Sequence record: MK573636
Reading direction: 5' to 3' (one strand)
DNA length: 64,000 nucleotides
Source: Escherichia phage vB_EcoM_PHB13
Shown here: positions 1-64,000 of the stretch, in pieces
How the letters are laid out: each line of letters starts with the position of its first letter
Position numbering within the stretch: position 1 is the stretch's first letter
Translations under genes and position numbers: made by a program
Notes under the pieces: generated by a model
The model's input: only the letters and a program-made list of their open reading frames with translations
What the model was told of the DNA's origin: nothing
Databases searched by the model: none

Positions 1-171
1 AGCGCATCATGGCTTCCTGTGCAAGAAAATAGCGATATCTCAAGACCTGCAACTGTATTCGACCGTGGCGTTGTCTTTATCGATATTGACGAGACAGTAG
101 CAAAACTGCGTAAGAAAGCAATCAACAAGAAAAAGGTGATGTGGGATGAAAGAATATTTGAAACTGTTGCG
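1..171 (+). CDS. 3' end of upstream gene (partial; possibly dihydrofolate reductase by T4 synteny)
   Basis: Open frame enters window and stops at 169-171, overlapping td start by 26 nt. Identity not verifiable from 56 residues. Confidence 0.3.
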
Positions 172-1366
172 TGATGTTCTTGATAATGGCTGGCCTCGTG
201 AAGACCGCACGGGGGTAGGTACGCTCTCTAAATTCGGCGCAGAGATGCGAATTGATTTAAGCAAGGGTTTCCCATTACTGACCACTAAAAAGATGGCTAC
301 AGCCTCTGTAATTGGCGAATTGCTATGGTTTATGGAAGGGTCACTTGACCGCCGTCGCTTACAGGAAATTACACGCGGTAAGTTTGACGAAGAAGCCTTT
401 GACATTTGGCGCGGTAATTGTCTTGATATGAAAGAAAAGAATCCTTTGCGATTCAATGGTTATAATGTTGGCAATATGTATGGTATGGCATGGCGACGCA
501 AACCGATTCATCCACACGGTGAGATCAAAATTAAGCGCGTTAAGAGCAAATATACACATACATTTAAACACCCGTGGGTAGAAGACTTTACGCCAACCAA
601 TGAAACAGAAGACCGTTTATGTGCTATCTGGCGTGGTATGATTTATGAAGAGTTTGATTGTATTCTGGTAGCAGACCACTGGAAGACTCAATCTAATTTT
701 GTTAATGATGCATATTGCTTGTGGGGATTCCAGGAATGGGTAGATAGTGGTTATTTCGATTATCTGCTTGATAGTGATTATCTGGGTGGCGACATTTTAG
801 CACCGGATACCACGATGTTTGTTAGTATGGACGTAGACACATCAAGCACTAAAGACGATGAAGAATATGTCTATCGCCCGAAGATTTGGGAAGACCAGTT
901 ACAAAACGTGATTGAACAAATTAAAAACAATCCAACGGATCGCCGGATCATTATTGACTCATGGAACGTACAAGGAACACATAATGCTGTATTAGGTGTA
1001 TGTCATCCTTTCGTGCAATTCTATGTCAATGAAGGTAAACTGTCTTGTATGTGGTTTCAGCGAAGCGTAGACAGCTTTTTGGGCTTGCCCTTTAACGTCG
1101 CCAGCTATGCGCTGTTAACTCACATCATAGCGAAAATGTGTGATCTTGAGGTAGGAGAACTGATTTTCTCTGGTGGAGATACTCACATTTACAAAAACCA
1201 CTTTAATCAAGTTATGGAACAGTTAAGCCGTGTTCCGTTTGATAAACCAACAATTGAGTTGCCGGAATTTAAATCTTTAGATGAGATATTGACAAAGACT
1301 CCGAAAGACTTTAAAATTCACAACTATCAAAGCCATCCAGCGATCCCCGCTCAAATGGCAGTATAA
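146..1366 (+). CDS. td: thymidylate synthase (ThyA family) with ~120-aa internal insertion
   Basis: ThyA motifs: N-terminal RTGVGT, catalytic Cys in GVCHPFVQFYV, QRSVDSFLGLPFNVASYALL, GDTHIYKNH. 406 aa versus ~265-286 typical; upstream of nrdA as in T4. Confidence 0.85.
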   Translation: MKEYLKLLRDVLDNGWPREDRTGVGTLSKFGAEMRIDLSKGFPLLTTKKMATASVIGELLWFMEGSLDRRRLQEITRGKFDEEAFDIWRGNCLDMKEKNPLRFNGYNVGNMYGMAWRRKPIHPHGEIKIKRVKSKYTHTFKHPWVEDFTPTNETEDRLCAIWRGMIYEEFDCILVADHWKTQSNFVNDAYCLWGFQEWVDSGYFDYLLDSDYLGGDILAPDTTMFVSMDVDTSSTKDDEEYVYRPKIWEDQLQNVIEQIKNNPTDRRIIIDSWNVQGTHNAVLGVCHPFVQFYVNEGKLSCMWFQRSVDSFLGLPFNVASYALLTHIIAKMCDLEVGELIFSGGDTHIYKNHFNQVMEQLSRVPFDKPTIELPEFKSLDEILTKTPKDFKIHNYQSHPAIPAQMAV

Positions 1367-1372
1367 ACAAAG

Positions 1373-1388
1373 GGGGGCGAAAGCCCCC
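1373..1388 (+). other. GC stem-loop (GGGGGC-GAAA-GCCCCC) after td, no U-tract
   Basis: Perfect 6-bp stem read directly; no T-run follows, so likely RNA structure or processing site rather than strong terminator. Confidence 0.4.
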
Positions 1389-1436
1389 AATATGGAGGAT
1401 AAAACTTGTTCCTGCTAAAATATGAAGTGAGGTAAT

Positions 1437-3680
1437 ATGATTAAAAATGTTGTTAAGTCTTCCGGTCTGACTGTTCCGTTTGAAAAAGAAAAAGTAATGA
1501 AAATTCTGGAAGCGGCAGCCGAAGGTCATAACGTTGATCCATATGAATTGTTTGATATGGTTGAACCACTTCTGACAGAAGGTATGTCTACCAATGATAT
1601 CCAGAAAGTATTGATTAAGGTCGCCGCAGATAACATTACTGTAGAAACGCCTGATTATCAATATGTAGCAAGTAACCTTGCAATGTTCGCTCTTCGTAAA
1701 TCAGTATACGGTCAATTCCAACCGATTGATTTTTATAGCCATATTGAGCGTAATATTGCAACCGGAAAATATGATCGTGAAATTCTGCAAAAGTATTCCC
1801 GTGAAGAAGTGGAATATCTGGAGAAATTCATCGACCATAAACTTGATTTTAAAATGACCTATGCTGGTGCGATGCAGTTAAAAGAGAAATATCTTGTTCA
1901 GGATCGCAGCACTAAGAAAATCATTGAAACACCGCAATTTGCGTATATGCTGATCGGTATGTGCTTGCATCAAGAAGAGACAGAAAATCGACTTGAACAT
2001 GTGATTGATTTTTATAATGCTGTTGCGAATAAGCAAATCTCTCTGCCTACTCCGATTATGGCAGGTGTGCGTACCCCAACACGCCAATTTAGTTCGTGTG
2101 TGGTGATTGAAAGTGATGACTCATTGCAGGGCATCAACGAAACAGCAAATGCAATCATCAAGTATATTAGCAAGCGTGCTGGTATCGGTATCAACGCTGG
2201 CATGATTCGCGCGGAAGGATCTAAGATCGGGCATGGTGAAGTTCGTCATACTGGCGTTATCCCATTCTGGAAACATTTTCAGACTGCCGTTAAGTCATGC
2301 TCACAAGGCGGTATTCGTGGCGGGGCGGCGACTCTCTATTACCCAATGTGGCATTTAGAGTTTGAAAGTCTTATTGTGTTGAAGAACAATAAGGGGGTGG
2401 AAGATAACCGCATTCGTCATCTTGATTACGGCGTACAGATTAATAACCTGATGGTAGAGCGATTCCTTAAACGGGATTACATTACTCTGTTTAGTCCAGA
2501 TGTTGCAGGTGGCTTGTTGTGGGATCTGTACTTCCGAGATGAGGAAGGTTTCCGCCAGCTTTACGAAAAACTGGAAAAAGATCCGAGTGTTCGTAAAACT
2601 CGTGTTAAAGCCGAAGACCTGTTTTTAGCGGTGGCAATTGAACGTTTTAACACTGGTCGAATCTATCCAGCGTTCACAGACAACATGAACAATCACGGGG
2701 CGTTTATTCGTAATGTAGCACCGATTAAACAATCCAACCTGTGTTGTGAAATTGCTCTGCCGACAAAACCGATGGGTCGTGATGATTCAGAGATCAGTCT
2801 ATGCACTTTGGCAGCATATGTTTTAGGAAACTTTGATATCGAAAATATGGAAGAAGTAGAACGCATTGCTATGGTTATGGTGCGTGCACTTGACAACCTG
2901 TTAGATTATCAGGATTATCCTGTAGAACAAGCTCTGACAGCCAAAAAACGTCGCTCTCTGGGTGTTGGCGTGACTAACTTTGCATCGTATCTCGCGGATA
3001 ATTTCTTCACATATGAAGACGCTAACGAGTTTACGCATAAAACGTTTGAACGCTTGCAATATGCTCTGATTAAGGCTAGTGTGCAACTAGCAAAAGAGAA
3101 GGGTACTTGCGAACTGATGCACGAAACACGTTATGGTCGCGGTGAACTGCCTATCGACTGGTACAAAAAGACAGTAGATGAACTGGTTGATCCGGTGTAT
3201 GAGATGGATTGGGAAGAACTGCGCGAAGACCTGAAAAAATATGGCATTCGTAACAGTACGCTTTCGGCTCTGATGCCTTGTGAGTCGTCTTCTCAGGTAT
3301 CTAACAGCACAAACGGTATTGAACCGCCTCGCGGGATTGTATCGGTTAAAGGATCAAAGGAAGGACAATTTAATCAGGTTATTCCGAACGTAGAGAATAA
3401 TGCTGATGTTATTGACCTGCTTTGGACACTGATCAAGAAAGGTAACAAGCCTTATCTGACACTGGCAGCGATTATGCAGAAGTTTGTAGATCAGGCGATT
3501 AGTTCCAATACATCCTATGATCCAAGCACTTATAAGACTGGTAAAGTCGATATTGCTGATGTGTTAGATGATATGTTGTTCGCTCAACATTACGGTCTGA
3601 AAACCCTGTATTATGCGAACGTTCGCGACGGTGCAGATGGTACGGAAGACGCTAGCGAGTGCTCATCTTGCAAGCTGTAA
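1437..3680 (+). CDS. nrdA: ribonucleotide reductase class Ia large subunit
   Basis: 747 aa; active-site NLCCEIALPT motif, C-terminal CSSC redox pair; strong Shine-Dalgarno GAGGT; T4 synteny td-nrdA-nrdB. Confidence 0.93.
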   Translation: MIKNVVKSSGLTVPFEKEKVMKILEAAAEGHNVDPYELFDMVEPLLTEGMSTNDIQKVLIKVAADNITVETPDYQYVASNLAMFALRKSVYGQFQPIDFYSHIERNIATGKYDREILQKYSREEVEYLEKFIDHKLDFKMTYAGAMQLKEKYLVQDRSTKKIIETPQFAYMLIGMCLHQEETENRLEHVIDFYNAVANKQISLPTPIMAGVRTPTRQFSSCVVIESDDSLQGINETANAIIKYISKRAGIGINAGMIRAEGSKIGHGEVRHTGVIPFWKHFQTAVKSCSQGGIRGGAATLYYPMWHLEFESLIVLKNNKGVEDNRIRHLDYGVQINNLMVERFLKRDYITLFSPDVAGGLLWDLYFRDEEGFRQLYEKLEKDPSVRKTRVKAEDLFLAVAIERFNTGRIYPAFTDNMNNHGAFIRNVAPIKQSNLCCEIALPTKPMGRDDSEISLCTLAAYVLGNFDIENMEEVERIAMVMVRALDNLLDYQDYPVEQALTAKKRRSLGVGVTNFASYLADNFFTYEDANEFTHKTFERLQYALIKASVQLAKEKGTCELMHETRYGRGELPIDWYKKTVDELVDPVYEMDWEELREDLKKYGIRNSTLSALMPCESSSQVSNSTNGIEPPRGIVSVKGSKEGQFNQVIPNVENNADVIDLLWTLIKKGNKPYLTLAAIMQKFVDQAISSNTSYDPSTYKTGKVDIADVLDDMLFAQHYGLKTLYYANVRDGADGTEDASECSSCKL

Positions 3681-3688
3681 AATAAGTG

Positions 3689-3717
3689 TTGACGCGGGGA
3701 GAAATCCCCGCTATAAT
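3689..3717 (+). promoter_or_regulatory. early sigma70-type promoter TTGACG-N17-TATAAT with spacer palindrome GCGGGGA-GAAA-TCCCCGC (PeSL-like)
   Basis: -35/-10 hexamers and inverted repeat read directly, immediately after nrdA stop. Confidence 0.6.
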
Positions 3718-3748
3718 ACAACCATCAAAAACAAGTGAGGATTTTATT

Positions 3749-3916
3749 ATGACCAAATTAAAATGTGTTGCTGTAGATTTTGAGCTAGCTGATAGCTTTG
3801 TTGTCGGTGATGTATATGATGCTCGACATGATGGGACTTGCTACTACGTTGAGGATGAATACGGCGTAGAATGGGCTATTCTTCCTGATGATAAATGTTT
3901 TGAGGTTGTCGGATAA
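3749..3916 (+). CDS. small hypothetical protein (55 aa)
   Basis: ATG after GTGAGGA SD downstream of promoter at 3689; ORF-track start 3686 lies inside the promoter and is rejected. Confidence 0.5.
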   Translation: MTKLKCVAVDFELADSFVVGDVYDARHDGTCYYVEDEYGVEWAILPDDKCFEVVG

Positions 3917-4089
3917 TGGCTACTGTATGGTTATTGATTGCAATCAGCAATTCAATGTATAATTACGGAAATATGTCAAGCATTGAGTTTGCAACAAAGC
4001 AGGATTGCGTTAAAGCTCGCGAGGTTATCCGCGAAGACAATAAACGCTTTATGAATCTGTACTGTGTTGAAAAGCAGAAGGTGAACTAA
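3916..4089 (+). CDS. small hypothetical protein (57 aa), tandem paralog 1 (MATVWLL...)
   Basis: ORF below 60-aa track cutoff; N-terminus MATVWLLIA; SD GGATAA; paralogous to next ORF. Confidence 0.45.
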   Translation: MATVWLLIAISNSMYNYGNMSSIEFATKQDCVKAREVIREDNKRFMNLYCVEKQKVN

Positions 4090-4256
4090 TGGCTACAATA
4101 TGGTTATTGCTTTCCGTTAGCGTAGGCGTATATAATAAAGGAACTGTTACCAGCGTAGAGTTTTCATCACATCAAAATTGTTTTGAAGCTGTGCAGGAAT
4201 TGCAGCAGGATAGCGAAATAAACAGAAATACTAAGTTCTTTTGTGTTAAAAAGTGA
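4089..4256 (+). CDS. small hypothetical protein (55 aa), tandem paralog 2 (MATIWLL...)
   Basis: Start overlaps previous stop (TAATG); shares MATxWLL, SVEF and FCV/YCV motifs with preceding ORF. Confidence 0.45.
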   Translation: MATIWLLLSVSVGVYNKGTVTSVEFSSHQNCFEAVQELQQDSEINRNTKFFCVKK

Positions 4257-4271
4257 TAGTGAGGTGAATTA

Positions 4272-5435
4272 ATGAGCGTATTTAATCGTGAACATGTTGA
4301 TATTATGAATGAACCGATGTTTCTGGGTAGTGGGTTGGGTATCGCTCGCTATGATATTCAGCGTCATCAAGTATTTGAAGAATTAATTGAAAAATCTCTG
4401 TCATTTTTCTGGCGTCCAGAAGAAATTTCACTCGCAACCGACCGTATTCAATATCTTAATATGTGTGACGTTGAAAAGCGTTTCTTTACCGAAAACTTGA
4501 AGTATCAGACATTACTTGATTCTATTCAAGGTCGCGCACCGTCCGCAGCATTTGGTCCAATTGTATCTGATCCGACTCTCGATACATGGTTGCAAACATG
4601 GACATTCAGCGAAACGATTCATAGCCGAAGCTATACACACATTATGCGTAACTGTTTCATTGATCCGGCTAGTGAGTTCGACCAGATCATCGATAACCCT
4701 GCTATCATGAAGCGAGCGGAATCTATCGGGCAATATTATGATGATGTTCTGGTGAAAATCCGTGAATACGAGGACGCTAAAGAAAGTTTTAGTCGTTCTT
4801 CTGAAAATGAATTTGACCTTGATGCATATTCTGATAGCATTTCGTACGTGGAAGAAACTAAACGCAATCTGATGGACTCACTCTATCTGTGTATGCATTG
4901 CGTTAATGCACTGGAAGCAATCCGTTTTTATGTGTCCTTTGCATGTACTTTCAGCTTTGCCGAACGTGGTTTACTGGAAGGTAACGCGAAGATCATGAAA
5001 TTTATTGCGCGTGATGAACAACTTCACTTAAAAGGAACACAATACATTATTCGTCAATGGCAAACGGGGGCTGATGGTGATGAGTGGAAACAGATTGCGG
5101 AAGAACTTGAAGACGAAGCAACGAAAATCTTTCTGGATGTTGTCGAGCAAGAAAAAGAATGGGTAGATCACTTATTCGCAATGGGGGCAATTCCTGGCTT
5201 GTCACCGGAAATTCTGAAAACCTATGTAGAATACCTGGCAGATTCCCGTATGCGTGCTGCCGGACTGAAAAGCCCGTTTAGTGTTCGTCGTCATCCGTTA
5301 CCGTGGATGCGTAAATGGTTGAACTCTGACGAAGTACAGAATGCAGCGCAGGAAGTAGAGATTATGTATCTGGTATCTCAGGTTAATACCGATTTAACAG
5401 ACGACGACTACAACCGATTCGGGAAATATCTATGA
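4272..5435 (+). CDS. nrdB: ribonucleotide reductase class Ia small subunit
   Basis: 387 aa; di-iron ligand motifs (ETIHSRSYTHI, EAIRFYVSF...ERGLLEGN); uninterrupted (no intron). Confidence 0.92.
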   Translation: MSVFNREHVDIMNEPMFLGSGLGIARYDIQRHQVFEELIEKSLSFFWRPEEISLATDRIQYLNMCDVEKRFFTENLKYQTLLDSIQGRAPSAAFGPIVSDPTLDTWLQTWTFSETIHSRSYTHIMRNCFIDPASEFDQIIDNPAIMKRAESIGQYYDDVLVKIREYEDAKESFSRSSENEFDLDAYSDSISYVEETKRNLMDSLYLCMHCVNALEAIRFYVSFACTFSFAERGLLEGNAKIMKFIARDEQLHLKGTQYIIRQWQTGADGDEWKQIAEELEDEATKIFLDVVEQEKEWVDHLFAMGAIPGLSPEILKTYVEYLADSRMRAAGLKSPFSVRRHPLPWMRKWLNSDEVQNAAQEVEIMYLVSQVNTDLTDDDYNRFGKYL

Positions 5436-5908
5436 TATATTTTGTCGATTTAGATTTTACGATCACAGATCCAACGCATCGACTAGCAAAGATGCCAACC
5501 GAAAATCTTGATAAAGTCGAGTCGTGGATCGAATATAACAAGGCATGTGGGGGAGATTCCCCCATTTACGATGTAGTTCGTGTTATTAATGCTCTTTCCG
5601 ACAACGGGCATTTGATTTACATCCTCACCGGACGAAGTTCACATGCTTACATGGAAACAATTGATTGGTTAATTTCTAACGGGGTGTGTTTTGATAAAAT
5701 CTTTATGAGAGGCCGTACCGATTCCCGTAAAGACTATCACATCAAATTAGAGGTAATTAAATCCTTTGATAAAGATGAAGTTGTCGGAGTCTTTGAGGAT
5801 AACCCAGAAGTGATTAAAGTTTTGCGTGAAAATGGTTATCGTGTCTTTGACGTAGGAAATCACAAAGATAAGACGCGAGCGGATATTGCAAATCACGGTC
5901 ATGATTAA
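5432..5908 (+). CDS. HAD-superfamily phosphatase-like protein
   Basis: N-terminal DLDFTITD matches HAD DxDxT motif I; start overlaps nrdB stop (ATGA coupling). Confidence 0.55.
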   Translation: MIYFVDLDFTITDPTHRLAKMPTENLDKVESWIEYNKACGGDSPIYDVVRVINALSDNGHLIYILTGRSSHAYMETIDWLISNGVCFDKIFMRGRTDSRKDYHIKLEVIKSFDKDEVVGVFEDNPEVIKVLRENGYRVFDVGNHKDKTRADIANHGHD

Positions 5909-5920
5909 TGTTTGTTCAAA

Positions 5921-5945
5921 GTCGCCCATAGTGGCGACTTTTTTT
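5921..5945 (+). terminator. rho-independent terminator (GTCGCC-loop-GGCGAC + T7)
   Basis: 6-bp GC stem followed by TTTTTTT directly after 5432-5908 gene. Confidence 0.8.
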
Positions 5946-5956
5946 GTTATTGGGTG

Positions 5957-5985
5957 TTGACAATCTGATCTTGCCATAGCATAAT
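5957..5985 (+). promoter_or_regulatory. early promoter TTGACA-N17-CATAAT
   Basis: Hexamers read directly; 25 nt upstream of ORF 6010. Confidence 0.6.
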
Positions 5986-6009
5986 ACGCACATCGAAACG
6001 GAGGAACAT

Positions 6010-6228
6010 ATGGAAACAGAAGAACAAGTCATTGCATATTTTCATCGTAAAAAGATGAAACTTAGAATCGAAAAGCAGTACATCAATCACTACATTGACC
6101 GAGTTCACTTAACAAGTACACCTTACCTATTCCGGTTGATAAACCCTAGAAAACGGTGGGAGAAGTTGGATAGAAACACAAAAATAATTGATAAGCTCAC
6201 CCAATGGTGGAATGAATACAACAAGTAA
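6010..6228 (+). CDS. hypothetical early protein (72 aa)
   Basis: ORF with SD GGAGGAA, preceded by promoter. Confidence 0.5.
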   Translation: METEEQVIAYFHRKKMKLRIEKQYINHYIDRVHLTSTPYLFRLINPRKRWEKLDRNTKIIDKLTQWWNEYNK

Positions 6229-6242
6229 AAAGTAAAAAGTAG

Positions 6243-6270
6243 TTGACACTGAATAACGGGGTAGTAAGAT
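6243..6270 (+). promoter_or_regulatory. PeSL-like early promoter TTGACA-N16-TAAGAT with GGGGTAGTA/TACTCCC stem
   Basis: Direct reading; same cassette family as 6747 and 17337. Confidence 0.6.
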
Positions 6271-6301
6271 ACTCCCATCAAGAAAACAAAGGAGAATCAA
6301 A

Positions 6302-6520
6302 ATGAAATTTACTTGCACCGACTCTATCAACAAACACTTTGTAGTGGGCGAAGTATACGAATCTACTACCATTCGCCAGCGTGACCTGATGGGTCGCCTT
6401 TACAATCAGCCAGTATTCATTATTGGTGAAGAATTGTTCTACATTGAAAACCGTCCGTGGGTTGCTTTCAATAAACGAGGACGCAAGGTAGCAAAATTCG
6501 AACTTGTCATTAAAAAGTAG
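6302..6520 (+). CDS. hypothetical early protein (72 aa)
   Basis: ORF with SD AAGGAGAATC shared by all PeSL cassettes. Confidence 0.55.
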   Translation: MKFTCTDSINKHFVVGEVYESTTIRQRDLMGRLYNQPVFIIGEELFYIENRPWVAFNKRGRKVAKFELVIKK

Positions 6521-6549
6521 TTGACAGCATGAAACGGGGGTAGTAATAT
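6521..6549 (+). promoter_or_regulatory. PeSL-like early promoter TTGACA-N17-TAATAT with GGGGGTA/TACCCCC stem
   Basis: Direct reading. Confidence 0.6.
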
Positions 6550-6588
6550 ACCCCCCATCGAAACGAAATACACTTTAAGGAGAATCAA

Positions 6589-6738
6589 ATGAACAACTTT
6601 GACGCGGTACTGAAAATGGCAATCGAAACTTACGCGGAGATCTCCGGCGAGAAAGTAGAGGACATTATCAAAGAATGTCAGAACTTTGAAAGCCAGACAG
6701 CCAAGAATGTTCAAATGTTGATGTTTGCGGTTGCATAA
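6589..6738 (+). CDS. small hypothetical protein (49 aa)
   Basis: ORF below track cutoff, correct spacing after PeSL SD AAGGAGAATCAA. Confidence 0.4.
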   Translation: MNNFDAVLKMAIETYAEISGEKVEDIIKECQNFESQTAKNVQMLMFAVA

Positions 6739-6746
6739 AAAAGCAG

Positions 6747-6775
6747 TTGACAGCATATCACGGGAGTAGTAAGAT
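6747..6775 (+). promoter_or_regulatory. PeSL-like early promoter TTGACA-N17-TAAGAT with GGGAGTA/TACTCCC stem
   Basis: Direct reading. Confidence 0.6.
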
Positions 6776-6808
6776 ACTCCCATACCAAAACAACTAAGGA
6801 GTATCAAG

Positions 6809-7207
6809 ATGATTAAATTTCAAACTCGCAAAGACGTTCTGGACTTCGTTAAAGTTTTCGGTTACGCTGCATTGCAACATGCAATGGACAAAATGACCAT
6901 CTCCCCAGATCAGACTATGCTGATCCGTATGGTTAAAGCAACCGCCTACAAAAACGACATTACCCTCTCAGAAATCAACGACGGTAATACTGTCCGCGAG
7001 GTAATTGTTTCTTTCGAATCACCGAAAATTGGCGGTTTTCATACCACGATGTTAGGTGAAATCACTGTCACTGTATACGGGCAAGGTGGCGGAGTGTTTA
7101 CCGTCAAAGAAGCAATGGAAAATGGAACGCTGAACAAAGAAAAACTGGAATTTGTCCTGAAAATCATCAAGGAGCGTAACGAAGCTCGCGATATTCTGGA
7201 AAGTTAA
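6809..7207 (+). CDS. hypothetical early protein (132 aa)
   Basis: ORF with SD AAGGAGTATC; followed by terminator. Confidence 0.6.
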   Translation: MIKFQTRKDVLDFVKVFGYAALQHAMDKMTISPDQTMLIRMVKATAYKNDITLSEINDGNTVREVIVSFESPKIGGFHTTMLGEITVTVYGQGGGVFTVKEAMENGTLNKEKLEFVLKIIKERNEARDILES

Positions 7208-7214
7208 TAAGGTG

Positions 7215-7240
7215 GGCGGGAGAAATCCCGCCTTTGTTGT
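7215..7240 (+). terminator. rho-independent terminator (GGCGGGA-GAAA-TCCCGCC + T-rich)
   Basis: 7-bp stem and TTTGTTGT tail. Confidence 0.7.
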
Positions 7241-7257
7241 GACGTGAGGAAAGGATA

Positions 7258-7719
7258 ATGATTAATGAGCTAATAGAAAACTATGGATTCGTTAAATATT
7301 CATGTTTAGAGTGTAAAGATGGTGATGTGATTCTACCGCCTCAGAAGAACCGTTTAAATGTTCTTTATGCTATTGTGGTTGATGATGAACTGGTATACAT
7401 TGGTCAGACTGTCAATCTCAGAAAGCGGATCAATTATTACCGGACTAGCATTAACAGACAAACACCAACAGCGGATACTCGCAAGAGTAAGAATATTCAT
7501 AAGGCGCTAGAGGAAGGGAAGACAGTAACATTCTATTACCGCCAGTGCTTTGAGTTATATATTGAGAATCCAACGGGTAAAGATATTATAAGCACTGCCG
7601 ATATCGAAGAACCTGTTTTGATCACCAAATTTAAACCAGAATGGAACACAAATTATGTCAACAAAAGAAAACAACAAAAAAGTTTTAGCATTGTTCAAAA
7701 ATCTGATGGCACTATGTGA
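7258..7719 (+). CDS. denA: endonuclease II (GIY-YIG family DNA endonuclease)
   Basis: Colinear with remembered T4 DenA (YAIxxDDELVYIGxTxNLRKRINYYRT). 3' end overlaps rnlA start by ~65 nt in another frame. Confidence 0.8.
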   Translation: MINELIENYGFVKYSCLECKDGDVILPPQKNRLNVLYAIVVDDELVYIGQTVNLRKRINYYRTSINRQTPTADTRKSKNIHKALEEGKTVTFYYRQCFELYIENPTGKDIISTADIEEPVLITKFKPEWNTNYVNKRKQQKSFSIVQKSDGTM

Positions 7720-8824
7720 CGGATCTGATACGTTCTATTACAAAGATGAAATTACGGCGATGCAAACCCGTATGCGCATTTTTAGCTATCTGTACTTGAG
7801 CAAACCGGAAATGTGGAATAAACCAGATGCGTTAGAGTGTCGCGGGATCATGTTTGAAATTGACGATAAAGGTCGTCCGGTCCGCATCGCATCTCGTCCT
7901 ATGGAGAAGTTTTTTAATTTGGGTGAGAATGATCGCGCTCGCTTTAAGCCGGAAGATGTGGAAATGGTCATGGACAAAATGGACGGTAGTCTAGTAAGCA
8001 CATACATTGATAACGGCTATGTTCAGTTGAAGTCTAAAGCGGCCTTGTACTCAAGCCAGGCAGAGAGAGCAAACGGTCTTCTGTATTCAGAGAAGTATGC
8101 GGATCTACGAGCTAAGATCGCTGATATTGGGTCTGATTATACTTTCAACTTTGAATATACAGCACCCAGCAACCGAATTGTTGTAGAATATTCTGAACCG
8201 TCGCTAACACTTCTGAATGTACGCCATAACGTCACAGGAGAATACGTACCGCATCAAATGCTATTTGCTGACGCAATCCTACGTTCTCATCTGGTAAATG
8301 CGTTACAGGTTGATTCAGCGCGTTTTAGTAATATTCTTGATGAAGTTCGGACCGCAGAAGGTATCGAAGGAATTGTTGCACGCACTAAAGACGGTCAAAT
8401 GTTCAAGGTGAAGAGTGAATGGTATATTGGTGTGCATAACATTAAAAACACATCGATGTTTCCTAATAACCTGATCTACTATGTCGTAGAAAGCGAAACC
8501 GATGATTTGCGTGCTGCATATGAAGGCGAACCGGAAGCACTGGAACGAATCGAGCTATTCGAGGAAGCATTCAGGTCTATTCTTCGCAATGCCTTCACGA
8601 CAGCAACAGAATTTTATAACGCACACGCGGGAGAAGACAGAAAGACATATGCATCCAATGCGACTATCGAATCACGTAAACATGGTGACGCACAAGCATA
8701 TATTTTCATGTGTCTGATGATTGCATTTGATGGTCTTGATTATGACCGTATTCTGGCTTCAATGAAAACCTACTATCTACGGAATTATAAGAAACTGATT
8801 CCGGCTGATAAGATTGATTGGTAA
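7655..8824 (+). CDS. rnlA: RNA ligase 1 (T4 Rnl1 / gp63 homolog)
   Basis: Strong match to T4 RnlA incl. ALECRGIMFE, VRIASRPMEKFFNL and adenylylation motif KMDGSL. Start may be a downstream Met. Confidence 0.88.
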   Translation: MSTKENNKKVLALFKNLMALCDGSDTFYYKDEITAMQTRMRIFSYLYLSKPEMWNKPDALECRGIMFEIDDKGRPVRIASRPMEKFFNLGENDRARFKPEDVEMVMDKMDGSLVSTYIDNGYVQLKSKAALYSSQAERANGLLYSEKYADLRAKIADIGSDYTFNFEYTAPSNRIVVEYSEPSLTLLNVRHNVTGEYVPHQMLFADAILRSHLVNALQVDSARFSNILDEVRTAEGIEGIVARTKDGQMFKVKSEWYIGVHNIKNTSMFPNNLIYYVVESETDDLRAAYEGEPEALERIELFEEAFRSILRNAFTTATEFYNAHAGEDRKTYASNATIESRKHGDAQAYIFMCLMIAFDGLDYDRILASMKTYYLRNYKKLIPADKIDW

Positions 8825-8830
8825 TAATAA

Positions 8831-8854
8831 GCGGGGCTTGCCCCGCCTTTTGTC
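8831..8854 (+). terminator. rho-independent terminator (GCGGGG-CTTG-CCCCGC + TTTTG)
   Basis: Read directly after rnlA stop. Confidence 0.7.
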
Positions 8855-8866
8855 GTTGGGGGTAAT

Positions 8867-9190
8867 ATGTCAAAACTGATATACATTGTTATCATATCTG
8901 TGTTGCTGGGGGTAGGTGGCAATATGTGGTGGGAAAATAAAAAGGAGGTAGATCGACTGAATCAGGAATTTACAGAGTATAAGAAAAAGACAGATGAGAA
9001 GATGAAGATTGTAGACTCACTACAAAAGGAGATGTACGGAATAAGAACTAAGTTTGCAGAAGAACAAAACAAAGCAATGAAAGACGCTACACGAGGCTAT
9101 GTAGTAGCACAAAAACCCAAGTTGGTAGAGAAACAGCTTAATGATTCATTTAAGGAGTTTACCGAAGAATTAAAGGAGGCTACTAAATGA
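8867..9190 (+). CDS. putative i-spanin (N-terminal TM helix + periplasmic coiled-coil)
   Basis: 107 aa; hydrophobic LIYIVIISVLLGVGG then charged helical region; next to pseT where T4 places its spanins. Confidence 0.55.
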   Translation: MSKLIYIVIISVLLGVGGNMWWENKKEVDRLNQEFTEYKKKTDEKMKIVDSLQKEMYGIRTKFAEEQNKAMKDATRGYVVAQKPKLVEKQLNDSFKEFTEELKEATK

Positions 9191-9306
9191 GCATAGAAAT
9201 ATTGCCTACACAAGAGCAGATAAGCAATTTTAATCTGGTTGATTATCTGTGGATAGGTGCAAGCATTATTATCCTGATGGTGTTTTCAATTTTCGTGATA
9301 CACTGG

Positions 9307-9639
9307 ATGTTTAAGAAAGCACATAAGAATTTTCAGACCGCCATAATCCATGTCTTCGCTGTGCCTATTGTATTTGCTCTTTCTTCGTGTACAATGGACC
9401 ATTATTCACAGGAACCGAAATTACATCCTCCACTACCAGCACCAATAGAAAAAGTTGACATTGACCTGAATGTGGATACAATAGACGGTAAGCCTAGAGT
9501 TTCTATGTCGTGGGAGGACTCCCAAAAATTTAGAGTCTGGTTGGCTGATATTAAGAGATATACACTTGAAAGTAAGTTGATCCTGTGTTATTATCGCAAA
9601 GAACTCAATGAGGAACGGTGTAAACCGAAGGAGAAATAA
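9307..9639 (+). CDS. putative o-spanin lipoprotein (lipobox LSSC)
   Basis: Signal peptide MFKKAHKNFQTAIIHVFAVPIVFA + lipobox LSS-C, Pro-rich mature part. ORF track opens at 9187; the Met at 9307 is chosen because it gives a lipoprotein signal. Confidence 0.45.
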   Translation: MFKKAHKNFQTAIIHVFAVPIVFALSSCTMDHYSQEPKLHPPLPAPIEKVDIDLNVDTIDGKPRVSMSWEDSQKFRVWLADIKRYTLESKLILCYYRKELNEERCKPKEK

Positions 9640-10517
9640 TGCCGAAATGTGAAGTGATTTTAACCGTTGGTTGTTCTGGGTCCGGTAAAACTACATGGGC
9701 TATGGAAACGTGTAAACGGTTTAGTAATTATCGTAATGTGAATCGTGATGATCTTCGTCTTATGTTGTTTGGTGTTGACTCACCTTTGAAATACAAATAT
9801 ACTAAGGAAAAGGAAAAGCTGGTAGAGTCTATTCAGAGAATGATTGCTCGCGAGACTCTATCACGCGGATTAAGTATCATTATCTCTGATACTAACCTGA
9901 AAGAAAAACATCGTGTATTCTACAAAGAACTTGCAAAAGAATTTAACGCGGTGTATACTGAACAAGTGTTCAATGAATCATTTGAGACACTAAAGAAACG
10001 TAATTTCTATCGCGGCGAGAAAGCAATTCCACTTTCTCATTTGCGCAACCAATTTTATCTGATGCAGGAATATATGGGTCAAGAAGTATACAATCCGAAT
10101 ACCATGCTGCCGAAGGCAGTGATCTTTGATATTGATGGAACATTAGCGGATAAGGGCGGTCGTCATCCGTTTGACTGGACAAAGGTCAAAGAAGATAAAC
10201 CACGTCCGCAAGTGATCGAAATGCTTAAACTGTATCGTGATAATGGCTATCGTATCATTACATGCTCAGGGCGTGAGGATGTTTGCGAAGAAGATACTCT
10301 GCAATGGTTGCGTGAACAGGGTATTGAACCGAGTGATCACTTTCAACGTGAAACTAATGATCGTCGTCCTGATCATGAAGTGAAGAAAGAGATTTTCTTC
10401 TCTGAAATTGCACCGCGTTATCATGTTGTGTTGGCAGTAGATGATCGTGATCAAGTGGTTGACATGTACCGCTCAATTGGTGTAGAATGTTTTCAGGTTA
10501 ACTACGGAGACTTTTAA
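9639..10517 (+). CDS. pseT: polynucleotide 5'-kinase / 3'-phosphatase
   Basis: Colinear with T4 PseT: Walker A GCSGSGKTT, NRDDLR, phosphatase motif VIFDIDGTLA, C-terminal RSIGVECFQV. Confidence 0.9.
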   Translation: MPKCEVILTVGCSGSGKTTWAMETCKRFSNYRNVNRDDLRLMLFGVDSPLKYKYTKEKEKLVESIQRMIARETLSRGLSIIISDTNLKEKHRVFYKELAKEFNAVYTEQVFNESFETLKKRNFYRGEKAIPLSHLRNQFYLMQEYMGQEVYNPNTMLPKAVIFDIDGTLADKGGRHPFDWTKVKEDKPRPQVIEMLKLYRDNGYRIITCSGREDVCEEDTLQWLREQGIEPSDHFQRETNDRRPDHEVKKEIFFSEIAPRYHVVLAVDDRDQVVDMYRSIGVECFQVNYGDF

Positions 10518-10720
10518 TGTTTACCGATAAAATCAAGCAATTAGGCGAAGCACTTGCTAAACGTGGTTTTAGTGTTGATATTGAACCAGCGCCAGTTATG
10601 CCGTTTAGCGATGAACGTCGTAGTTTATATGTCATCATGAGAAATAATCATGGTGTGAATACATTCAATGTAAAACAGTATAGCGACGGATCAGTAGAAT
10701 ACTTTCGCGTATACGGTTAA
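10517..10720 (+). CDS. hypothetical protein (67 aa)
   Basis: ORF coupled to pseT stop (TAATG). Confidence 0.45.
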   Translation: MFTDKIKQLGEALAKRGFSVDIEPAPVMPFSDERRSLYVIMRNNHGVNTFNVKQYSDGSVEYFRVYG

Positions 10721-10741
10721 TTAATATGTGAGTATTATATT

Positions 10742-11248
10742 ATGTTGTCACAAACTTACATGCAGATCGCCTATCTAATCGCAAAGAACTCTAAATGCGT
10801 TTCGTGGAAGGTAGGCGCACTGATCGAAAAAGACGGGCGAATCATTTCTACTGGATTTAACGGCACTCCAGCAGGGCAAGTAAATTGTATCTGTCATGCA
10901 CATAAAAGCGGTTGGCTGGATGATGACGGCAAAATGATCTCAGAAAAACGACCAGAGCATAGTGCATGGTCACAGAAAAACGAGATCCACGCTGAATTAA
11001 ATGCTATTTTGTTTGCTGCCCGTAGCGGTGTATCGATTGAAGGCGCTAGTATGTGGTGTACTGCTTCACCGTGTCCAGATTGCGCTAAAGCAATTGCAAA
11101 CAGTGGAATTAAACATTTATACTATTGCGACACATATGATCGAAATGGTGGGCGTGATTGGGCTGATATTCTGAATAATGCAGATATTACGATCACGCGT
11201 ATTCCAAAAGCATTATTGACTGATTTGAAGGGTATTGATAATGACTGA
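10742..11248 (+). CDS. cd: dCMP deaminase
   Basis: Zinc-binding deaminase motifs HAELNA and SPCPDCAKAI; T4 synteny (pseT-cd-31). Confidence 0.88.
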   Translation: MLSQTYMQIAYLIAKNSKCVSWKVGALIEKDGRIISTGFNGTPAGQVNCICHAHKSGWLDDDGKMISEKRPEHSAWSQKNEIHAELNAILFAARSGVSIEGASMWCTASPCPDCAKAIANSGIKHLYYCDTYDRNGGRDWADILNNADITITRIPKALLTDLKGIDND

Positions 11249-11561
11249 ACAAGTTGATAATATCGCACTTCGTGAAGCACTAAAGAAAATGTTTTCGGTC
11301 GGTACTCACTCTTTGCAGTTTACTAAGAAAGATGGTACTGTCCGTGAGATGATCGCCACGCGAGATCCGGCACTGATGCCATTTGAAACATACGAAAAAT
11401 GGTTAGTTCCTAATGTTGAAAAACCGCGTAAAGAATCAGAAACATCTTTGCCAGTATATGAAATTGCAGTTGAAGGTTTCCGTAGTTTTGGGCTTGATAG
11501 TCTGATTAATGTAGACGGGCTGACTCCAGCGCAGATCGTCGAAATTTACGGTGGCAGTTGA
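11235..11561 (+). CDS. hypothetical protein (108 aa)
   Basis: ORF overlapping cd stop. Confidence 0.45.
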   Translation: MIMTEQVDNIALREALKKMFSVGTHSLQFTKKDGTVREMIATRDPALMPFETYEKWLVPNVEKPRKESETSLPVYEIAVEGFRSFGLDSLINVDGLTPAQIVEIYGGS

Positions 11562-12175
11562 CAATGGAAACAAAAGATGATAATATCGTATTACCAGCGC
11601 CGGAAGAATGGAGACAAGCTGTAGGTTATCCGTGGTATGAAATCTCTAATTATGGTAGATTGAGATCTATTGACCGAAGTATCGAATTTTATAGAGAAGT
11701 TTCTCCCGGTAATATTAAGCTCGTAAAACAAAAACGTGCTGGTAAAATAATAAAACCAATTTTAGACCGATATGGATATTATTATTCAACATTGTCAAAA
11801 CAAAAAGACAATGGTAAAATCTCAGTTAAAGCCGAAAAGATACATCGACTTGTAGCAAATGCATTTCTAGGAGACGTTACCGGACTTGAGGTTAATCACA
11901 TCAATGGTGTAAAAACCTGCAATTATGTGTGGAATCTAGAAATAGTAACCTTACTAGAAAATATGAGACATTCATTTAGAACTGGACTCAATAACAATGT
12001 CGGTGAAAACCACTCACGGGCAAAACTGACAAATGCGCAAGTCGAAGAAATAATGCGGCTTAAAGGAAAAGTTAAGAAGCAAATTATAGCTGATATGTTT
12101 AATGTTTCTTATTGTTGTATAGCGCAAATACATTCCGGTCTGCGGAGAAATCCAAAGGTCGCGAAATATAAATAA
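11558..12175 (+). CDS. HNH homing endonuclease (Mob-like, NUMOD4-type N-terminus)
   Basis: PWYEISNYGRLRS motif and HNH core HINGVKTCNYVWNLEIVT; inserted between cd and gene 31. Confidence 0.7.
   Translation: MTMETKDDNIVLPAPEEWRQAVGYPWYEISNYGRLRSIDRSIEFYREVSPGNIKLVKQKRAGKIIKPILDRYGYYYSTLSKQKDNGKISVKAEKIHRLVANAFLGDVTGLEVNHINGVKTCNYVWNLEIVTLLENMRHSFRTGLNNNVGENHSRAKLTNAQVEEIMRLKGKVKKQIIADMFNVSYCCIAQIHSGLRRNPKVAKYK
12167..12174 (+). promoter_or_regulatory. late promoter -10 box TATAAATA upstream of gene 31
   Basis: Exact TATAAATA ~38 nt upstream of gene 31 ATG, overlapping end of HNH gene. Confidence 0.5.
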
Positions 12176-12211
12176 TTTACTATTGAGATGAATTGAAGAG
12201 GTAAGAAAATT

Positions 12212-12535
12212 ATGACCGTTAAAACTCCTAAAGCACTTGGTGACTATGTGATCATTGAAGCTAAAGCGGAAAGCGCAGGGACCGAAGTAAAGAGCGATTT
12301 TGGTATTATCATCGAGCAAAAACGAACTATGGGAGAGATTCCTTTAGTCGGTAAGATTATTGATATCGGTGATAACGTTGATAAAGAATTGCTGGGCAAG
12401 ACTGTATTGCTTCCTCATGGGAAACTTAATAAAGTTCCTCATCCAGACGTTATTAACGGCGTTAAGAAGGAAGAAGAGATCGACCTGAAATGGACTGTAA
12501 CGCACAAACAGAATATTGTGGTAGTTTACGGTTAA
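12212..12535 (+). CDS. gp31: co-chaperonin GroES homolog (gp31), capsid folding
   Basis: 107 aa; colinear with T4 gp31 (GEIP loop, NKVPHPDV); SD GAAGAGGTAA. Confidence 0.8.
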   Translation: MTVKTPKALGDYVIIEAKAESAGTEVKSDFGIIIEQKRTMGEIPLVGKIIDIGDNVDKELLGKTVLLPHGKLNKVPHPDVINGVKKEEEIDLKWTVTHKQNIVVVYG

Positions 12536-12546
12536 TGATTTTAAAC

Positions 12547-12576
12547 GGCGGGAAATAATCCCGCCTATATTTTGGC
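12547..12576 (+). terminator. rho-independent terminator (GGCGGGA-AATAA-TCCCGCC + TATATTTT)
   Basis: Read directly after gene 31. Confidence 0.65.
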
Positions 12577-12617
12577 TATATGATTTTGTAAGTTATTGAT
12601 TATTAAGGAATTTTATT

Positions 12618-12782
12618 ATGAAAACTATGAATGTAAACATCCACGAAATCCATACCGAAGTATTCACCGAAGAAGACCAGTTTGGTGTATGGGTAAATCC
12701 TCATTCGATTACTATCGATATTCCTAATGACGATTATGATCCGTTCTCTCTGATTAGCGAGATTAGTTTCAATGACTTCTGA
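12618..12782 (+). CDS. small hypothetical protein (54 aa)
   Basis: ORF below track cutoff; acidic; weak SD. Confidence 0.3.
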   Translation: MKTMNVNIHEIHTEVFTEEDQFGVWVNPHSITIDIPNDDYDPFSLISEISFNDF

Positions 12783-13251
12783 AATTGATATCTATGCGGG
12801 TGGACCTTATCCATCGGGTGAATTGAGTAATTTCAATAAAAGACCATTCCGTCTATTTGGTTGCGATATTAACAGCACAGAAGGATTTTTACAGGGGCTA
12901 AGATTTAAGAACCCTCAGAGACAAAGAGAAATCTTTTTGATGCATGGTGGCAAAGCAAAAAGAACCGGAAGAACTGAAAAGATTGAGAATCACATGTTAT
13001 ATTTTCAGGGTCGCCCGATTCATCGAATGAGTGAGCATTATTACAAACTGGTACATCTGGCATTTGTTACGATGGCACGGAATAACCCAGAATTTTGTAA
13101 AGCATTACTCTCGACCGGAAATAAGAAATTACGTCATAGTATAGGTGGAACTGATCCGTTAAAGACTATATTGACTGAATCGGAATTTTGTAGTATCCTC
13201 AATGATATTCGTGAACGTTTAACAAAACGAGGTGAAAATGTCAATTCTTAA
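12772..13251 (+). CDS. NADAR (YbiA/DUF1768)-like protein
   Basis: Motifs LSNFNKRPF, STEGFLQG, GKAKRTGR, LLSTGNKKLRHS match NADAR family signature from memory. Confidence 0.55.
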   Translation: MTSEIDIYAGGPYPSGELSNFNKRPFRLFGCDINSTEGFLQGLRFKNPQRQREIFLMHGGKAKRTGRTEKIENHMLYFQGRPIHRMSEHYYKLVHLAFVTMARNNPEFCKALLSTGNKKLRHSIGGTDPLKTILTESEFCSILNDIRERLTKRGENVNS

Positions 13252-14734
13252 TATCATTAATCAGCTTGCAGCAACAGACAAAACATCGCTGAAAGAAAAG
13301 ATCCTGAAAGAATCTGCAAGCAATGAAACGCTGAAAGAATGCTTTTATCTGGCATATTGCAAACAGGTTACGTTTGGCGTAAAGAAATACGATAAACCAT
13401 CGCGTTATTCGTCTGTATTGTCTTTATCCGGTGCATTACAGGTCTTTAAAAATAAACTTGCCACGCGTCAAGTAACTGGTAACGCAGCATTACAGCTAGT
13501 TACCGATACTCTGACTTGCTTGTCAGAAGATGATGCTAAAGTTGCAATGATGGTCCTGAATCGTGATCTGGAATGTGGTTGTTCCGCTACCACTGCAAAC
13601 AAGGTATGGAAGAAACTGATCCCCCAGCAACCGTGTCACCTTGCATCGTCATGTTCTGATAAGACTATTGCTAATATCAAGTATCCGGCGTATGCACAAC
13701 TTAAAAGCGATGGCGCTCGTGGTATGGCTGATATTGACGGGGAAACATTAGCAATCTATACCCGTTCAGGTAATACCTATCAGGGACTTGATGATTTGTT
13801 TGCGGTTTTAGAGCGTCTACGAGGCCGTGGAATTGTTCTAGATGGCGAATTGGTATATATGCCTACCCTTTCGCAAACACCAGCGCAGAACTTCGTTGAG
13901 AGCATTTATGATGGTACTCTGTCATGGATATTTGAAGAAGAGGAAATGCCATTAACGCCAGTAGCGGAAGCAGTAAAAGAATCCGTTGTTGCAGATCGTC
14001 AGACCGGAAATGGTATCCTCAACAAATCACTGAAAGGAACTATTCCAAAAGAAGAAGCCCAATGTATTGTTTACACTGTCTGGGATGTTATCGACCGTGA
14101 TGTGTATTACGGAAACGAGAAAGCAACGAAGCAATATAAAGATCGATTCGAAGAACTAAAACAGATTGTTGAAGAACTTAACGATCCTCGTGTTCAGATA
14201 ATCGAAAACACTGTAGTTAACAATATAGATGAAGCTCGCGAAGTATATCATCGCTATGTAAACATGGGCTTAGAAGGTATTATCCTTAAAAATTTACATG
14301 GTGTATTTGAAGATCGTCGCAGTAAAGATCAGGTTAAATTTAAAGAAGTGATTGACTTCGACGCGGAAATTGTTGATGTATATCCGCATAGTAAAGACCC
14401 TAATAAGGTAGGCGGTTTTACTGTCCGTAGTGCGTGCGGACGAATGATGACTAACACCGGATCGGGATTGACTGACACCACAACCGAAAAAGGTGATGAT
14501 GGTATTGAACGTGTAATTCCGTTCGATCGTCGAAATGAACTCGACCGAGAAATGTTATGGGCTGACCGTCATAACCTGATTGGAAAAGTCATTGAGATGA
14601 CATGCAACGGGTATATCCGCAGCAAATCACGTAAAGAAGATGAACCGGAGTTCTCTTTATTTCTCCCGATCATCAAACGTATTCGCTACGACAAGACCAC
14701 TGCAAATACAGTAAAAGAGGTATTCGATGTGTGA
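13232..14734 (+). CDS. gp30: ATP-dependent DNA ligase
   Basis: 500 aa; colinear with T4 gp30 incl. RDLECG and adenylylation motif KSDGARG. Confidence 0.9.
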   Translation: MKMSILNIINQLAATDKTSLKEKILKESASNETLKECFYLAYCKQVTFGVKKYDKPSRYSSVLSLSGALQVFKNKLATRQVTGNAALQLVTDTLTCLSEDDAKVAMMVLNRDLECGCSATTANKVWKKLIPQQPCHLASSCSDKTIANIKYPAYAQLKSDGARGMADIDGETLAIYTRSGNTYQGLDDLFAVLERLRGRGIVLDGELVYMPTLSQTPAQNFVESIYDGTLSWIFEEEEMPLTPVAEAVKESVVADRQTGNGILNKSLKGTIPKEEAQCIVYTVWDVIDRDVYYGNEKATKQYKDRFEELKQIVEELNDPRVQIIENTVVNNIDEAREVYHRYVNMGLEGIILKNLHGVFEDRRSKDQVKFKEVIDFDAEIVDVYPHSKDPNKVGGFTVRSACGRMMTNTGSGLTDTTTEKGDDGIERVIPFDRRNELDREMLWADRHNLIGKVIEMTCNGYIRSKSRKEDEPEFSLFLPIIKRIRYDKTTANTVKEVFDV

Positions 14735-15200
14735 TAATGAAGGGGCGAAAGCCCCTAAACCTAAAAAATTGTCAAAGAAAGAGCAACGCCAGATCCTGAA
14801 AATGAAATATGGTGGACGTTGTGCCTATTGTGGCGAGGAACTAGGGGATCGCTGGCACGCAGACCACATCAAACCAGTATTGCGACGCTCAAAGGTAGTC
14901 TATGATGAAAATGGACGAATTGCCCGTAATGATGATGGATCGTGGAAGTATAAGGTTGTAGGAATGCATAAACCGGAACATGATATACTTGATAACATGA
15001 ATCCGGCGTGTGTGCAATGCAATCTTTATAAAAGCTGTATGGGCTTAGAATACTGGCGTAAGTTTATACGCGAGAACTTCCAGAAGTACATTCAGCGAAA
15101 TATGGGGTTGCGAGCGGCTAAACGCTTTGGCTTGCTGTCAATTCATGACCAGCCAGTAGAATTTTATTTCGAAAAGTACGAGCGCGAAAATAAGGAGTAA
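14727..15200 (+). CDS. HNH endonuclease (zinc-finger type)
   Basis: CAYCGEE...HADHIKP...NPACVQCN HNH signature; hairpin GGGGCGAAAGCCCC sits in first codons so true start may be Met26 (14802). Confidence 0.6.
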   Translation: MCDNEGAKAPKPKKLSKKEQRQILKMKYGGRCAYCGEELGDRWHADHIKPVLRRSKVVYDENGRIARNDDGSWKYKVVGMHKPEHDILDNMNPACVQCNLYKSCMGLEYWRKFIRENFQKYIQRNMGLRAAKRFGLLSIHDQPVEFYFEKYERENKE

Positions 15201-15207
15201 CCATTAT

Positions 15208-15552
15208 ATGTTCTTTATGTTTATCTATATCCTTTTTGTTTTCCTGGTAGGCATGTACGCAAGCCGTTTAAACCGTAGCGTTATCGGTTATGTTCTCCTA
15301 TCTTTGATCATTAGCCCGTTGATCACCTTTATCATTTTGTTGGTGTTGGGTCCAACTAAATCATATGAACAGGAACAAGCAGACAAGCTAAAAGCAGAGA
15401 TGGTAGAGAAACAATTTGTTCAACTGTATCTAGAAAACCCAGAGTTTGAGGAAGTTTCCACCCTTAAGCGAATGTATGACGATCTAACACGATACCCTAA
15501 CTATCGAAATGTGCTGGCTATGGAAGAAGCCATTAAGCTCATGAAAAAATAA
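15208..15552 (+). CDS. small membrane protein (2 predicted TM helices)
   Basis: Hydrophobic segments FIYILFVFLVGMYA and VLLSLIISPLITFIILLVLG. Confidence 0.5.
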   Translation: MFFMFIYILFVFLVGMYASRLNRSVIGYVLLSLIISPLITFIILLVLGPTKSYEQEQADKLKAEMVEKQFVQLYLENPEFEEVSTLKRMYDDLTRYPNYRNVLAMEEAIKLMKK

Positions 15553-15565
15553 TTCAAAAAAGTTG

Positions 15566-15594
15566 TTGACAGGGGATCACGTATCCCCTATACT
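15566..15594 (+). promoter_or_regulatory. PeSL early promoter TTGACA-GGGGATCACGTATCCCC-TATACT
   Basis: 17-nt spacer is a perfect palindrome. Confidence 0.65.
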
Positions 15595-15637
15595 ACACAC
15601 ATCAAAACGAAACACACTTTCTTAAGGAGAATCAAAA

Positions 15638-15949
15638 ATGAAATACATCGTAACGCTGCCAATGATTGACTTCGACGGAACCATGAACACCCAGAAGACC
15701 ATGAGCGCGGAGAACCAACTGAAAAACGCTACCCTGATTCGTGAAGTTCGCAAGGCACTGGCAAAAGAATTTAACACCAAAATTCATTCTGTAACTGGCG
15801 AACGTTTCGCGGATCATCTTGATATCAATATCAAACCAGTGCGCAACGGTGTTATCTCTGTAACAACCAACCGCCCACATGCTGACGCTGATAATCTGAC
15901 CGCTCGCGCAGAAGATGTAATTATGACCGTTATCATGGAAAAACTTTAA
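15638..15949 (+). CDS. hypothetical early protein (103 aa)
   Basis: ORF with PeSL SD AAGGAGAATCAAAAATG. Confidence 0.55.
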   Translation: MKYIVTLPMIDFDGTMNTQKTMSAENQLKNATLIREVRKALAKEFNTKIHSVTGERFADHLDINIKPVRNGVISVTTNRPHADADNLTARAEDVIMTVIMEKL

Positions 15950-15958
15950 AAAAAGTTG

Positions 15959-15988
15959 TTGACAGGGGAGGTTAAACTCCCCTATAAT
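15959..15988 (+). promoter_or_regulatory. PeSL early promoter TTGACA-N18-TATAAT (GGGGAG/CTCCCC stem)
   Basis: Direct reading. Confidence 0.65.
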
Positions 15989-16022
15989 ACACACATACCG
16001 AAACGAACTAGGAGAATCAATT

Positions 16023-16202
16023 ATGAACTTCAACGAAATCATCGCTAAAATCCGCTACAACGAAGAAACCATTGAACTGATGCAAAACAATATCACCAAT
16101 GGATATATGATTGCAGCGTCACAAGAAATCATTGATTTGACGGTAGCAGAAAATGCTCAGTTGAAACATCAACTTTCAACGGCTGGCGTGATTGTTATGT
16201 AA
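16023..16202 (+). CDS. small hypothetical protein (59 aa)
   Basis: ORF below track cutoff after PeSL SD. Confidence 0.4.
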   Translation: MNFNEIIAKIRYNEETIELMQNNITNGYMIAASQEIIDLTVAENAQLKHQLSTAGVIVM

Positions 16203-16219
16203 TAAAGAGAGGTGACTAA

Positions 16220-16522
16220 ATGGCAAAAGTTCAGGTAGGTGAGGTCTTCAAAATGGAAGACCATACCGTGGAAGAGATGAAAGGCGCAGTATTGAAAGTA
16301 ATTAATTCAATGTGGCGTAGTGTGCTTTACATCAACTTTATCGACGGTGATGTGTGGTGGGCTAGCGATAGCGATAAATGGGATATCAAGTTCTACAAAG
16401 GTCATACTCACTGGTTAGGATCAGAGGATGTTGTAGAAGTTCTGGCGGTTGATGTTATGCCAGGAGAGATCGAGAATCTTAGCGGAACAGCAAAAGAAGC
16501 ATTGACACGCCATTTTGCGTAA
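16220..16522 (+). CDS. HxHW/VLAVDV paralog family member A
   Basis: GHTHW then VLAVDV; SD AGAGAGGTGA. Confidence 0.55.
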   Translation: MAKVQVGEVFKMEDHTVEEMKGAVLKVINSMWRSVLYINFIDGDVWWASDSDKWDIKFYKGHTHWLGSEDVVEVLAVDVMPGEIENLSGTAKEALTRHFA

Positions 16523-16578
16523 TGTAGTATAACAATAATCGGGAGGGTAATACTCTCCCACAAATTGAGGATAATATT

Positions 16579-16770
16579 ATGTGTGGTCTTAAAATGGTTG
16601 CTGAATATAAGCGAACTGGTAATGTTATGATGTATCGACGCAATGCCAACGAAGAATGGAAACCTTCAAACCGCATTAAATCCATCCAGACGTTTATGAA
16701 TAACATCAAAGAAAACCTTTTCGTTAAGCGTGCTGGTGCTGGACATTGGGAAGTTTACGAAGCTGTATAA
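16579..16770 (+). CDS. hypothetical early protein (63 aa)
   Basis: ORF with SD GAGGATAA. Confidence 0.45.
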   Translation: MCGLKMVAEYKRTGNVMMYRRNANEEWKPSNRIKSIQTFMNNIKENLFVKRAGAGHWEVYEAV

Positions 16771-16786
16771 TTTTGAGGAAAATATT

Positions 16787-17095
16787 ATGGAACAAACTAA
16801 GCTATTTGTCGCGGAACCTTTTGTAAGAGACAATAAAAATCTGGCTAAAACAATCATTTTGTATTCGGATTGGATCTTTTATATCGATGGTAATTTAGAC
16901 GTATATTGTCGCACAGCTCCAACTGATTCGTTTTATATCGAAGAAAACGACACTCATAATCATTGGTATGATGGAAACGACAAAACCGAACTAGCTGTTG
17001 TCCTAGCGTCAGACGTAGAACCTGAAAACGCGGACAAAGTAGCAGACAAATTTATGAAGTACGCATATAAAGATAAAAATGAAGATGAAGAATAA
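16787..17095 (+). CDS. HxHW/VLAVDV paralog family member B
   Basis: THNHW then VVLASDV; start moved from track 16730 to Met after SD GAGGAA. Confidence 0.5.
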   Translation: MEQTKLFVAEPFVRDNKNLAKTIILYSDWIFYIDGNLDVYCRTAPTDSFYIEENDTHNHWYDGNDKTELAVVLASDVEPENADKVADKFMKYAYKDKNEDEE

Positions 17096-17102
17096 AAAGT
17101 TG

Positions 17103-17131
17103 TTGACAGGGGATCACCGATCCCCTATAAT
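17103..17131 (+). promoter_or_regulatory. PeSL early promoter TTGACA-GGGGATCACCGATCCCC-TATAAT
   Basis: Perfect palindromic spacer. Confidence 0.65.
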
Positions 17132-17165
17132 ACACACATACCAACGAGATATAGGAGAATCAAAA

Positions 17166-17333
17166 ATGTTCCAGACTAAAGCAGAATGCGAAGCATACAT
17201 TGTAGCAAACCACGGTGAAGACTACCTGAAATTCGATATCGTAGTAGCACAGAAGATCACCGGAATGGTTGCAAAATATCTGGGTGTTAAAGAAGGTTAC
17301 TATCCTAGCAACGCACCAGAAATTAACAAATAA
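17166..17333 (+). CDS. small protein (55 aa), duplicate copy 1 (MFQTKAECEAY...)
   Basis: Track start 17079 spans the promoter and is rejected; paralog of 20424-20591. Confidence 0.5.
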   Translation: MFQTKAECEAYIVANHGEDYLKFDIVVAQKITGMVAKYLGVKEGYYPSNAPEINK

Positions 17334-17336
17334 TAG

Positions 17337-17365
17337 TTGACAATGATTAAAGGGAGTAGTAAGAT
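17337..17365 (+). promoter_or_regulatory. PeSL early promoter TTGACA-N17-TAAGAT (GGGAGTA/TACTCCC stem)
   Basis: Direct reading. Confidence 0.6.
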
Positions 17366-17397
17366 ACTCCCATCAAGACAACAAACGGAGAATCAAA

Positions 17398-17577
17398 ATG
17401 AAAGCTATCGAAGTTCAGAAGTACATGGAAATCATCGTTGAAAGTAAAGCACATTTAGTGTTGACTACTCACGTAGGATATGATAAAAATGTGCATATGC
17501 TGGTAGACAACATCGGCTGGATGAAGTTTAATCCTAACGAGAACGTACAAGCTCAAGAAATGACCATCCCTTTCTAA
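17398..17577 (+). CDS. small hypothetical protein (59 aa)
   Basis: ORF below track cutoff after PeSL SD. Confidence 0.4.
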   Translation: MKAIEVQKYMEIIVESKAHLVLTTHVGYDKNVHMLVDNIGWMKFNPNENVQAQEMTIPF

Positions 17578-17589
17578 GAGGAATATATT

Positions 17590-17868
17590 ATGATGCGAAT
17601 TACTGCAACGCTGGATAAGACACACAAAGAAAGATTTTTCGGTATGATCTTAAAAACGCCGATTTTCGATAATTACCTTTATGTTGACTATAACGGTCAC
17701 ATTAGCTATAAATGTAAAAATGATATTCGTGATTCCTTTGGTGATAAATCACAAGCCGATATTCACGATCATTGGTGGAACCATGACGAACCTTTACGGG
17801 TTATCGCAGTTGATGTAAAAACAACAAAAGAAGCTGATAAGGTAGTGAATGATTATGAGCAAATTTAA
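17590..17868 (+). CDS. HxHW/VLAVDV paralog family member C
   Basis: IHDHWW then VIAVDV. Confidence 0.5.
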   Translation: MMRITATLDKTHKERFFGMILKTPIFDNYLYVDYNGHISYKCKNDIRDSFGDKSQADIHDHWWNHDEPLRVIAVDVKTTKEADKVVNDYEQI

Positions 17869-18064
17869 AGATTATAAAGCATATCAACAGATCTTGCGAG
17901 TATACGAACCAGAGTTCGCCGAAAAGATGATGGAAGATGCATCAAAATGCCCGTCCTTTTCTGGAAACAAAAACCATTATTCTACTGGTATTGTATCATG
18001 GAAAGAAACCGCATATACTCAACAATGGATAGATGTGTTTTCAAAAACTCTTGATTGGTGTTAA
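17849..18064 (+). CDS. small protein, MSKFKDY tandem paralog 1
   Basis: N-terminus MSKFKDYKAY; MMEDA motif shared with next ORF. Confidence 0.45.
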   Translation: MIMSKFKDYKAYQQILRVYEPEFAEKMMEDASKCPSFSGNKNHYSTGIVSWKETAYTQQWIDVFSKTLDWC

Positions 18065-18282
18065 TTATGAGTAAATTTAAAGATTATCGAGCATATAAAG
18101 CGATCTGCGATATATTCGATGAAAAGACCGCTCATGCAATGATGGAAGATGCAGAACAATATGAATCATTCGTCAATTCCAAAGATTGCACAGTAAACGA
18201 GGTTGTGTGCTGGAAAGATACAAAGTATGAAGAAAAATGGATTACTGTGTATTACGGAGAACTAGAATATGAAATTAACTAA
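18055..18282 (+). CDS. small protein, MSKFKDY tandem paralog 2
   Basis: N-terminus MSKFKDYRAY; MMEDAEQ; start possibly at internal Met 18067. Confidence 0.45.
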   Translation: MVLIMSKFKDYRAYKAICDIFDEKTAHAMMEDAEQYESFVNSKDCTVNEVVCWKDTKYEEKWITVYYGELEYEIN

Positions 18283-18589
18283 AAAGATTTTCCCAGAATT
18301 GCGTAACTGTCTGTTACTGGTTACTGAATATAAACCTTATACGATCTACTTGTATGTTGATGAAAATCTGAAAATCCGTTACTATGATTATACGTCTCCA
18401 GTAATGAGATCATTTGCTCACGCGATAGCAAACAATTGTATGAATCATAATCATTGGGTAAGTGATAATGATCATGATGCGTCAGAAGTTGTAGTGATCG
18501 CATGGAATCTATCACCAGCGGAAGCAGATCAAGCACGCATTAAGCATTATGCGAAAAACAATTGGTTTGACCTTATAAGTGAGGACTAA
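18269..18589 (+). CDS. HxHW/VLAVDV paralog family member D
   Basis: NHNHW then VVVIAWNL. Confidence 0.5.
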   Translation: MKLTKKIFPELRNCLLLVTEYKPYTIYLYVDENLKIRYYDYTSPVMRSFAHAIANNCMNHNHWVSDNDHDASEVVVIAWNLSPAEADQARIKHYAKNNWFDLISED

Positions 18590-18593
18590 TATT

Positions 18594-18872
18594 ATGTTCA
18601 AAGTAGGTGATAAGTTTATTCTTAGTCGTGATATTCTCCCTAATCTGAAAGGTTGTATCATCAATCCTAGTAAAAATTCATGGTTTTATCTGTTTATCGA
18701 CGACAAACTGAATGTACGCGCCGAATATAAAGAAGGTCTTCGTACTGGTCTAGGTTTCTTTCACGATCATGATCATAGCCATTGGCTAAACGGTGGATTC
18801 GAAGCAACGGTGCTAGCGGTTGATGTGACTTACACGAACATCATAGAAAAATATCAAAAAATTATTTTATAA
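18594..18872 (+). CDS. HxHW/VLAVDV paralog family member E
   Basis: HDHDHSHW then VLAVDV; start placed at ATG after SD GAGGACT. Confidence 0.5.
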   Translation: MFKVGDKFILSRDILPNLKGCIINPSKNSWFYLFIDDKLNVRAEYKEGLRTGLGFFHDHDHSHWLNGGFEATVLAVDVTYTNIIEKYQKIIL

Positions 18873-18878
18873 AAAGTG

Positions 18879-18907
18879 TTGACATAAGATCGGGTGTATA
18901 GCATAAT
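18879..18907 (+). promoter_or_regulatory. PeSL early promoter TTGACA-N17-CATAAT (GGGTGTAT/ATACACCC stem)
   Basis: Direct reading. Confidence 0.6.
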
Positions 18908-18953
18908 ACACCCATCGAAACGAGATACACTTTCTAACTAGGAGAATCAAATT

Positions 18954-19241
18954 ATGGCATACATCACTATCACTCTGAAAGTTAACAAATTTGCTCACGC
19001 TGCACACGAAACCGATAATGCAATCCGTAACAACAAGTTTGCACGTCTGGTACGCGATGCAGTAGCTAAAGAGTTCAACTTCAAATTTGCAGATGGTAAA
19101 GTTATCACTAAATGGACTCATGACGGCGAAACTAAAGTAGAACTTGCTGACAACTTCGCAAATCAGGAATATGCACACCGCCGCATCAATGAAATCATCA
19201 GCGATGAACTCTACTACGGAGTACAGGAAGGTTTGTTTTAA
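18954..19241 (+). CDS. hypothetical early protein (95 aa)
   Basis: ORF after PeSL SD; weak AKEFN similarity to 15638 ORF. Confidence 0.5.
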   Translation: MAYITITLKVNKFAHAAHETDNAIRNNKFARLVRDAVAKEFNFKFADGKVITKWTHDGETKVELADNFANQEYAHRRINEIISDELYYGVQEGLF

Positions 19242-19246
19242 TATAG

Positions 19247-19268
19247 GGGGCGTTAAGCCCCTTTTAAT
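19247..19268 (+). terminator. rho-independent terminator (GGGGC-GTTAA-GCCCC + TTTT)
   Basis: Read directly. Confidence 0.65.
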
Positions 19269-19290
19269 CTATCTGAATGAGGATATCACT

Positions 19291-19599
19291 ATGAAAAATC
19301 TTGTAGTTGAATTTACCCGCGAGAATTTACCACAATTTCGCAATTCTCTGCTTAAACTAGAGAACAGTAATTATGATGTATATTTTTACATCACCGAAGA
19401 TCTAGAGATCCTTTACGCTGATTACCCAGGTCCGATCCGTACCTTCGAAACCGCATCAAAATATAAAAATGTGCACGGTCATGAGCACTGGTTACGAGAA
19501 AACCCAGGTCGCAAGAAAGCACGCGTTAAAGTGTTGGCGATTGACATAACACCAGCATACGCCGACCGGATTGCACAGAATGATTATTTGTCTAAATGA
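19291..19599 (+). CDS. HxHW/VLAVDV paralog family member F
   Basis: HGHEHW then VLAIDI; start moved from track 19144 to Met after terminator and SD GAGGATA. Confidence 0.5.
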   Translation: MKNLVVEFTRENLPQFRNSLLKLENSNYDVYFYITEDLEILYADYPGPIRTFETASKYKNVHGHEHWLRENPGRKKARVKVLAIDITPAYADRIAQNDYLSK

Positions 19600-19606
19600 T
19601 TTCATT

Positions 19607-19633
19607 AGCCGACCTTAGTGTCGGCTTTTTTAT
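19607..19633 (+). terminator. rho-independent terminator (AGCCGAC-loop-GTCGGCT + T6)
   Basis: Read directly. Confidence 0.75.
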
Positions 19634-19657
19634 TGCATAAAATTTAAAAAAAAGGCA

Positions 19658-19686
19658 TTGACACCAGATCACGCCTATAGCATAAT
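19658..19686 (+). promoter_or_regulatory. PeSL early promoter TTGACA-N17-CATAAT
   Basis: Direct reading. Confidence 0.6.
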
Positions 19687-19726
19687 ACACCCATCGAAAC
19701 GAGATACCACTTAGGAGAATCAAACA

Positions 19727-19996
19727 ATGGCGCTGACTAAAACCACTACCAACTTTGCAAAACGTCACGGCTTCGACCTTGAAATCAATAGCTTTAACGA
19801 TTACACCCTTCTGTGTGTATATGAAATCGAAAATGATTGCGAGTGGATGTTCAGCTATCGCGTAAACGAAGACGGATCTTTCACTTGGAACGGAAATATC
19901 TATCTTGCACAGGAAGTAAAAGAAGAACTTCCGGCGACTATCAAAGATGAGAAACATTTACGTCAAGTTTTAAAATTTATTTCTGAAAATATCTAA
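19727..19996 (+). CDS. hypothetical early protein (89 aa)
   Basis: ORF after PeSL SD. Confidence 0.5.
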   Translation: MALTKTTTNFAKRHGFDLEINSFNDYTLLCVYEIENDCEWMFSYRVNEDGSFTWNGNIYLAQEVKEELPATIKDEKHLRQVLKFISENI

Positions 19997-20003
19997 AAAG
20001 TTG

Positions 20004-20032
20004 TTGACACCAAAGTAAGAACATAGCATAAT
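20004..20032 (+). promoter_or_regulatory. PeSL early promoter TTGACA-N17-CATAAT
   Basis: Direct reading. Confidence 0.6.
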
Positions 20033-20065
20033 ACACCCATACCGAAACGAACTGGAGAATCAAAA

Positions 20066-20347
20066 ATGAAATTCATCAAAGCAACCGAAATCCTGAAAAA
20101 CAAAGAAGCATACATCGGAAACATCGTTGGTATGAACATTCGCGGCGCTGGTAGCCAGTGGACCAAACTGGTTGATGTTAAAGCTAAAGGCGATAAAATT
20201 GAGTTCACTGTAAAAATGCTTACTCATAACGCACATATGGGTATCAAGACAAAAACGATGGCAGCAGATAAAAGCATCAACTATCAGGATCTGGGTGATT
20301 GGCTGAACTGGTGCAAAATGCACAACATCGAAACTAATCACGAATAA
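20066..20347 (+). CDS. hypothetical early protein (93 aa)
   Basis: ORF after PeSL SD. Confidence 0.5.
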   Translation: MKFIKATEILKNKEAYIGNIVGMNIRGAGSQWTKLVDVKAKGDKIEFTVKMLTHNAHMGIKTKTMAADKSINYQDLGDWLNWCKMHNIETNHE

Positions 20348-20361
20348 TTTTAAAAAAGTTG

Positions 20362-20390
20362 TTGACGGGGATCGGGAGATCCCCTATAAT
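20362..20390 (+). promoter_or_regulatory. PeSL early promoter TTGACG-GGGATCGGGAGATCCCC-TATAAT
   Basis: Direct reading. Confidence 0.65.
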
Positions 20391-20423
20391 ACACACATAC
20401 CGAAACGAAATAGGAGAATCAAA

Positions 20424-20591
20424 ATGTTCGAGACTAAAGCAGCATGTGAAGCATATATCATTGAAACCCACGGCGAAGATTATCTGAAATTTGACATTGT
20501 AGTAGCACAGAAGATTGTAGGGATGGTTGCGAAATACCTCGGAGTTAAAGAAGGTTACTATCCAAGCAACGCACCGGAAATTAACAAATAA
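20424..20591 (+). CDS. small protein (55 aa), duplicate copy 2 (MFETKAACEAY...)
   Basis: ~85% nt identity by eye to 17166-17333; identical C-terminus GVKEGYYPSNAPEINK. Confidence 0.5.
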   Translation: MFETKAACEAYIIETHGEDYLKFDIVVAQKIVGMVAKYLGVKEGYYPSNAPEINK

Positions 20592-20606
20592 TTTTTATAA
20601 AAAGTG

Positions 20607-20635
20607 TTGACAGGGGAGACACCCTCCCCTATAAT
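20607..20635 (+). promoter_or_regulatory. PeSL early promoter TTGACA-GGGGAGACACCCTCCCC-TATAAT driving the 20676-22731 operon
   Basis: Direct reading. Confidence 0.65.
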
Positions 20636-20675
20636 ACAACCATCAAGACGAGATACCACTTAGGAGAATCAAACA

Positions 20676-20927
20676 ATGGCTAACATCGAAACCGCAAAGA
20701 AAATCGCTAAAGACCTGAACGTTAAAGGCTTCCGTAAACTGAAATTACAGCGTGTACGCTACACCATCGGCAAACAGTGCTCTTTCATGAGCGAAGAAGT
20801 TGCTAACAGCCTCATTGATAACCTGATTGCGGCTGGCTGGGAAGTTGCGGATCTGAAAACTTGCCGCGAACTGGCTAACAAAGGTCTTTTAGATTCTGTT
20901 ACTATAAAACCAATGGGGGCAGCGTGA
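20676..20927 (+). CDS. hypothetical protein (83 aa), first gene of operon
   Basis: ORF after PeSL SD; stop overlaps next start. Confidence 0.5.
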   Translation: MANIETAKKIAKDLNVKGFRKLKLQRVRYTIGKQCSFMSEEVANSLIDNLIAAGWEVADLKTCRELANKGLLDSVTIKPMGAA

Positions 20928-21169
20928 AAAGAAAATTAATTAAACGAAATAAGGAATTTTTGAATAACTGCATTAAGGTTGCTAATGGTTGGCCTTTGTT
21001 CCTCTTCCTTTATGATTGGTATTCTAAACAATCGGTAGAGGAAACACGACACTATAAGAAGATCAGAAAAGAATCATATACAAAACAAGGCCGCATTAAC
21101 GGACTTTACTTAATGTGGCACGGCAAAGAACCTTCTAAAATCTGTGTTGGATTAAAGGGGCGTATATGA
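20924..21169 (+). CDS. hypothetical basic protein (81 aa)
   Basis: ATGA-coupled to neighbours. Confidence 0.45.
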   Translation: MKRKLIKRNKEFLNNCIKVANGWPLFLFLYDWYSKQSVEETRHYKKIRKESYTKQGRINGLYLMWHGKEPSKICVGLKGRI

Positions 21170-21882
21170 AACAAAAATTAATATTCTGCAACTTTGACGG
21201 ATCGGGGATAATGGGGCTAGAATGGGCTAAAGCAGGTCATAAGGTGATCTGCTTTAATGCAGATGATGCCGACCACGGCACATACAAAAAGTATAATACC
21301 CGATTTGAACATCCAAACATTACATATGTAAACACATGGATTGATTTGGATTGGCTGGAAAGAGCAATGGACCTTGAATGGGGAAAACCAGATATTATCT
21401 TTGCATTCCCACCGTGCACCAATTTAGCTGTTAGTGGCGCTGCACACTTTGAACGAAAGAAACGAGAACAAGGACCATTAATTCAAGTTCATGATGTAAG
21501 GGCAGCTAAAATAACCGCTTATTTGGGCGAATGGTTAGAAGTTCCCTACATGATAGAGAATCCTGTAAGCGTTATCTCTAGCATGTGGCGTAAGCCTGAT
21601 TACATGTTCCACCCGTGGGAATATGGCGGTTATTTGCCGGAATATGATATACATCCTACGTTTCCTGAGTATATTGCCTCCCGTGATATGTACCCGAAAA
21701 AGACTTGCTTATGGACGGGACAAGGTTTTATAATGCCAGAAAAGAAACCTATACCGATTAATAAAGGGTACAGTAAACAGCATTCTAAGCTAGGCGGGAA
21801 AGGAACCAGAACAAAGACTATCAGGTCACTTACCCCGCGAGGATTCGCAAAGGCAGTATTTGAAGCCAATAAGGATCTATGA
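21166..21882 (+). CDS. compact C5-cytosine methyltransferase-fold protein (variant motifs PCT / ENP)
   Basis: Motif I FDGSGIMG, motif IV FPPCTNLAVSG, motif VI ENPVSV, motif IX RSLTPRGFAKAV; only 238 aa. Confidence 0.55.
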   Translation: MKQKLIFCNFDGSGIMGLEWAKAGHKVICFNADDADHGTYKKYNTRFEHPNITYVNTWIDLDWLERAMDLEWGKPDIIFAFPPCTNLAVSGAAHFERKKREQGPLIQVHDVRAAKITAYLGEWLEVPYMIENPVSVISSMWRKPDYMFHPWEYGGYLPEYDIHPTFPEYIASRDMYPKKTCLWTGQGFIMPEKKPIPINKGYSKQHSKLGGKGTRTKTIRSLTPRGFAKAVFEANKDL

Positions 21883-22211
21883 TGGGATTGTTTAAGTATT
21901 CGCTAACGTCAAATTACGATAAACAAGGTCATTGCATCAGTTGCCCTGATTGTCGTAGCCATAACATCGAAAGCAAGATCACCGATCATATTGATGGACT
22001 TTGGTCGCCAGCAAGCGAGATAGAATACTATTGCGCTGATTGTGGAATTGTAGTAGCATATTGGGCATACGGATCATATGATCCTTACTTCCAGATGGGA
22101 GAGCGTTCAATCCCTGCTCTTATCTGGAGAATTAAGAACAATATCCGCCATTCATGGGATGAGTTCTTAAAAGATATTGATTTACGTGATGATCCATTCA
22201 GGAGACTATAA
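21879..22211 (+). CDS. zinc-ribbon protein (two CxxC pairs)
   Basis: CISCPDC and CADCG cysteine pairs; coupled to flanking genes. Confidence 0.45.
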   Translation: MMGLFKYSLTSNYDKQGHCISCPDCRSHNIESKITDHIDGLWSPASEIEYYCADCGIVVAYWAYGSYDPYFQMGERSIPALIWRIKNNIRHSWDEFLKDIDLRDDPFRRL

Positions 22212-22212
22212 C

Positions 22213-22731
22213 ATGAACCGTTTGACGCCTAAACGCCGTTACTATACCAATACTAAAAACTTTGTCATCTCTGTTTATGAGGCGTGGTTAGAAGATGGCT
22301 ATATCAACATGAACCCAGATTACCAGCGTCCTTTGGTATGGGACACCGAAAACAAACGTATGTTTATCGAAAACCTGATTAATGATTTTCCGGTTGGTGC
22401 TATCGCAATGGCTAAGATTGATGATGGCTCTCGCTATGAGATCGAAATCGTGGACGGTAAACAGCGTTTAAACGCAATATTCTCCTTTATGAAAGATGAG
22501 TTTAGCATTGCTGGTAATGATGATTCTATGTTGTATTACAGTGATTTTACGCCAGCAGAAAAGCGACGTTTTCGCAATCTCGGACTACCCGCGATCATGA
22601 TGGAAGAGAGCACACGAGAAGATCGATTAGAATATTTCTACAAAACAAACTTTTTCGGTGTGCCTCAATCAGAAGATCATCGCCAGCATGTGATTGCATT
22701 ATTGCAAGATGAGCAATTAAAAAATAACTAA
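22213..22731 (+). CDS. DUF262 / ParB-like (DGQQR-motif) domain protein
   Basis: DYQRPLVWD and DGKQRL motifs; start placed at ATG after SD GGAGA (track 22177). Confidence 0.5.
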   Translation: MNRLTPKRRYYTNTKNFVISVYEAWLEDGYINMNPDYQRPLVWDTENKRMFIENLINDFPVGAIAMAKIDDGSRYEIEIVDGKQRLNAIFSFMKDEFSIAGNDDSMLYYSDFTPAEKRRFRNLGLPAIMMEESTREDRLEYFYKTNFFGVPQSEDHRQHVIALLQDEQLKNN

Positions 22732-22738
22732 AAAGTTG

Positions 22739-22768
22739 TTGACAGGGGGATCGGTGATCCCCTATAAT
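22739..22768 (+). promoter_or_regulatory. PeSL early promoter TTGACA-GGGGGATCGGTGATCCCC-TATAAT
   Basis: Direct reading. Confidence 0.65.
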
Positions 22769-22804
22769 GCAAACATACCGAAACGAACTACTAAGGAGTA
22801 TCAA

Positions 22805-23017
22805 ATGGCTAACATCGAAATCATCATTACCGACGTAACTTATGACCGCATTAACGAAATCGGTACTGCTTTGCTAGAAGATGGAACAACTCGCACCATC
22901 AACTACGCAGAATACGTTGAAATGCGCGGTTGTATTAAACGAGTAGGAAAATATATCCTGATTGAAAAAGACTATTCAGGATACACATTAGAGCAATTGC
23001 TCGATGGTGCATTATAA
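22805..23017 (+). CDS. hypothetical early protein (70 aa)
   Basis: Start after PeSL SD; track start 22736 spans promoter and is rejected. Confidence 0.5.
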   Translation: MANIEIIITDVTYDRINEIGTALLEDGTTRTINYAEYVEMRGCIKRVGKYILIEKDYSGYTLEQLLDGAL

Positions 23018-23023
23018 TAAATT

Positions 23024-23046
23024 GGGGCGTTAAGCCCCCTTTTCAT
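23024..23046 (+). terminator. rho-independent terminator (GGGGC-GTTAA-GCCCC + TTTT)
   Basis: Same hairpin family as 19247. Confidence 0.65.
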
Positions 23047-23084
23047 AAATATAGGTTTATAGGTTATCAACTAGAGGATATAAA

Positions 23085-25136
23085 ATGTTTAACTTAGAAA
23101 TCGACGATCTAATGATTGAATCTTTCGAGAAATGGCTGTTGACGGAAGAGGAAGAAAACTTTGGCAGTATTGCTCCGGTACAGTGCTTAAAGCCTAAGCA
23201 GAATCCTAAACAGCTTTTTGCAGTACAGACACGCGATAAAGATGTGATTGTCCGTCTTTGTAACTTCACCAACAAAACACCTAAAATCATTCGTATGGGT
23301 GACAAGACCGCACATGTTGTACTGTGCGAAATGAACAAAAGCGGTCGTATTGTACAGCTTAAAAATGGTCTAGGCGATAACCCGATTGCAGTTATGGCAA
23401 GTGCTTTTGATGTGGTTATGGAAACAGCCCGTAAAGCGCAATTAGACGCTGTTATGTTCCGTTTTAACGTATCCCGCATGAAAGGTAAGACCGAACTGGT
23501 TAAGCGCGTTATAGAGCGTTTGGTGCGTCGTACACCGAAGTTTGAAGTATTCCAGCAGGAAGTAATGACCAGCAAAAAGATCGCTTTAGTTGTTGTCAAG
23601 CGTCGAGGTATGGCGATTGATAAGATTAAAGGGATTAAACTTGATGAATCCTTGTTCACTAAAGTAGAAAGTGATTTAGGTGATCGCTGGGTATCTAAAG
23701 CTACTGGCGAATCTCTGACTAAAGATGAAGCATATGCGGCTAGTCTTGTGTCAGAAGAAGAACGAAACGCGGAAGCAGAACAACGCGTAGCGGCTAAATC
23801 TCGTTTGACTAAAGAAGAAATGCTGAAAACTCAAGCGACCTATAACAGCGACTATGTGAATCATCCAGAAAAAATTAATCTTAAACCGGAAGAAGATATC
23901 ACCGAAGCAGAACCTAAGAAACAGTTTAATACTCTGATTGACCGTCAAGCCTTAGAACGTTCAACCGCCCGTTCTCTGAATGACTGGACAAGTGATATTA
24001 TCACTCGCTATGGTTTCATGCGTACTATTTTTGAAAGCGAAGCCGATGCAAAATACGCAGTAAGCGAACTGGTAAAAGTTCAGGACCAATATGATCCGTT
24101 GTCTGCGGAAGTTATCGCAGCATCAATCAAACGCTTAAAAGAAATCATGAGCGAGGAAGTATTCGAAAACAAGATCACTGCGTTGGCAATGGATCGAGTA
24201 GACCAGTCTATGCCAGCAGATGTAAAAGCTGAAATGCTGCGTAGTCATATCACACAGATTAAAACCGATGCCCTTCGTAATGTTGCCTCCGGTATGTTTG
24301 AAGCAATTGCAAGTAACATGGGTGAAATGATGGCAGATATTGATCTTGACCTACCAGGCGCGGAAGGTTTTGTGTTGAGCGAATATGCGGATGCAGCATA
24401 CATCAATATGAACAACTTCCTAACCGATCGTAAGCTGGATGAGTTCGAAGGGATCGCTGACCCAGAAGAATTGGTCAAGATGTGCGACGCACTGGATAAT
24501 GCCTTCGCTAACTATGGCGTTAAACTTGATCCGGGTACTATTCTGTATCGTGGTATGGACTTCCGGTCTCAAATGTGGGAAACTGCACGTAAGCAAAAAG
24601 CGTTTTACTTTAAAAACTATGTGAGCACTTCCCTTGCACCTAACATTTTTGGCGGCTGGAATGCAAACGTGGCTAGTGCCGTTGCTGGTGTTGATTCTAT
24701 GGCTGGCTCTCGCGGTGAAGGTGGCGCGAATGTTGCTTTCTCCATTGCTGGCGCGGAAAACATCCCTGTATTGCCAGTAGGTAACAAAGCATTTGCTTAC
24801 AAAGAATGCGAGATTTTACTTCCTCGCGGTGTTGTGTTATCCTTTGATACGGTAACTCGTGCTACGGCATCGACGGATTCACAAGAAACATATTACATTG
24901 AGGCACATATTATGAACAAAAGTGAACTGGCAGCATTACAAGAATCTGGCGAAATGATCGCGGATGGTGATGCATTCATCCGTGAAGGTGTTGTTAAACC
25001 TGCTTCTGACCTGTCTTTCTCCAGATTCATTACAGAAGCTAAAACCGAACGTAAGAAAGCAGATAAGGCAACTCTACGTCAGCTTATCGCTGATCTGGTG
25101 TCTGTAGACGCAATGCCAGATAAATTTAAAATGTAA
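23085..25136 (+). CDS. alt: Alt-like ADP-ribosyltransferase (virion-packaged in T4)
   Basis: 683 aa; matches to T4 Alt (FTKVESDLGD, FYFKNYVSTSLAPNIFGGW) and R-S-E ART triad (YRG, STS, ECEILLPRG). Confidence 0.8.
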   Translation: MFNLEIDDLMIESFEKWLLTEEEENFGSIAPVQCLKPKQNPKQLFAVQTRDKDVIVRLCNFTNKTPKIIRMGDKTAHVVLCEMNKSGRIVQLKNGLGDNPIAVMASAFDVVMETARKAQLDAVMFRFNVSRMKGKTELVKRVIERLVRRTPKFEVFQQEVMTSKKIALVVVKRRGMAIDKIKGIKLDESLFTKVESDLGDRWVSKATGESLTKDEAYAASLVSEEERNAEAEQRVAAKSRLTKEEMLKTQATYNSDYVNHPEKINLKPEEDITEAEPKKQFNTLIDRQALERSTARSLNDWTSDIITRYGFMRTIFESEADAKYAVSELVKVQDQYDPLSAEVIAASIKRLKEIMSEEVFENKITALAMDRVDQSMPADVKAEMLRSHITQIKTDALRNVASGMFEAIASNMGEMMADIDLDLPGAEGFVLSEYADAAYINMNNFLTDRKLDEFEGIADPEELVKMCDALDNAFANYGVKLDPGTILYRGMDFRSQMWETARKQKAFYFKNYVSTSLAPNIFGGWNANVASAVAGVDSMAGSRGEGGANVAFSIAGAENIPVLPVGNKAFAYKECEILLPRGVVLSFDTVTRATASTDSQETYYIEAHIMNKSELAALQESGEMIADGDAFIREGVVKPASDLSFSRFITEAKTERKKADKATLRQLIADLVSVDAMPDKFKM

Positions 25137-25153
25137 TTTTTAAGAAATAATGG

Positions 25154-25182
25154 TTGACTCAAACGGGGACTAGTTTTATACT
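25154..25182 (+). promoter_or_regulatory. promoter TTGACT-N17-TATACT overlapping alt terminator hairpin
   Basis: Direct reading; stem CGGGG(A)CTAG/CTAGCCCCG then TTTTCTG. Confidence 0.5.
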
Positions 25183-25214
25183 AGCCCCGTTTTCTGTTAT
25201 ATGGGAGGTTTAAA

Positions 25215-26039
25215 ATGTTCAAGAAATTACAGGATTTTCGTCTTTCAGAAGAATCACGCGAATCAATGATGGAACGTATGGATAATTACATCGAAACATA
25301 TGACATTGAGGGGATTAATGGTTACATGATCACTGAGATGATCAGCGATCAGATTAACTTTGATGATTATGTGAAGGTTATCCGCTTCCTTGAGCGTGAG
25401 ACACAAGATTATGGATTTGTCAAGAAAATCATTAATGTGATGTATGAAGTACACTCCGAAGACTTTGGAGATAATGTATTCAAACATTACAAACATAACA
25501 ACATAACCCCAGCAGAATATAATGCAATCTGTGATTATGTGTCTGAACAATACGAATGGGTAAATGGTGCTCTCTTAGGGGAAGAAGACATGACCGATGA
25601 GATATCAGAGATTGTTGATTTGATGGATTGCGCCATGGATAAAACCGAAAAGTTAAACGGTACTCTTTATCGCGGTCAACATCTTGACATTCAGACAATA
25701 GAGCGTATTATTGAAGATAAGGAATTTACCTTTAAAAACTTTGTGTCAACCAGCATGACACCGATCATCTTTGGAGGCTGGCTATCAAACAGCACTAGCC
25801 TTTATTGTGAGAATCGATATGAATCCATGACCGGAAAGATGCAACATTCTTGTAATGTATCGTGGGTAATTGACGTAAAAGATCATAAAGGTTTTGTTGT
25901 TGGGTCAATTGCATGGAATCCTTGCGAATGTGAAGTAATTTTACCGCGCGGGACTTGCGTCAAGGTAAACGACGTAGTAGAATCTTTCGGTGATGAGAAT
26001 CGTAGACAATTTACAATTTTCGGTGAGGTGACTAAATGA
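25215..26039 (+). CDS. ADP-ribosyltransferase, short Alt/Mod-like paralog
   Basis: R-S-E motifs LYRGQ, FTFKNFVSTSMTPIIFGGW, CECEVILPRG; 274 aa. Confidence 0.7.
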   Translation: MFKKLQDFRLSEESRESMMERMDNYIETYDIEGINGYMITEMISDQINFDDYVKVIRFLERETQDYGFVKKIINVMYEVHSEDFGDNVFKHYKHNNITPAEYNAICDYVSEQYEWVNGALLGEEDMTDEISEIVDLMDCAMDKTEKLNGTLYRGQHLDIQTIERIIEDKEFTFKNFVSTSMTPIIFGGWLSNSTSLYCENRYESMTGKMQHSCNVSWVIDVKDHKGFVVGSIAWNPCECEVILPRGTCVKVNDVVESFGDENRRQFTIFGEVTK

Positions 26040-26548
26040 AAATGATTAAACTGATTGGTCTTGCGGCTTTAGTGGCTATGCTTAATGGGTGCGCTGTGCA
26101 TGATCTGGCACTTGCATCTAAGAATACACACGAGTTTGTACGGTCATGTGAACGATGGCAGAAAGAGTCACGTTTTCCATTTAATAGCGTTGAAGATTGC
26201 GTGATTGACTACCTTGAAAAGAAAGACGCCTCATTACAGCGTTTAGGTCGTCAACCGGAATCAGCAGAACAGATCGCAAAGATTAAGGCAGATAAAGAAG
26301 CAGAGAAGAAACGCATTTACGAATATTATTATGGTCATGAAAATTCAATTGAAGAAATGAATCGCAAAGCAATGGAAGATGCCGACCGTCGTAGAAAATT
26401 TGGAGTATGTGTAATCGGGACGGAAGCAGCATATCAAGATGATCTTTCGGCTGCATATGAGGAAGGGGATTATGAAAAACTTCAATTGCTACAATCAAAA
26501 CAGTATCGCTATAAACTACGCAAACAATGTGATGATTTAATCAAATAA
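26036..26548 (+). CDS. putative lipoprotein
   Basis: Signal peptide with lipobox LNG-C (MKMIKLIGLAALVAMLNGC); start overlaps previous stop. Confidence 0.55.
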   Translation: MKMIKLIGLAALVAMLNGCAVHDLALASKNTHEFVRSCERWQKESRFPFNSVEDCVIDYLEKKDASLQRLGRQPESAEQIAKIKADKEAEKKRIYEYYYGHENSIEEMNRKAMEDADRRRKFGVCVIGTEAAYQDDLSAAYEEGDYEKLQLLQSKQYRYKLRKQCDDLIK

Positions 26549-26550
26549 AA

Positions 26551-26575
26551 GGCGGGGATTATCCCCGCCTTTCGC
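26551..26575. terminator. bidirectional terminator hairpin (GGCGGGG-ATTAT-CCCCGCC) between convergent genes
   Basis: Sits between stops of 26036-26548 (+) and gp54 (-). Confidence 0.6.
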
Positions 26576-26578
26576 TTA

Positions 26579-27511
26579 TCAGAACCAGTTAGTGACAGTA
26601 TTCACCACACGCCCACCAACGCCATTTAGACGCGATAAAGCATTACCAGCAGCAGATAACCCACTATCAAGTAAATTATTGCCGAACGTGTTTGTTATTG
26701 CGTTTATTGCCTTATCCTCAATCCATTCTCGCGCGGCTTGCTCTCCTACAGCACCAGTTTGCATAGAACGATATGCGAAAGTAACATCGAATGTTGTGAT
26801 TTCGTTGTTGTTTTCATAGTTTAATTCCGGTGCACTCACACCAACAGGAACACAACCATTAAACATCATGATCGTGTGAGGAACTCCCATTCGGTTATGT
26901 AAGTTGACCTGAATATCTGCTTCAACGTCAACAGGAAGCGCACGAAGCCCTGTAACGGGGTCTTCTACTGAGTTAACCCAATCCTGCATTGCTCGATAGT
27001 TTGATGCGCTAGAGTCCATTCTAAAGCTCAATACAAGCGGATCGAAATCACGTCCGGTAATTCGAATGTTTGGCGCATTGTGGTTACGGTCCATTTCATA
27101 ATTCAATCTGTTTTCTGGAACCTTAACAGCATACACCAGAAGACCGCTTGTCTTATATGCCATATTGAACCAGTCAAGCGCATATGTACCAACATCAAAT
27201 TGCCCCAGAAGAGATTGAACTACGCGGGATGACATTGCACCTAAAAGATACTTTTTGACACCAGATGAATCAACAGCACGCCTAACACCCTGTACAGCAA
27301 GATTTGTTAATGCGTCAGTATAATCACCACGAGTAATCCCGAAATAGTCATTTAATGCATTTGGTATAATATCATATACCGCACCGCCCATACTTTCTAG
27401 GATCGCTTGTGTCTTATTACTTGGAGTGGTGGCAAATGCCACGCTGAATAAGTTAGATCGCTGAAAGTCAAGGTTAGCGGCTTGTTCGTTAAAGTCATTT
27501 AAATCAAACAT
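26579..27511 (-). CDS. gp54: baseplate tail-tube initiator
   Basis: Size and order 54-48-29-28-27-51 as T4; start overlaps gp48 stop. Confidence 0.7.
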   Translation of the reverse strand: MFDLNDFNEQAANLDFQRSNLFSVAFATTPSNKTQAILESMGGAVYDIIPNALNDYFGITRGDYTDALTNLAVQGVRRAVDSSGVKKYLLGAMSSRVVQSLLGQFDVGTYALDWFNMAYKTSGLLVYAVKVPENRLNYEMDRNHNAPNIRITGRDFDPLVLSFRMDSSASNYRAMQDWVNSVEDPVTGLRALPVDVEADIQVNLHNRMGVPHTIMMFNGCVPVGVSAPELNYENNNEITTFDVTFAYRSMQTGAVGEQAAREWIEDKAINAITNTFGNNLLDSGLSAAGNALSRLNGVGGRVVNTVTNWF

Positions 27512-28569
27512 TATGCCGCACTCCCAAATATAGTACCACGGGAAAGTGTCAAGATCTCTCTAAATGATACTTCCAGAACAAAGGTACTCGGCAAGTTAGG
27601 AGAAATAGCAAGGCCATTAAACTTACCATCAGGCGACTTGTCCAGACGTACACTTGAGATCTGAGCGGGACCAAATGCATCGCTACGCCCTTCAAACGAT
27701 GTACGCTTACCGAAGTTAGAGATCATCCATATTGTCGGGTTAGATACAGTAATTGCGTTTGATAGAAAATCGGTGATCCCTTCAAACAGAGTATCATTTC
27801 TCTTCGCTTCCTCTGGGGTGGATTTTCTCAATAGTGTATTTTTATACCACGCATCAACTTCCGCTTTTAGTTCTTTTGCGGTGCTTGAAATACCACTAGA
27901 TCCATAAGACAATTCTAAAAACGTTTCGTATATGATCAGAATATTGCGAAGGTCTTCAATACTACGTGGGGTTAAATGCCATACATAGTTTTTAGTTCGT
28001 GCGTCAGCACCCGCATACATGCTTCGTGCAGTATTATAAATCTGTTCACCGTGATCGGCAAGGTATCCACCAGTAATACTTTCGATACCACCAAAAACGG
28101 CAGTAGATGCCATATTAGAAAGAGCACCGCCTAAAGTACCACCGCCGCGAGAAATGACAGATTCACCAACATCATTAAACTTATGGCTAGCAGCGTCAAC
28201 GTCAGATTGACTACGAGGAAGAAGAATATTAGCAATTGCCTCTCGGTCAAATGCAGCATTTCTCCCACCCAAATTTAAATCAAAACCAGCGATATTAACG
28301 CTACCACCAAAACCACTAGCAACATTTTTCTTTTTCCTGAAATCACGCAACGATCCGGTAGTACGAGATGTATAATCGTATGCAGTGAATAACAGACCAT
28401 TATTATATAAGTCGTTGATATAATAACCGCTAGCATCATTACCGCTAGCACGTTCAGCGGGGAATTGAGCGGTTAATGTTTTCCCTTTATTTTTTGAGGT
28501 AAAACCAGCGGAGGTTTTAACCCCCGCTTTAAAGCTATCAACGGCATCATTGATAACACTAATTTTCAT
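27511..28569 (-). CDS. gp48: baseplate tail-tube cap
   Basis: 352 aa; synteny. Confidence 0.7.
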   Translation of the reverse strand: MKISVINDAVDSFKAGVKTSAGFTSKNKGKTLTAQFPAERASGNDASGYYINDLYNNGLLFTAYDYTSRTTGSLRDFRKKKNVASGFGGSVNIAGFDLNLGGRNAAFDREAIANILLPRSQSDVDAASHKFNDVGESVISRGGGTLGGALSNMASTAVFGGIESITGGYLADHGEQIYNTARSMYAGADARTKNYVWHLTPRSIEDLRNILIIYETFLELSYGSSGISSTAKELKAEVDAWYKNTLLRKSTPEEAKRNDTLFEGITDFLSNAITVSNPTIWMISNFGKRTSFEGRSDAFGPAQISSVRLDKSPDGKFNGLAISPNLPSTFVLEVSFREILTLSRGTIFGSAA

Positions 28570-30296
28570 TAAAAGTTCCCCATATTAATTGTACCGGGGG
28601 CATCAATTCTAGTTGTTGGTGCACCCTGTTTAATAGTTCTATTGTTTGTTACAATTTGTGTATTATTTACGTTTGAGGTCTGATTTGTCGTTTGTTGCTG
28701 GATTGCAGCTTGTTTCTGCATTTGTTCAGTACGTTCCGCTTGTTTTGCTGTTTCCGTTTCAGTTGCAGGAACAGGATTAGTTGGAACCACACCATTAGTT
28801 TTATCAGCATACATCTCATCAAATTTTTCAATAAGACGCTCTAACTGAGAACGATCACTTTCAACTAATGTAGGATCTTGAACTTGCTCACGGTAAACAT
28901 CAATATCCTTTTTCAACTCTACCATTCTTTCTTTGTCATAGTCACCGCTCAAATTCTCCATAACTTCATTAATATTATTGATCGCACCCTCGCTTTTAAT
29001 TCTAAGTTTACGACTAGCAGATCGTTGTTCAGCAGAAACAGACTTGTATTCCCCTCGTTTTAATTCTTCTTGTCGTTTCTCTGCGTCAACATCCTTTTGA
29101 TCTCTCCAGCCCAGACTAACAAGACCTTCATTAAATTTATCTTTAATAGATTCGCCTATGGCCTCGCCAATATCACGGGCTTTTCCTGTCCATCCTGTGC
29201 GCTCTCCATATTTGTCTTCTTCGTGTTCAGACTCGACCTTATCCATTAATTCGAGTTCTCTGTCATTTGGCTTATAGCCTTTAGCAACAGCAGACTTTAA
29301 AGCACCGTATTCTAAATTATCGGCATAATCACCCATACCAGGGATCATGCGAAGAATTTTAGCAATACCAGTAGTGATAATTCGATCAAGTTGGATAAAG
29401 GTTTTATAGAATGCATCACCAATACCCATAACCAGCGATTTAATTAATTCTTTATATTCTCCTTTAGACCAATAATCTCGAACCTGACGAACAGTAGTTA
29501 AAATATCGCTAATAGGACCAGCCCATCCTCCGGCCTTATCCATAAATTCATTGAATTTTGTTTCGAATAAATCACTCCAATATCTGAAATGAACCATCAG
29601 GGTATCAATAACAAAAACAATACCCAGCAAAATAGCACCCCATTTTGCGGCTTCTGCCATTGCGGTTAAGGTGATCTTAAATAACATCCCTAAGACCTTA
29701 TTAGAGATTCCTATGGTTTCTTTAAATCCACCACGAACAACTTTAATAAGATTTTCCATAGAGTCTTTATCTAACTCTTTCCTTTTCTTCTTTTTGTCTT
29801 CCTGTTCAGGTTTCCTCTTAGGGAGATTCTGATAATTGTCGTTGTTAGGTTGTTCAGGGACAGTAGGCAAAACTGGCTGAGGTGATGGCATTGTTTGCGG
29901 TTGTTCCGGTTTTTTCAGTGCTTCTTCAATCGCACCAATACCGCTAGCCATTTTACTGACAACACCAAATCTACGTTCCATCATAACACCAAAACCACGT
30001 AATTTCTCATTCATCTGAGAAGAGAAATTATTGAGTTTTTGCAATTCTTCATAAGTTTTTTGGGTATTGCCAGCGGTAGATTGTGTATTTTCTGCCGTCA
30101 ATTCATTGGCTGCGGTGTTATCCTCTACCGCACCAACAACTTCATTAGATTTTTGTTCCACTGTCTCCGCCACCAATTCGGTAGCGGCTTGCAAATTATC
30201 AATAGAATCAAGTTTATCTAATTTGTTAAGTTTATCAATCGGGTTTTCTTCCGCTTCCTTGCGCATCCCGCGAAATGATGTTAATGCGTCATTCAT
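28569..30296 (-). CDS. gp29: baseplate hub / tail-length tape-measure protein
   Basis: 575 aa, coiled-coil/low-complexity N-terminal half; synteny. Confidence 0.7.
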   Translation of the reverse strand: MNDALTSFRGMRKEAEENPIDKLNKLDKLDSIDNLQAATELVAETVEQKSNEVVGAVEDNTAANELTAENTQSTAGNTQKTYEELQKLNNFSSQMNEKLRGFGVMMERRFGVVSKMASGIGAIEEALKKPEQPQTMPSPQPVLPTVPEQPNNDNYQNLPKRKPEQEDKKKKRKELDKDSMENLIKVVRGGFKETIGISNKVLGMLFKITLTAMAEAAKWGAILLGIVFVIDTLMVHFRYWSDLFETKFNEFMDKAGGWAGPISDILTTVRQVRDYWSKGEYKELIKSLVMGIGDAFYKTFIQLDRIITTGIAKILRMIPGMGDYADNLEYGALKSAVAKGYKPNDRELELMDKVESEHEEDKYGERTGWTGKARDIGEAIGESIKDKFNEGLVSLGWRDQKDVDAEKRQEELKRGEYKSVSAEQRSASRKLRIKSEGAINNINEVMENLSGDYDKERMVELKKDIDVYREQVQDPTLVESDRSQLERLIEKFDEMYADKTNGVVPTNPVPATETETAKQAERTEQMQKQAAIQQQTTNQTSNVNNTQIVTNNRTIKQGAPTTRIDAPGTINMGNF

Positions 30297-30811
30297 GATA
30301 GGCGATCCAATATGTTAATTCCACCATAGATAGTACCTTCCGGTGTATCCAGTGCAATAGTTTTTCTTAATCCTGTAGCCCAATCCATAATAAAAGCTGG
30401 GAAATCATGGAAGTCTACGCTAGGATCGTGATAATGATGACTCAAGAAATCAGCGTCATCGATAATGGGGTCAGAAGTATACATTGGATTTTTAAATTTA
30501 AAGACTTTACCATTTAAAGTAAATTCAGTCTCTGTACAAATATACACATCAGACAGCTTAAGACCATCTTTTTCTTCCAGACACTTACCATTAAACGCAC
30601 AAAGGTTAAGCATAACCAATTCAGACTCGGCAGCGTTTAACCCAGGACAGATTGAATCAAGAAGAATCTTTAATGTTTCATCACAGCTACGAACATCTTT
30701 TAATAATCGATGTTGCTTAATCCCCATTTTTGGGATCTTAATATGTTTCCCGTTTATCTCTAATTTTTTTACAGGAACAACAAATTTTAACATAGGTTTA
30801 GTTTCTGTCAT
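30293..30811 (-). CDS. gp28: baseplate distal hub subunit
   Basis: 172 aa; synteny. Confidence 0.65.
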   Translation of the reverse strand: MTETKPMLKFVVPVKKLEINGKHIKIPKMGIKQHRLLKDVRSCDETLKILLDSICPGLNAAESELVMLNLCAFNGKCLEEKDGLKLSDVYICTETEFTLNGKVFKFKNPMYTSDPIIDDADFLSHHYHDPSVDFHDFPAFIMDWATGLRKTIALDTPEGTIYGGINILDRLS

Positions 30812-31920
30812 TATATCTTACCTTCAAATTTGACTTCCTGTAATTCTTCGCTGTTACCGATCATATACAGGTGAGTTAATGATTGCTCTCGGCTAATTTC
30901 ATGCACAACTTCGTCAACAATAAAATCATTGCGTGCTTGTTGCTTCTCATCAAAGAATCGAATAACCATACCGGGGCGCAACGAAAAATTACCGTGACAC
31001 ACGGCGGTAGCATATGAATCATATTGTTCTATTGTGGCAAGTTTAGAACCTTCCAAAAACGCATTCTTATAAGTTAAATCGCCATAAGCGCCACCATGAG
31101 CAAAGTGTGCAATATTATCCCCATTACCAACAATAATTTTATTATACTGCTTAGTAACAAAATCAATAGTTGTGTATGTCACATTGCTAAACGAATTTTT
31201 AACTTTAGCATTGCTCTTAGTCTGCCATTCGAAATTAAAAACCATCAGATTAGGCGACATATCAATAAATTGCCCCATGAGTCTAGGCTCACAGATTATA
31301 GCTGGTATTGGCTCATTTTTTAGTATTGTATCGTGTCCAGCGATCGTTATACCATCAAAATCTTCCCAGCAATACACGAAAGACTCTGTTTCTACGCTTT
31401 GCCCGTATGCCCTCACAAAATCCATATAGTCATTTATGGTACTAACCCACGGACAACGAGGAATAACAACGTTATCACCCTTTATAGTAGGTTTCCATAA
31501 AGGAACTTCCTTATAGATGGCATCAATCATGCTAGTTACGTTATTAACCGCGTTATTTGTCAATGAGCGAGAAAATTTAAGGTTTAATGTTTCGTGATAG
31601 CTCTTTAACTGGAATGTTAAAATATTGTCGGATTTTTGGTCAATTGTTACATTACTATGAGAGATCCCATAGATTCGGTTAAACACTTCATCTGTATTAG
31701 CAGTGGATAGCGAAATCTGAATGATCTCTCTCCCGTTTAATTTTGTATGCATCGCCTTATTATCATAGAATTGCAACAATCCTTCATTCACCCCACGAAT
31801 CGAATCACGCAGAGTCATTGTAACAAAGGTAGCACCCAACTCTATAAAGCGATGATTTAGAAATGCCTCATAATCCTGATAAAGTTTTATTGAGACATTA
31901 GGAAACCCCGTTCTTTGCAT
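30811..31920 (-). CDS. gp27: baseplate hub subunit
   Basis: 369 aa; synteny. Confidence 0.7.
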   Translation of the reverse strand: MQRTGFPNVSIKLYQDYEAFLNHRFIELGATFVTMTLRDSIRGVNEGLLQFYDNKAMHTKLNGREIIQISLSTANTDEVFNRIYGISHSNVTIDQKSDNILTFQLKSYHETLNLKFSRSLTNNAVNNVTSMIDAIYKEVPLWKPTIKGDNVVIPRCPWVSTINDYMDFVRAYGQSVETESFVYCWEDFDGITIAGHDTILKNEPIPAIICEPRLMGQFIDMSPNLMVFNFEWQTKSNAKVKNSFSNVTYTTIDFVTKQYNKIIVGNGDNIAHFAHGGAYGDLTYKNAFLEGSKLATIEQYDSYATAVCHGNFSLRPGMVIRFFDEKQQARNDFIVDEVVHEISREQSLTHLYMIGNSEELQEVKFEGKI

Positions 31921-32668
31921 TATTTGCCTCTTTTACGTCTTTCTCGACCAGTGTCAGCGCAATGTTTCTCTCAATCGGTAACATATCCATAAGATCACTG
32001 ATAGAATAATTTGATTTTGCCAATAGATGGTTTATTCGATAAAAGATGAATAACTCATCTGGATTCAACAACAATTTGAATAATGGAAGAAGACCTATGT
32101 ATTTCAGGTCATGACTTTCACAACAAGATATCTTTTGTTCGATCTTGATTGTGTGCATCTGCTTAACAACTTCTTCAAATTCAGCAAATGAGATTGAATC
32201 GATAACCTGTTCTCTAACTTCTTCCGGTAATTCAGTCCATAGATAATCATTAATACCATCAGATACACGCTCTATCGCATCCAGAAACGTTTTTGCATAG
32301 TCGGTTGATGGTTTAACATACCGGAAAGTTATTTTAAGCCCTGCGGCCTCTAGAACGATTGGTTTTAGTGCTTCAATCTGTAAGTTAAGCAACATTTTTC
32401 TTTCTTTGTTGCAAGTCGGGCAAGTAAAGCAAAGCGGTATCTTTGTTTTACCTATTGAGCTAGTAAAAACGTTCAGGAAAATATATTCACGAAATGCAGG
32501 GTCTACGTCTGGATATATTTCTTCTAGTAGCTCATCCAGGATAGTTTGTTCTTCTTCTGGATTCATCTTAATTTCAGTTGACACCAGAAGGAAATCTCTG
32601 TAATCTTTAACAGTGAAAGGTTTAAATCGCTGTACACCTTCCGGTAGTTTTATTCGGATAATATTCAT
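31898..32668 (-). CDS. gp51: baseplate hub assembly catalyst
   Basis: 256 aa; CxxC...C motif; synteny; late promoter upstream. Confidence 0.65.
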   Translation of the reverse strand: MNIIRIKLPEGVQRFKPFTVKDYRDFLLVSTEIKMNPEEEQTILDELLEEIYPDVDPAFREYIFLNVFTSSIGKTKIPLCFTCPTCNKERKMLLNLQIEALKPIVLEAAGLKITFRYVKPSTDYAKTFLDAIERVSDGINDYLWTELPEEVREQVIDSISFAEFEEVVKQMHTIKIEQKISCCESHDLKYIGLLPLFKLLLNPDELFIFYRINHLLAKSNYSISDLMDMLPIERNIALTLVEKDVKEANNAKNGVS

Positions 32669-32688
32669 GGTATAATCCCCCTTTCGGG

Positions 32689-32696
32689 TATTTATA
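32689..32696 (-). promoter_or_regulatory. late promoter -10 box TATAAATA for gene 51
   Basis: Exact reverse-complement TATTTATA ~21 nt upstream of gp51 ATG. Confidence 0.6.
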
Positions 32697-32738
32697 AAAT
32701 ACTAAATAATTCTATGTGTTTATAAAGGGTGTTTTATT

Positions 32739-33368
32739 ATGCAATACTTTTTCAAGATCCAATTAGGCGAAAAGTTGATACACGCCCGTGCTTTCACCTT
32801 CGGCGAATTTCAAAAACTGGTAGCAGCAAAAGAGACTGGCAAGCTGTCAGAGGTTGTTATAGAGATCATACATGAATGTACGGGGATCAATGCATTAGAG
32901 CTAGAGAAATGCGAAGCAGAATATATTTTTCTTCTCTTATGGTGTCACAGCCTCAATAAGATGAAAATTGATGCTACTTGGGTATGTGGTGTATGCAATA
33001 AAGAGAAAGTATATTCTCTTGATGTTTCACGCACACAGATACCAGAAGTTGAACCGTATATTCTGGACTTAGGTCAAATAAAAATTAAATTTCGTCAACC
33101 TAAGTTTACAGAAGATGTTGATATTATGCAGATGGTAATTGCATGTATCGAATATATCGTGATCGGCGATCAGCAATTCAATATAGACGACCTGAACGCA
33201 CAGGACTTTGACCGTGTGCTGGATATGCTTACCACGGATAAAGTGGAAGAAGTGATCGACGAGCTAACAAGAAATCAAATCACGCTGGCAGTACCGATCA
33301 AATGCGAATGCGGGGAATCTGGTGTATATTCATTATCAGGTCTATCCAGTTTCCTTAAAATTCTTTGA
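32739..33368 (+). CDS. gp26: baseplate hub subunit
   Basis: 209 aa (T4 gp26 208 aa); adjacent to gp25. Confidence 0.65.
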   Translation: MQYFFKIQLGEKLIHARAFTFGEFQKLVAAKETGKLSEVVIEIIHECTGINALELEKCEAEYIFLLLWCHSLNKMKIDATWVCGVCNKEKVYSLDVSRTQIPEVEPYILDLGQIKIKFRQPKFTEDVDIMQMVIACIEYIVIGDQQFNIDDLNAQDFDRVLDMLTTDKVEEVIDELTRNQITLAVPIKCECGESGVYSLSGLSSFLKIL

Positions 33369-33763
33369 GGTATAACATGGCAACTATTAATCAGATGTAT
33401 ACTGATTTGGATCTCAATATATCCAGATCGTGGAATAACGACGTTAAAAAGAACATAGGGATTAAAGCGGTTAAGGATTCTATTCTACTGATCGTAACTA
33501 CTCGCAAAGGATCTCGTCCATTTGATCCACTGTTTGGATGCGATCTCAATAAATCACTGTTTGAGAACATGAACCCACTGACAGTGGATACCTTATCAAA
33601 AAACATTAATGAGGCGATCCGAAACTATGAACCACGGGTCCGAAACCTGACAGTAGAAGTAACTCCGCAGTACGACGATAACTCAATCATAGTATCAATC
33701 TACTTTTCAGTAATAGATAACCCGGATGATCTTGAACAACTACGCATAAGACTTGCAAAGTGA
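33365..33763 (+). CDS. gp25: baseplate wedge subunit (lysozyme-like fold)
   Basis: 132 aa, colinear with T4 gp25 (TTRKGSRPFDP.FGCDL, IRNYEPR, FSVIDNPDD). Confidence 0.9.
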   Translation: MRYNMATINQMYTDLDLNISRSWNNDVKKNIGIKAVKDSILLIVTTRKGSRPFDPLFGCDLNKSLFENMNPLTVDTLSKNINEAIRNYEPRVRNLTVEVTPQYDDNSIIVSIYFSVIDNPDDLEQLRIRLAK

Positions 33764-33810
33764 TTTTGTGTGTGATATGATATAGGTCTTAGTGTGAATA
33801 AGGGGATATT

Positions 33811-34218
33811 ATGGACCTAAACGATTTGAAAGAACAATTAGAAGCTGACATGAAGATCGATGCGACTAAGTTGCAATGGGAGGCGCTGAATAATCCGGTA
33901 GTATACTCAAAGTGGTTAAGGATTTACAGCGAGGCAAAGCGAGAGACGATTGCACTTGAGGCTAAAAAGAAAAAGGCTATGAAAAATCGTCTTGATTTTT
34001 ATACTAACCGTAGTGATGACTGGTGTCGCGCAGAGTACGAGAAATCAGAATTGAAAGTTGTCATGGCAGCAGATGACGAGATCTTGCCACTTGATACGAA
34101 AATTGCATATTACCAGATGGTAATGGATTTCGCTGGTCGCGCACTTGATATCGTTAAATCTCGTGGATTTGCGATCAAGAATGCTATAGAATTGCGTATG
34201 CTGGAATCTGGTCGCTAA
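33811..34218 (+). CDS. uvsY: recombination mediator protein UvsY
   Basis: 135 aa, colinear with T4 UvsY (YSKWL, KSRGFAIK). Confidence 0.88.
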   Translation: MDLNDLKEQLEADMKIDATKLQWEALNNPVVYSKWLRIYSEAKRETIALEAKKKKAMKNRLDFYTNRSDDWCRAEYEKSELKVVMAADDEILPLDTKIAYYQMVMDFAGRALDIVKSRGFAIKNAIELRMLESGR

Positions 34219-34238
34219 ATACATACAGGAGGAATTTT

Positions 34239-34415
34239 ATGAAAATCTGTATTTGTTGTAAACAACCTGTCGAGGATGCGTTAGCCGTCCAGACAGAAAA
34301 CGGCGTTGTTCACACTGGCTACTGCTTACAGCTAGTAACAGAACGTTCGATTAGTGAAGATGCGAACGGCGAAGAACAAGAACAACTCGTAGAGCAAACA
34401 ATGCTGTTAATGTAA
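34239..34415 (+). CDS. small Cys-rich hypothetical protein (58 aa)
   Basis: ORF below track cutoff; SD GGAGGAA. Confidence 0.4.
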   Translation: MKICICCKQPVEDALAVQTENGVVHTGYCLQLVTERSISEDANGEEQEQLVEQTMLLM

Positions 34416-34447
34416 TTTGTTGATAACCGATTTTAATTGGTTTATTT

Positions 34448-34473
34448 TGCCCCATCATTGATGGGGCTTTTTT
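34448..34473. terminator. bidirectional terminator (GCCCCATC-ATT-GATGGGGC + T6)
   Basis: 8-bp stem with T-run; between convergent genes. Confidence 0.75.
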
Positions 34474-34478
34474 ATATC

Positions 34479-34715
34479 TTAAAAATCCTCTTCTGGCTCC
34501 TCTTCTGGCTCGTTGTCGGCCTCCAATTGCTTACGGCGTCCAGCGATGGCATCACGGATCGAAATATCATCAGCAGGTTTCAATTCTGTTTCTTTCTTGC
34601 GCTTCTCATAATATGCCTCAAGTTCATTTAATCCCTCGATAGTATTACAAGAATAAATCTTACTCATGAAACCGTCAATAGCGGCCTCAACCAAAAAACG
34701 TTTAAAGCTAATCAT
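34479..34715 (-). CDS. uvsW.1: UvsW.1-like small acidic protein
   Basis: 78 aa immediately downstream of uvsW as in T4; acidic C-terminus. Confidence 0.6.
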   Translation of the reverse strand: MISFKRFLVEAAIDGFMSKIYSCNTIEGLNELEAYYEKRKKETELKPADDISIRDAIAGRRKQLEADNEPEEEPEEDF

Positions 34716-34758
34716 TTTTAATCTCCGTAGAATAAAGGGGCATTAAAGCCCCTATTTA

Positions 34759-36261
34759 TTAAATCTCGATGGTTTTCGTGACATATTCGAATCGATCGGT
34801 GTTGTAAATTTTTATTCTTTCAAGGGCATGTTTAAGAGCATAATTAAGGTGACTAAACTGTTTCTTAGCATTCTTGCTCTTTGTCTTCACCGCCAGATGA
34901 TCTATAAGATCCCAGACCGTTGCAATATCCTTAGAACCATGTTTACGCAATGCACGACCGATACTCTGACGAACGATAGTTGATTCCTTCACTGGATGAC
35001 CGAAAATAACATGGTGCAAATTCTTAATTGAAACACCAGTAGAGAACACACCATAGGATGCAACACAAATGATCCCGGTGTCACCCTCCGCCATTTTCTT
35101 AAATTCATCACGTTCTTCTGTCTTAACTCCACCGTCAATATAATAAACCTTGTCGTGTACCTTCTGTAACGCGTCATACATAAGTTTTCCGTGCTTAGTA
35201 TTGCGGAACATCAGGAATACGTTTTCTCCCTTCTTAGCGAGTTTTAGCGCCAAATTGCAAGCAAACTTATTACGTCGTGGGTTAGATGTAATATACTTGA
35301 TCTCTTCCGCATATTCTCTCCCCTTAACCGCGCTACATTCCTCATCGGTATAACGAAGGAAAAGACAGTTAATTTTCAGTTTTGTCACTTGCCCTTCTTC
35401 CATCAGGCGGTCAATACTCACGATCTTAGAAATATCACCGAAAAGCCCGACATACTGCATCATGTTAGCTTTCCCGTCACGAGGGGAACCAGTCATACCG
35501 ATCTTAAATTGGCAATGATCCATATCAGTAACGATGTTTAGCAGGTTTTTAGCAGTGGCTTTGTGACATTCGTCAACAATAACCATCCCAAATTGCTGGA
35601 ACCACTCACGAGGTTGTTTACATGCAGATTGCCACGTACTAACAACGATCAGGCGATCACCTACGTGTTTACTAGTACCGCTCATGATAGTATGAATTGC
35701 TTCATAAGGAAACTGGCGATAATCAACAAAGTCATCACGCATTTGCAGCACTAGCGACGTGGTAGGAACGATGATCAACACTTTCCCTTCGTAGTTCTCT
35801 AAGTACCAACGAGACAACATACAAGCAATCGCAGATTTACCAGCGGACGTAGGCAAAACTAACATACGGCGTTTATGATGAATACCTTCAAAGACGGCCT
35901 TTGATTGATACCAATGAGGGGTGATCCTGTTATCACCGGAATATAATTCTAAGTCATTACACCATTTTGTAATTTCTTCTTCTGTAACTTGTTCTTTTTC
36001 GAATAAGCGAGGATCTACCCATACGCTATAGCCCATATTTTTAGCGAAGATTCCCACGGTTTTAGTTAGGCCGATTGGCAGCTTTCCGTTGTAATCTAAA
36101 AGACGAATACGCCCATCCCATCCACCATACTTAAATCTTTTTTGAAACCGCGCTCCCTCGACTTCAAAACTAAAATAATCTCGCATTTCTAATAAAATTG
36201 AATCGCTACATTCAATTTGAACATGGGAGTAGTTCAGAAAGTGAATTTTAATATCTTGCAT
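34759..36261 (-). CDS. uvsW: UvsW DNA helicase (SF2)
   Basis: Walker A LPTSAGKS, DECH box MVIVDECH; N-terminus MQDIKIHF matches T4 MDIKVHF, so ATG at 36259-36261 preferred over track GTG at 36276. Confidence 0.88.
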   Translation of the reverse strand: MQDIKIHFLNYSHVQIECSDSILLEMRDYFSFEVEGARFQKRFKYGGWDGRIRLLDYNGKLPIGLTKTVGIFAKNMGYSVWVDPRLFEKEQVTEEEITKWCNDLELYSGDNRITPHWYQSKAVFEGIHHKRRMLVLPTSAGKSAIACMLSRWYLENYEGKVLIIVPTTSLVLQMRDDFVDYRQFPYEAIHTIMSGTSKHVGDRLIVVSTWQSACKQPREWFQQFGMVIVDECHKATAKNLLNIVTDMDHCQFKIGMTGSPRDGKANMMQYVGLFGDISKIVSIDRLMEEGQVTKLKINCLFLRYTDEECSAVKGREYAEEIKYITSNPRRNKFACNLALKLAKKGENVFLMFRNTKHGKLMYDALQKVHDKVYYIDGGVKTEERDEFKKMAEGDTGIICVASYGVFSTGVSIKNLHHVIFGHPVKESTIVRQSIGRALRKHGSKDIATVWDLIDHLAVKTKSKNAKKQFSHLNYALKHALERIKIYNTDRFEYVTKTIEI

Positions 36262-36297
36262 AGCGAATAGCCTCACTCAATAAATACAGTATACAAA

Positions 36298-36305
36298 TAT
36301 TTATA
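36298..36305 (-). promoter_or_regulatory. late promoter -10 box TATAAATA upstream of uvsW
   Basis: Exact reverse-complement TATTTATA 37 nt upstream of corrected uvsW ATG. Confidence 0.5.
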
Positions 36306-36331
36306 CAAACACCCCCAATCAGGAGAATAAC

Positions 36332-37057
36332 ATGTTTGATAAAGAATATTTCGAAGAACTCCGCGCTATTGCGGCGTCCGACGACAAAGAAGCACAGAAA
36401 ACCGCTAAAACAGAATTAGCGGACTACGCGAAACAATTTGATATTAAGGTCAAAAAGACGTTCTCACTAGAGAACATGATCGAGTTCGTAGAAACCGAAT
36501 TAACTAAACTGGCTTCCGAAATGGAAGAAGAAACTCCGGCAGAAGGAACCAGTATTAACGATCTTATTCTGGCAGCAGACACCGCAGATGATAAAGTGGT
36601 ATTCGACGAAGTTGATCCGTCTCTGGTTGAAGCAATGAAAGAACCTGAGATCGTCATTGAAGAAACAAAAGAAGAATCTCCAGCAGTTGAACCAGTGGTC
36701 GAAGAAGTTAAGTCAGATGTTGAAGAAGCACCGGAAGTTAAAGTGGAATCTCCGGTAGCCAACATTTTCTCTAACGAAGCAGAGCATCGTTCCCCAGCAC
36801 ATGACACTGATTCATTTTGCGATCTTACCGGCTTCCGTCCGACCATTTGCTTGATCGGTGGCGGTCGTGGTTACTACTCCTGCCCGTGGTGGATTTTCGA
36901 CTGGATCGTTAATACTCCAGATTGGAAGAAGTATCCAGAGCGTTTCCCGCACGCGTATGTACACGACACCCTCAAGTCACTGATCTATTATATCAAACGC
37001 GATGGGTCTGTCAAGGTGCGAGAGACTAAACATAGCCAATTCCACACACTCAAGTAA
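36332..37057 (+). CDS. acidic low-complexity protein with Hoc-like C-terminal motif (possible Inh homolog by synteny)
   Basis: E/P/V-rich linker; C-terminal CPWWIFDWIV resembles Hoc GWWVFDEIV; between uvsW and hoc. Confidence 0.45.
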   Translation: MFDKEYFEELRAIAASDDKEAQKTAKTELADYAKQFDIKVKKTFSLENMIEFVETELTKLASEMEEETPAEGTSINDLILAADTADDKVVFDEVDPSLVEAMKEPEIVIEETKEESPAVEPVVEEVKSDVEEAPEVKVESPVANIFSNEAEHRSPAHDTDSFCDLTGFRPTICLIGGGRGYYSCPWWIFDWIVNTPDWKKYPERFPHAYVHDTLKSLIYYIKRDGSVKVRETKHSQFHTLK

Positions 37058-37322
37058 TTTTTGGGTGATAAAAGTTGTGAAATATTTGTTATACTTTTAA
37101 TTGTAGTTCCGTTATGCAATTAAAAAGAGGATACTACATGTCTAACAAAATCAATGTATTACATCAAACAGAACAAATACCCAGACGAGATCGATACTAT
37201 TTCGGCCTCGTTGCATCACTATTCTAATACTCATGTATTGGAATCTCGCAATGGTTATCTGGTTGATGACAATCAACTATTTCAATTAATTAAATTCGGA
37301 TTTTCGATGGGAGTGGCTTTAT

Positions 37323-38537
37323 ATGGCTTTCACAGTATCAATACAATCTAACAAAAGATGTTTTCTTGCTGGAGATGGTTTCACCTTAACGGCGACTGTA
37401 GCGGGTGACGAACCATTACCCAGCAATTTGACATATACATGGACAAAAGACGACCAACCGCATGAAAATAGCACAGCTACGCTAACTGTAGCAGACGCAA
37501 CAAGTGAAAATGCGGGTAGCTATAAAGTAACGGTACAAGATACCGATACGACGGAATCAGTAGAATCTGAAGTTTTCCTCATGGAAGAAGCTGAATTAAT
37601 CGTAAATATCACCGAACCGCAGCATTTCTACGTATCATCACAAAAAGACGTAGAATTACATGCAACAGTAAATTTTTCTGGTGGGAAGACCCCAGCAGAC
37701 AACTATGAACTACATTATAGTTGGAGTAAGGGCGAAGACGTTATAGACACAAAACAGGATATTACAATCCAAGAATTTACAGCAGATAAAAACGGCGTGT
37801 ATACTGTAAAAGTGTGGGGTGAGTCGGAAGATTCAGCCGCTAGCGCATCGACTAAAATCATGCTGGCAACAATGAACGTAGATCAGGATGTGGTGGAATC
37901 AAAGACCGTGGCACTAGGTAATGAGATCTTACTTAATTATGTTGTGTCAGAGGACATTGTAGGCGATTCTAGCGGTATGCCTAATTTGACGATCAAATAT
38001 AACTGGTATTTGCAGCGCGAAGGGCAACCGTCACCGACTCTAATCGGTAGTGAGGTCGGCGAAGCACTGGAAGGATTTTCTATCATGCCAGACGGTCATC
38101 TGTTCAAAGAGAGTGCTACTTACGATGACACAGCCAAATTCTGGTGTGTTGCTAAACTATATCAACAGATCGAAGATGAAACAGTAGAAGTTGCAGCAAG
38201 TACAAGCCGAAAATGTTCAATGGAAGTTGTTAAAATGTTTCGTTACGTACACCCGATCCCGTGGCGCAAAACTTCATTTATCTACATTGGATGGTGGGTA
38301 TTTGACGAGATTGTTAAATTCAATGAGGCTGGGTTAGAGTGGCGTGATCGAGAAGTTTATTCAACCAGCAAGTACGCCAAAGATCTGGAGACAATCGCGG
38401 CAGCGGAAGAAAAATATAGTGATTGCACTTGCATGGAATCTCGCAATGGTTTCATGTATCATTCCAAAGAGTTACATAAACTGGACCGAGATACGTTAGA
38501 GCGAGTTCTACGCATTCGTGAAACGCATCCTGCTTAA
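37323..38537 (+). CDS. hoc: Hoc outer capsid decoration protein (Ig-like domains)
   Basis: Ig-like repeats; C-terminus matches T4 Hoc (YVHPIPWR, GWWVFDEI, ESRNGF). Confidence 0.8.
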   Translation: MAFTVSIQSNKRCFLAGDGFTLTATVAGDEPLPSNLTYTWTKDDQPHENSTATLTVADATSENAGSYKVTVQDTDTTESVESEVFLMEEAELIVNITEPQHFYVSSQKDVELHATVNFSGGKTPADNYELHYSWSKGEDVIDTKQDITIQEFTADKNGVYTVKVWGESEDSAASASTKIMLATMNVDQDVVESKTVALGNEILLNYVVSEDIVGDSSGMPNLTIKYNWYLQREGQPSPTLIGSEVGEALEGFSIMPDGHLFKESATYDDTAKFWCVAKLYQQIEDETVEVAASTSRKCSMEVVKMFRYVHPIPWRKTSFIYIGWWVFDEIVKFNEAGLEWRDREVYSTSKYAKDLETIAAAEEKYSDCTCMESRNGFMYHSKELHKLDRDTLERVLRIRETHPA

Positions 38538-38548
38538 TGAAATCTATC

Positions 38549-38576
38549 AGCCATCCTTCGGGGTGGCTTTTTTGTT
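38549..38576 (+). terminator. rho-independent terminator (AGCCATCC-TTCG-GGGTGGCT + T6)
   Basis: Read directly after hoc. Confidence 0.75.
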
Positions 38577-38584
38577 TTTAGTGC

Positions 38585-38612
38585 TTGACAGAGCGATTTA
38601 GATGCCTATAAT
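38585..38612 (+). promoter_or_regulatory. sigma70-type promoter TTGACA-N16-TATAAT
   Basis: Direct reading. Confidence 0.55.
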
Positions 38613-38738
38613 GGCACGCATCGACATGCTACTGTCATAGTGAGGCGAAGAAAATATTATGAATATGGGGTTGAAAATGGCTTTAATAACTGTTACTGTC
38701 CTATTCGTTGTTGTGTTTATGAATGTATGAGGTGAAGT

Positions 38739-38936
38739 ATGAATGAGATTGTACGATTGATCAAAGAAGCACCAATCGAGATGTATTTTCTGGCTTTGGT
38801 TGCAACAATGGTCTATCAGCTAGTCGCATGTCATGTGTGGAAGTCGGAAAATGCGTTTATCCGGTTTTTTGGTACTGTCATGATCCAGTTTCCGGTACTG
38901 ATCACTATCCTGTTAATCGTCAATGGGGCGAAGTGA
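38739..38936 (+). CDS. small membrane protein (65 aa)
   Basis: Two hydrophobic segments; preceded by a 23-aa hydrophobic mini-ORF at 38659-38730. Confidence 0.4.
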   Translation: MNEIVRLIKEAPIEMYFLALVATMVYQLVACHVWKSENAFIRFFGTVMIQFPVLITILLIVNGAK

Positions 38937-39211
38937 TGGACAAGAAAACAGCGTTAATGGTTTACATGCTACGCGAAGACCACGGTCTTAATTTTGTTGA
39001 TATTGCTAAAAAGATTGGCGGGATCAGCGGACAAGATGCGGCTAAGGCATGGTTGATGGTAAAAGATGCACGCGAGGCTTACGCCAGCCGTGAAAAGGTT
39101 GTTTATCGTAAACACCACATCAACAAAAAATTTAAAAATAAAGTTCAAAAACGTGTTGACAAGCCAAATAACACTGTTATAATGGACGCATTCAAACGGG
39201 CAATGTCCTGA
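38936..39211 (+). CDS. small basic protein (91 aa)
   Basis: Start taken at MDKKTALMVY (GTGATGG overlap with previous stop) rather than track 38828. Confidence 0.4.
   Translation: MDKKTALMVYMLREDHGLNFVDIAKKIGGISGQDAAKAWLMVKDAREAYASREKVVYRKHHINKKFKNKVQKRVDKPNNTVIMDAFKRAMS
39155..39183 (+). promoter_or_regulatory. sigma70-type promoter TTGACA-N17-TATAAT inside 3' end of preceding ORF
   Basis: Direct reading. Confidence 0.5.
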
Positions 39212-39257
39212 TTTGTAATTAATATTCTGAATAACTAATCAATAGAGGTGACTAATT

Positions 39258-39695
39258 ATGAAATTCCGTAAAAACCACGTAGCAATGAAAAAGGCAATGT
39301 TCGAAGCATTCAAAGCAGTTGATCAGGGCGGTGTTACTCTGATTGAGCAAATTAATGTTGATGTTTGGCAATCTCCGGCGATCACCTGCTCCCGTCTTGC
39401 TACGGCTGGACTTCTGAAAGTTCACAGCTCTACCGCATACGACGAAGCATTGCAAGTTATTAAGGCTTTTTCTGGAGACGTTACCAGCAAGTTGGTCTAT
39501 GAGAATAAAGGTGAAATTGCGGTTGCTCACGTAGGCAACAATATCCAGATGGAGATCAAGATTAAGGAAGGGTCTAAACGCAATCAGATGCTTGTTCGCT
39601 TCCAACCATACAAAACTAACGTAGTGCCGGATGATCTGATCATCTCTAAGAGTAATGTTACCATTCGCCGAAATCAGATCGTTATCAACAAATAA
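39258..39695 (+). CDS. hypothetical protein (145 aa)
   Basis: ORF with SD GAGGTGA; followed by terminator. Confidence 0.55.
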   Translation: MKFRKNHVAMKKAMFEAFKAVDQGGVTLIEQINVDVWQSPAITCSRLATAGLLKVHSSTAYDEALQVIKAFSGDVTSKLVYENKGEIAVAHVGNNIQMEIKIKEGSKRNQMLVRFQPYKTNVVPDDLIISKSNVTIRRNQIVINK

Positions 39696-39703
39696 TTAAC
39701 ATT

Positions 39704-39730
39704 AGCCGTCCTTCTGGGCGGCTTTTTTGT
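39704..39730 (+). terminator. rho-independent terminator (AGCCGTCC-TTCT-GGGCGGCT + T6)
   Basis: Same family as 38549 and 63084. Confidence 0.75.
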
Positions 39731-39781
39731 ATCTGTTATCAACATAATTTTAGTTTACATGTGCACAATATTAATACTGTT

Positions 39782-39808
39782 TGATTAAATTGTGACCAAA
39801 ACGAAGAA
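39782..39808. repeat. 27-nt imperfect direct repeat, copy 1 (TGATTAAATTGTGACCAAAACGAAGAA)
   Basis: Matches copy 2 at 24 of 27 positions, ~148 nt away, in 380-bp AT-rich non-coding region. Confidence 0.6.
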
Positions 39809-39929
39809 AGATCTTTAGAACATAGAAAATGTATCTTTGGTTAATTATTAATCACTACATATTGTAACACAAATGTTATACTCCGTAGGAGTTCGCGAAG
39901 CGATATCCTTTTGTGTAGTTTTTACATAT

Positions 39930-39956
39930 ATGATTAAATTATGAACAAAACGAAGA
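39930..39956. repeat. 27-nt imperfect direct repeat, copy 2 (TGATTAAATTATGAACAAAACGAAGAC)
   Basis: See copy 1. Confidence 0.6.
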
Positions 39957-40108
39957 CTTATCTTATAGAATAATAAAAATTTGTTTCGAACATTTATTAA
40001 TCAATTACTGGAAGTGTTTTAATGCTCGCTGTGCTCGCTTCCGCTACGCGGATACTTGTATTTGTTATTAACTTGTAGTATGATATTGCTTTCTATGGAG
40101 GAAATATT

Positions 40109-40696
40109 ATGTTTGACCAGTTACAAGATCTATTTGGAGTAAAACCACTTCGTAGATGTGCTCTTATAGGCTCTAGAAAAGCGCCTAACGACATTTTGAT
40201 AATGGCTAGTACCATTGGGAGGGTATTGTCAGAAAATCGCGTTGTAGCGCATTCTGGAGGGGCTTACGGTATGGACAATGCTTTCATGAAGTATTACGAC
40301 CCAGATTATAGAAAAATTTTCATTCCAAATTGGAAGTTTTACGATCATAAGCATAATGGTCGTGATGTGATTGCGTGGCAGACTCTAGAGCAAAAGAATC
40401 TGGCGATGGATGAATTAGAACACGTTTATGATAATCCTCGTTCTATACCGTTATACATGCAAAATCTGTTTTCTAGAAATGTTGCTCAAGTCTTAGGTGA
40501 GACACTTGATGATCCTGTAGATTGTGTGTTATTTTGGGCGAAAGAAGTTAATGGAATCGTTTCGGGAGGAACTCGAATTGCTGTCTATATTGCTCGTAGA
40601 CATGGGATACCATGTTTTAACTTATATCATCAAGAAAATAGATCCGCCGTCGAAAAAATATTGGGCGGATCTGACTTGTCTTGGTTAGATATTTAG
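40109..40696 (+). CDS. SLOG-superfamily (DprA/Smf- or LOG-like) Rossmann-fold protein
   Basis: ALIGSRKAP, AHSGGAYGMDNAF, NLFSRNVAQVLG, NGIVSGGTRIAVYIARRHGIPCF match DprA/LOG signatures from memory; convergent with gene 24. Confidence 0.45.
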   Translation: MFDQLQDLFGVKPLRRCALIGSRKAPNDILIMASTIGRVLSENRVVAHSGGAYGMDNAFMKYYDPDYRKIFIPNWKFYDHKHNGRDVIAWQTLEQKNLAMDELEHVYDNPRSIPLYMQNLFSRNVAQVLGETLDDPVDCVLFWAKEVNGIVSGGTRIAVYIARRHGIPCFNLYHQENRSAVEKILGGSDLSWLDI

Positions 40697-41938
40697 TTAA
40701 GCGTTGTCAATCTCAAGCGGTGGCAGTTCGATTCCTAAAATGTAGGACATTTCTGAACGTCCAGCCATTTTACCCCAATCGTCACCCTTGATGACCTGGT
40801 GTTCTTCCTGATCAACTTTTGATGTGTATGGGTTGACAGAGAGTGAATAACGATTCATAATAGCTACATGATGCTGGAAGCTATTAGGGTCAATTACGCT
40901 CTTATACGCGCCAGCGCCGTCGGCTTCTGTATATGGGGAGTAGAACAGAGAACCTACACTCTCCATATCACCGATCATGTGCTTACAACCAACGAGCATA
41001 TAATCGAAAGGTGTTGTCGTGTCTGCGTACACTTCCAGACCGCAACGTAGACGACCTTCGCTTAGAGCATTGTCGGTTTCTTCCATCCAACCGGTAGATT
41101 GCAGGAGGCCAACCACGCGAGAAGACGCCAAAACGTATGTACCAGCAAAGGAGGAAGTCCGCAACATTTGATTGCTCATCTCGCAAGCATAGCGGTAAAG
41201 TTCACGCGCTTGTGTTGGTGCATCCTGAACGCTAACGAGAGAAAGTACGCCATCAGGGGTGATCCCTTTAATTTTATAGCGAGATGATACAGTGATCAAC
41301 TTCTGAATAATATCTTTGTTGATCTCTTCGGAAGCAACAGTAGCCAGAAGATCAATTACAGAGTTTTCAGAGTTGATTTGGCTTGCCTCAAGATCCTGCA
41401 TTAATTCAGTGGTGAACGAGGTTTTCAGTTTACGAGAACCTACATTAACTTGCCACTTGTCAAACTGCATAGAGGTAGACGCAATTTCGGTGTTTTTATC
41501 TTCAAAGTATTCTACCGATGCACAATCGCTATAGAAACGAATTTTGTTTGTCATTACGCCTTTAAAGATCGCAGCTTCTGGAGTTGCGGCATCTTCACCG
41601 ACTGTACCAGCGGTCACAACTTCGTATACAACATCGCCTGATTTGAATAGTGCGCCTTCGTCATAAGATTTTTCTTTTGAAAACTCTTCAATCTCTGTGC
41701 GATCACCAACCGCTCCACCGTAGGTTGCAGCAGTTCGGAAAGTCATCTGACCATCATGATTAAGATAACGTAGGCCGTACAATGCAGATACTGGTTGATC
41801 CGTTGGTTGGATTGCTACCAGATCAGAGAAAATCAGGTTGTTTACCGCGCGAGTTAATGATAATAGTTGCGGTCGCGCTGTCTGGTTAGCTACTGAGGAA
41901 GTAGATTCCCGCAACAGTTCAGTAAAAATATGAGTCAT
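40697..41938 (-). CDS. gp24: head vertex protein
   Basis: Colinear with T4 gp24 (ELLRESTSS, KRYKIKGITPDG, GSLFYSPYTE); start set at MTHIF because track start 41986 runs over the late promoter. Confidence 0.9.
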   Translation of the reverse strand: MTHIFTELLRESTSSVANQTARPQLLSLTRAVNNLIFSDLVAIQPTDQPVSALYGLRYLNHDGQMTFRTAATYGGAVGDRTEIEEFSKEKSYDEGALFKSGDVVYEVVTAGTVGEDAATPEAAIFKGVMTNKIRFYSDCASVEYFEDKNTEIASTSMQFDKWQVNVGSRKLKTSFTTELMQDLEASQINSENSVIDLLATVASEEINKDIIQKLITVSSRYKIKGITPDGVLSLVSVQDAPTQARELYRYACEMSNQMLRTSSFAGTYVLASSRVVGLLQSTGWMEETDNALSEGRLRCGLEVYADTTTPFDYMLVGCKHMIGDMESVGSLFYSPYTEADGAGAYKSVIDPNSFQHHVAIMNRYSLSVNPYTSKVDQEEHQVIKGDDWGKMAGRSEMSYILGIELPPLEIDNA

Positions 41939-41975
41939 GTTTATGAATCCTGTATTTGCCTTAATGGATATATCA

Positions 41976-41983
41976 TATTTATA
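41976..41983 (-). promoter_or_regulatory. late promoter -10 box TATAAATA for gene 24
   Basis: Exact TATTTATA on + strand ~40 nt upstream of gp24 ATG. Confidence 0.65.
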
Positions 41984-42675
41984 CAAAAAGAAAAAGGAAT
42001 CCGAAGGATTCCAAAAATAAACTTACTTCTTCCTAGAAACATTATCAACGCTACGGTTAACTTTGTTTACCATATTAATTGCATGATCAGAACGAATAAT
42101 TGCATAAGCTAATGCTAACATCAATTCGTTGTATTCCTTACGAGTCATAACATAGCTGTTTTCTTTCTTACTCATGCATTCCTCCTTATGGAGAATTTTG
42201 GGTTAATTCAGGGAACAGCGTACCAAAACCAAAAATTATCGCTAGCGTCACGCTGGAATGCCATAACAAGGTCGACATACACCAGATCTGTATATCTACC
42301 AAATCTATCCGACCCAATATCAACATGAACGCTCATTTCATTCATTGGTCCTTTGCCATGCAGTTACTACGAAAATTGGTGAAATTGTTTGTTGTGTTTT
42401 AATAAATCCAGCATCAAAAGCAATTACACATATCATAGCCACCGGATTTAGGCTCGCGACCCCCGATGTTCTGCATCTTCCTGTCTTTGTTGTGTGTATC
42501 TATTTTTCGCTCCCAATAGAATATAGGCTTGCAACCTTATTTATAACGGGATATAATACGCAAAAAGGGAAGACCCTTTCGAGTCTTCCCTTTGGAATTA
42601 ACACTTTACACTGTCATAAGGTTTATGATAAGTCGGGTATTGCACCCGACCGGAGTTTTTCAGGAATGGCTTATA

Positions 42676-44262
42676 TTAGCAACCTTTAACCCATACACGA
42701 CGGAAGTATGCGTTTTTACCTACGCTGTCTTTGCTCAACATACCGGAGGTGATGCGAGCGGACGGTGCTTGGGATTTGCTGTCTGCAAACGGGTTAATGC
42801 CGATGCCATAGCGAGTCTTGAAGCCCAGAACCGGGTGGAAAGACTGCGGGTCAGTTGCACGCAGCGGAGTCAGAGCAACATACGGAGCATAGTAGATACC
42901 AGCATCCATTTCGTTGTCGCCTTTGTAACCTACGGTGAAGTAGTCTTGACGAGCATACTGGTCGATGAACACTTTGTACTTACCAGCCAGAACACCAGCG
43001 AAAACAGCTTTAGTGGTGTCGGTATTCAGACCTTTTGCAGCACCCTGCATAGCAAGACTGATACCCTGATCAGCAGAAGCCAGAATGTTTACAACGTTAC
43101 GGGAAGCGATAACAAAGTTACCCGCACCGCGACCAGTCTGACGAGCGATTTCAGCAGCTTCTTTGTCGATCTGGTAGATCAGAGATTTGAAGGATTCACC
43201 AGCCCAACGAGCACCGCGAGTATCGATCGGGTCTTGCAGGTCAAATACACCAGCTTTAGAACCAACGGTCTGAGTCATGCCAGTCTTACCAACCTGAGCG
43301 GTAAAGTTGATGACGTCAACGATTTCACGGTTGATTTCAAGCAGAACTTCGTTAGCCAGGATAGCATTCAGTTCAGCGTCAGCATCCATACCGTGTACAG
43401 CACGCAGATCCTGCGCAACTTCGATAGAGTAACGGGCTTTCAGTTGGCGAGATTTCGCTTCAACAACCTGTTTGTCAATACGCATTGACATTTCAGCCCA
43501 CGGGTTATTGCTGGAACCGTTAAAGCCTTCCTGAATTTCGGCAATGGAAGTAGCCATACCGAAAGCGATTTCAGCAAGTTTACCTTCTTCCATCAGCTTC
43601 ATGACAACTTCATCATCTGACTCGCTGCCAGCTTTGGTCGGGGTTACTGCGCCAGCGGTAACGTTTTGCAGATATGCAATGCCAGTTTCTGCGAAGGTGT
43701 GGTGTACAATATCACCTGCTTCAATCTGAGTATTGATAGTTAGTTTAGCAAACGGAGTCCCGGTCGGAGAACCTACAGCTGCACCTTTAGCAGCAAGAGA
43801 GCTATGGAACGCATCAGGTGCATACATCGGATGGAATGCTTCTTTAGCCTGAGACGCCAGCGGATCAGCACCATATACAGAACGGATTGCAAAGATCTGG
43901 CTAGTCGGAGTGCTCATCGGCTGAACGCCACAAATATCAAATGCGATCAGGTTAGGGATAGCACGGCGAACCATACCGATAACAGCCGGACCTACGTTGG
44001 TGATTGCACCGGTAGTCTGACCAGCCGCGATGTGAGATGCATCATAACCGTGGTCGCCAGCAACTTCGGCTTCTGCGATAAAGCCACCGAATGCTTCAAC
44101 AACTTTTTCATCCTTATAGATCGGGTCTACAGCAAAATCCGCTTCCTGAGATTCCAGAATTTTAGCAACCAGTTTCTGCTTAGACGCAGTTGCGATTTCC
44201 GGCAGTTTTTCGTTCTCCAGCAGCGGGGACCATTTTTCCATCAGTTCTTTGGTAGTTTTCAT
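42676..44262 (-). CDS. gp23: major capsid protein
   Basis: 528 aa, high identity to T4 gp23 over full length (RRAIPNLIAFDICGVQPM, GRGAGNFVIASRNVVN, YYAPYVALTPLR). Confidence 0.97.
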   Translation of the reverse strand: MKTTKELMEKWSPLLENEKLPEIATASKQKLVAKILESQEADFAVDPIYKDEKVVEAFGGFIAEAEVAGDHGYDASHIAAGQTTGAITNVGPAVIGMVRRAIPNLIAFDICGVQPMSTPTSQIFAIRSVYGADPLASQAKEAFHPMYAPDAFHSSLAAKGAAVGSPTGTPFAKLTINTQIEAGDIVHHTFAETGIAYLQNVTAGAVTPTKAGSESDDEVVMKLMEEGKLAEIAFGMATSIAEIQEGFNGSSNNPWAEMSMRIDKQVVEAKSRQLKARYSIEVAQDLRAVHGMDADAELNAILANEVLLEINREIVDVINFTAQVGKTGMTQTVGSKAGVFDLQDPIDTRGARWAGESFKSLIYQIDKEAAEIARQTGRGAGNFVIASRNVVNILASADQGISLAMQGAAKGLNTDTTKAVFAGVLAGKYKVFIDQYARQDYFTVGYKGDNEMDAGIYYAPYVALTPLRATDPQSFHPVLGFKTRYGIGINPFADSKSQAPSARITSGMLSKDSVGKNAYFRRVWVKGC

Positions 44263-44295
44263 GTTCTTTAAACCTTGTTTGTTGTTAACCTAAAG

Positions 44296-44303
44296 TATTT
44301 ATA
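44296..44303 (-). promoter_or_regulatory. late promoter -10 box TATAAATA for gene 23
   Basis: Exact TATTTATA on + strand 34 nt upstream of gp23 ATG. Confidence 0.7.
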
Positions 44304-44321
44304 AAGTAGATTTGAATTACA

Positions 44322-45116
44322 TTAGATGAAATTCAGGTAGCGGGATACGCCGGAATCTACAGTTGCCTTTTTATCTGATTTTTCGACATTTTCTGCAATA
44401 ACATTCAGCTTGTCGGCATCAGTATTTAGTGATTCTTCAATCTTCGCTTGTTTGTCTTCTTTCTTAGCAACCATTTCGACAATTGCAGTTAATTTCTTAT
44501 CGAAAGTTTCGCTATATTCCAGACCTTCAATCAGCGCGGTTACTTTTTCTTTCTGAGTATCGGAAAGATCACGAGTGCTTTCATTGATCGCTTGTTCGCG
44601 CTTCATGCCACGAATTTCGCTTTCAAGTTGCAGTTTGGCATCAAAGAGTTCAGAGGTTTTTTCTTTTTCTTCTTTGAGTGCTTCGTCAAGTTCAGCAACA
44701 ACGTCTACAGATTCTTCCGGTACTACAACATTGTGAGTAACGAAAACATCTTTCAGAGAACCAATCAGGGATTCACACAGATCCGCTTTAATATTACGGG
44801 TGACGGCTTCTTTATTTTCTGCCAGCCATTTAGCGCCTAAGTGATTCAGGAATTTATCTGCATCTTCGTACAGTTTGGTTTCAATCTCGGTGCGTGCTTC
44901 TTCGACCTTTGATTCTACCAGTTCATCGGCTTTAGCGGCGATTTTTTCAATGTGGCTTTCTGCCAGTGCAGCAGCATTAGCTTTTACCGCCTGAGCGTAG
45001 ATAGTACCAAAATTTTCTTTTACTTCCGGCGACAGTTCGACGGATTCAAACAGGTCATCGAGAGCAACGTCTACGGTGATCTGTTTTGCTTCTTCGAGCA
45101 GCATTTCTTTAAGCAT
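44322..45116 (-). CDS. gp22: prohead core scaffold protein
   Basis: 264 aa acidic helical protein; synteny 21-22-23. Confidence 0.8.
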   Translation of the reverse strand: MLKEMLLEEAKQITVDVALDDLFESVELSPEVKENFGTIYAQAVKANAAALAESHIEKIAAKADELVESKVEEARTEIETKLYEDADKFLNHLGAKWLAENKEAVTRNIKADLCESLIGSLKDVFVTHNVVVPEESVDVVAELDEALKEEKEKTSELFDAKLQLESEIRGMKREQAINESTRDLSDTQKEKVTALIEGLEYSETFDKKLTAIVEMVAKKEDKQAKIEESLNTDADKLNVIAENVEKSDKKATVDSGVSRYLNFI

Positions 45117-45147
45117 GGTTATAACCTTCTTGTTGATAACGACGTTA

Positions 45148-45843
45148 TTATTTATAGCGTTTAGATAACGCTTCTGCGAGCGCCATAAACGCGCTATTAT
45201 TCGATTCTACGATGTTTTGTTGTGAGGCTGTAGGGTTAGTCACTTTTTCGGTTTTATCGCTTTCTGGTGCGTCTGACGCGCTAGAATCGCTATCCGTTGA
45301 CTCAACCACCGGAGTTACCCACGCATCTGGTGCGCTCGGACCCCAAACAACATCAACACCAACCGTCAACACAAAACCTTCCTGTACAATATTGTATCCG
45401 CGACCAGAGTCTTTCAACCGACCCAACCCACGGGAGGAAACGCCAGGAATCCAGCCAGCGCGAATCAGTGCAGCAAGTTTATCACCTGCGCCTTTATCCC
45501 CTTCAATAACACGGGCTTTACCCATCACGTTATTACCTTCCCACCATAATTTTTCAATTATGATGCAAGCATTAGATGGATCTGGCATTGCTCTTGCTGG
45601 GTGATTAAGTTCGCCTAGAGCTTGATGTGTCTCAACTTGTTCATGTATGTATTTAGTAACCGCATTTTCTAGAACACTGCGAGGATACCAGCGTTTATTG
45701 CGGTTTACCGTTTCGGCTTGCAGGAAAATCCCTTGAATATAGAGATTTCCTGTAGCCTTATCATCAAATGATTCAAGCAATGACGAACTACCGCGAGCAC
45801 AAGGAACGCCCCATTGTTCGATCAGTAATTCGTTCTTTTCCAT
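45148..45843 (-). CDS. gp21: prohead core protease
   Basis: Colinear with T4 gp21 (LLIE.WG, GIFLQAE.VNRNKR.YP, LGELNHP, IRAGWIPGVSSRGLG). Confidence 0.92.
   Translation of the reverse strand: MEKNELLIEQWGVPCARGSSSLLESFDDKATGNLYIQGIFLQAETVNRNKRWYPRSVLENAVTKYIHEQVETHQALGELNHPARAMPDPSNACIIIEKLWWEGNNVMGKARVIEGDKGAGDKLAALIRAGWIPGVSSRGLGRLKDSGRGYNIVQEGFVLTVGVDVVWGPSAPDAWVTPVVESTDSDSSASDAPESDKTEKVTNPTASQQNIVESNNSAFMALAEALSKRYK
45149..45156 (-). promoter_or_regulatory. late promoter -10 box TATAAATA for gene 22 (within 3' end of gene 21)
   Basis: Exact TATTTATA on + strand ~33 nt upstream of gp22 ATG. Confidence 0.55.
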
Positions 45844-45854
45844 GTTGTTTCCTG

Positions 45855-46262
45855 TTATAATCCTAACGCCTTACGTTTACGCATTGCTTTTTTGCGCTTA
45901 CGTTCCGCATGACGTTCGATAGATGGATTTGCACGTTTGGTTTTTGCAGCACGACGGGCAATTTGACGGCGTTTAGCTTTGCTTAGGCCAGTAGTCATGT
46001 AAGCATTACGCTCACGGGTTTTGCGATCTTTCTTACGTGCAACTTCCCCGCGTGCGTTTACATGTTTAACCATTGCTTCATTTACAGTAATTCCGTCGAT
46101 GATAGACAGCATTGCTACCGCCAGTTCAGGCTCATCCTCGGAGATACCTTCAACGATTTTCAATAGTTCTTCTGACTCAAACATAGCCAACATGTCCAAT
46201 TTTTCCTGTGCTTCCGGCAGAAAAGTTTCTAAGTCAGCTTTAGGAGTAAAATCTTTAATCAT
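45855..46262 (-). CDS. gp68: prohead core protein
   Basis: 135 aa, basic C-terminus; synteny 67-68-21. Confidence 0.7.
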   Translation of the reverse strand: MIKDFTPKADLETFLPEAQEKLDMLAMFESEELLKIVEGISEDEPELAVAMLSIIDGITVNEAMVKHVNARGEVARKKDRKTRERNAYMTTGLSKAKRRQIARRAAKTKRANPSIERHAERKRKKAMRKRKALGL

Positions 46263-46274
46263 GTTGGCTTCCTA

Positions 46275-46514
46275 TTATTCGTCGTCTTCTTTATCTTTTT
46301 TATCGTCTTTGCGATCTTCGTCTTCGTCGTCCTCATAATCCATATCTTCATCATCGCGGTCTTTTTCTTCTTCACCTTCGATCATGATACTGGATGCGAT
46401 TTCGACACGCTGAGATTCGATGATCTGGGCTTTTTTAGCCTCCATGATCTTATCAAATTCTTTTTCGATCAGCGTTAGATCGCGAGTTTTAATTGCTTCG
46501 ATAAATTGTTTCAT
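46275..46514 (-). CDS. gp67: prohead core protein (internal peptide precursor)
   Basis: 79 aa, strongly acidic DE-rich C-terminus; synteny 20-67-68. Confidence 0.75.
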   Translation of the reverse strand: MKQFIEAIKTRDLTLIEKEFDKIMEAKKAQIIESQRVEIASSIMIEGEEEKDRDDEDMDYEDDEDEDRKDDKKDKEDDE

Positions 46515-48080
46515 TTAAAAATCCTCTATTTCATCGGGAGTTTGTTTAAAGCGCGGATCGTTCGCTTCTTCTTCGATCTGTTTCTTCTCGGTGTCCATCT
46601 GGTCATCGGTATATTTCAGAATGTCACGCATCACTGTCTGGTTAGAGAAATATTTACCAATGTAAGGTGTAATACGTTCGATTAGACCGATTCGACGTTC
46701 TAAAATTTCCGCGTCTTTAACTTCTGTATAGTAAGAGTCCCGATGGAAAACCACCTTGATATTATTTATTTCACGATCCCAATCGTCTTCCGTAATTACA
46801 TTTTTGAGAATCAGATTATATTTCAGAGGATCGCGCAATACTTCCGAAAACTGTGATTGCAGAGTTCTAATGAATTTCGAAAATTCCAACTCATCGCGAG
46901 TAATTTCTGAACCGTCACCACCGATCACCATATTAGCATCGGAGAGATTGCTGCGTGACAATGGCACACGCAACGCTTCATACAATTTACGGTTAAAGTA
47001 GCGAATATCATCGATATCACTCATACCGGATGCACCGGGTAAAGTAGTAACGTCGGTGATTGCTTTACCATCTCGACGCTGTAACCAGTAGTCCTCTGTC
47101 ATTGATAGATTTGCTTGCTGGTTTTTAAGTTTACCAGTCGATGCATCATAAACAACGCGGTTTTTAAAAGACTGTGCCACTGAGTTCATGTGCTGTGCAG
47201 CCTTGCGGTTGTTCATGTTTCCGGTATCAATAAAGAACACTCGGCGTTCCGGTGCACGCGTGATACGATAAACGACCATTGCGTCTTCCAACAATTTAAG
47301 CTGGTTTGCTGGCTTAACAGCCCGATGCAAATAACCAATGATATATTTATCATCACAATCCATCAAGCCGCTGTGAGCGTATGTAATAGCACTACGAGGG
47401 ATTTTAACGCGACTGTTAGGAGAGAATACTTGACCACCTGCGCAATAAGAGCTATTGCCTACAGTGTAAATGAAATATTCTTTCGTTGCTTTATAAATTT
47501 TACCTTCCGGTGTGTCTTCTGTAATGATCTCGCGAACATATTCAAGATTACGTGGGTCAAGCTGGCGCAATTCTACGATACCATCTTTTGGATTTTTGCC
47601 GATGATTTTATGGAAGAAAATACGCGAATCGACATACCAGCGACGGAACATATCCTGACCGCGCCTATCAAACTGGATAGTGTTTAAAAGATCTTTAAAT
47701 TCTTCATGAATGCGCTCTTTTACAGATTCACTAAAGCCAGTCGCCTCAAGATTTAATGAAACAACTTCATGGCCTTCTTCAAATACAATCGCATCGTTAA
47801 CGATATTTTGTACAGCGTTTTCGACTTCATGGTTATTCATCAAACCGCGATATGTGTTAACTAATTGCTTAGTTGTGCTGATTTTCTGGTCGGTGCTGTA
47901 AAATTGCTGGGTAAGAGAGTTCCACGCGCTAGCAGGTAAATTATCATTAATTTCTACTTCCGTAGCACCATCATTGTTTTTAGGTGCGGCGATAGACTCT
48001 GCTTTATCTTTAATTTGTTCTTCGTATTTGTCGTTGTCAAAATCAGCCCAACGCGCAAGCATTTTTAATCTACTAAACAT
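46515..48080 (-). CDS. gp20: portal vertex protein
   Basis: 521 aa, high identity to T4 gp20 (FRRWYVDSRIFFHKI, GYLHRAVKPANQLKLLEDA, MTEDYWLQRRDGKA). Confidence 0.95.
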   Translation of the reverse strand: MFSRLKMLARWADFDNDKYEEQIKDKAESIAAPKNNDGATEVEINDNLPASAWNSLTQQFYSTDQKISTTKQLVNTYRGLMNNHEVENAVQNIVNDAIVFEEGHEVVSLNLEATGFSESVKERIHEEFKDLLNTIQFDRRGQDMFRRWYVDSRIFFHKIIGKNPKDGIVELRQLDPRNLEYVREIITEDTPEGKIYKATKEYFIYTVGNSSYCAGGQVFSPNSRVKIPRSAITYAHSGLMDCDDKYIIGYLHRAVKPANQLKLLEDAMVVYRITRAPERRVFFIDTGNMNNRKAAQHMNSVAQSFKNRVVYDASTGKLKNQQANLSMTEDYWLQRRDGKAITDVTTLPGASGMSDIDDIRYFNRKLYEALRVPLSRSNLSDANMVIGGDGSEITRDELEFSKFIRTLQSQFSEVLRDPLKYNLILKNVITEDDWDREINNIKVVFHRDSYYTEVKDAEILERRIGLIERITPYIGKYFSNQTVMRDILKYTDDQMDTEKKQIEEEANDPRFKQTPDEIEDF

Positions 48081-48099
48081 TATTCACCTCGAATTGGGA

Positions 48100-48124
48100 G
48101 AAATTAGGCGGGGAACTTCTCCCC
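48100..48124 (-). other. intergenic stem-loop (GCGGGGAGAAGTTCCCCGC) between genes 19 and 20
   Basis: Read directly; family of GCGGGGAGAA hairpins (also 3693, 48650). Confidence 0.5.
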
Positions 48125-48138
48125 GCATGATAATATAT

Positions 48139-48633
48139 TTATTCTACCCAATCGATAGCAAAAGTAACTTCAAACGTTTCAACTTCGTTGTTTTGTTCCC
48201 AATCGAGGGTTACTTCACCAACGTTGGTCGGGAAAATACCGTACAATGTTTTTTCGCTAGTTGATTCGGTGTTACGGTTAAGTTGACGAACAATAGCTTG
48301 TTTCTTATATTGTGCAGGAGTTGCACCAGTGATCGCCGAACCAGTGCCGTGTGTCTGATCGCTCCATGCAACGATAGCATCACGGATCTTGTGTGCGTCA
48401 TCGTTGAATACAGTGATGGTCCAGTCGTCATATACACGGTCGCCAGCGATGTTAATTTTACGGTTTTGATAGCCTATAGCAATTTTTTCTACGGTAGCAG
48501 CCGGGACAGTCGCAGCCTTACACATCAGCTTAAAGTTTTGCCCCAGATACGGGATCTCAACTTCAAACAGGTTAGGACGAGCAAAATCGCCAGACTCGAA
48601 ACCGCGTGTAATATCATTCAAATCGAGTGCCAT
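48139..48633 (-). CDS. gp19: tail tube protein
   Basis: 164 aa, colinear with T4 gp19 (FESGDFARPNLF, KINIAGDR, WPTNVGE). Confidence 0.93.
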   Translation of the reverse strand: MALDLNDITRGFESGDFARPNLFEVEIPYLGQNFKLMCKAATVPAATVEKIAIGYQNRKINIAGDRVYDDWTITVFNDDAHKIRDAIVAWSDQTHGTGSAITGATPAQYKKQAIVRQLNRNTESTSEKTLYGIFPTNVGEVTLDWEQNNEVETFEVTFAIDWVE

Positions 48634-48649
48634 AATTGATATTCCTTAA

Positions 48650-48675
48650 TAGAGCGGGGATTTTCTCCCCGCTTG
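48650..48675 (-). other. intergenic stem-loop (GCGGGGAGAAAATCCCCGC) between genes 18 and 19
   Basis: Read directly. Confidence 0.5.
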
Positions 48676-48706
48676 ATTTAACTTTTAATCTATGCTAATT
48701 TACTGA

Positions 48707-50707
48707 TTATGCCTGGTTAGCTGGACCGATAATTTCGTCAAAGTCAGCACCAGTTGCAACAGCAGTGAAATTGAGCATGATATAGTTGATCGATTTTGCT
48801 GGTTTGATGAACATACTAGCAACAAATTCATTACGATCAATTACATCCGGCGTGTTATTCGTGGTGTCGCATTGTACTCGGAAGTCATAAATGCCACCCA
48901 GAGAGCGAATCGTGCTGAGATATTGCGAAACCTCCATACGGAAGGAAGCGCGAGTAAAGTTATCGTTGTTTTCAAACAGTTTGTATTTGCTTGAATCGCC
49001 GATATTCTTTTTCAGCATGTTAAACAGACGACGAACGTTAATTCGGTCAAACGGGCTAGGAACAGTCGTAGCGGTTTTATCACCCATCAGGATAAACCCT
49101 TCACCACCAGCACCGATTACCGGGTTAATTGCGGCCTGATACAGACGATCGCGGTGCGCCTTGCGAGGCTCAATTGCCAGTTTAACCACGTTCATGATCT
49201 GACCACGGTTATAACCTGCCGGACTCATCCACGGCTGGGATACAGCATCAGTACGAGCGCACAGACCAGCAATATCGGCAGCCAACGGAACCCAACGGTT
49301 TACGTCGTTGTATTTGTCATACTGATATTTGTAGTTACCATCAATAACCGCGTAAGTGGTATTAATGTTCATGTTGTTTTCATTATAGTTTCCTGAACCT
49401 TCGCGCCATGCAATCAGGTTATCAATTGCAGTAGTCACCGGAATATTAACAACAGTGCTACGCGGCGGAGAAACCATTACTAAGCAATCCTGACGCTCAT
49501 CACCGATGGAAACAGCATGTTTCTGTACGGTAGAGAACGCATCGCCTTCGCCAGCACATGCACCAGCGATCAACAGGTTTACGTGAATAGATTCTCGTTC
49601 AGCAAACAGATCCCAACCTTGCATCATCGCACCGATGAACGGATCAGCACCAACACCAGCAGTCGTTGCTTCGTTAGCAGAAACACCACCAGCAAGAGAG
49701 ATAATACCACTGAAACCATCTACCCACCCTTGAGCGGTTGCATAGATGTACTGGCTAGAACCACGAGCAAAGAAGTCGTCCATGTAGATAGAATTGCCGT
49801 ATACGTCTTTATCCCCTTTCAGAGTAGACAGTACATAGGATTCTACCACAACACCATCGCGACGAACAATAAATGCATATTGATTATCATTCTGCGGTGC
49901 ATATGGAATCAGGTTGCGTGCTGCGGTGCGCTCGCCACCATAAGGATACATGGTCAGATCCGGTGCAGTGTTCTTAAACGCACTACGTGCCAGAATTTCC
50001 ACTTCCAGCGAGTTGCCAATCTCACCAGCATAGATCGCGCTTACCGCTGGCATATCATACTTCTGGAGTTTAGTCAAGAAAGTTTGATTTGTGATATTGG
50101 CGCGGGAAGTTTCCAGATCCGTTAAGAGAAGACCGGAATCAGTGACAATTTTAGTTACTGACAGCGCCGCACTACCGTTACCTGACGAAGAAGTGAACTC
50201 TGCCGTCCAACCTCCATCAAGTTCTGGATATACACCGATTGCTTTAGCGTGAGCGATAATTTTACCAGTTGGGATAAATACGCCCTTAACTTTACCATCA
50301 CCATCAACTTTAGTTACTTTACCTGCCGTTTCAATATCTTGACGGTTATGTTTAATCTTGATGGTATCGCCTACTTCATAGTTTGAACCTTCGTTTGTGA
50401 TTTCAAACTCTACGTTACCAGCTAGGGCAGTTGCGTTTTTTGCTTTTTCTTTATTGAGTACACGAACAACACGCAGGTCATTGCCATACTGGAGGAAGTT
50501 AGCCCCGCTCATGAAATAGTCTGCGGTGTTATTATCCGGCTGACCAAATTTATTAACTAATTCAACTTCATTAGTTACTTGAATAATCTGGAAAGCTGGA
50601 CCCCATTGGAATTTACCTACCAGTGCCGCGCGACCAGTCGCAGATTGCACAATGGTAGTGGAGAGAGTAGTTTCTTTCGTTTCGAAACCCGGTGATAATA
50701 GAGTCAT
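48707..50707 (-). CDS. gp18: tail sheath protein
   Basis: 666 aa, colinear with T4 gp18 (MTLLSPG, GKFQWGPAFQI, FMSGANFLQYGNDLRVVR). Confidence 0.95.
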   Translation of the reverse strand: MTLLSPGFETKETTLSTTIVQSATGRAALVGKFQWGPAFQIIQVTNEVELVNKFGQPDNNTADYFMSGANFLQYGNDLRVVRVLNKEKAKNATALAGNVEFEITNEGSNYEVGDTIKIKHNRQDIETAGKVTKVDGDGKVKGVFIPTGKIIAHAKAIGVYPELDGGWTAEFTSSSGNGSAALSVTKIVTDSGLLLTDLETSRANITNQTFLTKLQKYDMPAVSAIYAGEIGNSLEVEILARSAFKNTAPDLTMYPYGGERTAARNLIPYAPQNDNQYAFIVRRDGVVVESYVLSTLKGDKDVYGNSIYMDDFFARGSSQYIYATAQGWVDGFSGIISLAGGVSANEATTAGVGADPFIGAMMQGWDLFAERESIHVNLLIAGACAGEGDAFSTVQKHAVSIGDERQDCLVMVSPPRSTVVNIPVTTAIDNLIAWREGSGNYNENNMNINTTYAVIDGNYKYQYDKYNDVNRWVPLAADIAGLCARTDAVSQPWMSPAGYNRGQIMNVVKLAIEPRKAHRDRLYQAAINPVIGAGGEGFILMGDKTATTVPSPFDRINVRRLFNMLKKNIGDSSKYKLFENNDNFTRASFRMEVSQYLSTIRSLGGIYDFRVQCDTTNNTPDVIDRNEFVASMFIKPAKSINYIMLNFTAVATGADFDEIIGPANQA

Positions 50708-50738
50708 TAGAATTTCCTCATCTTTTTATGCATTATCG

Positions 50739-53059
<2,321 letters not shown>

Positions 53060-53072
53060 AATAAATTACCTC

Positions 53073-53906
53073 TTAAAACTCTCTTACAATACGTGGACCC
53101 GGTGGAGTTGGCGCAACTGGTATTGGAATATCACTAGAATATGATTCTTTGACAGTTCCGTCCCATTCTTCTTGCTCAACATCACGTTTAACGACCTCAT
53201 GATCCACTGATTCAAAATTACCGCTAGGATTTAATTCACGAGAATTAGCATGAAAATCAAGATAAATCGTTCTGATTTCCCCCTTAACGTCGGTGGCTGG
53301 AGGATAGATAAACCCGATGAACTCAAACATAATGGTCCACTCAAGACGACGACGAGAAAACTTATCTTCGCCTACCTGTTCATCTGGAGTGATAGAACTA
53401 ATTGTGACCTGAATATCTCGATCAATCCATACATCATTACCGTGTAGTTCTTTAATCTTACAGTTAAAATGAGGCTGGAAGTAAGGAAGAATCTGTTCAA
53501 TTATCTGAAACATATCATCTTCGCTACGCGTATAAATCCCTAACTCGAAAGTAAACTTATATGGTACAGGATTATATTGTGTTACGCTCCTGATTCCATC
53601 CGCTGTATATTTTGGTACTGTCTTATTTGCAATATTGGTTTTAAAGTTCTGGGCGTATGTCATATCAATCAAAGAAAGACACATACGCGGTAAAATAGTT
53701 TCTACCTTTGCTACGTCTTCCTCACTTGAGATATTGTTATATTTGTCCAGACTCATCATGAATTTTTCTTTCTTTGCGTAGGTAATTGGAACTTTAATAT
53801 AACGCTCACCGTCACTACGCACCCTTTTAATTTGTACGCCGGAGAATAAATTACCCAGCAATACAATATACCGTCTAATTGACGAATTATAGTGCCAACC
53901 GAACAT
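53073..53906 (-). CDS. gp15: tail sheath stabiliser / tail completion protein
   Basis: Start set at MFGWHYNSS (T4 gp15 begins MFGYFYNSS); track start 53936 is 10 codons upstream. Confidence 0.8.
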   Translation of the reverse strand: MFGWHYNSSIRRYIVLLGNLFSGVQIKRVRSDGERYIKVPITYAKKEKFMMSLDKYNNISSEEDVAKVETILPRMCLSLIDMTYAQNFKTNIANKTVPKYTADGIRSVTQYNPVPYKFTFELGIYTRSEDDMFQIIEQILPYFQPHFNCKIKELHGNDVWIDRDIQVTISSITPDEQVGEDKFSRRRLEWTIMFEFIGFIYPPATDVKGEIRTIYLDFHANSRELNPSGNFESVDHEVVKRDVEQEEWDGTVKESYSSDIPIPVAPTPPGPRIVREF

Positions 53907-53932
53907 TTGACCCCCTTGTTTATGAGTATTTA

Positions 53933-54673
53933 TCAAAAATTAGCAAAAGGTGAACCAGTGCCATTAATTGGATCAAATGGGTCAATAAAATCTTGTCCTT
54001 CGCTTCTGAATTGCTTATCTTCTTTGTACTGATCTAAGTTGATATCTGTTAACCCGTCCAGATTAGTGATCGGTGCAAGATCCAGATCCGCGAACTCATC
54101 AACGTTGATTCCCTCGTTGCGTTGTAATTCTGGTCGCAATTCCTCACCGCTATACACGAATTTCTCTGCAATGATTTTACGCATGGCATTTTTGCCAGCC
54201 TGAAAAAACGGCTGATATGGCTCGACGTAATTGATTTCAAATAAATCATTACTCATTGGAATATAAATCAAGTCACCTGATTTTGGCTCTTGATCATCTA
54301 CTTGATGTTTGAATAGGTTAGGATTAACCGTAAAAGTTAGTTCATCATTGGCTTGATAACCGAAACTAGAGAAGAAATTACCCGCGCCTTCATACCCATC
54401 AAATGAGTTAATATAAGCAGCAAATTTCCATGCTTTAGTAAATTTGCTTTGAACATCCTCGCCAAAGATCATGTCTGGTTTGACAAATTCACGAGGGATG
54501 TAATATAATTCTACACCTCGCATCTGAATAGCTTCGGCGACCATAACGTCGGCTAACGTCTGAGTATTTGTATATTTGTGAAAGTTCACATAAGGATTAA
54601 GAATCTCTGATTGTCGTGTATTCTCATAATCCTTTTGCGATTCAAGGCGAGCAAAAAGAGTGTTGTTAAACAT
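53933..54673 (-). CDS. gp14: neck protein
   Basis: 246 aa; synteny 13-14-15. Confidence 0.75.
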
Positions 54674-54682
54674 ATGTTACTC

Positions 54683-54700
54683 CAAATGGGGGAATACTCC
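54683..54700 (-). other. stem-loop GGGGGAGTATTCCCCC between GIY-YIG gene and gene 14
   Basis: Perfect 6-bp GC stem read directly. Confidence 0.45.
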
Positions 54701-54709
54701 CCCAATTTA

Positions 54710-55525
54710 TTAATCTACGAAGAAATAATTTTTGTTTTTATCGGTATTTGATTTAAGTCTTCCGACAATCAATCCTCGCTTAACGTTTAATTTTATAACA
54801 GCTTCTCCTATGCTATTGTATATCACTCCGTTGATGCTTATTCTTCTTGATCTAGTGCTAGTTATTCCGAGTCTAGATTTGCTAATTCTTTCTCTCCATT
54901 CTTTAGTAAAAACACGTCCGGTGTGTTTTTGTCTTATTTTATCTTTCACCTCATCGGATAACGATAGCCCCTTATGTGAATCAGACATTTTTCTTCTCGT
55001 TTCTTCTGTATGTCTTTTTCCTAAATTAATCATCCTTAACTTTTCTTTTGTCTCCTCTGCAATAACTTTTCCTAAGTTATTTTGTCTCATCTTTTCTTTT
55101 GTTTCTTCCGTGTGCTTCCTTCCCTTTTGAGATGCGGACATCTTTTGTCTTGCATCTTTAGTATGTTTCCTTCCGGTATTTTTCTCTGAGATCTTTTTTC
55201 TCATTTCTTCTATCTTTGCTTCATCAGAAACCTTCCACATACAAACAGTGCCACCGCCTTCTGCTATATTATATGTGTCTTCTCTCCTGACAAAATCAAC
55301 CGTAACAATCCTTGCCTCTTCTTTATCCGCATCTTCTCTGCTATCAAATTTTGACAATATCTCTTTAGTGAAATTTTCTAATCCGTGATGCTTAATAGCT
55401 TGTTTTATTATTTTTCCACTTCCCATGTATTTTGTATCGTCTTCTGCCAATCCATCACAAGACCGAACACCTACGTAAATCTTATCGTTTATTTTGTTGG
55501 TTATTTTGTATACATAATGTTCCAT
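54710..55525 (-). CDS. GIY-YIG homing endonuclease (Seg-like) with three NUMOD3 repeats
   Basis: GIY-YIG core YVYKITNKINDKIYVG...NIAEGG; three RKHTEETKEKM-type repeats; sits between genes 13 and 14. Confidence 0.75.
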   Translation of the reverse strand: MEHYVYKITNKINDKIYVGVRSCDGLAEDDTKYMGSGKIIKQAIKHHGLENFTKEILSKFDSREDADKEEARIVTVDFVRREDTYNIAEGGGTVCMWKVSDEAKIEEMRKKISEKNTGRKHTKDARQKMSASQKGRKHTEETKEKMRQNNLGKVIAEETKEKLRMINLGKRHTEETRRKMSDSHKGLSLSDEVKDKIRQKHTGRVFTKEWRERISKSRLGITSTRSRRISINGVIYNSIGEAVIKLNVKRGLIVGRLKSNTDKNKNYFFVD

Positions 55526-55578
55526 TTAGTATCTCCGATATAACATAGGGTATATGATAACATATACCCATATTTATT

Positions 55579-56511
55579 TTATATCATTAGTATACCAAAT
55601 GGTGGATCTAAGTCAAGTAATTCTTGTCGTAATTTCTCAATATCCGCGCGTGCTTCTTCGATGATTCTGACACCATCAACTGTTACACCACCTGGTAATT
55701 GCAACCCTTGATGTTTAGCTAAGATCTGCCCCCATAGCTCACGAGTAAACGCGGTCGCGCAGTCTTTAACCCAGCGGTTATTATATGCGCCCTGCTTGTT
55801 CTCACTGATCGGTCCCATGCCAGCAACAATCCCGCTTAAACCAGCAGTTGGATTATCATAAACGGCGCTAATCCCGCCAGCGGTAGAACATCCTCCAGCA
55901 TGAGCATAACCAGCAACCGCGCCGATCATATCAGGAACGTCTACATAGCTTTTAACATATAATTCAACAACAATGAGATCACCTTCTCGGAAGTTTCCTG
56001 TAATCTTAAGTTGTCCGTTTGCGCTATTATACCAATAGTCTGGCAGTGGATTAAGCATATTTTGCATAGTGGCTCGATAGCTCATAAGCTGTTCGAAATA
56101 TCCTAGATCACCGCCCATTGCATTTGGACCATAAAATTTACTACATCCAGATCCTAAACCGCCATTTACACCAGCTAAACCCAACAGAAAGTCAGTAAAC
56201 CACGGATAAACGGCAGTGCCATCCATCGTAGCCGCGCTACCTACGTTTGTTCTAATTATTTTAGTTACTGCGAATACCCCAGAATCGCTTAAATCAAATA
56301 CCCCGTGTTGCGCTTGCTCTGCACTAACACGAAATACTTTATATCCTTTATTCACACCATCGAAATGATATTCCCCATAGAGTTCTAATGCTCTCTGAAT
56401 ACAATCGTAAATCTGGTCTTCTGTTACTTCTACGTTAATTACTGGTGCGCCTAAACGACGCAGAATAGCGTCTTTTAATTCTCTTGGGTTATTTGTTACA
56501 TATCCTGACAT
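55579..56511 (-). CDS. gp13: neck protein
   Basis: 310 aa, N-terminus near-identical to T4 gp13 ([37 protein letters not shown]). Confidence 0.92.
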
Positions 56512-56532
56512 AATATCACCTATAAACGAAAA

Positions 56533-56557
56533 AGGGGCTTAACGCCCCTTTAATTTC
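56533..56557 (-). terminator. terminator-like hairpin (GGGGCGTTAAGCCCC + TTTT) between wac and gene 13
   Basis: Same hairpin family as + strand 19247 and 23024, here on - strand. Confidence 0.5.
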
Positions 56558-58327
56558 TTATACCGGAGAAATTCCAAAGAGGAACTCTTTAATTTGTAGC
56601 TGTTGCGCTAATGCTTCTTCGGATACGCCCTTAATGCGAATATCGATCCGGTCGCCCTTTTCAATATTTAGGAAAGCACTGGTAGAATAGCTAATTAAAT
56701 CATCAGCTCCATAATGACCATTTCGTACCTCATGTACAATCAGACCATTTTTAGCAATACCGACTACGAAAGTAGCGTTATGTGCCGCATTTACAGAACA
56801 ACGGAAATCACAACGGAATAAGCCTTTGTCGTTAACCGTAACAAGAGATTCGCTCTTAACCATTCCACGCGCAGGAACTTCTTCGGTCATATCGTTTAGC
56901 GGAATCGGTTTATAAACATCCTGTTCGTCAAGTTCAACCGTAATATCTGCGGTATTTTTAAATGCTCCAGCAGCATATGCAACTTGCACCCATTCGCCGT
57001 GCTTACGCAGATAATGAAAACCGTCATCAGGTACATCATCTACTTTGTTTCCGTTAGATGTTTGTAGCTCTTTGACGATTTTAATCACGCCTTTCTGAGT
57101 AAATGGATCTTCTGAACCATCATCGCCATAGATATCACTTGATAGTTTAATAACGCCAGCGGTCAAACCTGATTCGCGATCACCTACAAGCTGTTCCATG
57201 TCCTGTACGCTTGCTTCTAACCGACCCTGAGTGTTTTCTACAACTTTAATACGTCCGGCTAGAGTATGTCGATCGCTGTCAGTGCCAATCTCATTGGAAA
57301 GTCGAACAACTTCACCGCGCAAACCGTCAGCACCGCTTACACCAACAACCTGTTTAAGATCTAAAAATTCTCGCTCTGTGTTGGTTAATCGATAATCAAT
57401 GCTTCCAGCCGATTGAGGCGTTCCGATCTTATTCTCGACAGCCAGAAGACGAGGACGAATACCGGAATCTACACCATTAACATCATTGTTTAGACGTTCA
57501 TAATTAGTTCCCAGCGTAGTGACTTTAGTCCCGATATCAGGGATTGAATCAAACAAAATTGCTTTCTTGACTTCTAGAACTTCGTTTGATAAGTTAGCAA
57601 TGTTTCTTGCGTTGGTGCGGAGACGAACATACACATTTTCTTGTGTTGCAAGAGACGTGTCGCCGATCTCACTGCGCATTTTGTTAACTTGTCTTGTTAA
57701 CTCGCCTACGTCAGAATCTTGCCAGTCGTTTTCAAGCTGAACGATTCGGCGACCGTGGTCATTTAATGCTGCGGTATTCTGAATAACTCGGTATTTGATG
57801 CCAGAACCGGAACTGCCAGCATCAGGGGAACCATTGATATTAAAGTTAGGATAAGAACCCATTTCTTGTTTGATGAAAGAAATGTCATCATAGATTGTTC
57901 TTGTGCTAGGATCGGCAGCGGGGCGATCACCAATCTTGATGTTAAGTTCTGATACAGCGTCTACCGTTGTTTGCAGAGTTCTTGCTGTTTCTCCTAAGTT
58001 CTCTTCGACGGATTCAACTTTTGCGACAGTCTGGTTAACCACATCAATGATACTTCCGTCAGAAATTACCCCTAAAGTTGTTTTAATATCGTTAACCGCC
58101 GTTACAACCTCGTTAACTTTAGCGACGGTTGATTTTGCGTTTTCGTTTACGCGTGCAACGTTTTCTTGAATTGCAACAGGGGCGCGGTTAAGCGTCCCGT
58201 CATTGCCAGTCTGTGTCGTTGCTGCGCTTAAACATTCGCCATTCTTGATCCAGTTAATACGGTGCTGTCCTTCGCTTGGTACACCGTCAACATGTGGGAT
58301 CTCGTGGATGTTTAATTGTTCAATCAT
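56558..58327 (-). CDS. wac: fibritin (whiskers) with extra C-terminal domain
   Basis: N-terminus matches T4 fibritin (VDGVPSEGQHRINWIKNGE); foldon-like YLRKHGEWV is followed by ~140 more residues. Confidence 0.85.
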   Translation of the reverse strand: MIEQLNIHEIPHVDGVPSEGQHRINWIKNGECLSAATTQTGNDGTLNRAPVAIQENVARVNENAKSTVAKVNEVVTAVNDIKTTLGVISDGSIIDVVNQTVAKVESVEENLGETARTLQTTVDAVSELNIKIGDRPAADPSTRTIYDDISFIKQEMGSYPNFNINGSPDAGSSGSGIKYRVIQNTAALNDHGRRIVQLENDWQDSDVGELTRQVNKMRSEIGDTSLATQENVYVRLRTNARNIANLSNEVLEVKKAILFDSIPDIGTKVTTLGTNYERLNNDVNGVDSGIRPRLLAVENKIGTPQSAGSIDYRLTNTEREFLDLKQVVGVSGADGLRGEVVRLSNEIGTDSDRHTLAGRIKVVENTQGRLEASVQDMEQLVGDRESGLTAGVIKLSSDIYGDDGSEDPFTQKGVIKIVKELQTSNGNKVDDVPDDGFHYLRKHGEWVQVAYAAGAFKNTADITVELDEQDVYKPIPLNDMTEEVPARGMVKSESLVTVNDKGLFRCDFRCSVNAAHNATFVVGIAKNGLIVHEVRNGHYGADDLISYSTSAFLNIEKGDRIDIRIKGVSEEALAQQLQIKEFLFGISPV

Positions 58328-59727
58328 TAGCGCACCCTTATGATATAGTTTAATGCCAGACTCTTGACGCGAGTCTCGTTAGCCGTTCTTACGGATCTTC
58401 CTGAGTCAAAGTTAACAGTAGTACCCCAATCATCACCACCACCGTTTTTATAGTTCGTGCTCCATTGACCGCGCTGTGCAGTAAATGCTCCACCATACCA
58501 ACCGCGCCAGCGGTCAGCTACAGGGAATTTACCAGTAATTCTCTGCATTGCGTCTTCTTGATAAGAACCAAATCGACGACCTGGATCAAGGTTTCTTCCA
58601 TGATCGCAACCACGAGCAACTAAACCGCGCATATCAGGAATGTTAAAATTGTCACCTGAACCACCAAAGGTATAACCAATCGCAGAAAATAATTGCGGAT
58701 ATTGATTTTTATTCAGCGAACGACCATTACAGATCAGAAAGTCACCTCGATCGGCATTGAATCCAGAAAGGATAATACCACCAATTGGCATTGCGTGATT
58801 CGCTAATTCATTTTTAGTAACAAACTGGTTGCCGTCTGAGTTTGAACCTTTATAGACGTTTCCGCTTACCGTACCGCCAGTGCTAGGAAGAACCTTAGCA
58901 TTTGCTGATAGTGCAGCGTTAGCCTCACTTCCCACGGTGTCTCGTAGTTTAACAATACCGTATTGAGACGTTGTTGCCTTAGTGCTTGCAAACTTCTTAG
59001 CAGAAACAACTACAGTATCATCTGAACCAGCATTCATCTGTGACTGACTGGCGATCTTAACAGTACCCGCCTGATTCTCATTGGCGCGAGCATTTGCAAA
59101 TGCATAAGGACTAATTGCAAAACCTTCTCGAATCTGGCCTTGTAAAACTTGCGCATTGGTTGCTAACTGAACTAAACCCTGTGCGCTTTCGGTTGCTGTG
59201 TTTTGATCTGGAATTAATCCAGGTACAATCTGTGCAATGGCAGTGTGCATCTTTTTCGGTGTTACTGCCATTGTGTCATCACTGCCAATCTTTGCCGCCT
59301 CAAGAGAACATATCTTAATAGTCCCCTGAACGCTCTCTGACGCCTTTTTAGTGGTGAAGTAATGGTTTAGTGTGTCTGGACCGATTGCTATGTTCTCGTT
59401 GCTCTCTTGCAGCGATTCTTCCATCGTGGCAAATCGGGTAATGCCTTTTACTTCTTTTGTGGCATCTGGACGTGACATTTTAACAGCCAGTGTTTTTGGA
59501 GTCACGATCTTATTGTCTACTGTCCCGTCGTTTACTTCTTCCTGAGTTGCGATTGCAGCGATCCCGGCTGTATCTTCCGTAGCGTCCGGTAATCCATTTA
59601 CGGCAAAGCCATTAATAGCGGCTAAAGCCGCTTGTACGTTGGTAATGCTTTGAGGCCAATCATTTACAGGGTTAAACTTGACGTATTGAGCATCGTCTTT
59701 TACATGGTTAATAGTATTGTTTGCCAT
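58327..59727 (-). CDS. gp12: short tail fibre protein
   Basis: 466 aa; colinear with T4 gp12 (YVKF.P, ATESAQGLVQLAT, REGFAISPY, DMRGL, LALNYIIRV). Confidence 0.92.
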   Translation of the reverse strand: MANNTINHVKDDAQYVKFNPVNDWPQSITNVQAALAAINGFAVNGLPDATEDTAGIAAIATQEEVNDGTVDNKIVTPKTLAVKMSRPDATKEVKGITRFATMEESLQESNENIAIGPDTLNHYFTTKKASESVQGTIKICSLEAAKIGSDDTMAVTPKKMHTAIAQIVPGLIPDQNTATESAQGLVQLATNAQVLQGQIREGFAISPYAFANARANENQAGTVKIASQSQMNAGSDDTVVVSAKKFASTKATTSQYGIVKLRDTVGSEANAALSANAKVLPSTGGTVSGNVYKGSNSDGNQFVTKNELANHAMPIGGIILSGFNADRGDFLICNGRSLNKNQYPQLFSAIGYTFGGSGDNFNIPDMRGLVARGCDHGRNLDPGRRFGSYQEDAMQRITGKFPVADRWRGWYGGAFTAQRGQWSTNYKNGGGDDWGTTVNFDSGRSVRTANETRVKSLALNYIIRVR

Positions 59728-59738
59728 TATACATCACC

Positions 59739-60383
59739 TTATGCAATACGTTTGAAATAATATAGGGTAGTTCCAAATTTCTCTTCTGTACCCATTCGAG
59801 ACCATGAACCATAACCAACACGAGCAGGAGAATCAACATTTCCTGTGATTGTAATTCCGTACTTGTTAATATCGGTTGGTGGATGTTCAAGAGAATCGAT
59901 ATAATGAATTTCTAATTGGTCGTTGCTACTTCCTTTTCTTTTTACTTCTTTGAACATAATGTTTTTATTCATTAGTTCGGTAAATTTTTCCGTTACTTTC
60001 TCACATAGAGAAACGCCGGAAGACCCAACATCAACAATAAATGGATAACCCAAAACATCAATTAATACTTTGTTTGCGTCTGGATTATGCTGATTGTTAA
60101 CAGAACCAGAAAATGACAGAGTTTCAATCTGTCCTGCGGCTTGTGGTGGAGTTGAGTTGGTTGTAACCAACACATCACCAATTCGGATCATTGACAATGA
60201 ATAAAGGTCATCAATTGCAGATTGAACGTTGCTTACATAGGAACCTTTTCTTGATTGATCGACATTAACACCACCGATAGGACGAGAACCACCGATAACA
60301 GGATCTTTCGATCCTGGATCGTATGAAATAAACGCCGCATCGCTGGAAAATACACTAGCTTTTGAACGTGTTTTCGAAATCAT
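59739..60383 (-). CDS. gp11: baseplate wedge subunit / short tail fibre attachment
   Basis: 214 aa (T4 gp11 219 aa); position between 10 and 12. Confidence 0.8.
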   Translation of the reverse strand: MISKTRSKASVFSSDAAFISYDPGSKDPVIGGSRPIGGVNVDQSRKGSYVSNVQSAIDDLYSLSMIRIGDVLVTTNSTPPQAAGQIETLSFSGSVNNQHNPDANKVLIDVLGYPFIVDVGSSGVSLCEKVTEKFTELMNKNIMFKEVKRKGSSNDQLEIHYIDSLEHPPTDINKYGITITGNVDSPARVGYGSWSRMGTEEKFGTTLYYFKRIA

Positions 60384-60384
60384 A

Positions 60385-62187
60385 TTAACCTACCCTTAGC
60401 CAACGATAGACAGTTCTGTATGGAGGAAGAATACCAATCATTGACGGGTCGGTATTTCCCTGATTAACTTTAACATTATCTTCGCGATATTTGGTAAACG
60501 CTGGACCTACTGCATCAGGATCTACCTGACAACCACCGATAATAATATTTCCGTTATCATCTTTTACAAGAACTCGATCGTCGCTCTGTAATTCAGGAAT
60601 CATATTTTTCTTGATCTGGTATGCAACATCACCACCGTTACCCCCTGCGGTGTGTGTAGGTTGACCATGTGTATCAAGATCGTTGTTGTTTAGTGCGAAG
60701 TTTTGATCGCTTGCGTCAGAAGACCAACCAACTAAAAATTCTTTTTCTGCATAACGTACCCATGTACCAAATCCCATATATGTCGCTGGGTTAGCTGGGT
60801 TATGCGCATTTTCATAAATTGTGCCTATAGGATAGAAAATATCGAATATGGAATAGATATCCATCACACGACCTGTATAATCTTCCATTGGGCGTTTAGT
60901 TGCTTGGCTTGGATTCTGGAAATCGGTATATTCAATTCGATTTGTCAGAGTAACTTCATCTTCGTTATTAAGATAGATTTTATCTGCTTTTTCTTTAATA
61001 CCGCCTACACCGTCCCATTCCATTAATGTTCCGATATCATTATTAAACCAGCGAATTGTGATAGTATCTCGGTTATCTAGTGCTTTAGATAATTTAATAC
61101 CAGTCACCACGCTGTTTTCGTCGAACATCAATGAATAATCTTCCCCAGATTCCACCCATTGACCGCCAGCAAGTACGCAGGTTTCTTCCGTTTCACCGTC
61201 AGCGCCTTCACAAATAAAGGAAGGTAAATCCGCATCACCCGCTTTAATCATTTGTGTGCCGTTGATCAGCAATTCAAATGAATTTGGATTAATAAGATCT
61301 CGCTTACTTACGCCTAATTCAACATTAGTAAATTCTTTCTTATTAGCTAGTTCACCAACCCAAACTTCACCAGGGATGGATTCCAAAGTGGTCATTCCTG
61401 TTTCATAAACGCGGATTGTATGAGTAATATAGCTTGACCGGAAGGATGCGATACCGTCCATATAAGTTATGATTTGAATGGTATCACCCGCCGAACAAGG
61501 GAAGCGTAATTTAATGCTTTTACCGTCCAGCGGAACAATATCACCGTTTTCACCGATTGATCCATAGTTAGAATCATCGGTTAAATCCTTGCCATAATAA
61601 AGCAAGTTACCGCGATAATACACTTCAACATTTCGAATATTGTAAGTATTGGAACCAAACACATTAGGGAAGTCTGTTTGTCCTTCGGTTGCAATATAAA
61701 CTTCTTTGGCAACTGTGCTTAAATCGGAAGTGGTGATAGTATCTACTCGTTTATTTTCGACATATTCCCAACGTCCAGGCGCACAATAAACCAATTCAAC
61801 ATCCATGAAATCTTTATACAACTCACGGTCGATTGGAGATCCCTTAATGGTATCACCTTGTGCTGGCTTCAACGTTACGTTATGTGCAGCCCATGAGCGC
61901 CAAACATCACGAAGTTTAATTGTTTTATTATAATCACTCGCGCTTCCTTTAGGCAATTCAACAGAAACAGCGTTGTTCGTTGTATTAATCGCCCATGCAT
62001 CACCAAAATTTGGTTTTAATACTGGTTGTGTGTGAGTTTTCCACGCGCCGGATGCATGAGGGATATCACCATCCCCCAGCTTATTATAAAGTTCAGAAAA
62101 GTTGTCATTAATCTTTTGACCACCTTTTCTTAGATAATCACCTGTACCGTCATCAACAACGTTACCGATATTAATTAATTGTTTCAT
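60385..62187 (-). CDS. gp10: baseplate wedge subunit
   Basis: 600 aa (T4 gp10 602 aa); synteny. Confidence 0.8.
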   Translation of the reverse strand: MKQLINIGNVVDDGTGDYLRKGGQKINDNFSELYNKLGDGDIPHASGAWKTHTQPVLKPNFGDAWAINTTNNAVSVELPKGSASDYNKTIKLRDVWRSWAAHNVTLKPAQGDTIKGSPIDRELYKDFMDVELVYCAPGRWEYVENKRVDTITTSDLSTVAKEVYIATEGQTDFPNVFGSNTYNIRNVEVYYRGNLLYYGKDLTDDSNYGSIGENGDIVPLDGKSIKLRFPCSAGDTIQIITYMDGIASFRSSYITHTIRVYETGMTTLESIPGEVWVGELANKKEFTNVELGVSKRDLINPNSFELLINGTQMIKAGDADLPSFICEGADGETEETCVLAGGQWVESGEDYSLMFDENSVVTGIKLSKALDNRDTITIRWFNNDIGTLMEWDGVGGIKEKADKIYLNNEDEVTLTNRIEYTDFQNPSQATKRPMEDYTGRVMDIYSIFDIFYPIGTIYENAHNPANPATYMGFGTWVRYAEKEFLVGWSSDASDQNFALNNNDLDTHGQPTHTAGGNGGDVAYQIKKNMIPELQSDDRVLVKDDNGNIIIGGCQVDPDAVGPAFTKYREDNVKVNQGNTDPSMIGILPPYRTVYRWLRVG

Positions 62188-63038
62188 GTAGCAACCCCGA
62201 TTTTAATAGTGTCTACGGCTTTAACTGCTAAACGAATATTTTCGCCAGTAGCCTTATACTCTGCATATACTTTATCGCCGGAACCGATGAAATAACGAAC
62301 CGTGTATAGTTCATCTTCTGTCTTCTGCAAAACTGCATATTCCGTCGCATAAACTTTTCCGGCTTTAGAATCAATCATCAGTAGCGTTTCACTTGAACGC
62401 ATTTTTGAACCGGATGTATTGCTAGCGGTAGTTAATAATTTGATGGAAACGTATTCTGTTTTTGCGGCAATAGCAACGTTTGTTGCTACTCCAGTTACGT
62501 TAACTGTTTTATCTAATGGCGTTGTTGTATCGGTAAACATACTTTCGATACCCAATCTCCACGTTACGCGACTACCTTCAACGGCAGTACACCAAACAGT
62601 GACTTTTGAAAATGGTTGTGTTATTGTAGCATCACCGGAATAACCGCTAATAGAATCACCTGCTTGAGTTCGAATATTGAGCGGTGTCGTCGTTGAAAGG
62701 CTACCGTTACTATTTATGAATACAACACCCTCGCCGACCTTTGCTTTAGGTAGAATAGCAATAAGTGCGCCTTGAGTTGTATCGATATCGTGTAGACTCC
62801 CAATCTCAACAGCGGAACCAGCGTAGCTTTGACGTGGATGTTTCTGATAGTATCCGGTTGCATGAATAACCATTCTTCCCACGCCGTGGTCTACGTCTTT
62901 AAACCGTTGATCAGCGAATGCGTCATAGATTGAATCAAAGTTATCGTTAATTTTATTACCGCCATCATATAAGATATCGCCAGTCGATGGATTGCCGACA
63001 GTACCTGTGTCTATTCTTTTCTTTGGAACTTGTGCCAT
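62184..63038 (-). CDS. gp9: baseplate wedge / long tail fibre socket
   Basis: 284 aa (T4 gp9 288 aa); synteny; late promoter upstream. Confidence 0.8.
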   Translation of the reverse strand: MAQVPKKRIDTGTVGNPSTGDILYDGGNKINDNFDSIYDAFADQRFKDVDHGVGRMVIHATGYYQKHPRQSYAGSAVEIGSLHDIDTTQGALIAILPKAKVGEGVVFINSNGSLSTTTPLNIRTQAGDSISGYSGDATITQPFSKVTVWCTAVEGSRVTWRLGIESMFTDTTTPLDKTVNVTGVATNVAIAAKTEYVSIKLLTTASNTSGSKMRSSETLLMIDSKAGKVYATEYAVLQKTEDELYTVRYFIGSGDKVYAEYKATGENIRLAVKAVDTIKIGVAT

Positions 63039-63065
63039 TGTTTAATTCCTCATGTTATGATGTAT

Positions 63066-63073
63066 TATTTATA
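63066..63073 (-). promoter_or_regulatory. late promoter -10 box TATAAATA for gene 9
   Basis: Exact TATTTATA on + strand 28 nt upstream of gp9 ATG. Confidence 0.65.
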
Positions 63074-63083
63074 AAATACATAC

Positions 63084-63110
63084 AAAAAAGCCGCCCACAA
63101 GGACGGCTTA
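63084..63110 (-). terminator. rho-independent terminator (AGCCGTCC-TTGT-GGGCGGCT + T7) after methyltransferase gene
   Basis: Same hairpin family as + strand 38549 and 39704. Confidence 0.75.
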
Positions 63111-63113
63111 TAA

Positions 63114-63953
63114 TTAAATGTCAAACAAATCTGAGAGCGTCCCAGACTCGCTTTCCTGTTTCGGTAAGATAATCTCCTTACTTTCTTCTATTTGTTCGTT
63201 AGGACGTGATTTAGGAGCTTCTACGGCTTCTTTCTCGTAATACCGAACCTCAACCACTTCTGTTAAAACGTTGGTACTATGCCATTCATCGCGATAGATT
63301 GATGTATCGATCCCACATCCGGCATAAGTCACCAAACCAGTTTGTTTGCTCCATTTTAGATATTTATTAGACTTCATGGTCCCGTCATAATAAGGTCTAC
63401 CAGAATAGGCAAAACCAGCGGAACCAACAGGAACAATAAAATAACCTACATCTGCAAACTTCTGGCCTAATGTCATAACCTTAAATTCAAATTCTCCGCC
63501 AGTGTACTCAAATACATCCTTTGTGTCGGTTGTATTGATTTTCCCGAAAGGTGGATTGCTGATCACCACATCGAATTTTTCGTTTGACTCAAATTCGAAT
63601 ACATCGCTGGTGATCCATTCTGCTTCCGGTAATAGTCGCTTGCCAATCCGCGCAAATTCTGGATTGAGTTCGACGCATACGATCTTTTCTGGCTTACAAC
63701 GATGTAACATACAAAAAGATAAGCGACCGATCCCAGCACAAAGATCTAATACTTTTCCTGTGCAATGTGCATCGATGGTAAAATCCCATGCAAGCCCTTC
63801 TGGGGTAAAGAATGCACCGGAACCACCTAGCCCATCGCCATGATAGTTATTATAGCAAAATTCTTTTTCTTCATATGTCAATGGGCGATCTGAATTAATC
63901 AACTCCATTGCTCGGTCGTGTAATTTTTGTTCTTGTTTAGAAAGTCGTGCCAT
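63114..63953 (-). CDS. orphan N6-adenine DNA methyltransferase (gamma-class, NPPF)
   Basis: FFTPEGLAWDF, SAM-binding VLDLCAGIGRL and catalytic VISNPPFG; lies between gene 9 and the upstream gene ending at 63953. Confidence 0.65.
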   Translation of the reverse strand: MARLSKQEQKLHDRAMELINSDRPLTYEEKEFCYNNYHGDGLGGSGAFFTPEGLAWDFTIDAHCTGKVLDLCAGIGRLSFCMLHRCKPEKIVCVELNPEFARIGKRLLPEAEWITSDVFEFESNEKFDVVISNPPFGKINTTDTKDVFEYTGGEFEFKVMTLGQKFADVGYFIVPVGSAGFAYSGRPYYDGTMKSNKYLKWSKQTGLVTYAGCGIDTSIYRDEWHSTNVLTEVVEVRYYEKEAVEAPKSRPNEQIEESKEIILPKQESESGTLSDLFDI

Positions 63954-64000
63954 TATTTAACCTTTGCTGTGACGGTAACGCTATGCCCCAAATAAACATG
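63953..64000 (-). CDS. 3' end of upstream late gene (partial; possibly baseplate gp8 by synteny)
   Basis: Open frame to window edge; stop overlaps methyltransferase start (TAATG). Identity not verifiable. Confidence 0.3.
   Translation of the reverse strand, partial: HVYLGHSVTVTAKVK

Follow-up and report, generated by a model that had tools for sequence, protein, structure and literature searches.

Promoter/stem-loop elements (PeSLs) of T4-type phages have been described upstream of ORFans and at indel junctions, together with PeSL cassettes that give rise to mini-circles (Arbiol et al. 2010, PMC2839356; Comeau et al. 2014, PMC4122927). Excision, as one part of this shuffling model, is directly evidenced by the mini-circles, and placement at a second site is thinly evidenced. 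Sequencing of a packaged mini-circle with ORFs 191-194 revealed a crossover between the -10 element and the ATG; PeSL206/205 yielded ~13,000 Miller units of lacZ, making it a very strong promoter, and for a terminator or attenuator role only the PeSL211/210 stem-loop was assayed (PMC2839356). For phage T4, the work of Mosig (1998) and Singer (1982), as cited in PMC2839356, describes deletions between short direct repeats in non-essential regions and recombination requiring <50 bp of homology. As applied to RB49 ORF205 and ORF191, the terms 'paralog' and 'duplicat-' are absent from PMC2839356 and PMC4122927, and a literature search on paralogues in hyperplastic Krischvirus regions returned nothing relevant.

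The orthologues of these two genes were analysed in a stretch of 64,000 nt of Escherichia phage vB_EcoM_PHB13 (MK573636), hereafter the window, whose region is 93-96% identical to genomes of Krischvirus, the T4-like RB49/phi1 group. Copy A (orthologue of RB49 ORF205; 17166..17333, + strand) and copy B (orthologue of RB49 ORF191; 20424..20591, + strand) each comprise 55 codons plus stop and are located in the plastic region between DNA ligase (gp30) and DNA methyltransferase (Dcm methylase). RB49 (RB49p205, NP_891776, and RB49p191, NP_891762), phi1 and JSE contain the same genes in the same order and region, at 98-99% DNA identity to the window copies and annotated as hypothetical proteins only. 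The start-to-start spacing of A and B is 3258 nt in the window, 3275 nt in phi1, 3479 nt in JSE and 4326 nt in RB49, varying because the cassettes of ORF192, 195 and 196 come and go. We consider A and B, with a probability of roughly 0.85, to be an old paralogue pair of one-gene early cassettes that still recombine by homology.

The two ORFs were recovered at exactly the coordinates given in an earlier note on this DNA, which had placed them 3.2 kb apart and estimated their nucleotide identity by eye at about 85%. Alignment revealed 26 differences in 168 nt (84.5% DNA identity); third codon positions account for 19, and the codon changes comprise 17 synonymous and 6 non-synonymous ones. The proteins were identical at 49 of 55 residues (89%; BLASTP E = 1e-37). 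A repeat finder returned the pair as an ungapped 172-nt repeat (17163-17334 / 20421-20592) of 85% identity. By tblastn, the 64-kb window contains exactly two copies of the family, and the remaining paralogue pairs among the window ORFs did not exceed 42% identity in an all-against-all comparison. An assembly artefact was ruled out, the pair being found in 51 independently sequenced genomes.

Upstream of copy A, PeSL-A (17091..17165, +), the orthologue of PeSL206/205 of RB49 and phi1, is composed of an AT-rich tract, a promoter with hairpin, a leader and a Shine-Dalgarno (SD) sequence. Its sigma-70 elements TTGACA (-35; 17103-17108) and TATAAT (-10; 17126-17131) enclose the hairpin GGGGATC-ACC-GATCCCC (17109-17125), and the SD sequence GGAG (17154-17157) is positioned 8 nt before the ATG of copy A. 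Compared with its phi1 counterpart, PeSL-A differs at 2 positions in the 75 nt from -35 to ATG. PeSL-B (193/191; 20350..20423, +) likewise consists of a promoter with hairpin, a leader of the ACCGAAACGAA subtype and an SD sequence, with a -35 element TTGACG (20362-20367), the hairpin GGGGATC-GGGA-GATCCCC (20367-20384), a -10 element TATAAT (20385-20390) and GGAG 7 nt before the ATG of copy B. Each copy is thus preceded by a PeSL with a GGGGATC...GATCCCC hairpin in the sigma-70 spacer, as had been proposed. Both spacers measure 17 nt, and the match to the sigma-70 consensus was 12/12 for PeSL-A and 11/12 for PeSL-B. Folding of the hairpins, each with a 7-bp stem, gave -13.3 kcal/mol (z = -3.2) for A and -14.3 kcal/mol (z = -2.7) for B. 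No T-run follows the stem of either PeSL-A or PeSL-B, and neither was flagged by a simple intrinsic-terminator scan. Both elements match the published PeSL anatomy, being intergenic, upstream of an ORFan and within the hyperplastic ligase-methyltransferase region, surrounded by hypothetical ORFs.

It was found, contrary to a likeness confined to the promoters, that the coding sequence is the part of the homology specific to the two copies. Identity is 84% between PeSL-A and PeSL-B and reaches 86% between PeSL-B and an unrelated PeSL at 15947. Judged by these comparisons, the likeness between the two PeSLs is family-wide and not diagnostic of duplication, and similarity of the promoter alone was ruled out as the basis of the pair. 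The suggestion that the duplicated gene came with its own PeSL stands in that each copy has one; inclusion of the PeSL in the duplicated unit is not supported. On the right, the homology between A and B ends with the stop codon, at 17334, and the following PeSL (205/204; 17334..17397, +; -35 at 17337-17342) bounds cassette A there; the hairpin of this element, GGGAGTA...TACTCCC, overlaps its -10 TAAGAT (17360-17365). Cassette B is bounded on the right by PeSL 191/190 (20595..20675, +), the partner with which this cassette was precisely excised in Brandy, JK32 and UPWr_E1. On the left, the homology merges into the generic PeSL, where the AT-rich tract AAAAAGTTG lies before the -35. Beyond AAAAAGTTGTTGAC on the upstream side, and past the stop codon on the downstream side, the two loci are unrelated.

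The repeated unit therefore amounts to one cassette of ~245 bp between unrelated flanks. The duplication is genuine and concerns a protein-coding cassette; the designation 'segmental', implying several genes, does not apply. The intervening block (17398..20347, +) contains 10 small ORFs (RB49 ORFs 204-193) and is unduplicated. The order [210][HxHW][205] resembles [198][HxHW][191] and is suggestive of a possible larger, ancient block duplication, but the best partner of ORF197 is ORF200 and neither ORF206 nor ORF208.

Copy number was compared across 58 Krischvirus records, of which 51, including RB49, phi1 and JSE, contain distinct A-type and B-type copies; the other seven, and one uncultivated viral contig, have a single copy, so that at least one is kept in all 58. 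Copies of the A type share 94-100% identity with one another and those of the B type 96-100%, against 84-90% between the two types. For the window pair, dS was 1.05 and dN 0.055 (omega = 0.05), and mean dS between A and B across phages was 0.83, compared with 0.05-0.16 among orthologues. A two-copy state in 51 of 58 records and a dS far above that of orthologues imply that the duplication predates the radiation of the sampled genus. By these measures of divergence, A and B are old paralogues and not, as first thought, the result of a recent duplication. The dN/dS of ~0.05 suggests that A and B alike have been retained as translated genes and are strongly constrained by purifying selection.

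A recent duplication in this phage, favoured for two doses of the same protein, would agree with the 89% identity of the proteins, with two strong, near-consensus promoters and with the retention of at least one copy throughout the genus. It is nevertheless very improbable given a paralogue dS of ~1 and the occurrence of distinct A and B types in RB49, phi1, JSE and 48 other records. Six amino acid differences are moreover fixed by type across phages despite conversion, five in the first and one in the second helix of the structural model, and a single copy suffices for viability in seven database phages. Since these fixed differences and the single-copy phages argue against simple dosage, selection of that kind is somewhat disfavoured. 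Comparison with outgroups places the ancestral state in copy B at 4 of the 6 residues that differ, with copy A derived (Q3, A14, N15, T32). Synonymous differences were low in the last 15 codons (2/17), which is not significant (rough binomial p about 0.1).

Separate acquisition of two diverged alleles, for example as packaged PeSL mini-circles that came from related phages and entered at different resident PeSLs, would dispense with an intragenomic duplication. The packaging of mini-circles containing ORF191 (PMC2839356), the near-saturated synonymous divergence and the presence of the family in the unrelated siphoviruses swi2, D10, SeSz-2, Sasha and Bas82, which implies that it moves horizontally, are all compatible with this origin. 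We regard it as unlikely, as A and B are closer to each other in DNA (83%) than to any other relative and agree at 64% of third positions, versus 40-46% with the outgroups P0003 and swi2, and as the phage, IMG/VR, genome and protein collections yielded no A-only or B-only donor lineage from outside Krischvirus.

For the old paralogue pair, evidence of continuing recombination was obtained from 13 of the 58 related genomes, which were compared in detail, with 22 gene copies examined for mosaicism. Mosaic states, scored at 20 coding sites where fixed differences are diagnostic for A or B, invariably formed contiguous runs, and conversion patches were present in 6 of the 22 copies. In the A copies, a B patch covers 6 sites in Brandy and PTE-Eco09 and 3 sites in KMB43 and LF73P4; among the B copies, that of PTE-Eco09 has an A-type leader and first 8 codons, and that of LF73P4 a 2-site A patch at its 3' end. 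Some of these patches could stem from co-infecting phages rather than from one genome. The count of independent events is based on distinct junctions and constitutes a minimum estimate.

In Cognac and FL04, the entire interval between A and B is gone, leaving ORF206, one cassette and ORF190 in succession. The switch from A to B is situated inside the PeSL in FL04 (17066-17143) and in the SD-ATG segment in Cognac (17151-17171), so that the two deletions represent A×B crossovers at different junctions. That this single-copy architecture, which exists with intact flanks, is instead ancestral, the two-copy state having arisen later via insertion of the ORF204-193 block plus a second copy, is scarcely credible: an ancestral copy is expected to be intermediate, and these cassettes are sharp A|B mosaics, with halves nearly identical to present A and B and with switch points that differ between the two phages. 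Brandy, JK32 and UPWr_E1 are without cassette B only and retain one chimeric PeSL, made of the 5' half of 193/191 and the leader of 191/190 with its junction just 3' of -10. Products of both PeSL×PeSL and A×B exchange thus occur in natural relatives, in line with the PeSL-mediated recombination that the earlier note had proposed.

The observations can be accommodated as follows. Each cassette, consisting of a PeSL promoter/hairpin, an SD sequence and 55 codons, would be expressed early, and the duplication of one such PeSL-bounded cassette probably goes back to the common ancestor of the Krischvirus phages sampled, or further. We infer as route either an unequal exchange at PeSLs (PeSL×PeSL) of two genome copies, with insertions coming later, or the excision of a PeSL mini-circle that then re-entered the genome at a different PeSL; the original mechanism cannot be reconstructed, because PeSL sequences are too generic to mark the first junctions. 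Copy A would have gained its four derived substitutions after duplication. The direct-repeat homology of ~245 bp would then serve as a substrate for the phage homologous recombination machinery, with non-crossover outcomes giving short conversion patches and crossover outcomes deleting the 3.2-4.3 kb between the copies to leave one chimeric cassette, while recombination between any flanking PeSL and the one next to it could remove one cassette alone. The product would be a helical-hairpin protein made from a very strong early promoter, as judged by the PeSL206/205 orthologue.

It is conceivable, if doubtful, that the pair also acts as a recombination handle, making the ORF204-ORF191 block (10-14 early ORFs, 3.3-4.3 kb) a mobile super-cassette. 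If so, an intramolecular A×B crossover would release a multi-gene circle with a chimeric 55-aa gene and a PeSL, which could be packaged and re-inserted into any phage with a copy of the gene; the Cognac and FL04 deletions would be the reciprocal outcome, and the pair would persist partly through this role and not through protein function alone.

The 55-aa protein belongs to PHROG 8009, a rare phage-only family, which both copies matched along the whole profile, positions 1-55 of 55 (E = 1.2e-38 for A and 6.8e-38 for B). It had no match in Pfam or PADLOC, nor did the family profile match any PDB sequence. A search of 5.8 billion protein clusters yielded five proteins, namely three full-length relatives (A-type, B-type and P0003) and two, P0004 and P0005, that match at the N-terminus only and then diverge. 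A search of 1.8 billion representatives gave three convincing clusters; its long, multi-stretch matches P0008-P0012 were judged spurious. The GTDB genome scan revealed no family members, complete E. coli genomes no match to the P0003 contig, and IMG/VR only additional Krischvirus-like and swi2-like contigs. AlphaFold gave a poor model with 3 sequences (pLDDT 51) and, with 7 sequences, a two-helix hairpin whose conserved GYYPSN tail is floppy (pLDDT 78). With the latter model, Foldseek retrieved nothing from the PDB and from BFVD only the GEC-3S orthologue. The protein is thus a predicted two-helix hairpin, and we would guess, by inference alone, at a dispensable accessory role in host takeover or anti-defence.

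Taken by itself, the A/B locus is an ordinary example of a published recombination mechanism and adds no new biology about the protein. As a cassette present twice and PeSL-bounded on both sides, it is a natural example consistent with second-site placement. Across isolates it provides base-level junctions of A×B deletion, single-cassette excision and gene-conversion patches at one locus, which makes it a practical natural assay of ectopic recombination within a genus of therapeutic phages.

Compared with the PeSL cassettes and mini-circles of Arbiol et al. and Comeau et al., the anatomy is the same, as is the intergenic placement upstream of ORFans and at indel junctions, and the crossover positions (the AT-rich/-35 region, and between -10 and ATG) are those reported for PeSLs. 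Unlike the cases in those two papers, the cassette is present twice in one genome, and unlike published PeSL exchange, the A×B homology includes 168 bp of coding sequence. As in the T4 direct-repeat deletions, in the form in which PMC2839356 relates them, homology in a non-essential region leads to viable deletion variants; in contrast to that T4 work, the evidence here is comparative and comes from natural isolates. Integron cassettes and lambdoid 'morons', the analogy drawn by Arbiol et al., are alike in being single small genes with their own expression signals. Unlike integron cassettes, the A/B locus has no integrase or attC-type site; it falls into neither class, and its exchange appears to rely on general homologous recombination.

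The two 55-codon genes, copy A (17166-17333) and copy B (20424-20591), each followed by a stop codon on the + strand, lie where the earlier note had placed them, and its estimate of about 85% nucleotide identity agrees with a measured 84.5%, 26 of 168 nt being different. Nineteen of these differences are at third codon positions; the codon changes comprise 17 synonymous and 6 non-synonymous ones, and the proteins are identical at 49 of 55 residues (BLASTP, E = 1e-37). A repeat finder returned the pair as an ungapped 172-nt repeat (17163-17334 and 20421-20592; 85%) at a spacing of 3258 nt. No third copy was found in the window, tblastn matching A and B alone, and the remaining paralogue pairs of the 64-kb window show at most 42% protein identity. 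Ahead of each copy, a near-consensus sigma-70 promoter was confirmed whose 17-nt spacer is filled by the expected GGGGATC...GATCCCC hairpin, the promoter-early stem-loop (PeSL-A and PeSL-B). The window region is 93-96% identical to Krischvirus genomes (RB49, phi1, JSE, GEC-3S, Whisky and others), with no identical database record; A and B are the orthologues of RB49 ORF205 and ORF191, and both lie within the hyperplastic region from gene 30 (DNA ligase) to the DNA methyltransferase.

Alignment of the copies with their flanks revealed homology in the coding sequence, not restricted to the promoter, the loci being unrelated 5' of AAAAAGTTGTTGAC and 3' of the stop codon. PeSL-A and PeSL-B are 84% identical, PeSL-B is 86% identical to an unrelated PeSL at 15947, and PeSL-A is 81% identical to the PeSLs at 15947 and 22727. 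Since PeSL-B is as close to an unrelated element as to PeSL-A, the copy-specific homology is that of the coding sequence, and the promoter similarity is a general resemblance within the PeSL family. Further PeSLs bound copy A (17334-17397) and copy B (20595-20675) on the right, and the repeated unit is a single PeSL-bounded cassette, not a multi-gene segment. The term 'segmental' used in the earlier note thus does not apply; a cassette duplication in a PeSL context was upheld, but the PeSL is not a demonstrable part of the duplicated unit.

The duplication had also been regarded as recent, which the divergence contradicts. In the window, A and B differ by dS = 1.05 and dN = 0.055 (omega = 0.05; Nei-Gojobori), and mean dS(A,B) across phages is 0.83; the values within the A and B orthologue groups are 0.16 and 0.05, respectively. 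A comparison of copy number in 58 Krischvirus records gave both copies in 51, one in 7 and neither in 0. Because dS between the copies is far above that among orthologues and most records hold both, the duplication is old, no younger than the genus as sampled. A and B are closest to each other (83% of DNA, 64% of third positions, versus 40-46% to outgroups), and both are genuine genes under purifying selection. Outgroup comparison placed the ancestral residue in B at four of the six differing sites, implying that A is the faster-evolving copy. Dosage selection for the pair, which had been raised as a possibility, is somewhat disfavoured.

For the 55-aa protein, no matches were found in Pfam, PADLOC or PDB sequences; each copy matches the uncharacterised family PHROG 8009. 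The family is tiny: a search of 1.8 billion representatives gave three convincing clusters at 50% identity, and GTDB genomes contained no members. Single-copy homologues in unrelated siphoviruses (among them swi2, D10, SeSz-2, Sasha, Sergei and Bas82) show 40-74% amino-acid identity. An AlphaFold model from 7 sequences (pLDDT 78), for which no structural neighbours were found, has helices at residues 5-16 and 18-39 and a GYYPSN tail that is conserved, yet of low confidence. Five of the six A/B differences are in helix 1 (residues 3, 7, 13-15) and one is at residue 32. From context alone, we infer an early protein that is strongly expressed and individually dispensable, with a probable accessory role in host takeover or counter-defence. 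An outgroup homologue (P0003; 83% to B) is encoded on Logan contig SRR5584643_240 (L011, 5481-5926), directly following a gene homologous to window ORF194 (41% identity, E = 3e-25); ORF194 and ORF191 also occur together on an RB49 mini-circle, and ORF194 is among the island-associated ORFs of Arbiol et al. (PMC2839356). The adjoining PHP-domain and 2-hydroxyacid dehydrogenase-like genes suggest that the contig represents a chromosomal island or prophage; complete E. coli genomes contained nothing matching it.

Other paralogues surround A and B. Six small, diverged ORFs (RB49 ORFs 208, 206, 203, 200, 199 and 197, at 16220-16522, 16787-17095, 17590-17868, 18269-18589, 18594-18872 and 19291-19599), two upstream of A and four between A and B, share 26-37% amino-acid identity and H-x-H-W followed by V-x-A-[VI]-D-[VI], with no Pfam match above the curated threshold. 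ORF202 (17855-18064) and ORF201 (18067-18282), with 41% amino-acid identity, a 97-nt DNA repeat at 71% and a common MSKFKDY start, have no PeSL between them and resemble the product of a PeSL-free tandem duplication. Among 23 ORFs of the region searched, ORF210 (15638-15949) and ORF198 (18954-19241) are weakly similar (36% over 50 aa, E = 2e-4). With all these and A/B counted, paralogue families account for 12 of 17 ORFs in the stretch ORF210-ORF191. The A-B interval also contains two canonical intrinsic-terminator-like hairpins with T-runs, after ORF198 (19245-19262) and ORF197 (19607-19626), distinct from the PeSL hairpins, which have none.

When the cassettes from the window and from 13 genomes of related phages were aligned, 20 coding sites distinguished 'pure' A from 'pure' B as fixed differences, and departures from type formed a contiguous run in every case. 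Copy A of Brandy and PTE-Eco09 carries a patch of six B-type sites (window-equivalent 17216-17240), within which the three B-type sites in copy A of KMB43 and LF73P4 are nested; copy B of PTE-Eco09 has an A-type leader and first 8 codons, and that of LF73P4 two A-type sites at its 3' end. In FL04 and Cognac, the whole A-B interval is gone, leaving ORF206, one cassette and ORF190 in this order, with the switch from A to B located within the PeSL (17066-17143) in FL04 and in 21 nt from the leader to codon 3 (17151-17171) in Cognac. As the junctions differ, at least two deletion events are required. These patterns indicate that A and B still recombine with each other. Cassette B alone is missing from Brandy, JK32 and UPWr_E1, where one chimeric PeSL is left, composed of the 5' half of PeSL193/191 and the leader of PeSL191/190 (named after the flanking RB49 ORFs) and joined just 3' of the -10. 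MIZ4 has lost ORFs 191-187, PeSL193/191 being joined to the equivalent of the window PeSL at 22727, and its near-identical sister record MIZ5 is likewise single-copy. Together, deletions, cassette-B losses and conversion patches support well the proposed PeSL- and repeat-mediated recombination at the locus.

The stretches 20661-20689 and 22790-22818 share PeSL homology that also takes in the five initial codons (ATGGCTAACATCGAA, MANIE) of two genes, ORF190 and the ORF at 22805, which are elsewhere unrelated. Given this extension and the MIZ4 joint at the PeSL ahead of the latter ORF, PeSL-mediated exchange may have created the shared N-termini. PeSL hairpin sequences move independently of their cassettes: the PeSL-A stem of RB49 and JSE (GGGGATCGGTGATCCCC; loci L001, L007) is that of the window PeSL at 22746-22763, and JSE PeSL-B combines the A-type stem of the window (GGGGATCACCGATCCCC, 17109-17125) with a B-type leader. 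PTE-Eco09 (L008, 5618-6168) is devoid of ORFs 209-206, with ORF210 adjoining PeSL-A, and JSE (L007, 9100-9411) has an additional 103-aa ORF directly upstream of PeSL-B.

PeSLs were defined at this very locus, where cloned PeSL206/205, the element before copy A, gave about 13,000 Miller units and a packaged mini-circle with ORFs 191-194, thus including copy B, was sequenced (PMC2839356). The recombination mechanism itself is already published. New are the paralogy of ORF205 and ORF191, for which neither 'paralog' nor 'duplicat-' appears in that paper or its 2014 follow-up (PMC4122927), and the role of these two genes as a direct repeat giving deletions and conversions among isolates; the overall result is modest and ordinary. 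The junctions of the copy-B losses lie at the same positions as those of the reported mini-circles, either from the -10 to the ATG or within the AT-rich region.

Follow-up and report, generated by a model that had tools for sequence, protein, structure and literature searches.

The Cassette and Its Regulatory Elements

The locus described here lies within a 64,000-nucleotide stretch of DNA from Escherichia phage vB_EcoM_PHB13 (GenBank MK573636), referred to below as the window. Positions 20,607 to 22,768 are a single early cassette bounded by two PeSLs (promoter plus stem-loop), located in a hyperplastic region of this RB49-like (Krischvirus) T4-type phage. Five genes and the two regulatory elements make up this segment (Table 1).

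Table 1. Features of the PeSL-bounded cassette (window coordinates).
Feature	Position	Strand	Description
PeSL early promoter	20607..20635	+	TTGACA, 17-nt spacer with hairpin GGGGAG-ACACC-CTCCCC, TATAAT
ORF1, 83 aa	20676..20927	+	RB49p190; phrog_14908, E 5e-59; GGAG Shine-Dalgarno upstream
ORF2, 81 aa	20924..21169	+	GTG start; RB49p189.1; phrog_7065, E 6.8e-38
Compact orphan DNA cytosine-C5 methyltransferase (supported), 238 aa	21166..21882	+	RB49p189; phage Dcm-like family
Cysteine-rich Zn-ribbon protein, 110 aa	21879..22211	+	RB49p188; phrog_2993, E 2e-32
Stand-alone DUF262 / GmrSD_N (ParB/Srx-fold) protein, 172 aa	22213..22731	+	RB49p187; phrog_1583
Next PeSL (promoter and hairpin)	22739..22768	+	12/12 consensus, 18-nt spacer; closes this cassette and starts the following one

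The opening promoter matches the sigma-70 consensus at 12 of 12 positions and carries a 7-bp hairpin in its spacer (-6.9 kcal/mol, z -3.8), while the hairpin of the closing PeSL is also 7 bp long (-6.4 kcal/mol). Stop and start codons overlap at 20,924 (GTGA), 21,166 (ATGA), and 21,879 (ATGA), and a single nucleotide at 22,212 separates the Zn-ribbon gene from the DUF262 gene. For the latter, the start was placed at the ATG at 22,213, which has an AGGAG Shine-Dalgarno sequence; the mechanically called ORF begins at a TTG at 22,177. These features agree with the original prediction, made from the sequence alone, that five translationally coupled ORFs with these junctions follow one PeSL-driven early promoter at 20,607, and the transcription unit ends at the PeSL at 22,739. 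The window contains 17 near-consensus promoters where 2.6 would be expected, with 16 lying on the plus strand. An Rfam scan of the whole window found no RNA families.

PeSLs were described in phages RB49 and phi1 as strong promoters and terminators that flank mobile cassettes (Arbiol et al., 2010, PMC2839356). The locus studied here has each element of that definition, namely a promoter with a stem-loop, then a Shine-Dalgarno sequence and a start codon, flanking a small gene set (PMC2839356). The cassettes in the hyperplastic regions of RB49 and phi1 (PMC2839356; Comeau et al., 2014, PMC4122927) likewise have a consensus sigma-70 promoter with a G/C hairpin in its spacer, followed by a Shine-Dalgarno sequence and start codon, and flank small sets of non-essential genes. 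We found no material difference between them and the segment from 20,607 to 22,768, which is one of them; the published example is in fact the neighboring ORF192 cassette (PMC2839356).

At least 55 Krischvirus records contain the five-gene block at 96 to 97% identity, and it matches RB49p190 to RB49p187. Across Krischvirus genomes, purifying selection acts on each of the five genes, with pN/pS values of 0.16 for the methyltransferase, 0.02–0.06 for the DUF262 gene, 0.13–0.32 for the Zn-ribbon gene, and 0–0.31 for the two small ORFs (0–0.1 for ORF1). Four of the five cassette proteins have no NCBIfam model, and the product of the fourth gene, the Zn-ribbon protein, has sub-threshold Zn-ribbon matches only. 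ORF1 showed a weak PADLOC match to the C-terminal part of RT_UG35 (E 2.6e-5). ORF2 is absent from a Krischvirus-like contig (L018), in which the ORF1 stop codon abuts the methyltransferase start. The cassette is real and conserved, yet mostly already known as RB49p190 to RB49p187, PeSL cassettes having been described in 2010. Since RB49p189 is named "DNA methyltransferase" in the RefSeq genome of RB49 and its family has a characterized member, the cassette matters little as a discovery.

A Compact Member of a Large Phage Methyltransferase Family

The 238-aa protein is matched over its full length (residues 1–237) by the phrog_757 profile (E 1.6e-90) and contains the complete signature of that family (PPCT, ENP, WRKP, KKT, and RSxTPRG). 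This family comprises 7,183 clusters, with 2,025 representatives at E ≤ 1e-3 that are mostly 210 to 260 aa long, and was found in 1,519 phage records, roughly 3% of those searched. In the protein itself, we located motif I (FDGSG, residues 10–14), the catalytic Cys84 in FPPCT, Glu131 in ENP, Lys178/Lys179, and RSLTPRG (220–226). All the motifs quoted in the original prediction are thus present, including FDGSG, FPPCT, ENP, and RSLTPR here, and DYQRP and DGKQRL in the DUF262 protein. FPPCT aligns with the Pro-Cys of E. coli Dcm, placing the catalytic cysteine in motif IV. In the family alignment, whose members are 27 to 55% identical to the 238-aa protein, C84, E131, and P133 are invariant (Cys84 in 40 diverse members), and N132 is at least 90% conserved, so that motif VI reads Glu-Asn-x with an invariant Pro, not Val, as its third residue. 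PCT and ENP, initially taken for variants of the usual motifs, are in fact signature residues that do not vary across a family of thousands of proteins already annotated as DNA methyltransferase. The protein does depart from two family near-invariants, with N in place of D86 and G in place of S213.

More distant comparisons gave partial matches. In the Pfam check suggested with the original prediction, PF00145 matched only over residues 10–100, with an E-value of 0.034 and 14.0 bits, below the curated cut-off of 22 bits. The same model matched 14 of 27 family members at E ≤ 0.1, the best at 1.3e-6. Searching PDB chains with the single sequence returned nothing relevant, whereas the family profile matched M.HaeIII in motif I only (E 0.87), and hhalign of this profile against E. 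coli Dcm aligned motif IV only (E 0.21). The predicted structure has a class I SAM-methyltransferase fold with C5-methyltransferase topology. Two domain fusions occur in the family, one with a D12 Dam methyltransferase and one with HNH_2, which is consistent with a role in DNA modification and uninformative about partners.

The Rossmann core is common to the 238-aa protein and the classical C5-methyltransferases of PF00145 (M.HhaI, M.HaeIII, E. coli Dcm, DNMT3A/B), as are the FxGxG, Pro-Cys, and E-N-x motifs, which occur in identical order. However, the phage protein is approximately 100 to 250 residues shorter, has almost no target-recognition domain, reads PCT for PCQ and ENP for ENV, and lacks a canonical GNxVP motif X. 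In DNMT3, motif IV is PCN. Only about 35 residues (186–219) lie between motifs VIII and IX, from the KKTCLWTG strand to RSLTPRG, and this stretch is not a variable target-recognition domain, being largely conserved with two loop subtypes in the family. The family assignment, the predicted fold, the invariant Cys and Glu, and the activity of a 55%-identical homolog together support the original proposal that this protein is a compact C5-cytosine methyltransferase.

A Homolog With Demonstrated Activity

That homolog is bas06_0055 of phage KarlJaspers (Drexlerviridae), a 236-aa member of the same phrog_757 family that aligns with the 238-aa protein over its full length (55% identity, E 5e-89). 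Phage K42 is a strain of KarlJaspers, their genomes being 95.4% identical, and its Dcm is a trigger of retron Ec86. According to a preprint, expression of K42 Dcm leads to more 5mC in the msDNA of this retron, as measured by LC-MS, and triggers the retron, while a C82A/E128A/K175A/K176A mutant has neither effect (bioRxiv 10.1101/2023.08.16.553469). In that study, the CCWGG specificity of the enzyme was an assumption drawn from E. coli Dcm and msDNA mutants rather than a mapped result (bioRxiv 10.1101/2023.08.16.553469). The four mutated residues align with C84, E131, K178, and K179 of the Krischvirus protein, an identical catalytic constellation, and both proteins are DNMT3-like in predicted structure. 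They differ in the loop subtype between motifs VIII and IX (DNPGW in KarlJaspers, GYSKQH in the 238-aa protein) and in their genomic setting, as KarlJaspers does not avoid CCWGG and the Krischvirus phage does.

By analogy with this homolog, we infer that the Krischvirus enzyme is active. It is a DNMT3-like orphan, almost devoid of a target-recognition domain, whose early synthesis would be driven by a strong sigma-70 promoter. SAM would be bound at the FDGSG loop, Cys84 of PPCT would attack C6 of a flipped-out cytosine, and Glu131 of ENP together with Lys178/Lys179 would hold and activate the base while the methyl group is passed to C5. The enzyme probably methylates replicating phage DNA, and other DNA incidentally, at sparse, specific sequences, and the resulting 5mC would lessen restriction by type II enzymes.

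Target Sites and DNA Modification in Krischvirus

CCWGG is strongly avoided in the window, with 22 sites observed against 78 expected (O/E 0.28), whereas five other phages carrying a methyltransferase of this family do not avoid it (O/E 0.83–1.04). This contrast makes self-protection at CCWGG doubtful in Krischvirus. In the same phage set, avoidance of GATC goes with the lack of a Dam-like gene, and the site-avoidance statistic is therefore informative. It suggests that the Dcm-like family protects CCWGG in siphophages and does not in Krischvirus.

One reading of these counts, to which we give a rather low probability, is that the methyltransferase is active without being a self-protective mimic of Dcm: it would recognize another or very rare target, or act on host, single-stranded or hairpin, or competitor DNA, and the phage would evade restriction chiefly through site avoidance. 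The depletion of CCWGG here and not in the other five carriers fits this reading, as does the absence from the window of 22 of the 64 six-base palindromes. Published Krischvirus DNA also appears essentially unmodified: no modified nucleosides were detectable by HPLC-MS in TB34 DNA (PMC13390438), and RB49 DNA is cut by HpaII and NheI (PMC4041780). Moreover, the substrate reported for K42 Dcm is an msDNA hairpin, and RB49 is routinely grown on E. coli B, a lineage carrying retron Ec86, in which a CCTGG-methylating enzyme should therefore be costly. However, the gene is kept under purifying selection with all its catalytic residues, and the short loop that joins motifs VIII and IX in the protein (GYSKQHSKLGGK) nearly matches that of phage JLBYU37, in which CCWGG is not avoided. 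The depletion could also be older than the acquisition of the gene. Finally, methylation of the approximately 57 CCWGG sites per genome would convert only about 0.2% of the cytosines to 5mC, a level easily missed by HPLC. Our literature search found no paper on methylation in Krischvirus.

A 2026 paper on the Durham collection reports that the cytosines of Krischvirus SAP are fully modified (5-hydroxymethyl and glucosyl), with no known pathway genes. The cassette could in principle be the missing pathway, with the methyltransferase starting a post-replicative hypermodification, but we regard this as extremely improbable. Phage TB34, whose cytosines are canonical, has an identical five-gene block; locally, TB34 and SAP differ only by upstream indels in homopolymers and by an 80-bp tandem duplication located where the DUF262 gene ends and at the PeSL. 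The cassette encodes no dioxygenase or glycosyltransferase, and RB49 DNA is unmodified at its HpaII and NheI sites. Because the coding sequences of SAP and TB34 are identical, the cassette was rejected as an explanation of the difference in modification between these two phages.

Zn-Ribbon Protein and Distribution of the Cassette Genes

The 110-aa protein contains five cysteines (C19, C22, C25, C52, and C55) along with DHIDG and YWAYG motifs, and its Zn-ribbon matches in Pfam were all sub-threshold. It was not recognized as a Lar restriction-alleviation protein, the PF14354 match (E 0.66, 10.7 bits) being under the 28.6-bit cut-off. Homologs approximately 40% identical occur in Nonagvirus (phage 9g), where no methyltransferase or DUF262 gene adjoins them; the 9g homolog itself gave only sub-threshold zinc-finger matches.

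The five genes had been proposed to form a functional module, and comparative genomics lends this proposal no support, as each gene occurs elsewhere without the others. DUF262 and Zn-ribbon genes were absent nearby in all five non-Krischvirus contexts of the methyltransferase that were checked, among them those of three metagenomic homologs and of KarlJaspers. Conversely, an HMM scan found a methyltransferase within 6 kb of only 2 of 33 DUF262 loci, both in Krischvirus, and the DUF262 homologs of Slopekvirus and Pseudotevenvirus have no methyltransferase. In Slopekvirus, the gene that precedes DUF262 is not homologous to the Zn-ribbon gene. The gene that follows it there and in Pseudotevenvirus (phrog_10932, 304 aa) gave no Pfam or PADLOC match.

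This distribution weighs against the idea that the five genes constitute an integrated modification machine. Since the methyltransferase has almost no target-recognition domain, the Zn-ribbon protein, the ParB-like DNA-binding DUF262 protein, or both might supply target recognition or loading, an arrangement suggested by the tight translational coupling and by the shortness of the segment between motifs VIII and IX. There are also precedents: phage DNA-modifying enzymes with ParB-like partners are known, namely the ParB-dependent T-dioxygenases (PMC13229309), and one Salmonella prophage has a DUF262-only gene followed, 466 bp downstream, by a small gene of class-I methyltransferase type. However, K42 Dcm is functional by itself in E. 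coli (bioRxiv 10.1101/2023.08.16.553469), the contexts examined for this widespread family lack the cassette neighbors, the Nonagvirus Zn-ribbon and the Slopekvirus and Pseudotevenvirus DUF262 homologs do without a methyltransferase, and ORF2 is dispensable, as contig L018 illustrates. We thus consider such a machine quite improbable. The best overall explanation, and in our view a probable one, is a PeSL early cassette that combines an orphan phage Dcm-like C5-methyltransferase with four independently distributed early accessory genes. ORF1, ORF2, the Zn-ribbon gene, and the DUF262 gene would not encode obligatory subunits of the methylase, and would owe their place in its transcription unit to PeSL-mediated shuffling.

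A DUF262 Domain Without a Nuclease

The last gene of the cassette encodes a complete DUF262 (ParB/Srx-fold) domain without a nuclease, in accordance with the original prediction. PF03235 matches the 172-aa protein with an E-value of 4.4e-20, identifying the N-terminal DUF262 domain of GmrSD, and the YQR and DGKQR nucleotide-binding motifs are present and invariant in the family. The domain is complete and modeled with high confidence, with ParB-N and BrxU as its closest structural relatives. No DUF1524 or HNH (His-Me) nuclease domain and no GmrD-type partner was found among the five cassette products. As the protein ends at 172 aa, the cassette holds no nuclease, and a PeSL comes next, no GmrSD enzyme is encoded here. 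The PADLOC model for NsnA also matched the protein (E 1.3e-20), only over model positions 47–186 of 385, and no other cassette product matched a Menshen component in PADLOC; a Menshen (NsnABC) system was therefore discarded.

With the type IV enzymes GmrSD and BrxU, and with SspE, DndI, and NsnA of Menshen, the 172-aa protein shares the DUF262 domain of ParB/Srx fold at the N terminus, including the (F/Y)QR and DGxQR motifs. Unlike GmrSD, BrxU, and the other DUF262 defense proteins, the cassette protein has no DUF1524 or HNH domain and no partner nuclease gene, is only 172 aa long, and is phage-encoded and expressed early. DUF262-only proteins of approximately 170 aa form a separate family that is widespread in phages and prophages. 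Their genes are widespread in T4-like phages and also occur in the early regions of lambdoid prophages, where RecET, KilR, and xis-int are neighbors, and adjacent to genes for Lar-like Zn-ribbon proteins.

These settings are typical anti-defense neighborhoods, and raise the possibility that the lone DUF262 protein is a counter-defense factor that poisons or decoys host DUF262 proteins (GmrSD/BrxU, SspE, DndI, or NsnA of Menshen); the original prediction had suggested a possible decoy against host type IV systems. The structural closeness of the complete, confidently modeled domain to ParB-N and BrxU would fit such a role, as would the invariant YQR and DGKQR motifs and the very strong purifying selection on the gene. 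The function would be linked to the methyltransferase because 5mC makes the phage DNA a BrxU-like substrate, BrxU being known to cleave 5mC DNA (PMC13390438). Several observations argue against this reading, and we hold it to be unlikely. Krischvirus DNA appears unmodified, and type IV enzymes are therefore no obvious threat; most DUF262-only genes do not adjoin a C5-methyltransferase; and the retained nucleotide-binding residues suggest an enzymatic or switch function over that of a passive decoy. Our literature search found no paper on DUF262-only phage proteins, nor any experiment tying one to anti-defense. More broadly, there is a slim chance that these proteins represent an unrecognized class of early effectors in non-hmC T4-like phages and lambdoid prophages, neutralizing or hijacking GmrSD/BrxU, SspE, DndI, or NsnA of Menshen. 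If so, Krischvirus would pair a DUF262 effector with a C5-methylase whose product is a BrxU substrate. As a widespread and strongly constrained early family of phages and prophages, the nuclease-less DUF262 proteins are a reasonable target for anti-defense screens.

A conserved early cassette of Krischvirus genomes

A search of phage records with the region 20300-23000 matched 58 of them, 55 with at least 80% query coverage and 96-97% identity, all RB49-like T4-type coliphages of the genus Krischvirus. The RefSeq counterparts in RB49 are, in order, RB49p190, p189.1, p189 (named "DNA methyltransferase"), p188, and p187, and there too an Alt-like ADP-ribosyltransferase gene lies directly downstream. 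The cassette is real and conserved, and was correctly read in the original prediction as a C5-methyltransferase (MTase) with a lone DUF262 gene; it is also already annotated, and its MTase family already characterised. The five coupled plus-strand ORFs, with their GTGA/ATGA overlaps and 1-nt gap, and the single early promoter before them were confirmed from the sequence, and a purine-rich Shine-Dalgarno precedes each ORF. Selection among Krischvirus genomes is purifying for each of the five, with a pN/pS of 0.16 in the MTase gene, 0.02-0.06 in the DUF262 gene, 0.13-0.32 in the Zn-ribbon gene, and 0-0.31 in ORF1 and ORF2.

Features of the cassette and of the loci compared
Feature	Location	Remarks
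Perfect promoter	20607-20635	TTGACA-17 nt-TATAAT; opens the block
ORF1	20676-20927	83 aa
ORF2	20924-21169	
MTase	21166-21882	238 aa
Zn-ribbon protein	21879-22211	110 aa
DUF262 protein	22213-22731	172 aa
Second perfect promoter	22739-22768	closes the block
Alt-like ADP-ribosyltransferase	23085-25136	683 aa; PF03496, E = 5e-9; directly 3' of the cassette, as in RB49
Further promoters with spacer hairpin	3689, 15566, 15958, 17103, 20362	plus strand
Chimeric ORF1	L018 4600-4960	Krischvirus-like IMG/VR contig; 3' two-thirds of ORF1 fused to another 5' segment; the ORF1 stop, in GTGA, and a GTG start of the MTase overlap directly
phrog_10932 gene	L006 3504-4418; L007 3504-4463	Slopekvirus, Pseudotevenvirus; 304-319 aa; translationally coupled 3' of a DUF262-only gene
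DUF262-only gene loci	L016 6001-7455; L014 5768-6516	early regions of lambdoid prophages, with a 157-aa class-I MTase-like gene 466 bp downstream of a DUF262-only gene; 85-kb Citrobacter element
80-bp tandem duplication	L012 (SAP) 3919-3997 vs L011 (TB34) 3917	covers the last DUF262 codons and the following PeSL

Near-consensus promoters are abundant in the window (17 against 2.6 expected), and all but one lie on the plus strand. A G/C hairpin of 7 bp occupies the spacer of both promoters that bracket the block, and five others have it too. This plus-strand series of seven consists of promoter early stem-loop elements (PeSLs) as described for RB49 and phi1, which are strong promoters with stem-loops that end transcription from upstream and which border shuffled cassettes of non-essential genes; the published example, ORF192, directly adjoins the present block (PMC2839356). 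The opening ORFs of two consecutive PeSL cassettes share their first 16 nt, ATGGCTAACATCGAAA (MANIE...; 20676-20691 and 22805-22820), so that PeSL homology seems to reach into the first codons.

A compact C5-methyltransferase family

Curated C5-MTase models lend the 238-aa protein weak support at the sequence level. The expected match to PF00145 was found, but below the Pfam cut-off (E = 0.034; 14 bits against 22) and over motifs I-IV only; no NCBIfam model matched, and PDB sequence searches returned nothing useful. The protein belongs over its full length to phrog_757 ("DNA methyltransferase", E = 1.6e-90), and its AlphaFold model reached a pLDDT of 88.9, with the Foldseek search in agreement. 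The family comprises 7183 clusters at 90% identity and 2025 representatives at 50% identity (E ≤ 1e-3), and is present in 1519 of 50,697 phage records, among them Drexlerviridae, Webervirus, rV5-like phages, Dhillonvirus, and Jerseyvirus. Nearly all members are 210-260 aa long, and PF00145 was matched at E ≤ 0.1 in 14 of 27 (best, 1.3e-6).

The PCT and ENP motifs had been taken as variants. Since they are conserved across members 27-55% identical to this protein, they are a signature of the whole family and not peculiar to one gene; C84, E131, and P133 are invariant among those members, and conservation is 90% or higher at F81, P82, T85, N132, R142, K178, T180, R220, S221, T223, and G226. The protein itself departs from the near-invariant residues D86 (N) and S213 (G). 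With only about 35 residues from its motif VIII strand to RSLTPRG, it essentially lacks a target-recognition domain. Rare fusions occur among family representatives (P0260, P0268), one joining the compact C5-MTase to a D12-class N6-adenine MTase (563 aa) and one to an HNH_2 nuclease (348 aa).

A homologue in the BASEL phage KarlJaspers (bas06_0055, a 236-aa "Dcm-like C5 cytosine methyltransferase") is 55% identical over its full length (E = 5e-89). In a preprint on retron Ec86 using KarlJaspers strain K42 (genome 95.4% identical), four of four escape mutants mapped to the 711-bp MTase gene; expression of K42 Dcm raised 5mC in msDNA (LC-MS) and activated the retron, and a C82A/E128A/K175A/K176A mutant was inert (10.1101/2023.08.16.553469). 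The four mutated positions correspond to C84, E131, K178, and K179 in the present protein. The preprint authors also remarked on a DNMT3A-like predicted fold; the putative CCWGG specificity was carried over from E. coli Dcm, with msDNA mutants as its only support (10.1101/2023.08.16.553469).

Self-modification and restriction-site avoidance

Evidence that the Krischvirus MTase modifies its own phage DNA is mixed. RB49 DNA was cleaved by HpaII and NheI and taken as unmodified (PMC4041780), and no modified nucleosides were detectable by HPLC-MS in Krischvirus TB34 (PMC13390438); these data rule out dense or non-specific methylation and are compatible with sparse, site-specific methylation. Restriction sites are strongly avoided in the window by computed site statistics: it lacks 22 of the 64 six-base palindromes, including GAATTC (19 expected), AAGCTT (12.5), and CCGCGG (11). 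CCWGG occurs 22 times against 78 expected (O/E 0.28), GGCC and CCSGG are also depleted (0.38 and 0.44), and GGSCC is absent (8 expected), whereas GATC is not avoided (1.05). CCWGG is not avoided in five other phages carrying the MTase family (O/E 0.83-1.04), including JLBYU37, whose short motif VIII-IX loop is nearly as in the Krischvirus MTase. The statistic reflects protection, because GATC avoidance tracks the absence of a Dam-like gene in the same phages. The Krischvirus MTase therefore gives no CCWGG protection, was acquired after the depletion, or has another target.

A 2026 paper reported fully modified cytosines in Krischvirus SAP and canonical ones in TB34, at 99.96% identity and with no pathway known. 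SAP and TB34 do not differ in any of the five coding sequences of the cassette, and the cassette was rejected as the source of the modification. The only differences in this region are upstream single-base homopolymer indels and the 80-bp tandem duplication in SAP, which creates an additional annotated 38-aa ORF.

Probable independent origins of the cassette genes

The proposal that the cassette forms a functional modification or anti-restriction module is unsupported by the comparative evidence. No cassette partner genes were present around the MTase at the loci examined, namely those of KarlJaspers, JLBYU37, and three metagenomic contigs; conversely, the MTase lies within 6 kb at 2 of 33 DUF262 loci, both in Krischvirus. 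In contig L018, ORF2 is missing and ORF1 is chimeric, an arrangement that looks like recombination between similar GTGAAA/ATGAAA gene starts, and K42 Dcm works in E. coli without partners (10.1101/2023.08.16.553469). The parsimonious reading is that the PeSL cassette accreted independent early accessory genes.

The last protein matched PF03235 as expected (E = 4.4e-20), and the lone DUF262 reading held: neither the protein nor the rest of the cassette encodes a nuclease. Its YQR and DGKQR motifs recur unchanged in all 37 homologues compared. Truncation was ruled out as the origin of its short length, as the best 120 of 2181 clusters in a profile search were all 139-214 aa. Homologues of about 175 aa (35% identity) occur in Slopekvirus and Pseudotevenvirus genomes; the phrog_10932 gene coupled to them matched nothing in Pfam or PADLOC and is without a counterpart in the window cassette. 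The early regions of lambdoid prophages also carry DUF262-only genes, with RecET, KilR, and xis-int as neighbours and, in one prophage, a class-I MTase-like gene downstream (see table). In PADLOC the best match was Menshen NsnA (1.3e-20), with none of its Menshen partners in the cassette, and we found no paper on DUF262-only proteins of this kind.

The Zn-ribbon protein belongs to phrog_2993, with five conserved cysteines and DHIDG and YWAYG motifs. Homologues about 40% identical were restricted to Nonagvirus-type phages, where they lie among replication genes with neither MTase nor DUF262. Its match to Lar was insignificant (E = 0.66) and this identity was not supported. The DUF262 gene of an 85-kb Citrobacter element has a translationally coupled Zn-ribbon gene (78 aa) on its upstream side. 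ORF1 and ORF2 are members of phage-only families, and a weak hit for ORF1 in PADLOC (E = 2.6e-5) falls in the C-terminal part of a UG35 defence reverse transcriptase, at positions 722-785 of the 938 in the profile.

Follow-up and report, generated by a model that had tools for sequence, protein, structure and literature searches.

In T4-type infection, phage ADP-ribosyltransferases (ARTs) are the earliest of the host-takeover enzymes at work, and almost all knowledge about them comes from T4 Alt, ModA, and ModB. T4 Alt is a packaged and injected NAD+:arginine ART of 682 aa that gp21 processes at the C-terminus as well as at the N-terminus, from which a segment is cut off (PMC9026906). ModA and ModB (~200 aa) are small, stand-alone R-S-E ARTs that are expressed early and encoded beside srd. 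Furthermore, tandem alt paralogs occupy the equivalent locus in RB27 ('alt.-2'), T4 (alt.-1/alt.-2), 44RR (ORF187c/188c), Acinetobacter phage ZZ1, and Citrobacter phage CF1. Free C-terminal ART ORFs arise from such paralogs; the ZZ1 case is named 'split RNA polymerase ADP-ribosylase'. For RB49, the short gene RB49p183 carries the RefSeq label "similar to C-terminal part of T4 Alt", and Nolan et al. 2006 include it as a paralog that arose by duplication of alt. The discovery of the pair is therefore a minor one, as the two genes and their paralogy are already known and have been annotated since 2003-2006. We add the exact extent of the short protein within Alt, the age and conservation of its family, and the promoter and terminator layout.

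The window, i.e., the whole stretch of 64,000 nt that was analyzed, comes from a Krischvirus, an RB49-like member of the T4-like coliphages. Two ORFs on the plus strand, separated by a spacer of 78 bp, encode proteins of 683 and 274 aa (Table 1). A reading of the sequence alone had proposed a tandem pair of ARTs at this site, composed of a full-length Alt and a shorter, divergent paralog. Both ORFs were recovered at exactly the proposed coordinates, both products match PF03496 (36.1 bits for Alt and 62.8 bits for the short ART; gathering cutoff 23.4), and the quoted YRG, STS, and ExE motifs were seen in both. The sequence-only reading had missed the earlier annotation and publication of the pair, as well as the absence of the ~70-aa Alt tail from the short protein and the putative promoter of its own.

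Table 1. Features of the alt/short-ART locus and its flanks (positions refer to the window).
Feature	Position	Strand	Description
Intrinsic-terminator-like hairpin, GGGGCGTTAAGCCCC + CTTTT	23024..23043	+	Terminator scan; closes the upstream PeSL/ORFan cassette
Late-promoter-like box, CATAAATA	23044..23051	+	33 nt before the alt ATG; putative late promoter
alt, full-length Alt ortholog, 683 aa	23085..25136	+	98.8% identity to cluster representative P0017; RB49p184 annotated alt
Alt N-terminal domain, aa 1-343	23085..24113	+	HMM coordinates; missing from the short paralog; includes the segment cut off by gp21 in T4
Alt ART module, aa 344-612	24114..24920	+	Homologous over the entire short paralog
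Alt C-terminal tail, aa 613-683 (...DGD...MPDKFKM)	24921..25133	+	Alignment; kept in full-length Alts, absent from the short family
PeSL-type cassette	25137..25214	+	AT-rich stretch after the alt stop, promoter, stem-loop, Shine-Dalgarno
PeSL -35, TTGACT	25154-25159	+	
PeSL stem-loop	25161-25192	+	Overlaps the -10 box; followed by a T-run
PeSL -10, TATACT	25177-25182	+	
Shine-Dalgarno of the short ART, GGGAGG	25203-25208	+	
Short Alt-core ADP-ribosyltransferase, 274 aa	25215..26039	+	RB49p183, phrog_15144
Short-ART triad: R153; S178-T179-S180; E238/E240	25671-25673; 25746-25754; 25926-25934	+	
Lipoprotein-like ORF (MKMIKLIGLAALVAMLNGC...), 170 aa	26036..26548	+	phrog_16112, unknown function
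Bidirectional intrinsic terminator	26547..26573	both	12 pairs in terminator scan; both strands annotated in GEC-3S

The 683-aa protein, the ortholog of T4 Alt, aligns collinearly with it over ~650 aa (27% identity, E 5e-61), matches the Alt-like phrog_802 of PHROG (E 3e-179), and carries the same motifs, i.e., LYRG (aa 487-490), FYFKNYVSTS (507-516), and ECEILLPRG (574-582), with the triad R489, S514-T515-S516, and E574/E576. In addition to full-length collinearity, it shows the C-terminal tail and PF26846 (Tevenvirinae_ADPRT) that go with T4 Alt orthologs; the PF26846 assignment rests on precomputed annotations for P0017 and the Alt proteins of relatives, and the local Pfam scan gave no PF26846 for Alt. 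As in T4, the gene adjoins genes 54 and 48, and the same arrangement of a terminator-like hairpin and a putative late box precedes it. The upstream hairpin, at which the GEC-3S authors also annotated a terminator, may act in a terminator-like manner and insulate alt from early transcription. The equivalent box directly after the hairpin reads TATAAATA in T4 and RB27 and AATAAATA in L005, a relative, and the layout of a hairpin followed by a putative late promoter is common to these three phages. According to Nolan 2006, the first T of the late box is poorly conserved outside T4, where A/T is common; the box of the window differs from this by starting with C.

The 274-aa protein is, judged by profile, conserved triad, and predicted fold, a member of the R-S-E mono-ADP-ribosyltransferase family. 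Besides PF03496, it matches phrog_15144, annotated as 'ADP-ribosyltransferase' in PHROG (E 1e-197). Its motifs are LYRG (151-154), FTFKNFVSTS (171-180), and ECEVILPRG (238-246); R153, S178-T179-S180, E238, and E240 are invariant in an alignment of 46 sequences (short-ART numbering). As the sequence-only reading had anticipated, the triad falls on the catalytic positions, its columns corresponding one for one to LYRS, FVSTS, and EMEVILPRG of T4 Alt. The AF2 model (pLDDT 92.5) places R153 in strand 150-158, STS at the end of strand 177-180, and E240 at the opening of strand 240-243. When compared to solved structures with Foldseek, the model matched Vis (4XZK), C3bot2, Certhrax, CDTa, and iota-Ia with a probability of 1.00, E-values down to 7e-11, and 208-227 aligned columns. 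These C3-like and binary-toxin ARTs (PF03496) have the same fold as the short ART, with a helical sub-domain at the N-terminus and an active site of R / STS / ExE type; however, identity to them is just 14-21%, and they are toxins secreted by bacteria, whereas the short ART is an intracellular enzyme encoded by a phage. Sequence searches of the PDB returned Tre1 and Vis as best matches of the short ART (E 0.03-0.16), no solved match for Alt, and no solved Alt or Mod relative for either protein. The E-x-E motif suggests that the short ART is specific for arginine. Its family has an invariant W234-N235 in the ARTT loop, compared to AFAYK in the neighboring Alt, and this family-specific loop may hint at the distinct target that the sequence-only reading had suggested.

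The short ART descends from Alt rather than from Mod, as indicated by both sequence and model. Alt and the short ART share 37% identity over 109 aa in BLASTP (E 1e-16), a similarity well above chance. On an HMM built from full-length Alts only, residues 14-269 of the short ART lined up in collinear order with Alt positions 337-624 (of 693; E 1e-47); the first ~90 aa alone showed a marginal sequence similarity to the Alt HMM (E ~1e-3). Identity to any Alt core is 23-26%. The AF2 model superimposes over almost its whole length on the C-terminal half of predicted Alts (SP18 Alt: TMq 0.80, rmsd 3.7 Å). Because of this HMM alignment and the superposition, the N-terminal helices are to be assigned to the Alt/C3-like ART module, of which they form the helical part, and are not foreign, and the "different N-terminal region" that had been ascribed to the protein could not be upheld. 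The short ART thus has the ART module in common with T4 Alt and lacks the ~335-aa N-terminal domain and the ~70-aa C-terminal tail, i.e., it is not collinear with T4 Alt over the full length. Its top 50 BFVD matches contain no Mod, and the best of them are Alt and split-Alt proteins. The Mod HMM did not match the short ART, nor did the Alt-core HMM match Mod proteins. An alignment with ModA and ModB, proposed as a check by the sequence-only reading, gave corresponding triad positions (R73, S99, and E171/E173 of T4 ModB to R153, STS, and E238/E240), but the overall profile match to a Mod-only alignment was weak and not significant (hhalign, E 0.056). The genes also differ in position, as ModA and ModB sit beside srd and the short ART beside alt.

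In RB49, the srd-adjacent site is held by RB49p014 ('modB'), a syntenic ModB-like gene (33% identity to ModB, E 8e-11). In the complete RB49-type genome, HMM scans revealed exactly three ARTs, of which only RB49p014 was matched by the Mod HMM. We therefore rejected the strong form of the idea that the short ART stands in for missing mod genes. The Krischvirus short family also differs from the C-terminal pieces of split alts, which keep the Alt tail (P0007), overlap an ORF for the N-terminal half, and group with full-length Alt clades (P0109); the short family, in contrast, forms a separate long-branch clade and has neither an N-terminal-half ORF nor the tail, but a putative promoter of its own.

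Upstream of the short ART, the spacer has no late box of the TATAAATA type and contains a putative sigma-70 promoter instead (10/12 consensus match in the promoter scan). A PeSL subclass in which the stem-loop overlaps the -10 box was described by Arbiol 2010 (PMC2839356), and the spacer has this anatomy, with sigma-70 boxes, an AT-rich upstream stretch, a stem-loop, and flanking stop, Shine-Dalgarno, and start elements. Promoter and terminator activity was demonstrated in that study for PeSLs 211/210, 206/205, and 193/192, i.e., others than the one preceding the short ART. The predicted fold has a free energy of -20.9 kcal/mol (z -2.8), and the element belongs to the same family as seven further PeSLs within the window. 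In L005-L007, the spacer is nearly invariant and changes in the stem preserve pairing, with flanking proteins being ~45% identical. The GEC-3S authors independently annotated a promoter at this spacer, plus terminators.

From these data, we lean towards a reading in which two R-S-E mono-ARTs of the Alt lineage are divided by timing, with a late-made, injected Alt and an early, unpackaged short ART. Searches of the literature yielded no data on expression, virion proteins, or enzyme activity in any Krischvirus. Alt would be synthesized late from the ATAAATA-type promoter and loaded into the prohead via regions outside its catalytic module. After trimming by the prohead protease, it would be injected along with the DNA and would ADP-ribosylate host proteins on arginine. 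The short ART would have derived long ago from a second alt copy, of which it kept the ART module only (Alt ~337-624), both the N-terminal domain and the C-terminal tail being lost, and it would have come to lie under the PeSL cassette. The PeSL hairpin would stop read-through from alt, and the putative sigma-70 promoter would be used by the host polymerase immediately after infection, so that the short ART would be made early and remain unpackaged. Its early transcripts would begin ~7 nt past the -10 box and should escape termination because the 5' arm of the hairpin is missing from them; a leaky hairpin may lead to late synthesis of the short ART as well. Most likely, the short ART is an early-made, non-packaged arginine mono-ART beside injected Alt and a single ModB-like Mod. 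Made de novo, it would mono-ADP-ribosylate host arginines using NAD+, and it would resemble T4 ModA and ModB in timing and Alt by descent.

The short-ART ORF is present and intact in 58 of 58 Krischvirus records. In a midpoint-rooted neighbor-joining tree, in which the deep position of the clade may shift, the family is monophyletic, with 100% bootstrap for its clade, and falls outside every Alt clade. The family is old, and in relatives with 44-46% identity, alt is likewise followed by the short ART, the lipoprotein ORF, and gp54. Given this clade, the kept gene order, and the presence in all 58 records, the function of the short ART appears to be maintained. It is very improbable that the gene has no function of its own and is decaying after an alt duplication in the manner of T4 alt.-1/alt.-2. 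Second alt copies do decay: T4 alt.-1/alt.-2 are annotated as remnants of duplication, and the second copies of L009 (273+415 aa) and Citrobacter phage CF1 (392+315 aa) are split at different points; RB27 retains two full-length alt copies. In addition to the intact ORF in all records, the short family keeps equal length and 72 invariant columns, complete triad included, down to 44% identity, and the divergence between the window and L005 is no greater than that of the neighboring Alt core (46% vs 42% identity). The confidently predicted fold and the conserved putative promoter and Shine-Dalgarno sequence of its own likewise argue against decay.

We also consider it quite unlikely that the short ART, like Alt, is packaged and injected, with a CTS-like leader that ends in L-S-E and is cleaved by gp21 like T4 internal proteins. 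A CTS is able to bring diverse proteins into T4-type heads (PMC9026906), and the N-terminus of the short ART, MFKKLQDFRLSE/ES (slash, gp21-type cut), loosely resembles MKTYQEFIAE/A of T4 IPII/IPIII and contains an [L/I]-x-E site of the gp21 type. Such a site lies within the first 13 residues of five of the six short-family members, and a weak PHROG match links the protein to phrog_595, a 'head maturation protease' family with an ART-like region (E 2e-5). However, [L/I]-x-E is seen in the first 13 aa of 7-8% of all ORFs, and conservation within the short family is lowest in the leader, which is absent from other Krischvirus ORFs. Since the best CTS look-alike in the genome, MISFKRFLVE/AA (34479-34715), is UvsW.1 and no head protein, the resemblance probably arises by chance; the only other close look-alike, gp61.1, is no head protein either, and we discarded the CTS idea as uninformative. 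Packaging would also be at odds with the putative sigma-70 early promoter and terminator that precede the gene instead of a late promoter, and with the loss of both termini that gp21 processes in T4 Alt (PMC9026906). Somewhat different is the view that the short ART acts early, but mainly as an NAD glycohydrolase, on a non-protein substrate, or as an NAD-capped-RNA transferase, and not as a protein-arginine ART in the manner of Alt and ModA. Acceptors vary widely among R-S-E enzymes, the ARTT loop is specific to the short family, and T4 ModB is reported to accept NAD-capped RNA (PMC10468400). This view appears rather unlikely, as the nearest relatives are Alt proteins, the sequence of the short ART bears no sign of nucleic-acid binding, and E-x-E together with the closest solved structures (Vis, iota-Ia, and CDTa) is typical of enzymes specific for protein or guanidino arginine.

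Tentatively, and with considerable doubt, Krischviruses could reach the ART set of T4 (one injected, two early) in another way, i.e., with one ModB-like Mod, no ModA, and a duplicated alt that yielded a free early Alt core; this core would take over the ModA job, i.e., complete the ADP-ribosylation of RNA polymerase alpha, or address a new host or anti-defence target via its family-specific ARTT loop. On this reading, T4-type phages would have a third functional class of ART, one that descends from Alt and is deployed like Mod. The RB49-type pair may be viewed as a natural experiment, with one catalytic module bearing packaging and processing regions under putative late control and one stripped and putatively early, and it could help to define the capsid targeting of Alt and the change in target range of ARTs after duplication. 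In T4-like phages, alt has repeatedly been duplicated, split, and truncated, which marks the locus as a hotspot of host-interaction evolution.

Regarding the downstream gene, the start of the lipoprotein-like ORF overlaps the stop of the short ART (ATGA), and the two are therefore probably co-transcribed and translationally coupled. A homolog follows the short ART in L005-L007 and RB49. The bidirectional terminator ends this short-ART/lipoprotein unit as well as the gene 54 unit, which is convergent with it.

The two tandem ADP-ribosyltransferase (ART) ORFs proposed by the sequence-only reading are present, lie on the same strand 78 bp apart, and carry the quoted motifs (Alt: LYRG 487–490, FYFKNYVSTS 507–516, ECEILLPRG 574–582; short ART: LYRG 151–154, FTFKNFVSTS 171–180, ECEVILPRG 238–246). 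Their similarity is far above chance (pairwise protein comparison: 37% identity, 109 aa, E 1e-16), and both exceeded the Pfam gathering threshold for PF03496. PHROG 802 ('Alt-like RNA polymerase ADP-ribosyltransferase') spans Alt entirely (E 3e-179), and PHROG 15144 ('ADP-ribosyltransferase') covers the full short ART (E 1e-197). T4 Alt is collinear with the 683-aa protein over ~650 residues (27% identity, E 5e-61), which supports its description as a full-length Alt. We regard the tandem as real, and the assignment, Alt together with a short ART derived from it, as secure, with hardly any room for doubt. The region is 95–99% identical to 58 Krischvirus genomes (RB49, phi1, GEC-3S, and others), and, as in T4, the next genes are 54 and 48, on the other strand. 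In RefSeq, RB49p184 is labelled alt, and RB49p183 carries the description 'ADP-ribosyltransferase; similar to C-terminal part of T4 Alt protein'. RB49ORF183c, 44RRORF188c, and T4 alt.-1/alt.-2 were described as paralogous duplications of the neighbouring alt (Nolan et al. 2006, PMC1524935). The pair is therefore already known from annotation and published comparative genomics, as well as from its PHROG family; a functional study on this gene pair was not found in the literature.

Table. Coordinates of the alt/short ART locus and of other features discussed (PeSL, intergenic sigma-70 promoter plus stem-loop cassette of RB49-type phages)
Feature	Position	Strand	Remarks
PeSLs, canonical (n = 7)	3689, 15566, 15959, 17103, 20362, 20607, 22739	+	all in the window
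Methylase-like ORF	21166–21882	+	238 aa
DUF262 ORF	22177–22731	+	184 aa
ORF	22736–23017		as listed, begins within PeSL promoter; from sequence, true start probably Met23 (~22802), agreeing with phrog_10679
Hairpin terminator	23024–23043		5' of alt
Late-box-like CATAAATA	23044–23051		directly 3' of terminator hairpin, upstream of alt
alt	23085–25136	+	683 aa; ORF list
alt stop codon	start of 78-bp spacer		within AT-rich stretch
-35 box TTGACT	25154–25159		78-bp spacer
Stem-loop, 13 pairs	25161–25192		overlaps -10 box, runs into T-tract
-10 box TATACT	25177–25182		78-bp spacer
Shine-Dalgarno GGGAGG	after stem-loop		before short ART ATG
Short ART	25215–26039	+	274 aa; ORF list
Lipoprotein-like ORF	26036–26548		170 aa; start overlaps short ART stop (ATGA)
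Bidirectional terminator	26547–26573		3' end of lipoprotein-like ORF
UvsW.1	34479–34715	-	78 aa; phrog_1143

In 13- and 46-sequence alignments, R153, S178-T179-S180, E238, E240, and L243-P244-R245 of the short ART were invariant and aligned with LYRS / FVSTS / EMEVILPRG of T4 Alt, confirming the proposed R-S-E triad. An HMM built from full-length Alts only matched Alt positions 337–624 of 693 to short ART residues 14–269 (E 1e-47); taken by themselves, residues 1–100 were also collinear, with only marginal similarity (E ~1e-3). A confident AlphaFold2 model based on the 46-sequence alignment (pLDDT 92.5, pTM 0.89) placed R153 on strand 150–158 and STS at the end of strand 177–180, with E240 opening strand 240–243. 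The closest solved structures, Vis, C3bot, Certhrax, CDTa, and iota-Ia (probability 1.0, ~210–225 aligned columns), are arginine-specific or C3-like mono-ARTs, whose fold the short ART resembles. Among predicted viral structures, the top non-self matches were Alt and 'split RNA polymerase ADP-ribosylase' proteins, with SP18 Alt superimposing at TMq 0.80 and an rmsd of 3.7 Å; ModA and ModB were absent from the top 50. HMM collinearity and predicted fold therefore identify the short ART as the Alt ART module with its helical N-terminal sub-domain included, and the 'different N-terminal region' previously attributed to it does not hold. Compared to Alt, it lacks the ~335-aa N-terminal domain and the ~70-aa C-terminal tail (...DGD...KF-KM).

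The short ART family in the database is small (272–288 aa, 44–99% identity), with 72 invariant columns, among which are all triad residues and an ARTT loop (W234-N235) specific to this family. An NJ tree with bootstrapping, computed on the ART core common to both proteins, recovered the family as monophyletic (100%) on a long branch, outside all full-length Alt clades, among them the Krischvirus Alt clade (100%). As it is also equally distant from the neighbouring Alt and from T4 Alt (23–26% identity), the paralog is divergent, as proposed, and its split from Alt is old rather than a recent copying. In other phages, alt has repeatedly acquired a second copy: RB27 has two full-length copies, T4 keeps the alt.-1/alt.-2 fragments, and the second copy is split in a Tequatrovirus-like metagenomic phage (273 + 415 aa, L009:5183–7248) and in Citrobacter phage CF1 (392 + 315 aa, L016:3826–5948). 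In the latter two, N- and C-terminal ORFs overlap at stop and start; as the break points differ, the disruptions are independent, and frameshifting or sequencing error is possible. The gene at the alt position is also split in another compared region (L008), and Acinetobacter phages carry Alts annotated as 'split'.

Regarding regulation, T4 and RB27 have an equivalent hairpin upstream of alt, followed by TATAAATA, and in L005, a distant relative, AATAAATA comes after a hairpin. Outside T4, the leading T of the late box shows little conservation (Nolan 2006, PMC1524935). These elements suggest late transcription of alt, which agrees with T4 Alt being a prohead-core protein (~40 copies) trimmed at both termini by the prohead protease gp21 (PMC9958956; PMC9026906). 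The 78-bp spacer, judged by its sequence, has PeSL anatomy of the subclass in which the stem-loop overlaps the -10 box, known from RB49/phi1; strong promoter and terminator activity was demonstrated for other PeSLs (Arbiol et al. 2010, PMC2839356). Between the window phage and three metagenomic relatives (L005–L007) the spacer hardly varies, with stem pairing preserved across base changes, whereas the flanking proteins are only ~45% identical. An independent annotation by the GEC-3S authors places a terminator ahead of alt, a promoter in the interval separating alt from the short gene, and a bidirectional terminator past the third gene. The spacer hairpin may stop transcripts arriving from alt; since the -10 box lies inside it, transcripts initiated ~7 nt past this box would begin without the 5' arm and so escape termination.

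Whole-genome HMM scans revealed exactly three ARTs in the RB49-type genome, Alt, the short ART, and Mod; T4 likewise has three, Alt, ModA, and ModB (PMC10468400). In contrast to T4, the third Krischvirus ART stems from Alt and not from Mod duplication. The single Krischvirus Mod, RB49p014 (167 aa, RB49 L011:8917–9420, outside the window), carries LYRG and E-R-E motifs, falls ~40 aa short of its T4 counterparts in length, and is nearer to ModB (33% identity, E 8e-11) than to ModA (23%, E 2e-6), which has no counterpart in Krischviruses. A role of the short ART as replacement for missing mod genes was ruled out, as RB49 does carry a mod gene, RB49p014, next to srd.

We moderately favor a temporal division of labor, in which Alt would be produced late, packaged, and injected, and the short Alt core would be expressed early by the PeSL promoter, stay unpackaged, and, as an arginine mono-ART, modify host proteins alongside the ModB-like enzyme. 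The pair would be of greater interest if the short enzyme substitutes for ModA or has a new target. Packaging of the short ART into the head is unlikely: its N-terminus, MFKKLQDFRLSE/ES, contains an L-x-E of the gp21 type and bears a loose resemblance to the capsid-targeting sequence (CTS) of T4, MKTYQEFIAE, but this leader varies within the family, [L/I]-x-E occurs in the first 13 residues of 7–8% of ORFs, and the nearest CTS look-alike in the genome belongs to UvsW.1, which is no head protein. The UvsW.1 leader (MISFKRFLVE/AA) is nearly that of T4 internal proteins (MKTYQEFIAE/A), although UvsW.1 is replication/repair-associated; this likeness is probably coincidence and cautions against inferring CTS function from leader motifs. 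A decaying remnant is likewise disfavored, since in L005–L007 alt (668 aa) is likewise followed by the short ART (275 aa; 44–46% identity to that of the window), a ~159-aa ORF, gp54, and gp48, the gene is intact in all 58 Krischvirus records, and divergence between the window and L005 is equal for the short ART (46% identity) and for the Alt core (42%).

Regarding the neighborhood, the seven canonical PeSLs are near-identical (AAAAAGTTG-TTGACA-GGGGA..TCCCC-TATAAT-ACACACAT), with a G/C stem between perfect or near-perfect sigma-70 boxes, and mark the hyperplastic early region that precedes alt. RB49 has an additional PeSL+ORFan cassette (RB49p186) there, absent in the window phage (22739–23043 versus L001:3087–3311); its junction lies in repeated PeSL sequence (window 22764–22787 matches RB49 at two sites), the pattern expected if modules are shuffled through their PeSLs. 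T4 IPI inhibits the type IV restriction endonuclease GmrSD, which makes half a GmrSD on a phage curious: the 184-aa ORF matches only its N-terminal (DUF262) domain (PF03235, E 5e-20). Upstream of it, beyond a 110-aa ORF, the 238-aa ORF weakly matches C5-cytosine methylases (RB49 label 'DNA methyltransferase'). The lipoprotein-like ORF, which is coupled to that of the short ART, is hypervariable: blastn gives no match in RB49 for its body (26088–26532), although the adjoining sequence matches at ~97% identity, and the protein shares only 33% identity with RB49 (L001:6581–7066) and 25% with L005 (L005:6828–7307), retaining the signal peptide, lipobox Cys, and one C-terminal Cys. Alignment coverage was 98–100% in 3 of the listed records and only 88–89% in 23, and Krischviruses appear to carry two alleles. 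A protein that acts in superinfection exclusion or interacts with the envelope, and that is under diversifying selection, is one possible reading.

Follow-up and report, generated by a model that had tools for sequence, protein, structure and literature searches.

A predicted Hoc-type capsid-binding domain in the prohead protease inhibitor Inh, and the remains of a second hoc gene, at the inh-hoc locus of an RB49-like phage

The inh-hoc locus of Escherichia phage vB_EcoM_PHB13 (MK573636) is home to a three-gene family, all of it built on one capsid-docking module, for which the ancestral gene order in Krischvirus is inh - hoc2 - hoc. (The window, here and below, is the entire 64,000-nt stretch of DNA that was analysed; all features described lie on its + strand.) The complete reading, in which a docking family of three genes includes an Inh with a Hoc-like C-terminal domain that would dock on the capsid, in which hoc2 has been deleted, and in which an exact 18-nt repeat consists of codons for the ESRNG loop, is very probably correct. 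The preliminary description of this DNA had brought together the WW motif shared by Inh and Hoc and the 18-nt repeat. Each of these is real, and they are two separate matters. Phage Phi1 (Krischvirus) matches the window at 98.7% identity, and PHB13 is one of the RB49-like T4-type phages. What is new here is the reading of the Pfam domain Phage_Inh_C as a Hoc-type domain; Inh itself is known.

The gene inh (36332-37057; defined by its ORF, tblastn, PHROG and Pfam) encodes a 241-residue protein that matches phrog_1051 (E = 2e-76), is composed of the Pfam domains PF26097 (Phage_Inh_N) and PF26098 (Phage_Inh_C) and is ~43% identical to Tequatrovirus Inh over its full length. The gene lies between uvsW and hoc, as in T4. 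Full-length tblastn matches to Inh are found in 1422 phage records; among the matches listed in a database search with the full-length protein, only near-identical sequences appear. By domain architecture, full-length similarity and gene position, the 241-residue protein is Inh, a full-length orthologue of the T4 protein with nothing structural differing. T4 Inh is a minor head protein that inhibits the gp21 prohead protease. The whole protein is indeed acidic, as first described (pI 4.6, with 52 D+E), but the acidity resides in the N-terminal part together with the linker (pI about 4); the C-terminal domain itself is basic (pI 9.3). Neither an Ig nor a PKD match is found in Inh: instead of a string of Ig-like domains upstream of the C-terminal domain, as in Hoc, it has Phage_Inh_N and an acidic linker, so that Inh has one domain in common with Hoc without being a Hoc. 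(An N-terminal [LI]xE site resembling a capsid-targeting signal, considered as a further feature and set aside, is located at residue 9 in Tequatrovirus-like Inh and is absent from the protein of the window.)

The second intact gene of the locus is hoc (37323-38537), which encodes the 404-residue head outer capsid (decoration) protein, identified by Pfam, annotation and profile. Pfam Ig/PKD matches are present, and the annotations of Phi1, JSE and RB49 give the same gene the name hoc. Its C-terminal capsid-binding domain (residues 300-404; 38220-38534) is delimited by profile and by the AF2 order of elements (beta1, beta2, helices, beta3, beta4); the profile of this domain finds T4 Hoc in the PDB with E = 3.5e-40. 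The two motifs ascribed to Hoc at the outset are both present, GWWVFDEIV at residues 323-331 (38289-38315) and ESRNGFMYH at residues 372-380, the ESRNG codons occupying 38436-38450. The protein thus has the Ig-like domains and the C-terminal domain with WW helix and ESRNG loop that are expected of a Hoc. [quoted passage not shown] 2023, PMC10385173). Hoc attaches to expanded capsids only, on the outside (PMC9546572). A terminator-like hairpin followed by a T-run (38549-38568) closes the inh-hoc transcription unit; between inh and hoc, the + strand has no canonical late promoter (TATAAATA).

The C-terminal domain of Inh (residues 160-241; 36809-37054) emerges, from profile comparison (hhalign, HMM search of the PDB) and from structure prediction and comparison (AF2, Foldseek), as a diverged homologue, along its whole length, of the capsid-binding domain of Hoc. 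The Inh segment CPWWIFDWIV (residues 184-193; 36881-36910), which aligns with Hoc GWWVFDEIV by BLASTP and hhalign, had been taken as the end of the protein. It is located 48 residues before the C-terminus, and Inh has a WWIFDWIV motif because the entire C-terminal domain is homologous to that of Hoc. Alignment of 9 Inh with 10 Hoc C-terminal domains by hhalign extends over 61 columns (Prob 97.4, E = 1.5e-11) and scores 63, while the controls (reversed, and 20 column-shuffled) score 7-16. The features WWxxDxI, DW(K/R) and the loop are collinear in the two families, Hoc ESRNG standing opposite E-T/S-R-N-S in eight of the nine aligned Inh proteins; the Inh of the window has E-T-K-H-S at that position (residues 231-235; 37022-37036, placed by the alignments). 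In a single phage, Aeromonas phage GomatiRiver_11, the relationship is also detected by BLASTP of the Inh against the Hoc C-terminal domain (E = 8e-10, 30% identity over 56 residues, extending from the WW helix to ESRN). When the Inh C-domain HMM is compared with all PDB sequences, the top match is T4 Hoc, residues 297-359 (E = 0.024). The suggestion that a capsid-anchoring module is shared therefore reaches beyond the WW motif to the complete domain, borne out by hhalign and Foldseek.

It is nevertheless the case that less sensitive comparisons find little. BLASTP of the two proteins of the window against each other aligns only the eight residues of the WW motif and is not significant (E = 0.056), and PHROG cross-matches between Inh and Hoc are weak (E = 0.017 to 0.8). 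The pairwise alignment originally proposed as a check is thus negative for the window's own pair, and significant only when profiles, relatives or structures are used. Both of these results would suit convergence on a short motif, WWxFDxIV, in place of domain homology. Convergence would leave unaccounted for the collinear matches over about 60 columns, which include the DWK and E-S/T-R-N motifs, the low scores of the shuffled controls, and an independent structure prediction whose only credible PDB match is the Hoc C-terminal domain; it is accordingly judged quite improbable. A search of 1.84 billion representative proteins with the Inh C-domain HMM yields about 100 Inh-like proteins, a few repeat-protein artefacts and no Hoc at E <= 1e-3. 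The plain HMM search misses Hoc, and the Inh-Hoc link consequently requires profile-profile or structural methods. Protein-database searches returned one fragment with the Hoc C-terminal domain and four with the Inh C-domain profile. The copy of Pfam that was scanned locally lacks a model for the C-terminal domain of either Inh or Hoc; Pfam makes no connection between Phage_Inh_C and Hoc, the Hoc of the same contig carrying Ig families only.

An AF2 model of the Inh C-terminal domain, built from an alignment of Inh sequences only, has a pLDDT of 87 and a pTM of 0.76. The predicted order of elements is beta2, WW helix, DW turn, long helix, beta3, loop and beta4, with a small beta-sheet packed on helices as in 8T1X. 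Foldseek comparison of this model with the PDB places 8t1x_X at the top (probability 0.92, TM 0.58/0.55, with an E-value of only 0.15), and the runners-up have TM <=0.36 and probability <=0.10. [quoted passage not shown] (The study that determined the Hoc structure found nothing in the PDB that is structurally related to this domain; Fokine et al. 2023, PMC10385173.) In a Foldseek search of BFVD, ranks 1-5 are Inh and the named entries at ranks 6-29 are mostly Hoc or outer-capsid proteins, typically with probability of at least 0.98. [quoted passage not shown] The Inh domain resembles the T4 Hoc domain (8T1X/8T9R) in predicted fold and in the collinear sequence motifs, WW helix, DWK and E-S/T-R-N loop. 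It differs in being about 20-25 residues shorter, in its charge (pI 9.3, compared with 5.1 for the T4 Hoc domain; PMC10385173), and in the loop, which is ETRNS in Inh, ETKHS in the Inh of the window and ESRNG in T4 Hoc. The hoc gene of the window and the hoc2 remnant described below have the canonical ESRNG, as does T4 Hoc.

We infer that Inh attaches to the capsid by means of its Hoc-like domain. The literature that was searched yielded no explanation of how Inh reaches the prohead or restrains gp21. The presence of a Hoc-type module offers a concrete and testable mechanism of recruitment: the domain would bind capsomers of the major capsid protein in the prohead, and docking would tether the acidic N-terminal part and linker where the gp21 protease can be restrained. 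Inh is widely conserved, as the phage records enumerated above show. Its Hoc-like domain also extends the known reach of the Hoc capsid-binding module. Inh should act before expansion, in the prohead. Hoc, on the other hand, is found on the expanded capsid only, and homology of the two domains therefore does not imply a shared docking site. Moreover, the Inh domain is basic and the T4 Hoc domain acidic, so that the binding partner or surface could differ. A more specific proposal must accordingly be regarded as speculative and, on balance, doubtful: that, in the prohead before expansion, the Inh domain docks at hexamer centers, on or close to the later Hoc site, tethering the inhibitor, and that the site passes to Hoc after gp21 cleavage and expansion. 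If this were true, Hoc and Inh would represent two uses of one capsomer-center adaptor, and decoration proteins could derive from an assembly factor, or an assembly factor from decoration proteins. In a variant of this proposal, the conserved Inh loop [I/L/V]-R-E-[T/S]-R-N-S, which resembles the gp21 cleavage motif (L/I)-x-E, might serve as a reactive loop that mimics a substrate. Under the conditions of a recent T4 transposon screen, inh and hoc both behaved as essential genes (bioRxiv 10.1101/2025.11.20.689424). A literature search of partial coverage found no paper linking the Inh and Hoc domains, and an earlier mention is possible.

The third member of the family is intact in some relatives of PHB13. 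Six of 58 Krischvirus records have an intact hoc2 (JK32 (MK962753), UPWr_E1, G2248, Brandy, SSG23 and SFHK24), and the other 52 have a stump. In these six phages the gene encodes 846-847 residues and is located between inh and hoc, exactly where the window has its spacer. Ig-like domains are found in the intact genes, whose product, judged from its sequence, is a long decoration protein combining many Ig-like domains with a Hoc-type C-terminal domain. (Second Hoc genes are also present in phages Muldoon and PG7; PMC10385173.) In its layout, the locus of the window resembles that of JK32-type phages, with two Hoc-type genes sharing one capsid-binding domain at the same position, but its hoc2 is cut down to a pseudogene of ~220 nt and there is no second decoration protein. 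The proposal of a second decoration protein thus holds in part: it is right for a separate 846-residue hoc2 between inh and hoc, of which only decayed ends are left, and wrong for the 241-residue protein.

The remnant (37065-37285) has two parts, each homologous to one end of intact hoc2. The 5' stump (37065-37173) contains a conserved upstream region, a Shine-Dalgarno sequence, an ATG at 37138 and the first 12 codons (MSNKINVLHQTE), and is 95.5% identical to the start of intact hoc2 of UPWr_E1 (L012 1-109) and 91.5% identical to that of JK32. The 3' stump (37174-37285) contains the last 36 codons of hoc2 (KYPDEIDTISASLHHYSNTHVLESRNGYLVDDNQLF), among them those of the ESRNG capsid-docking loop, out of frame with the 5' stump, and is ~87% identical to the intact 3' ends in JK32 and UPWr_E1. 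The peptide encoded in the hoc2 frame of the spacer matches Hoc phrog_1149 (E = 1.6e-6). The spacer is not an intact Hoc frame with Ig-like domains and a complete C-terminal domain, ~2.4 kb being missing. The former stop codon of hoc2, TAA, now reads CAA (37283-37285). When the window is compared with JSE, the last 36 codons show 3 nonsynonymous changes, of which one turns S into Y within ESRNG, and 0 synonymous ones; pN/pS over the same codons of intact hoc2 alleles is 0.00-0.09. With its stop codon lost and amino-acid constraint relaxed, the hoc2 remnant qualifies as a pseudogene.

The order of elements in the DNA (WW motif, stop codon, ESRNG) imitates that of one domain, as though Inh and the spacer were a single Hoc-like C-terminal domain split into a WW half and an ESRNG half by frameshift or recoding. 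The likelihood of this is negligible, for Inh can be aligned over its entire length with all T4-type Inh proteins and itself contains an equivalent of the loop (RETKHS), and the ends of the spacer match the two ends of an independent 846-residue gene. A programmed frameshift linking Inh or the 29-residue ORF described below to the ESRNG frame was considered and rejected, the stump ends being those of an independent gene. Loss of hoc2 in the lineage of the window is instead traced, by comparison of the stumps, to deletion in two steps. The first would have been a ~2.3 kb deletion at GACTTTA microhomology together with a 1-nt frameshift, giving the Phi1-type stump. The second would have been a further deletion of 75 nt between CAGAA repeats, giving the RB49/JSE/window-type stump, whose junction in the window is the CAGAA at 37169-37173. 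The hoc2 series records how, within one genus, an accessory fiber of the capsid was lost step by step through microhomology.

The 18-nt sequence TGGAATCTCGCAATGGTT occurs exactly twice on the + strand of the window, at 37239-37256 and 38434-38451 (exact matches), and encodes ESRNG both times, confirming what was reported of it. Copy 1 does not belong to the acidic 241-residue protein with which it had been associated: it is located in the inh-hoc spacer, 182 nt 3' of the inh stop codon, and specifies the ESRNG of the hoc2 stump in the frame of a 65-residue ORF (37154-37351). Copy 2 comprises the ESRNG codons of hoc. Shuffled windows have on average 0.01 matches to the sequence, two matches occurring in 0/100 shuffles. 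Apart from those in the cluster of early-promoter cassettes, the window has no other exact direct repeat of at least 18 nt, and the two copies of this one agree at 5/5 synonymous positions, as might be expected of a recombination or regulatory site with identity maintained by selection or gene conversion. That such a functional DNA element exists is nevertheless very improbable. Both copies are in-frame codons of a loop that is conserved at the protein level; synonymous sites surrounding them have diverged between hoc and the hoc2 stump; the JSE stump copy carries a TCT -> TAT substitution; and the 18-nt identity is missing where both genes are intact, since all four intact hoc2 alleles compared have CGT where hoc has CGC. 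(What this means is that exact identity hangs on one synonymous base atop a conserved loop.) Nor, with the flanking synonymous sites diverged, is the repeat evidence of a recent partial duplication. The 18-mer is best read, from these alignments, as the pair of ESRNG-loop codon runs of hoc and the hoc2 stump, with no role at the level of DNA.

Two short ORFs are found in the remnant. The first, of 29 residues (37138-37227; known from annotations and the junction sequence), arises from the out-of-frame junction, is a hypothetical protein in JSE and, with an additional 75 nt, is ORF168.1 of Phi1. It is a by-product of the hoc2 deletion. [quoted passage not shown] It could be imagined as a functional half-domain that competes for, or modulates, the Hoc site through its ESRNG loop: no stop codon interrupts the frame in the RB49-type stumps that were compared (window, RB49, JSE and MIZ2), it is annotated in some records with a PHROG of its own, and the part of hoc2 that is left has 87-92% identity with intact alleles. 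This is improbable. Of the domain, the ORF lacks beta1, beta2 and the WW helix; direct reading of the sequence finds no Shine-Dalgarno sequence before its ATG at 37154, the frame is closed by upstream stop codons in the Phi1 type, every change between window and JSE is nonsynonymous (one within the loop), and the native stop codon is gone. Most likely, then, the 65-residue ORF is not a gene. Phi1 ORF168.1, JSE EpJSE_00174 and RB49p168.2 (phrog_19377, phrog_32100) can be re-annotated as fragments of a deleted decoration gene instead of orphans. Klebsiella phage Earwig, with a 91-residue mini-Hoc, and RB43, with a 61-residue 'hoc', are comparable in that the module occurs detached from Ig-like domains and in that hoc loci decay; what these short ORFs retain is the N-terminal half of the domain with its WW helix, whereas the stump of the window keeps only the C-terminal half.

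Over 36300-38600 the window shares 98-99% identity with Krischvirus genomes, including those of the T4-type myoviruses Phi1, ECD7, GEC-3S, JSE and RB49. uvsW (34759-36276, - strand) is followed on the + strand by inh (36332-37057), a 265-nt spacer and hoc (37323-38537), with a strong terminator-like hairpin (38549-38568) downstream of hoc. The 241-aa product of inh aligns over its full length to T4-type phage Inh in 1422 records, matches phrog_1051 (E = 2e-76) and has the Pfam domains Phage_Inh_N and Phage_Inh_C; by these sequence matches it is Inh, a presumed protease inhibitor according to the T4 annotation. The protein is acidic through the N-terminal part and linker (pI about 4) and turns basic in the last 80 residues (pI 9.3).

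[quoted passage not shown] The preliminary description correctly noted GWWVFDEIV and ESRNGFMYH in Hoc and CPWWIFDWIV in the 241-aa protein. (The latter motif, described as the end of that protein, occupies aa 184-193 of 241.) BLASTP of the two window proteins recovers the likeness of the motifs and nothing beyond it: 8 residues alone are aligned, with E = 0.056. When Inh and Hoc from eight further, diverse phages are compared alongside the window pair, motifs prove collinear between the families: PWWIYDWI, PDWK and the loop RE(T/S)RNS-F in Inh correspond to GWWV-DEI, G-DWK and the loop QESRNGY in Hoc. (The window Inh reads ETKHS, at 37022-37036, where Hoc has ESRNG; most Inh proteins read ETRNS or ESRNS.) Profile-profile comparison of 9 Inh with 10 Hoc C-domains gives Prob 97.4 and E = 1.5e-11 over 61 columns, with a score of 63 vs 7-16 for reversed and 20 column-shuffled controls. 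In Aeromonas phage GomatiRiver_11, plain BLASTP aligns the two domains (E = 8e-10) from IPYWVYDWM/VPYWVYDWM to ESRN, and the best match of an Inh C-domain HMM among all PDB sequences is T4 Hoc residues 297-359 (E = 0.024).

Structure prediction points the same way. From an alignment of Inh sequences only, AlphaFold2 models window Inh aa 152-241 with confidence (pLDDT 87, pTM 0.76). Compared by Foldseek with 350,542 PDB chains, the model has as its top match the capsomer-bound C-domain of T4 Hoc (8t1x_X; prob 0.92, TM 0.58/0.55); no remaining PDB match exceeds TM 0.36 or prob 0.10. In BFVD, ranks 1-5 are Inh and, among named entries, ranks 6-29 are mostly Hoc or outer-capsid proteins. The reciprocal Foldseek search, started from a weaker Hoc model, is uninformative. 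A plain search of 1.84 billion proteins with the Inh C-domain HMM retrieves Inh-like proteins only, which is probably why Pfam keeps Phage_Inh_C apart and has no family for the Hoc C-domain. The relationship is not stated in the literature searched, whose coverage is partial and allows an earlier mention, and it has apparently not been described before. The homology to which the WW motif points is moderately interesting and directly testable.

The preliminary description had joined this motif to an exact DNA repeat; its observation is real, and the two are separate things. The 18-mer TGGAATCTCGCAATGGTT, which encodes ESRNG, is present exactly twice, at 37239 and 38434 (shuffled sequences average 0.01 matches), and is the sole exact direct repeat of at least 18 nt in the window outside the promoter-cassette cluster. 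The first copy, which had been assigned to the 241-aa gene, lies in the spacer, 182 nt past that gene's stop codon. There the frame of a 65-aa ORF reads KYPDEIDTISASLHHYSNTHVLESRNGYLVDDNQLF, which matches the Hoc family phrog_1149 at its C-terminal end (E = 1.6e-6). By tblastn it also occurs in two Krischvirus records, JK32 and UPWr_E1, as the closing part of a long annotated gene. These phages, and likewise G2248 and Brandy, have an intact 846-847-aa gene, hoc2, between inh and hoc; it encodes multiple Ig-like domains and then a canonical Hoc C-domain (...RYVHPIPWRRTSFQYQGYWVLDEI...KYPDEIETIAASLHHYSNTHVLESRNGYLVDGTQLF, stop). The window retains the upstream region, Shine-Dalgarno sequence, ATG (37138) and first 12 codons of hoc2 at 37065-37173 (95.5% identity to UPWr_E1), joined out of frame to its last 36 codons at 37174-37285 (~87% identity), with ~2.4 kb absent. 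inh, hoc2 and hoc stand in a row, each ending in a module of one type, and the middle gene has been deleted in this lineage. The 18-mer repeat represents homologous codons of the conserved loop, one copy in a live gene and the other in a pseudogene. Because hoc reads CGC where 4/4 intact hoc2 alleles read CGT, exact 18-nt identity is limited to the stump lineage and hangs on one synonymous base. The repeat is accounted for by an ordinary pseudogene, a tidy explanation of little novelty.

Loss of hoc2 appears to have taken two steps. The Phi1 stump is 75 nt longer than the window's, with its junction at a GACTTTA microhomology followed by a 1-nt frameshift; the window stump equals the Phi1 form after one more deletion, which runs between two CAGAA repeats, and the most economical order is therefore from intact gene to Phi1 type to RB49/JSE/window type. 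Among 58 Krischvirus records surveyed, hoc2 is intact in 6, a Phi1-type stump in 12 and an RB49-type stump in 37; in the other 3 the RB49-type stump has one point change (sequenced in MIZ2, the match being the same in MIZ3 and MIZ6). Intact alleles have pN/pS of 0.00-0.09 across their final 36 codons, with synonymous divergence up to 0.74. Changes in the stump lineage alter amino acids (E to D, A to S, G to D, T to N), window and JSE stumps differ at 0 synonymous and 3 nonsynonymous positions (one being S to Y within ESRNG), and the hoc2 stop codon has changed from TAA to CAA at 37283-37285 in the window. These sequence comparisons are evidence that the stump is now free of selection. The small ORFs annotated in the spacer are deletion by-products: a 29-aa ORF (37138-37227; Phi1 ORF168.1, JSE EpJSE_00174) and the 65-aa ORF (37154-37351; RB49p168.2). 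Arbiol et al. 2010 (PMC2839356) classed ORF168.1 as an orphan found in Phi1 only.

Inh may dock onto capsomers by way of its Hoc-type module, which would bring the acidic linker and N-terminal part to the place of gp21 protease action. Inh has to act while the prohead is still unexpanded. Hoc binds only to expanded capsids, and from the outside (PMC9546572). Compared with the Hoc C-domain, that of Inh is also basic and has a different loop, and the docking site of Inh may therefore not be the same as Hoc's.

The residues ahead of the Inh loop (window 37016-37036) are [I/L]-R-E in most Inh proteins and V-R-E in the window and RB43. [I/L]-R-E fits the cleavage preference of gp21, (L/I)-x-E, and the loop may be a cleavage or pseudo-substrate site. 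In the RB43 Inh (306 aa; L005 2326-3246) the linker carries a ~35-aa acidic unit (LVPDVVVDVSQDFMDYVKDVAPEVADQIK...) in four tandem copies; linker length therefore varies through repeat expansion, while the C-domain remains 60% identical to the window's. The annotated hoc of RB43 (L005 4302-4487) is a 61-aa ORF limited to the N-terminal half of the capsid-binding domain. In Klebsiella phage Earwig (L010 4576-5395), a one-Ig Hoc (177 aa) adjoins a 91-aa mini-Hoc that is the capsid-binding domain alone.

A canonical T4 late-promoter box, TATAAATA, lies at 36298-36305 on the - strand, facing uvsW; upstream of inh, on the + strand at ~36280-36287, the only late box to be seen has one mismatch (AATAAATA), and no canonical late box was found between inh and hoc. 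Antisense in the 3' end of inh (36987-37014, - strand), TTGACA-16-TATAAT with an upstream TG matches the sigma-70 consensus perfectly, which may be due to chance. Just 3' of hoc, a perfect TTGACA-16-TATAAT promoter (38585-38612) directly follows the hairpin; together (38549-38612) they have the terminator-plus-early-promoter arrangement of PeSL-like cassettes. Arbiol et al. 2010 (PMC2839356) noted an association of hoc with PeSLs and reported PeSL cassettes in Phi1 and RB49. At 3678-22800 the window has at least 9 copies of a 45-60-nt cassette ahead of small ORFs, consisting in order of a AAAAAGTTGTTGACA -35 box, a G+C-rich stem-loop, TATAATACA, GGAGAATCAA and ATG, which look like these mobile early-promoter stem-loop cassettes. 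Finally, a 195-aa ORF at 40109-40696 (+ strand) with a GSR...SGGA-G-D motif resembles, by eye, a 186-aa ORF two genes downstream of inh in Aeromonas phage AS-szw (L008 3805-4365); a relationship to the DprA/Smf or LOG families is possible.
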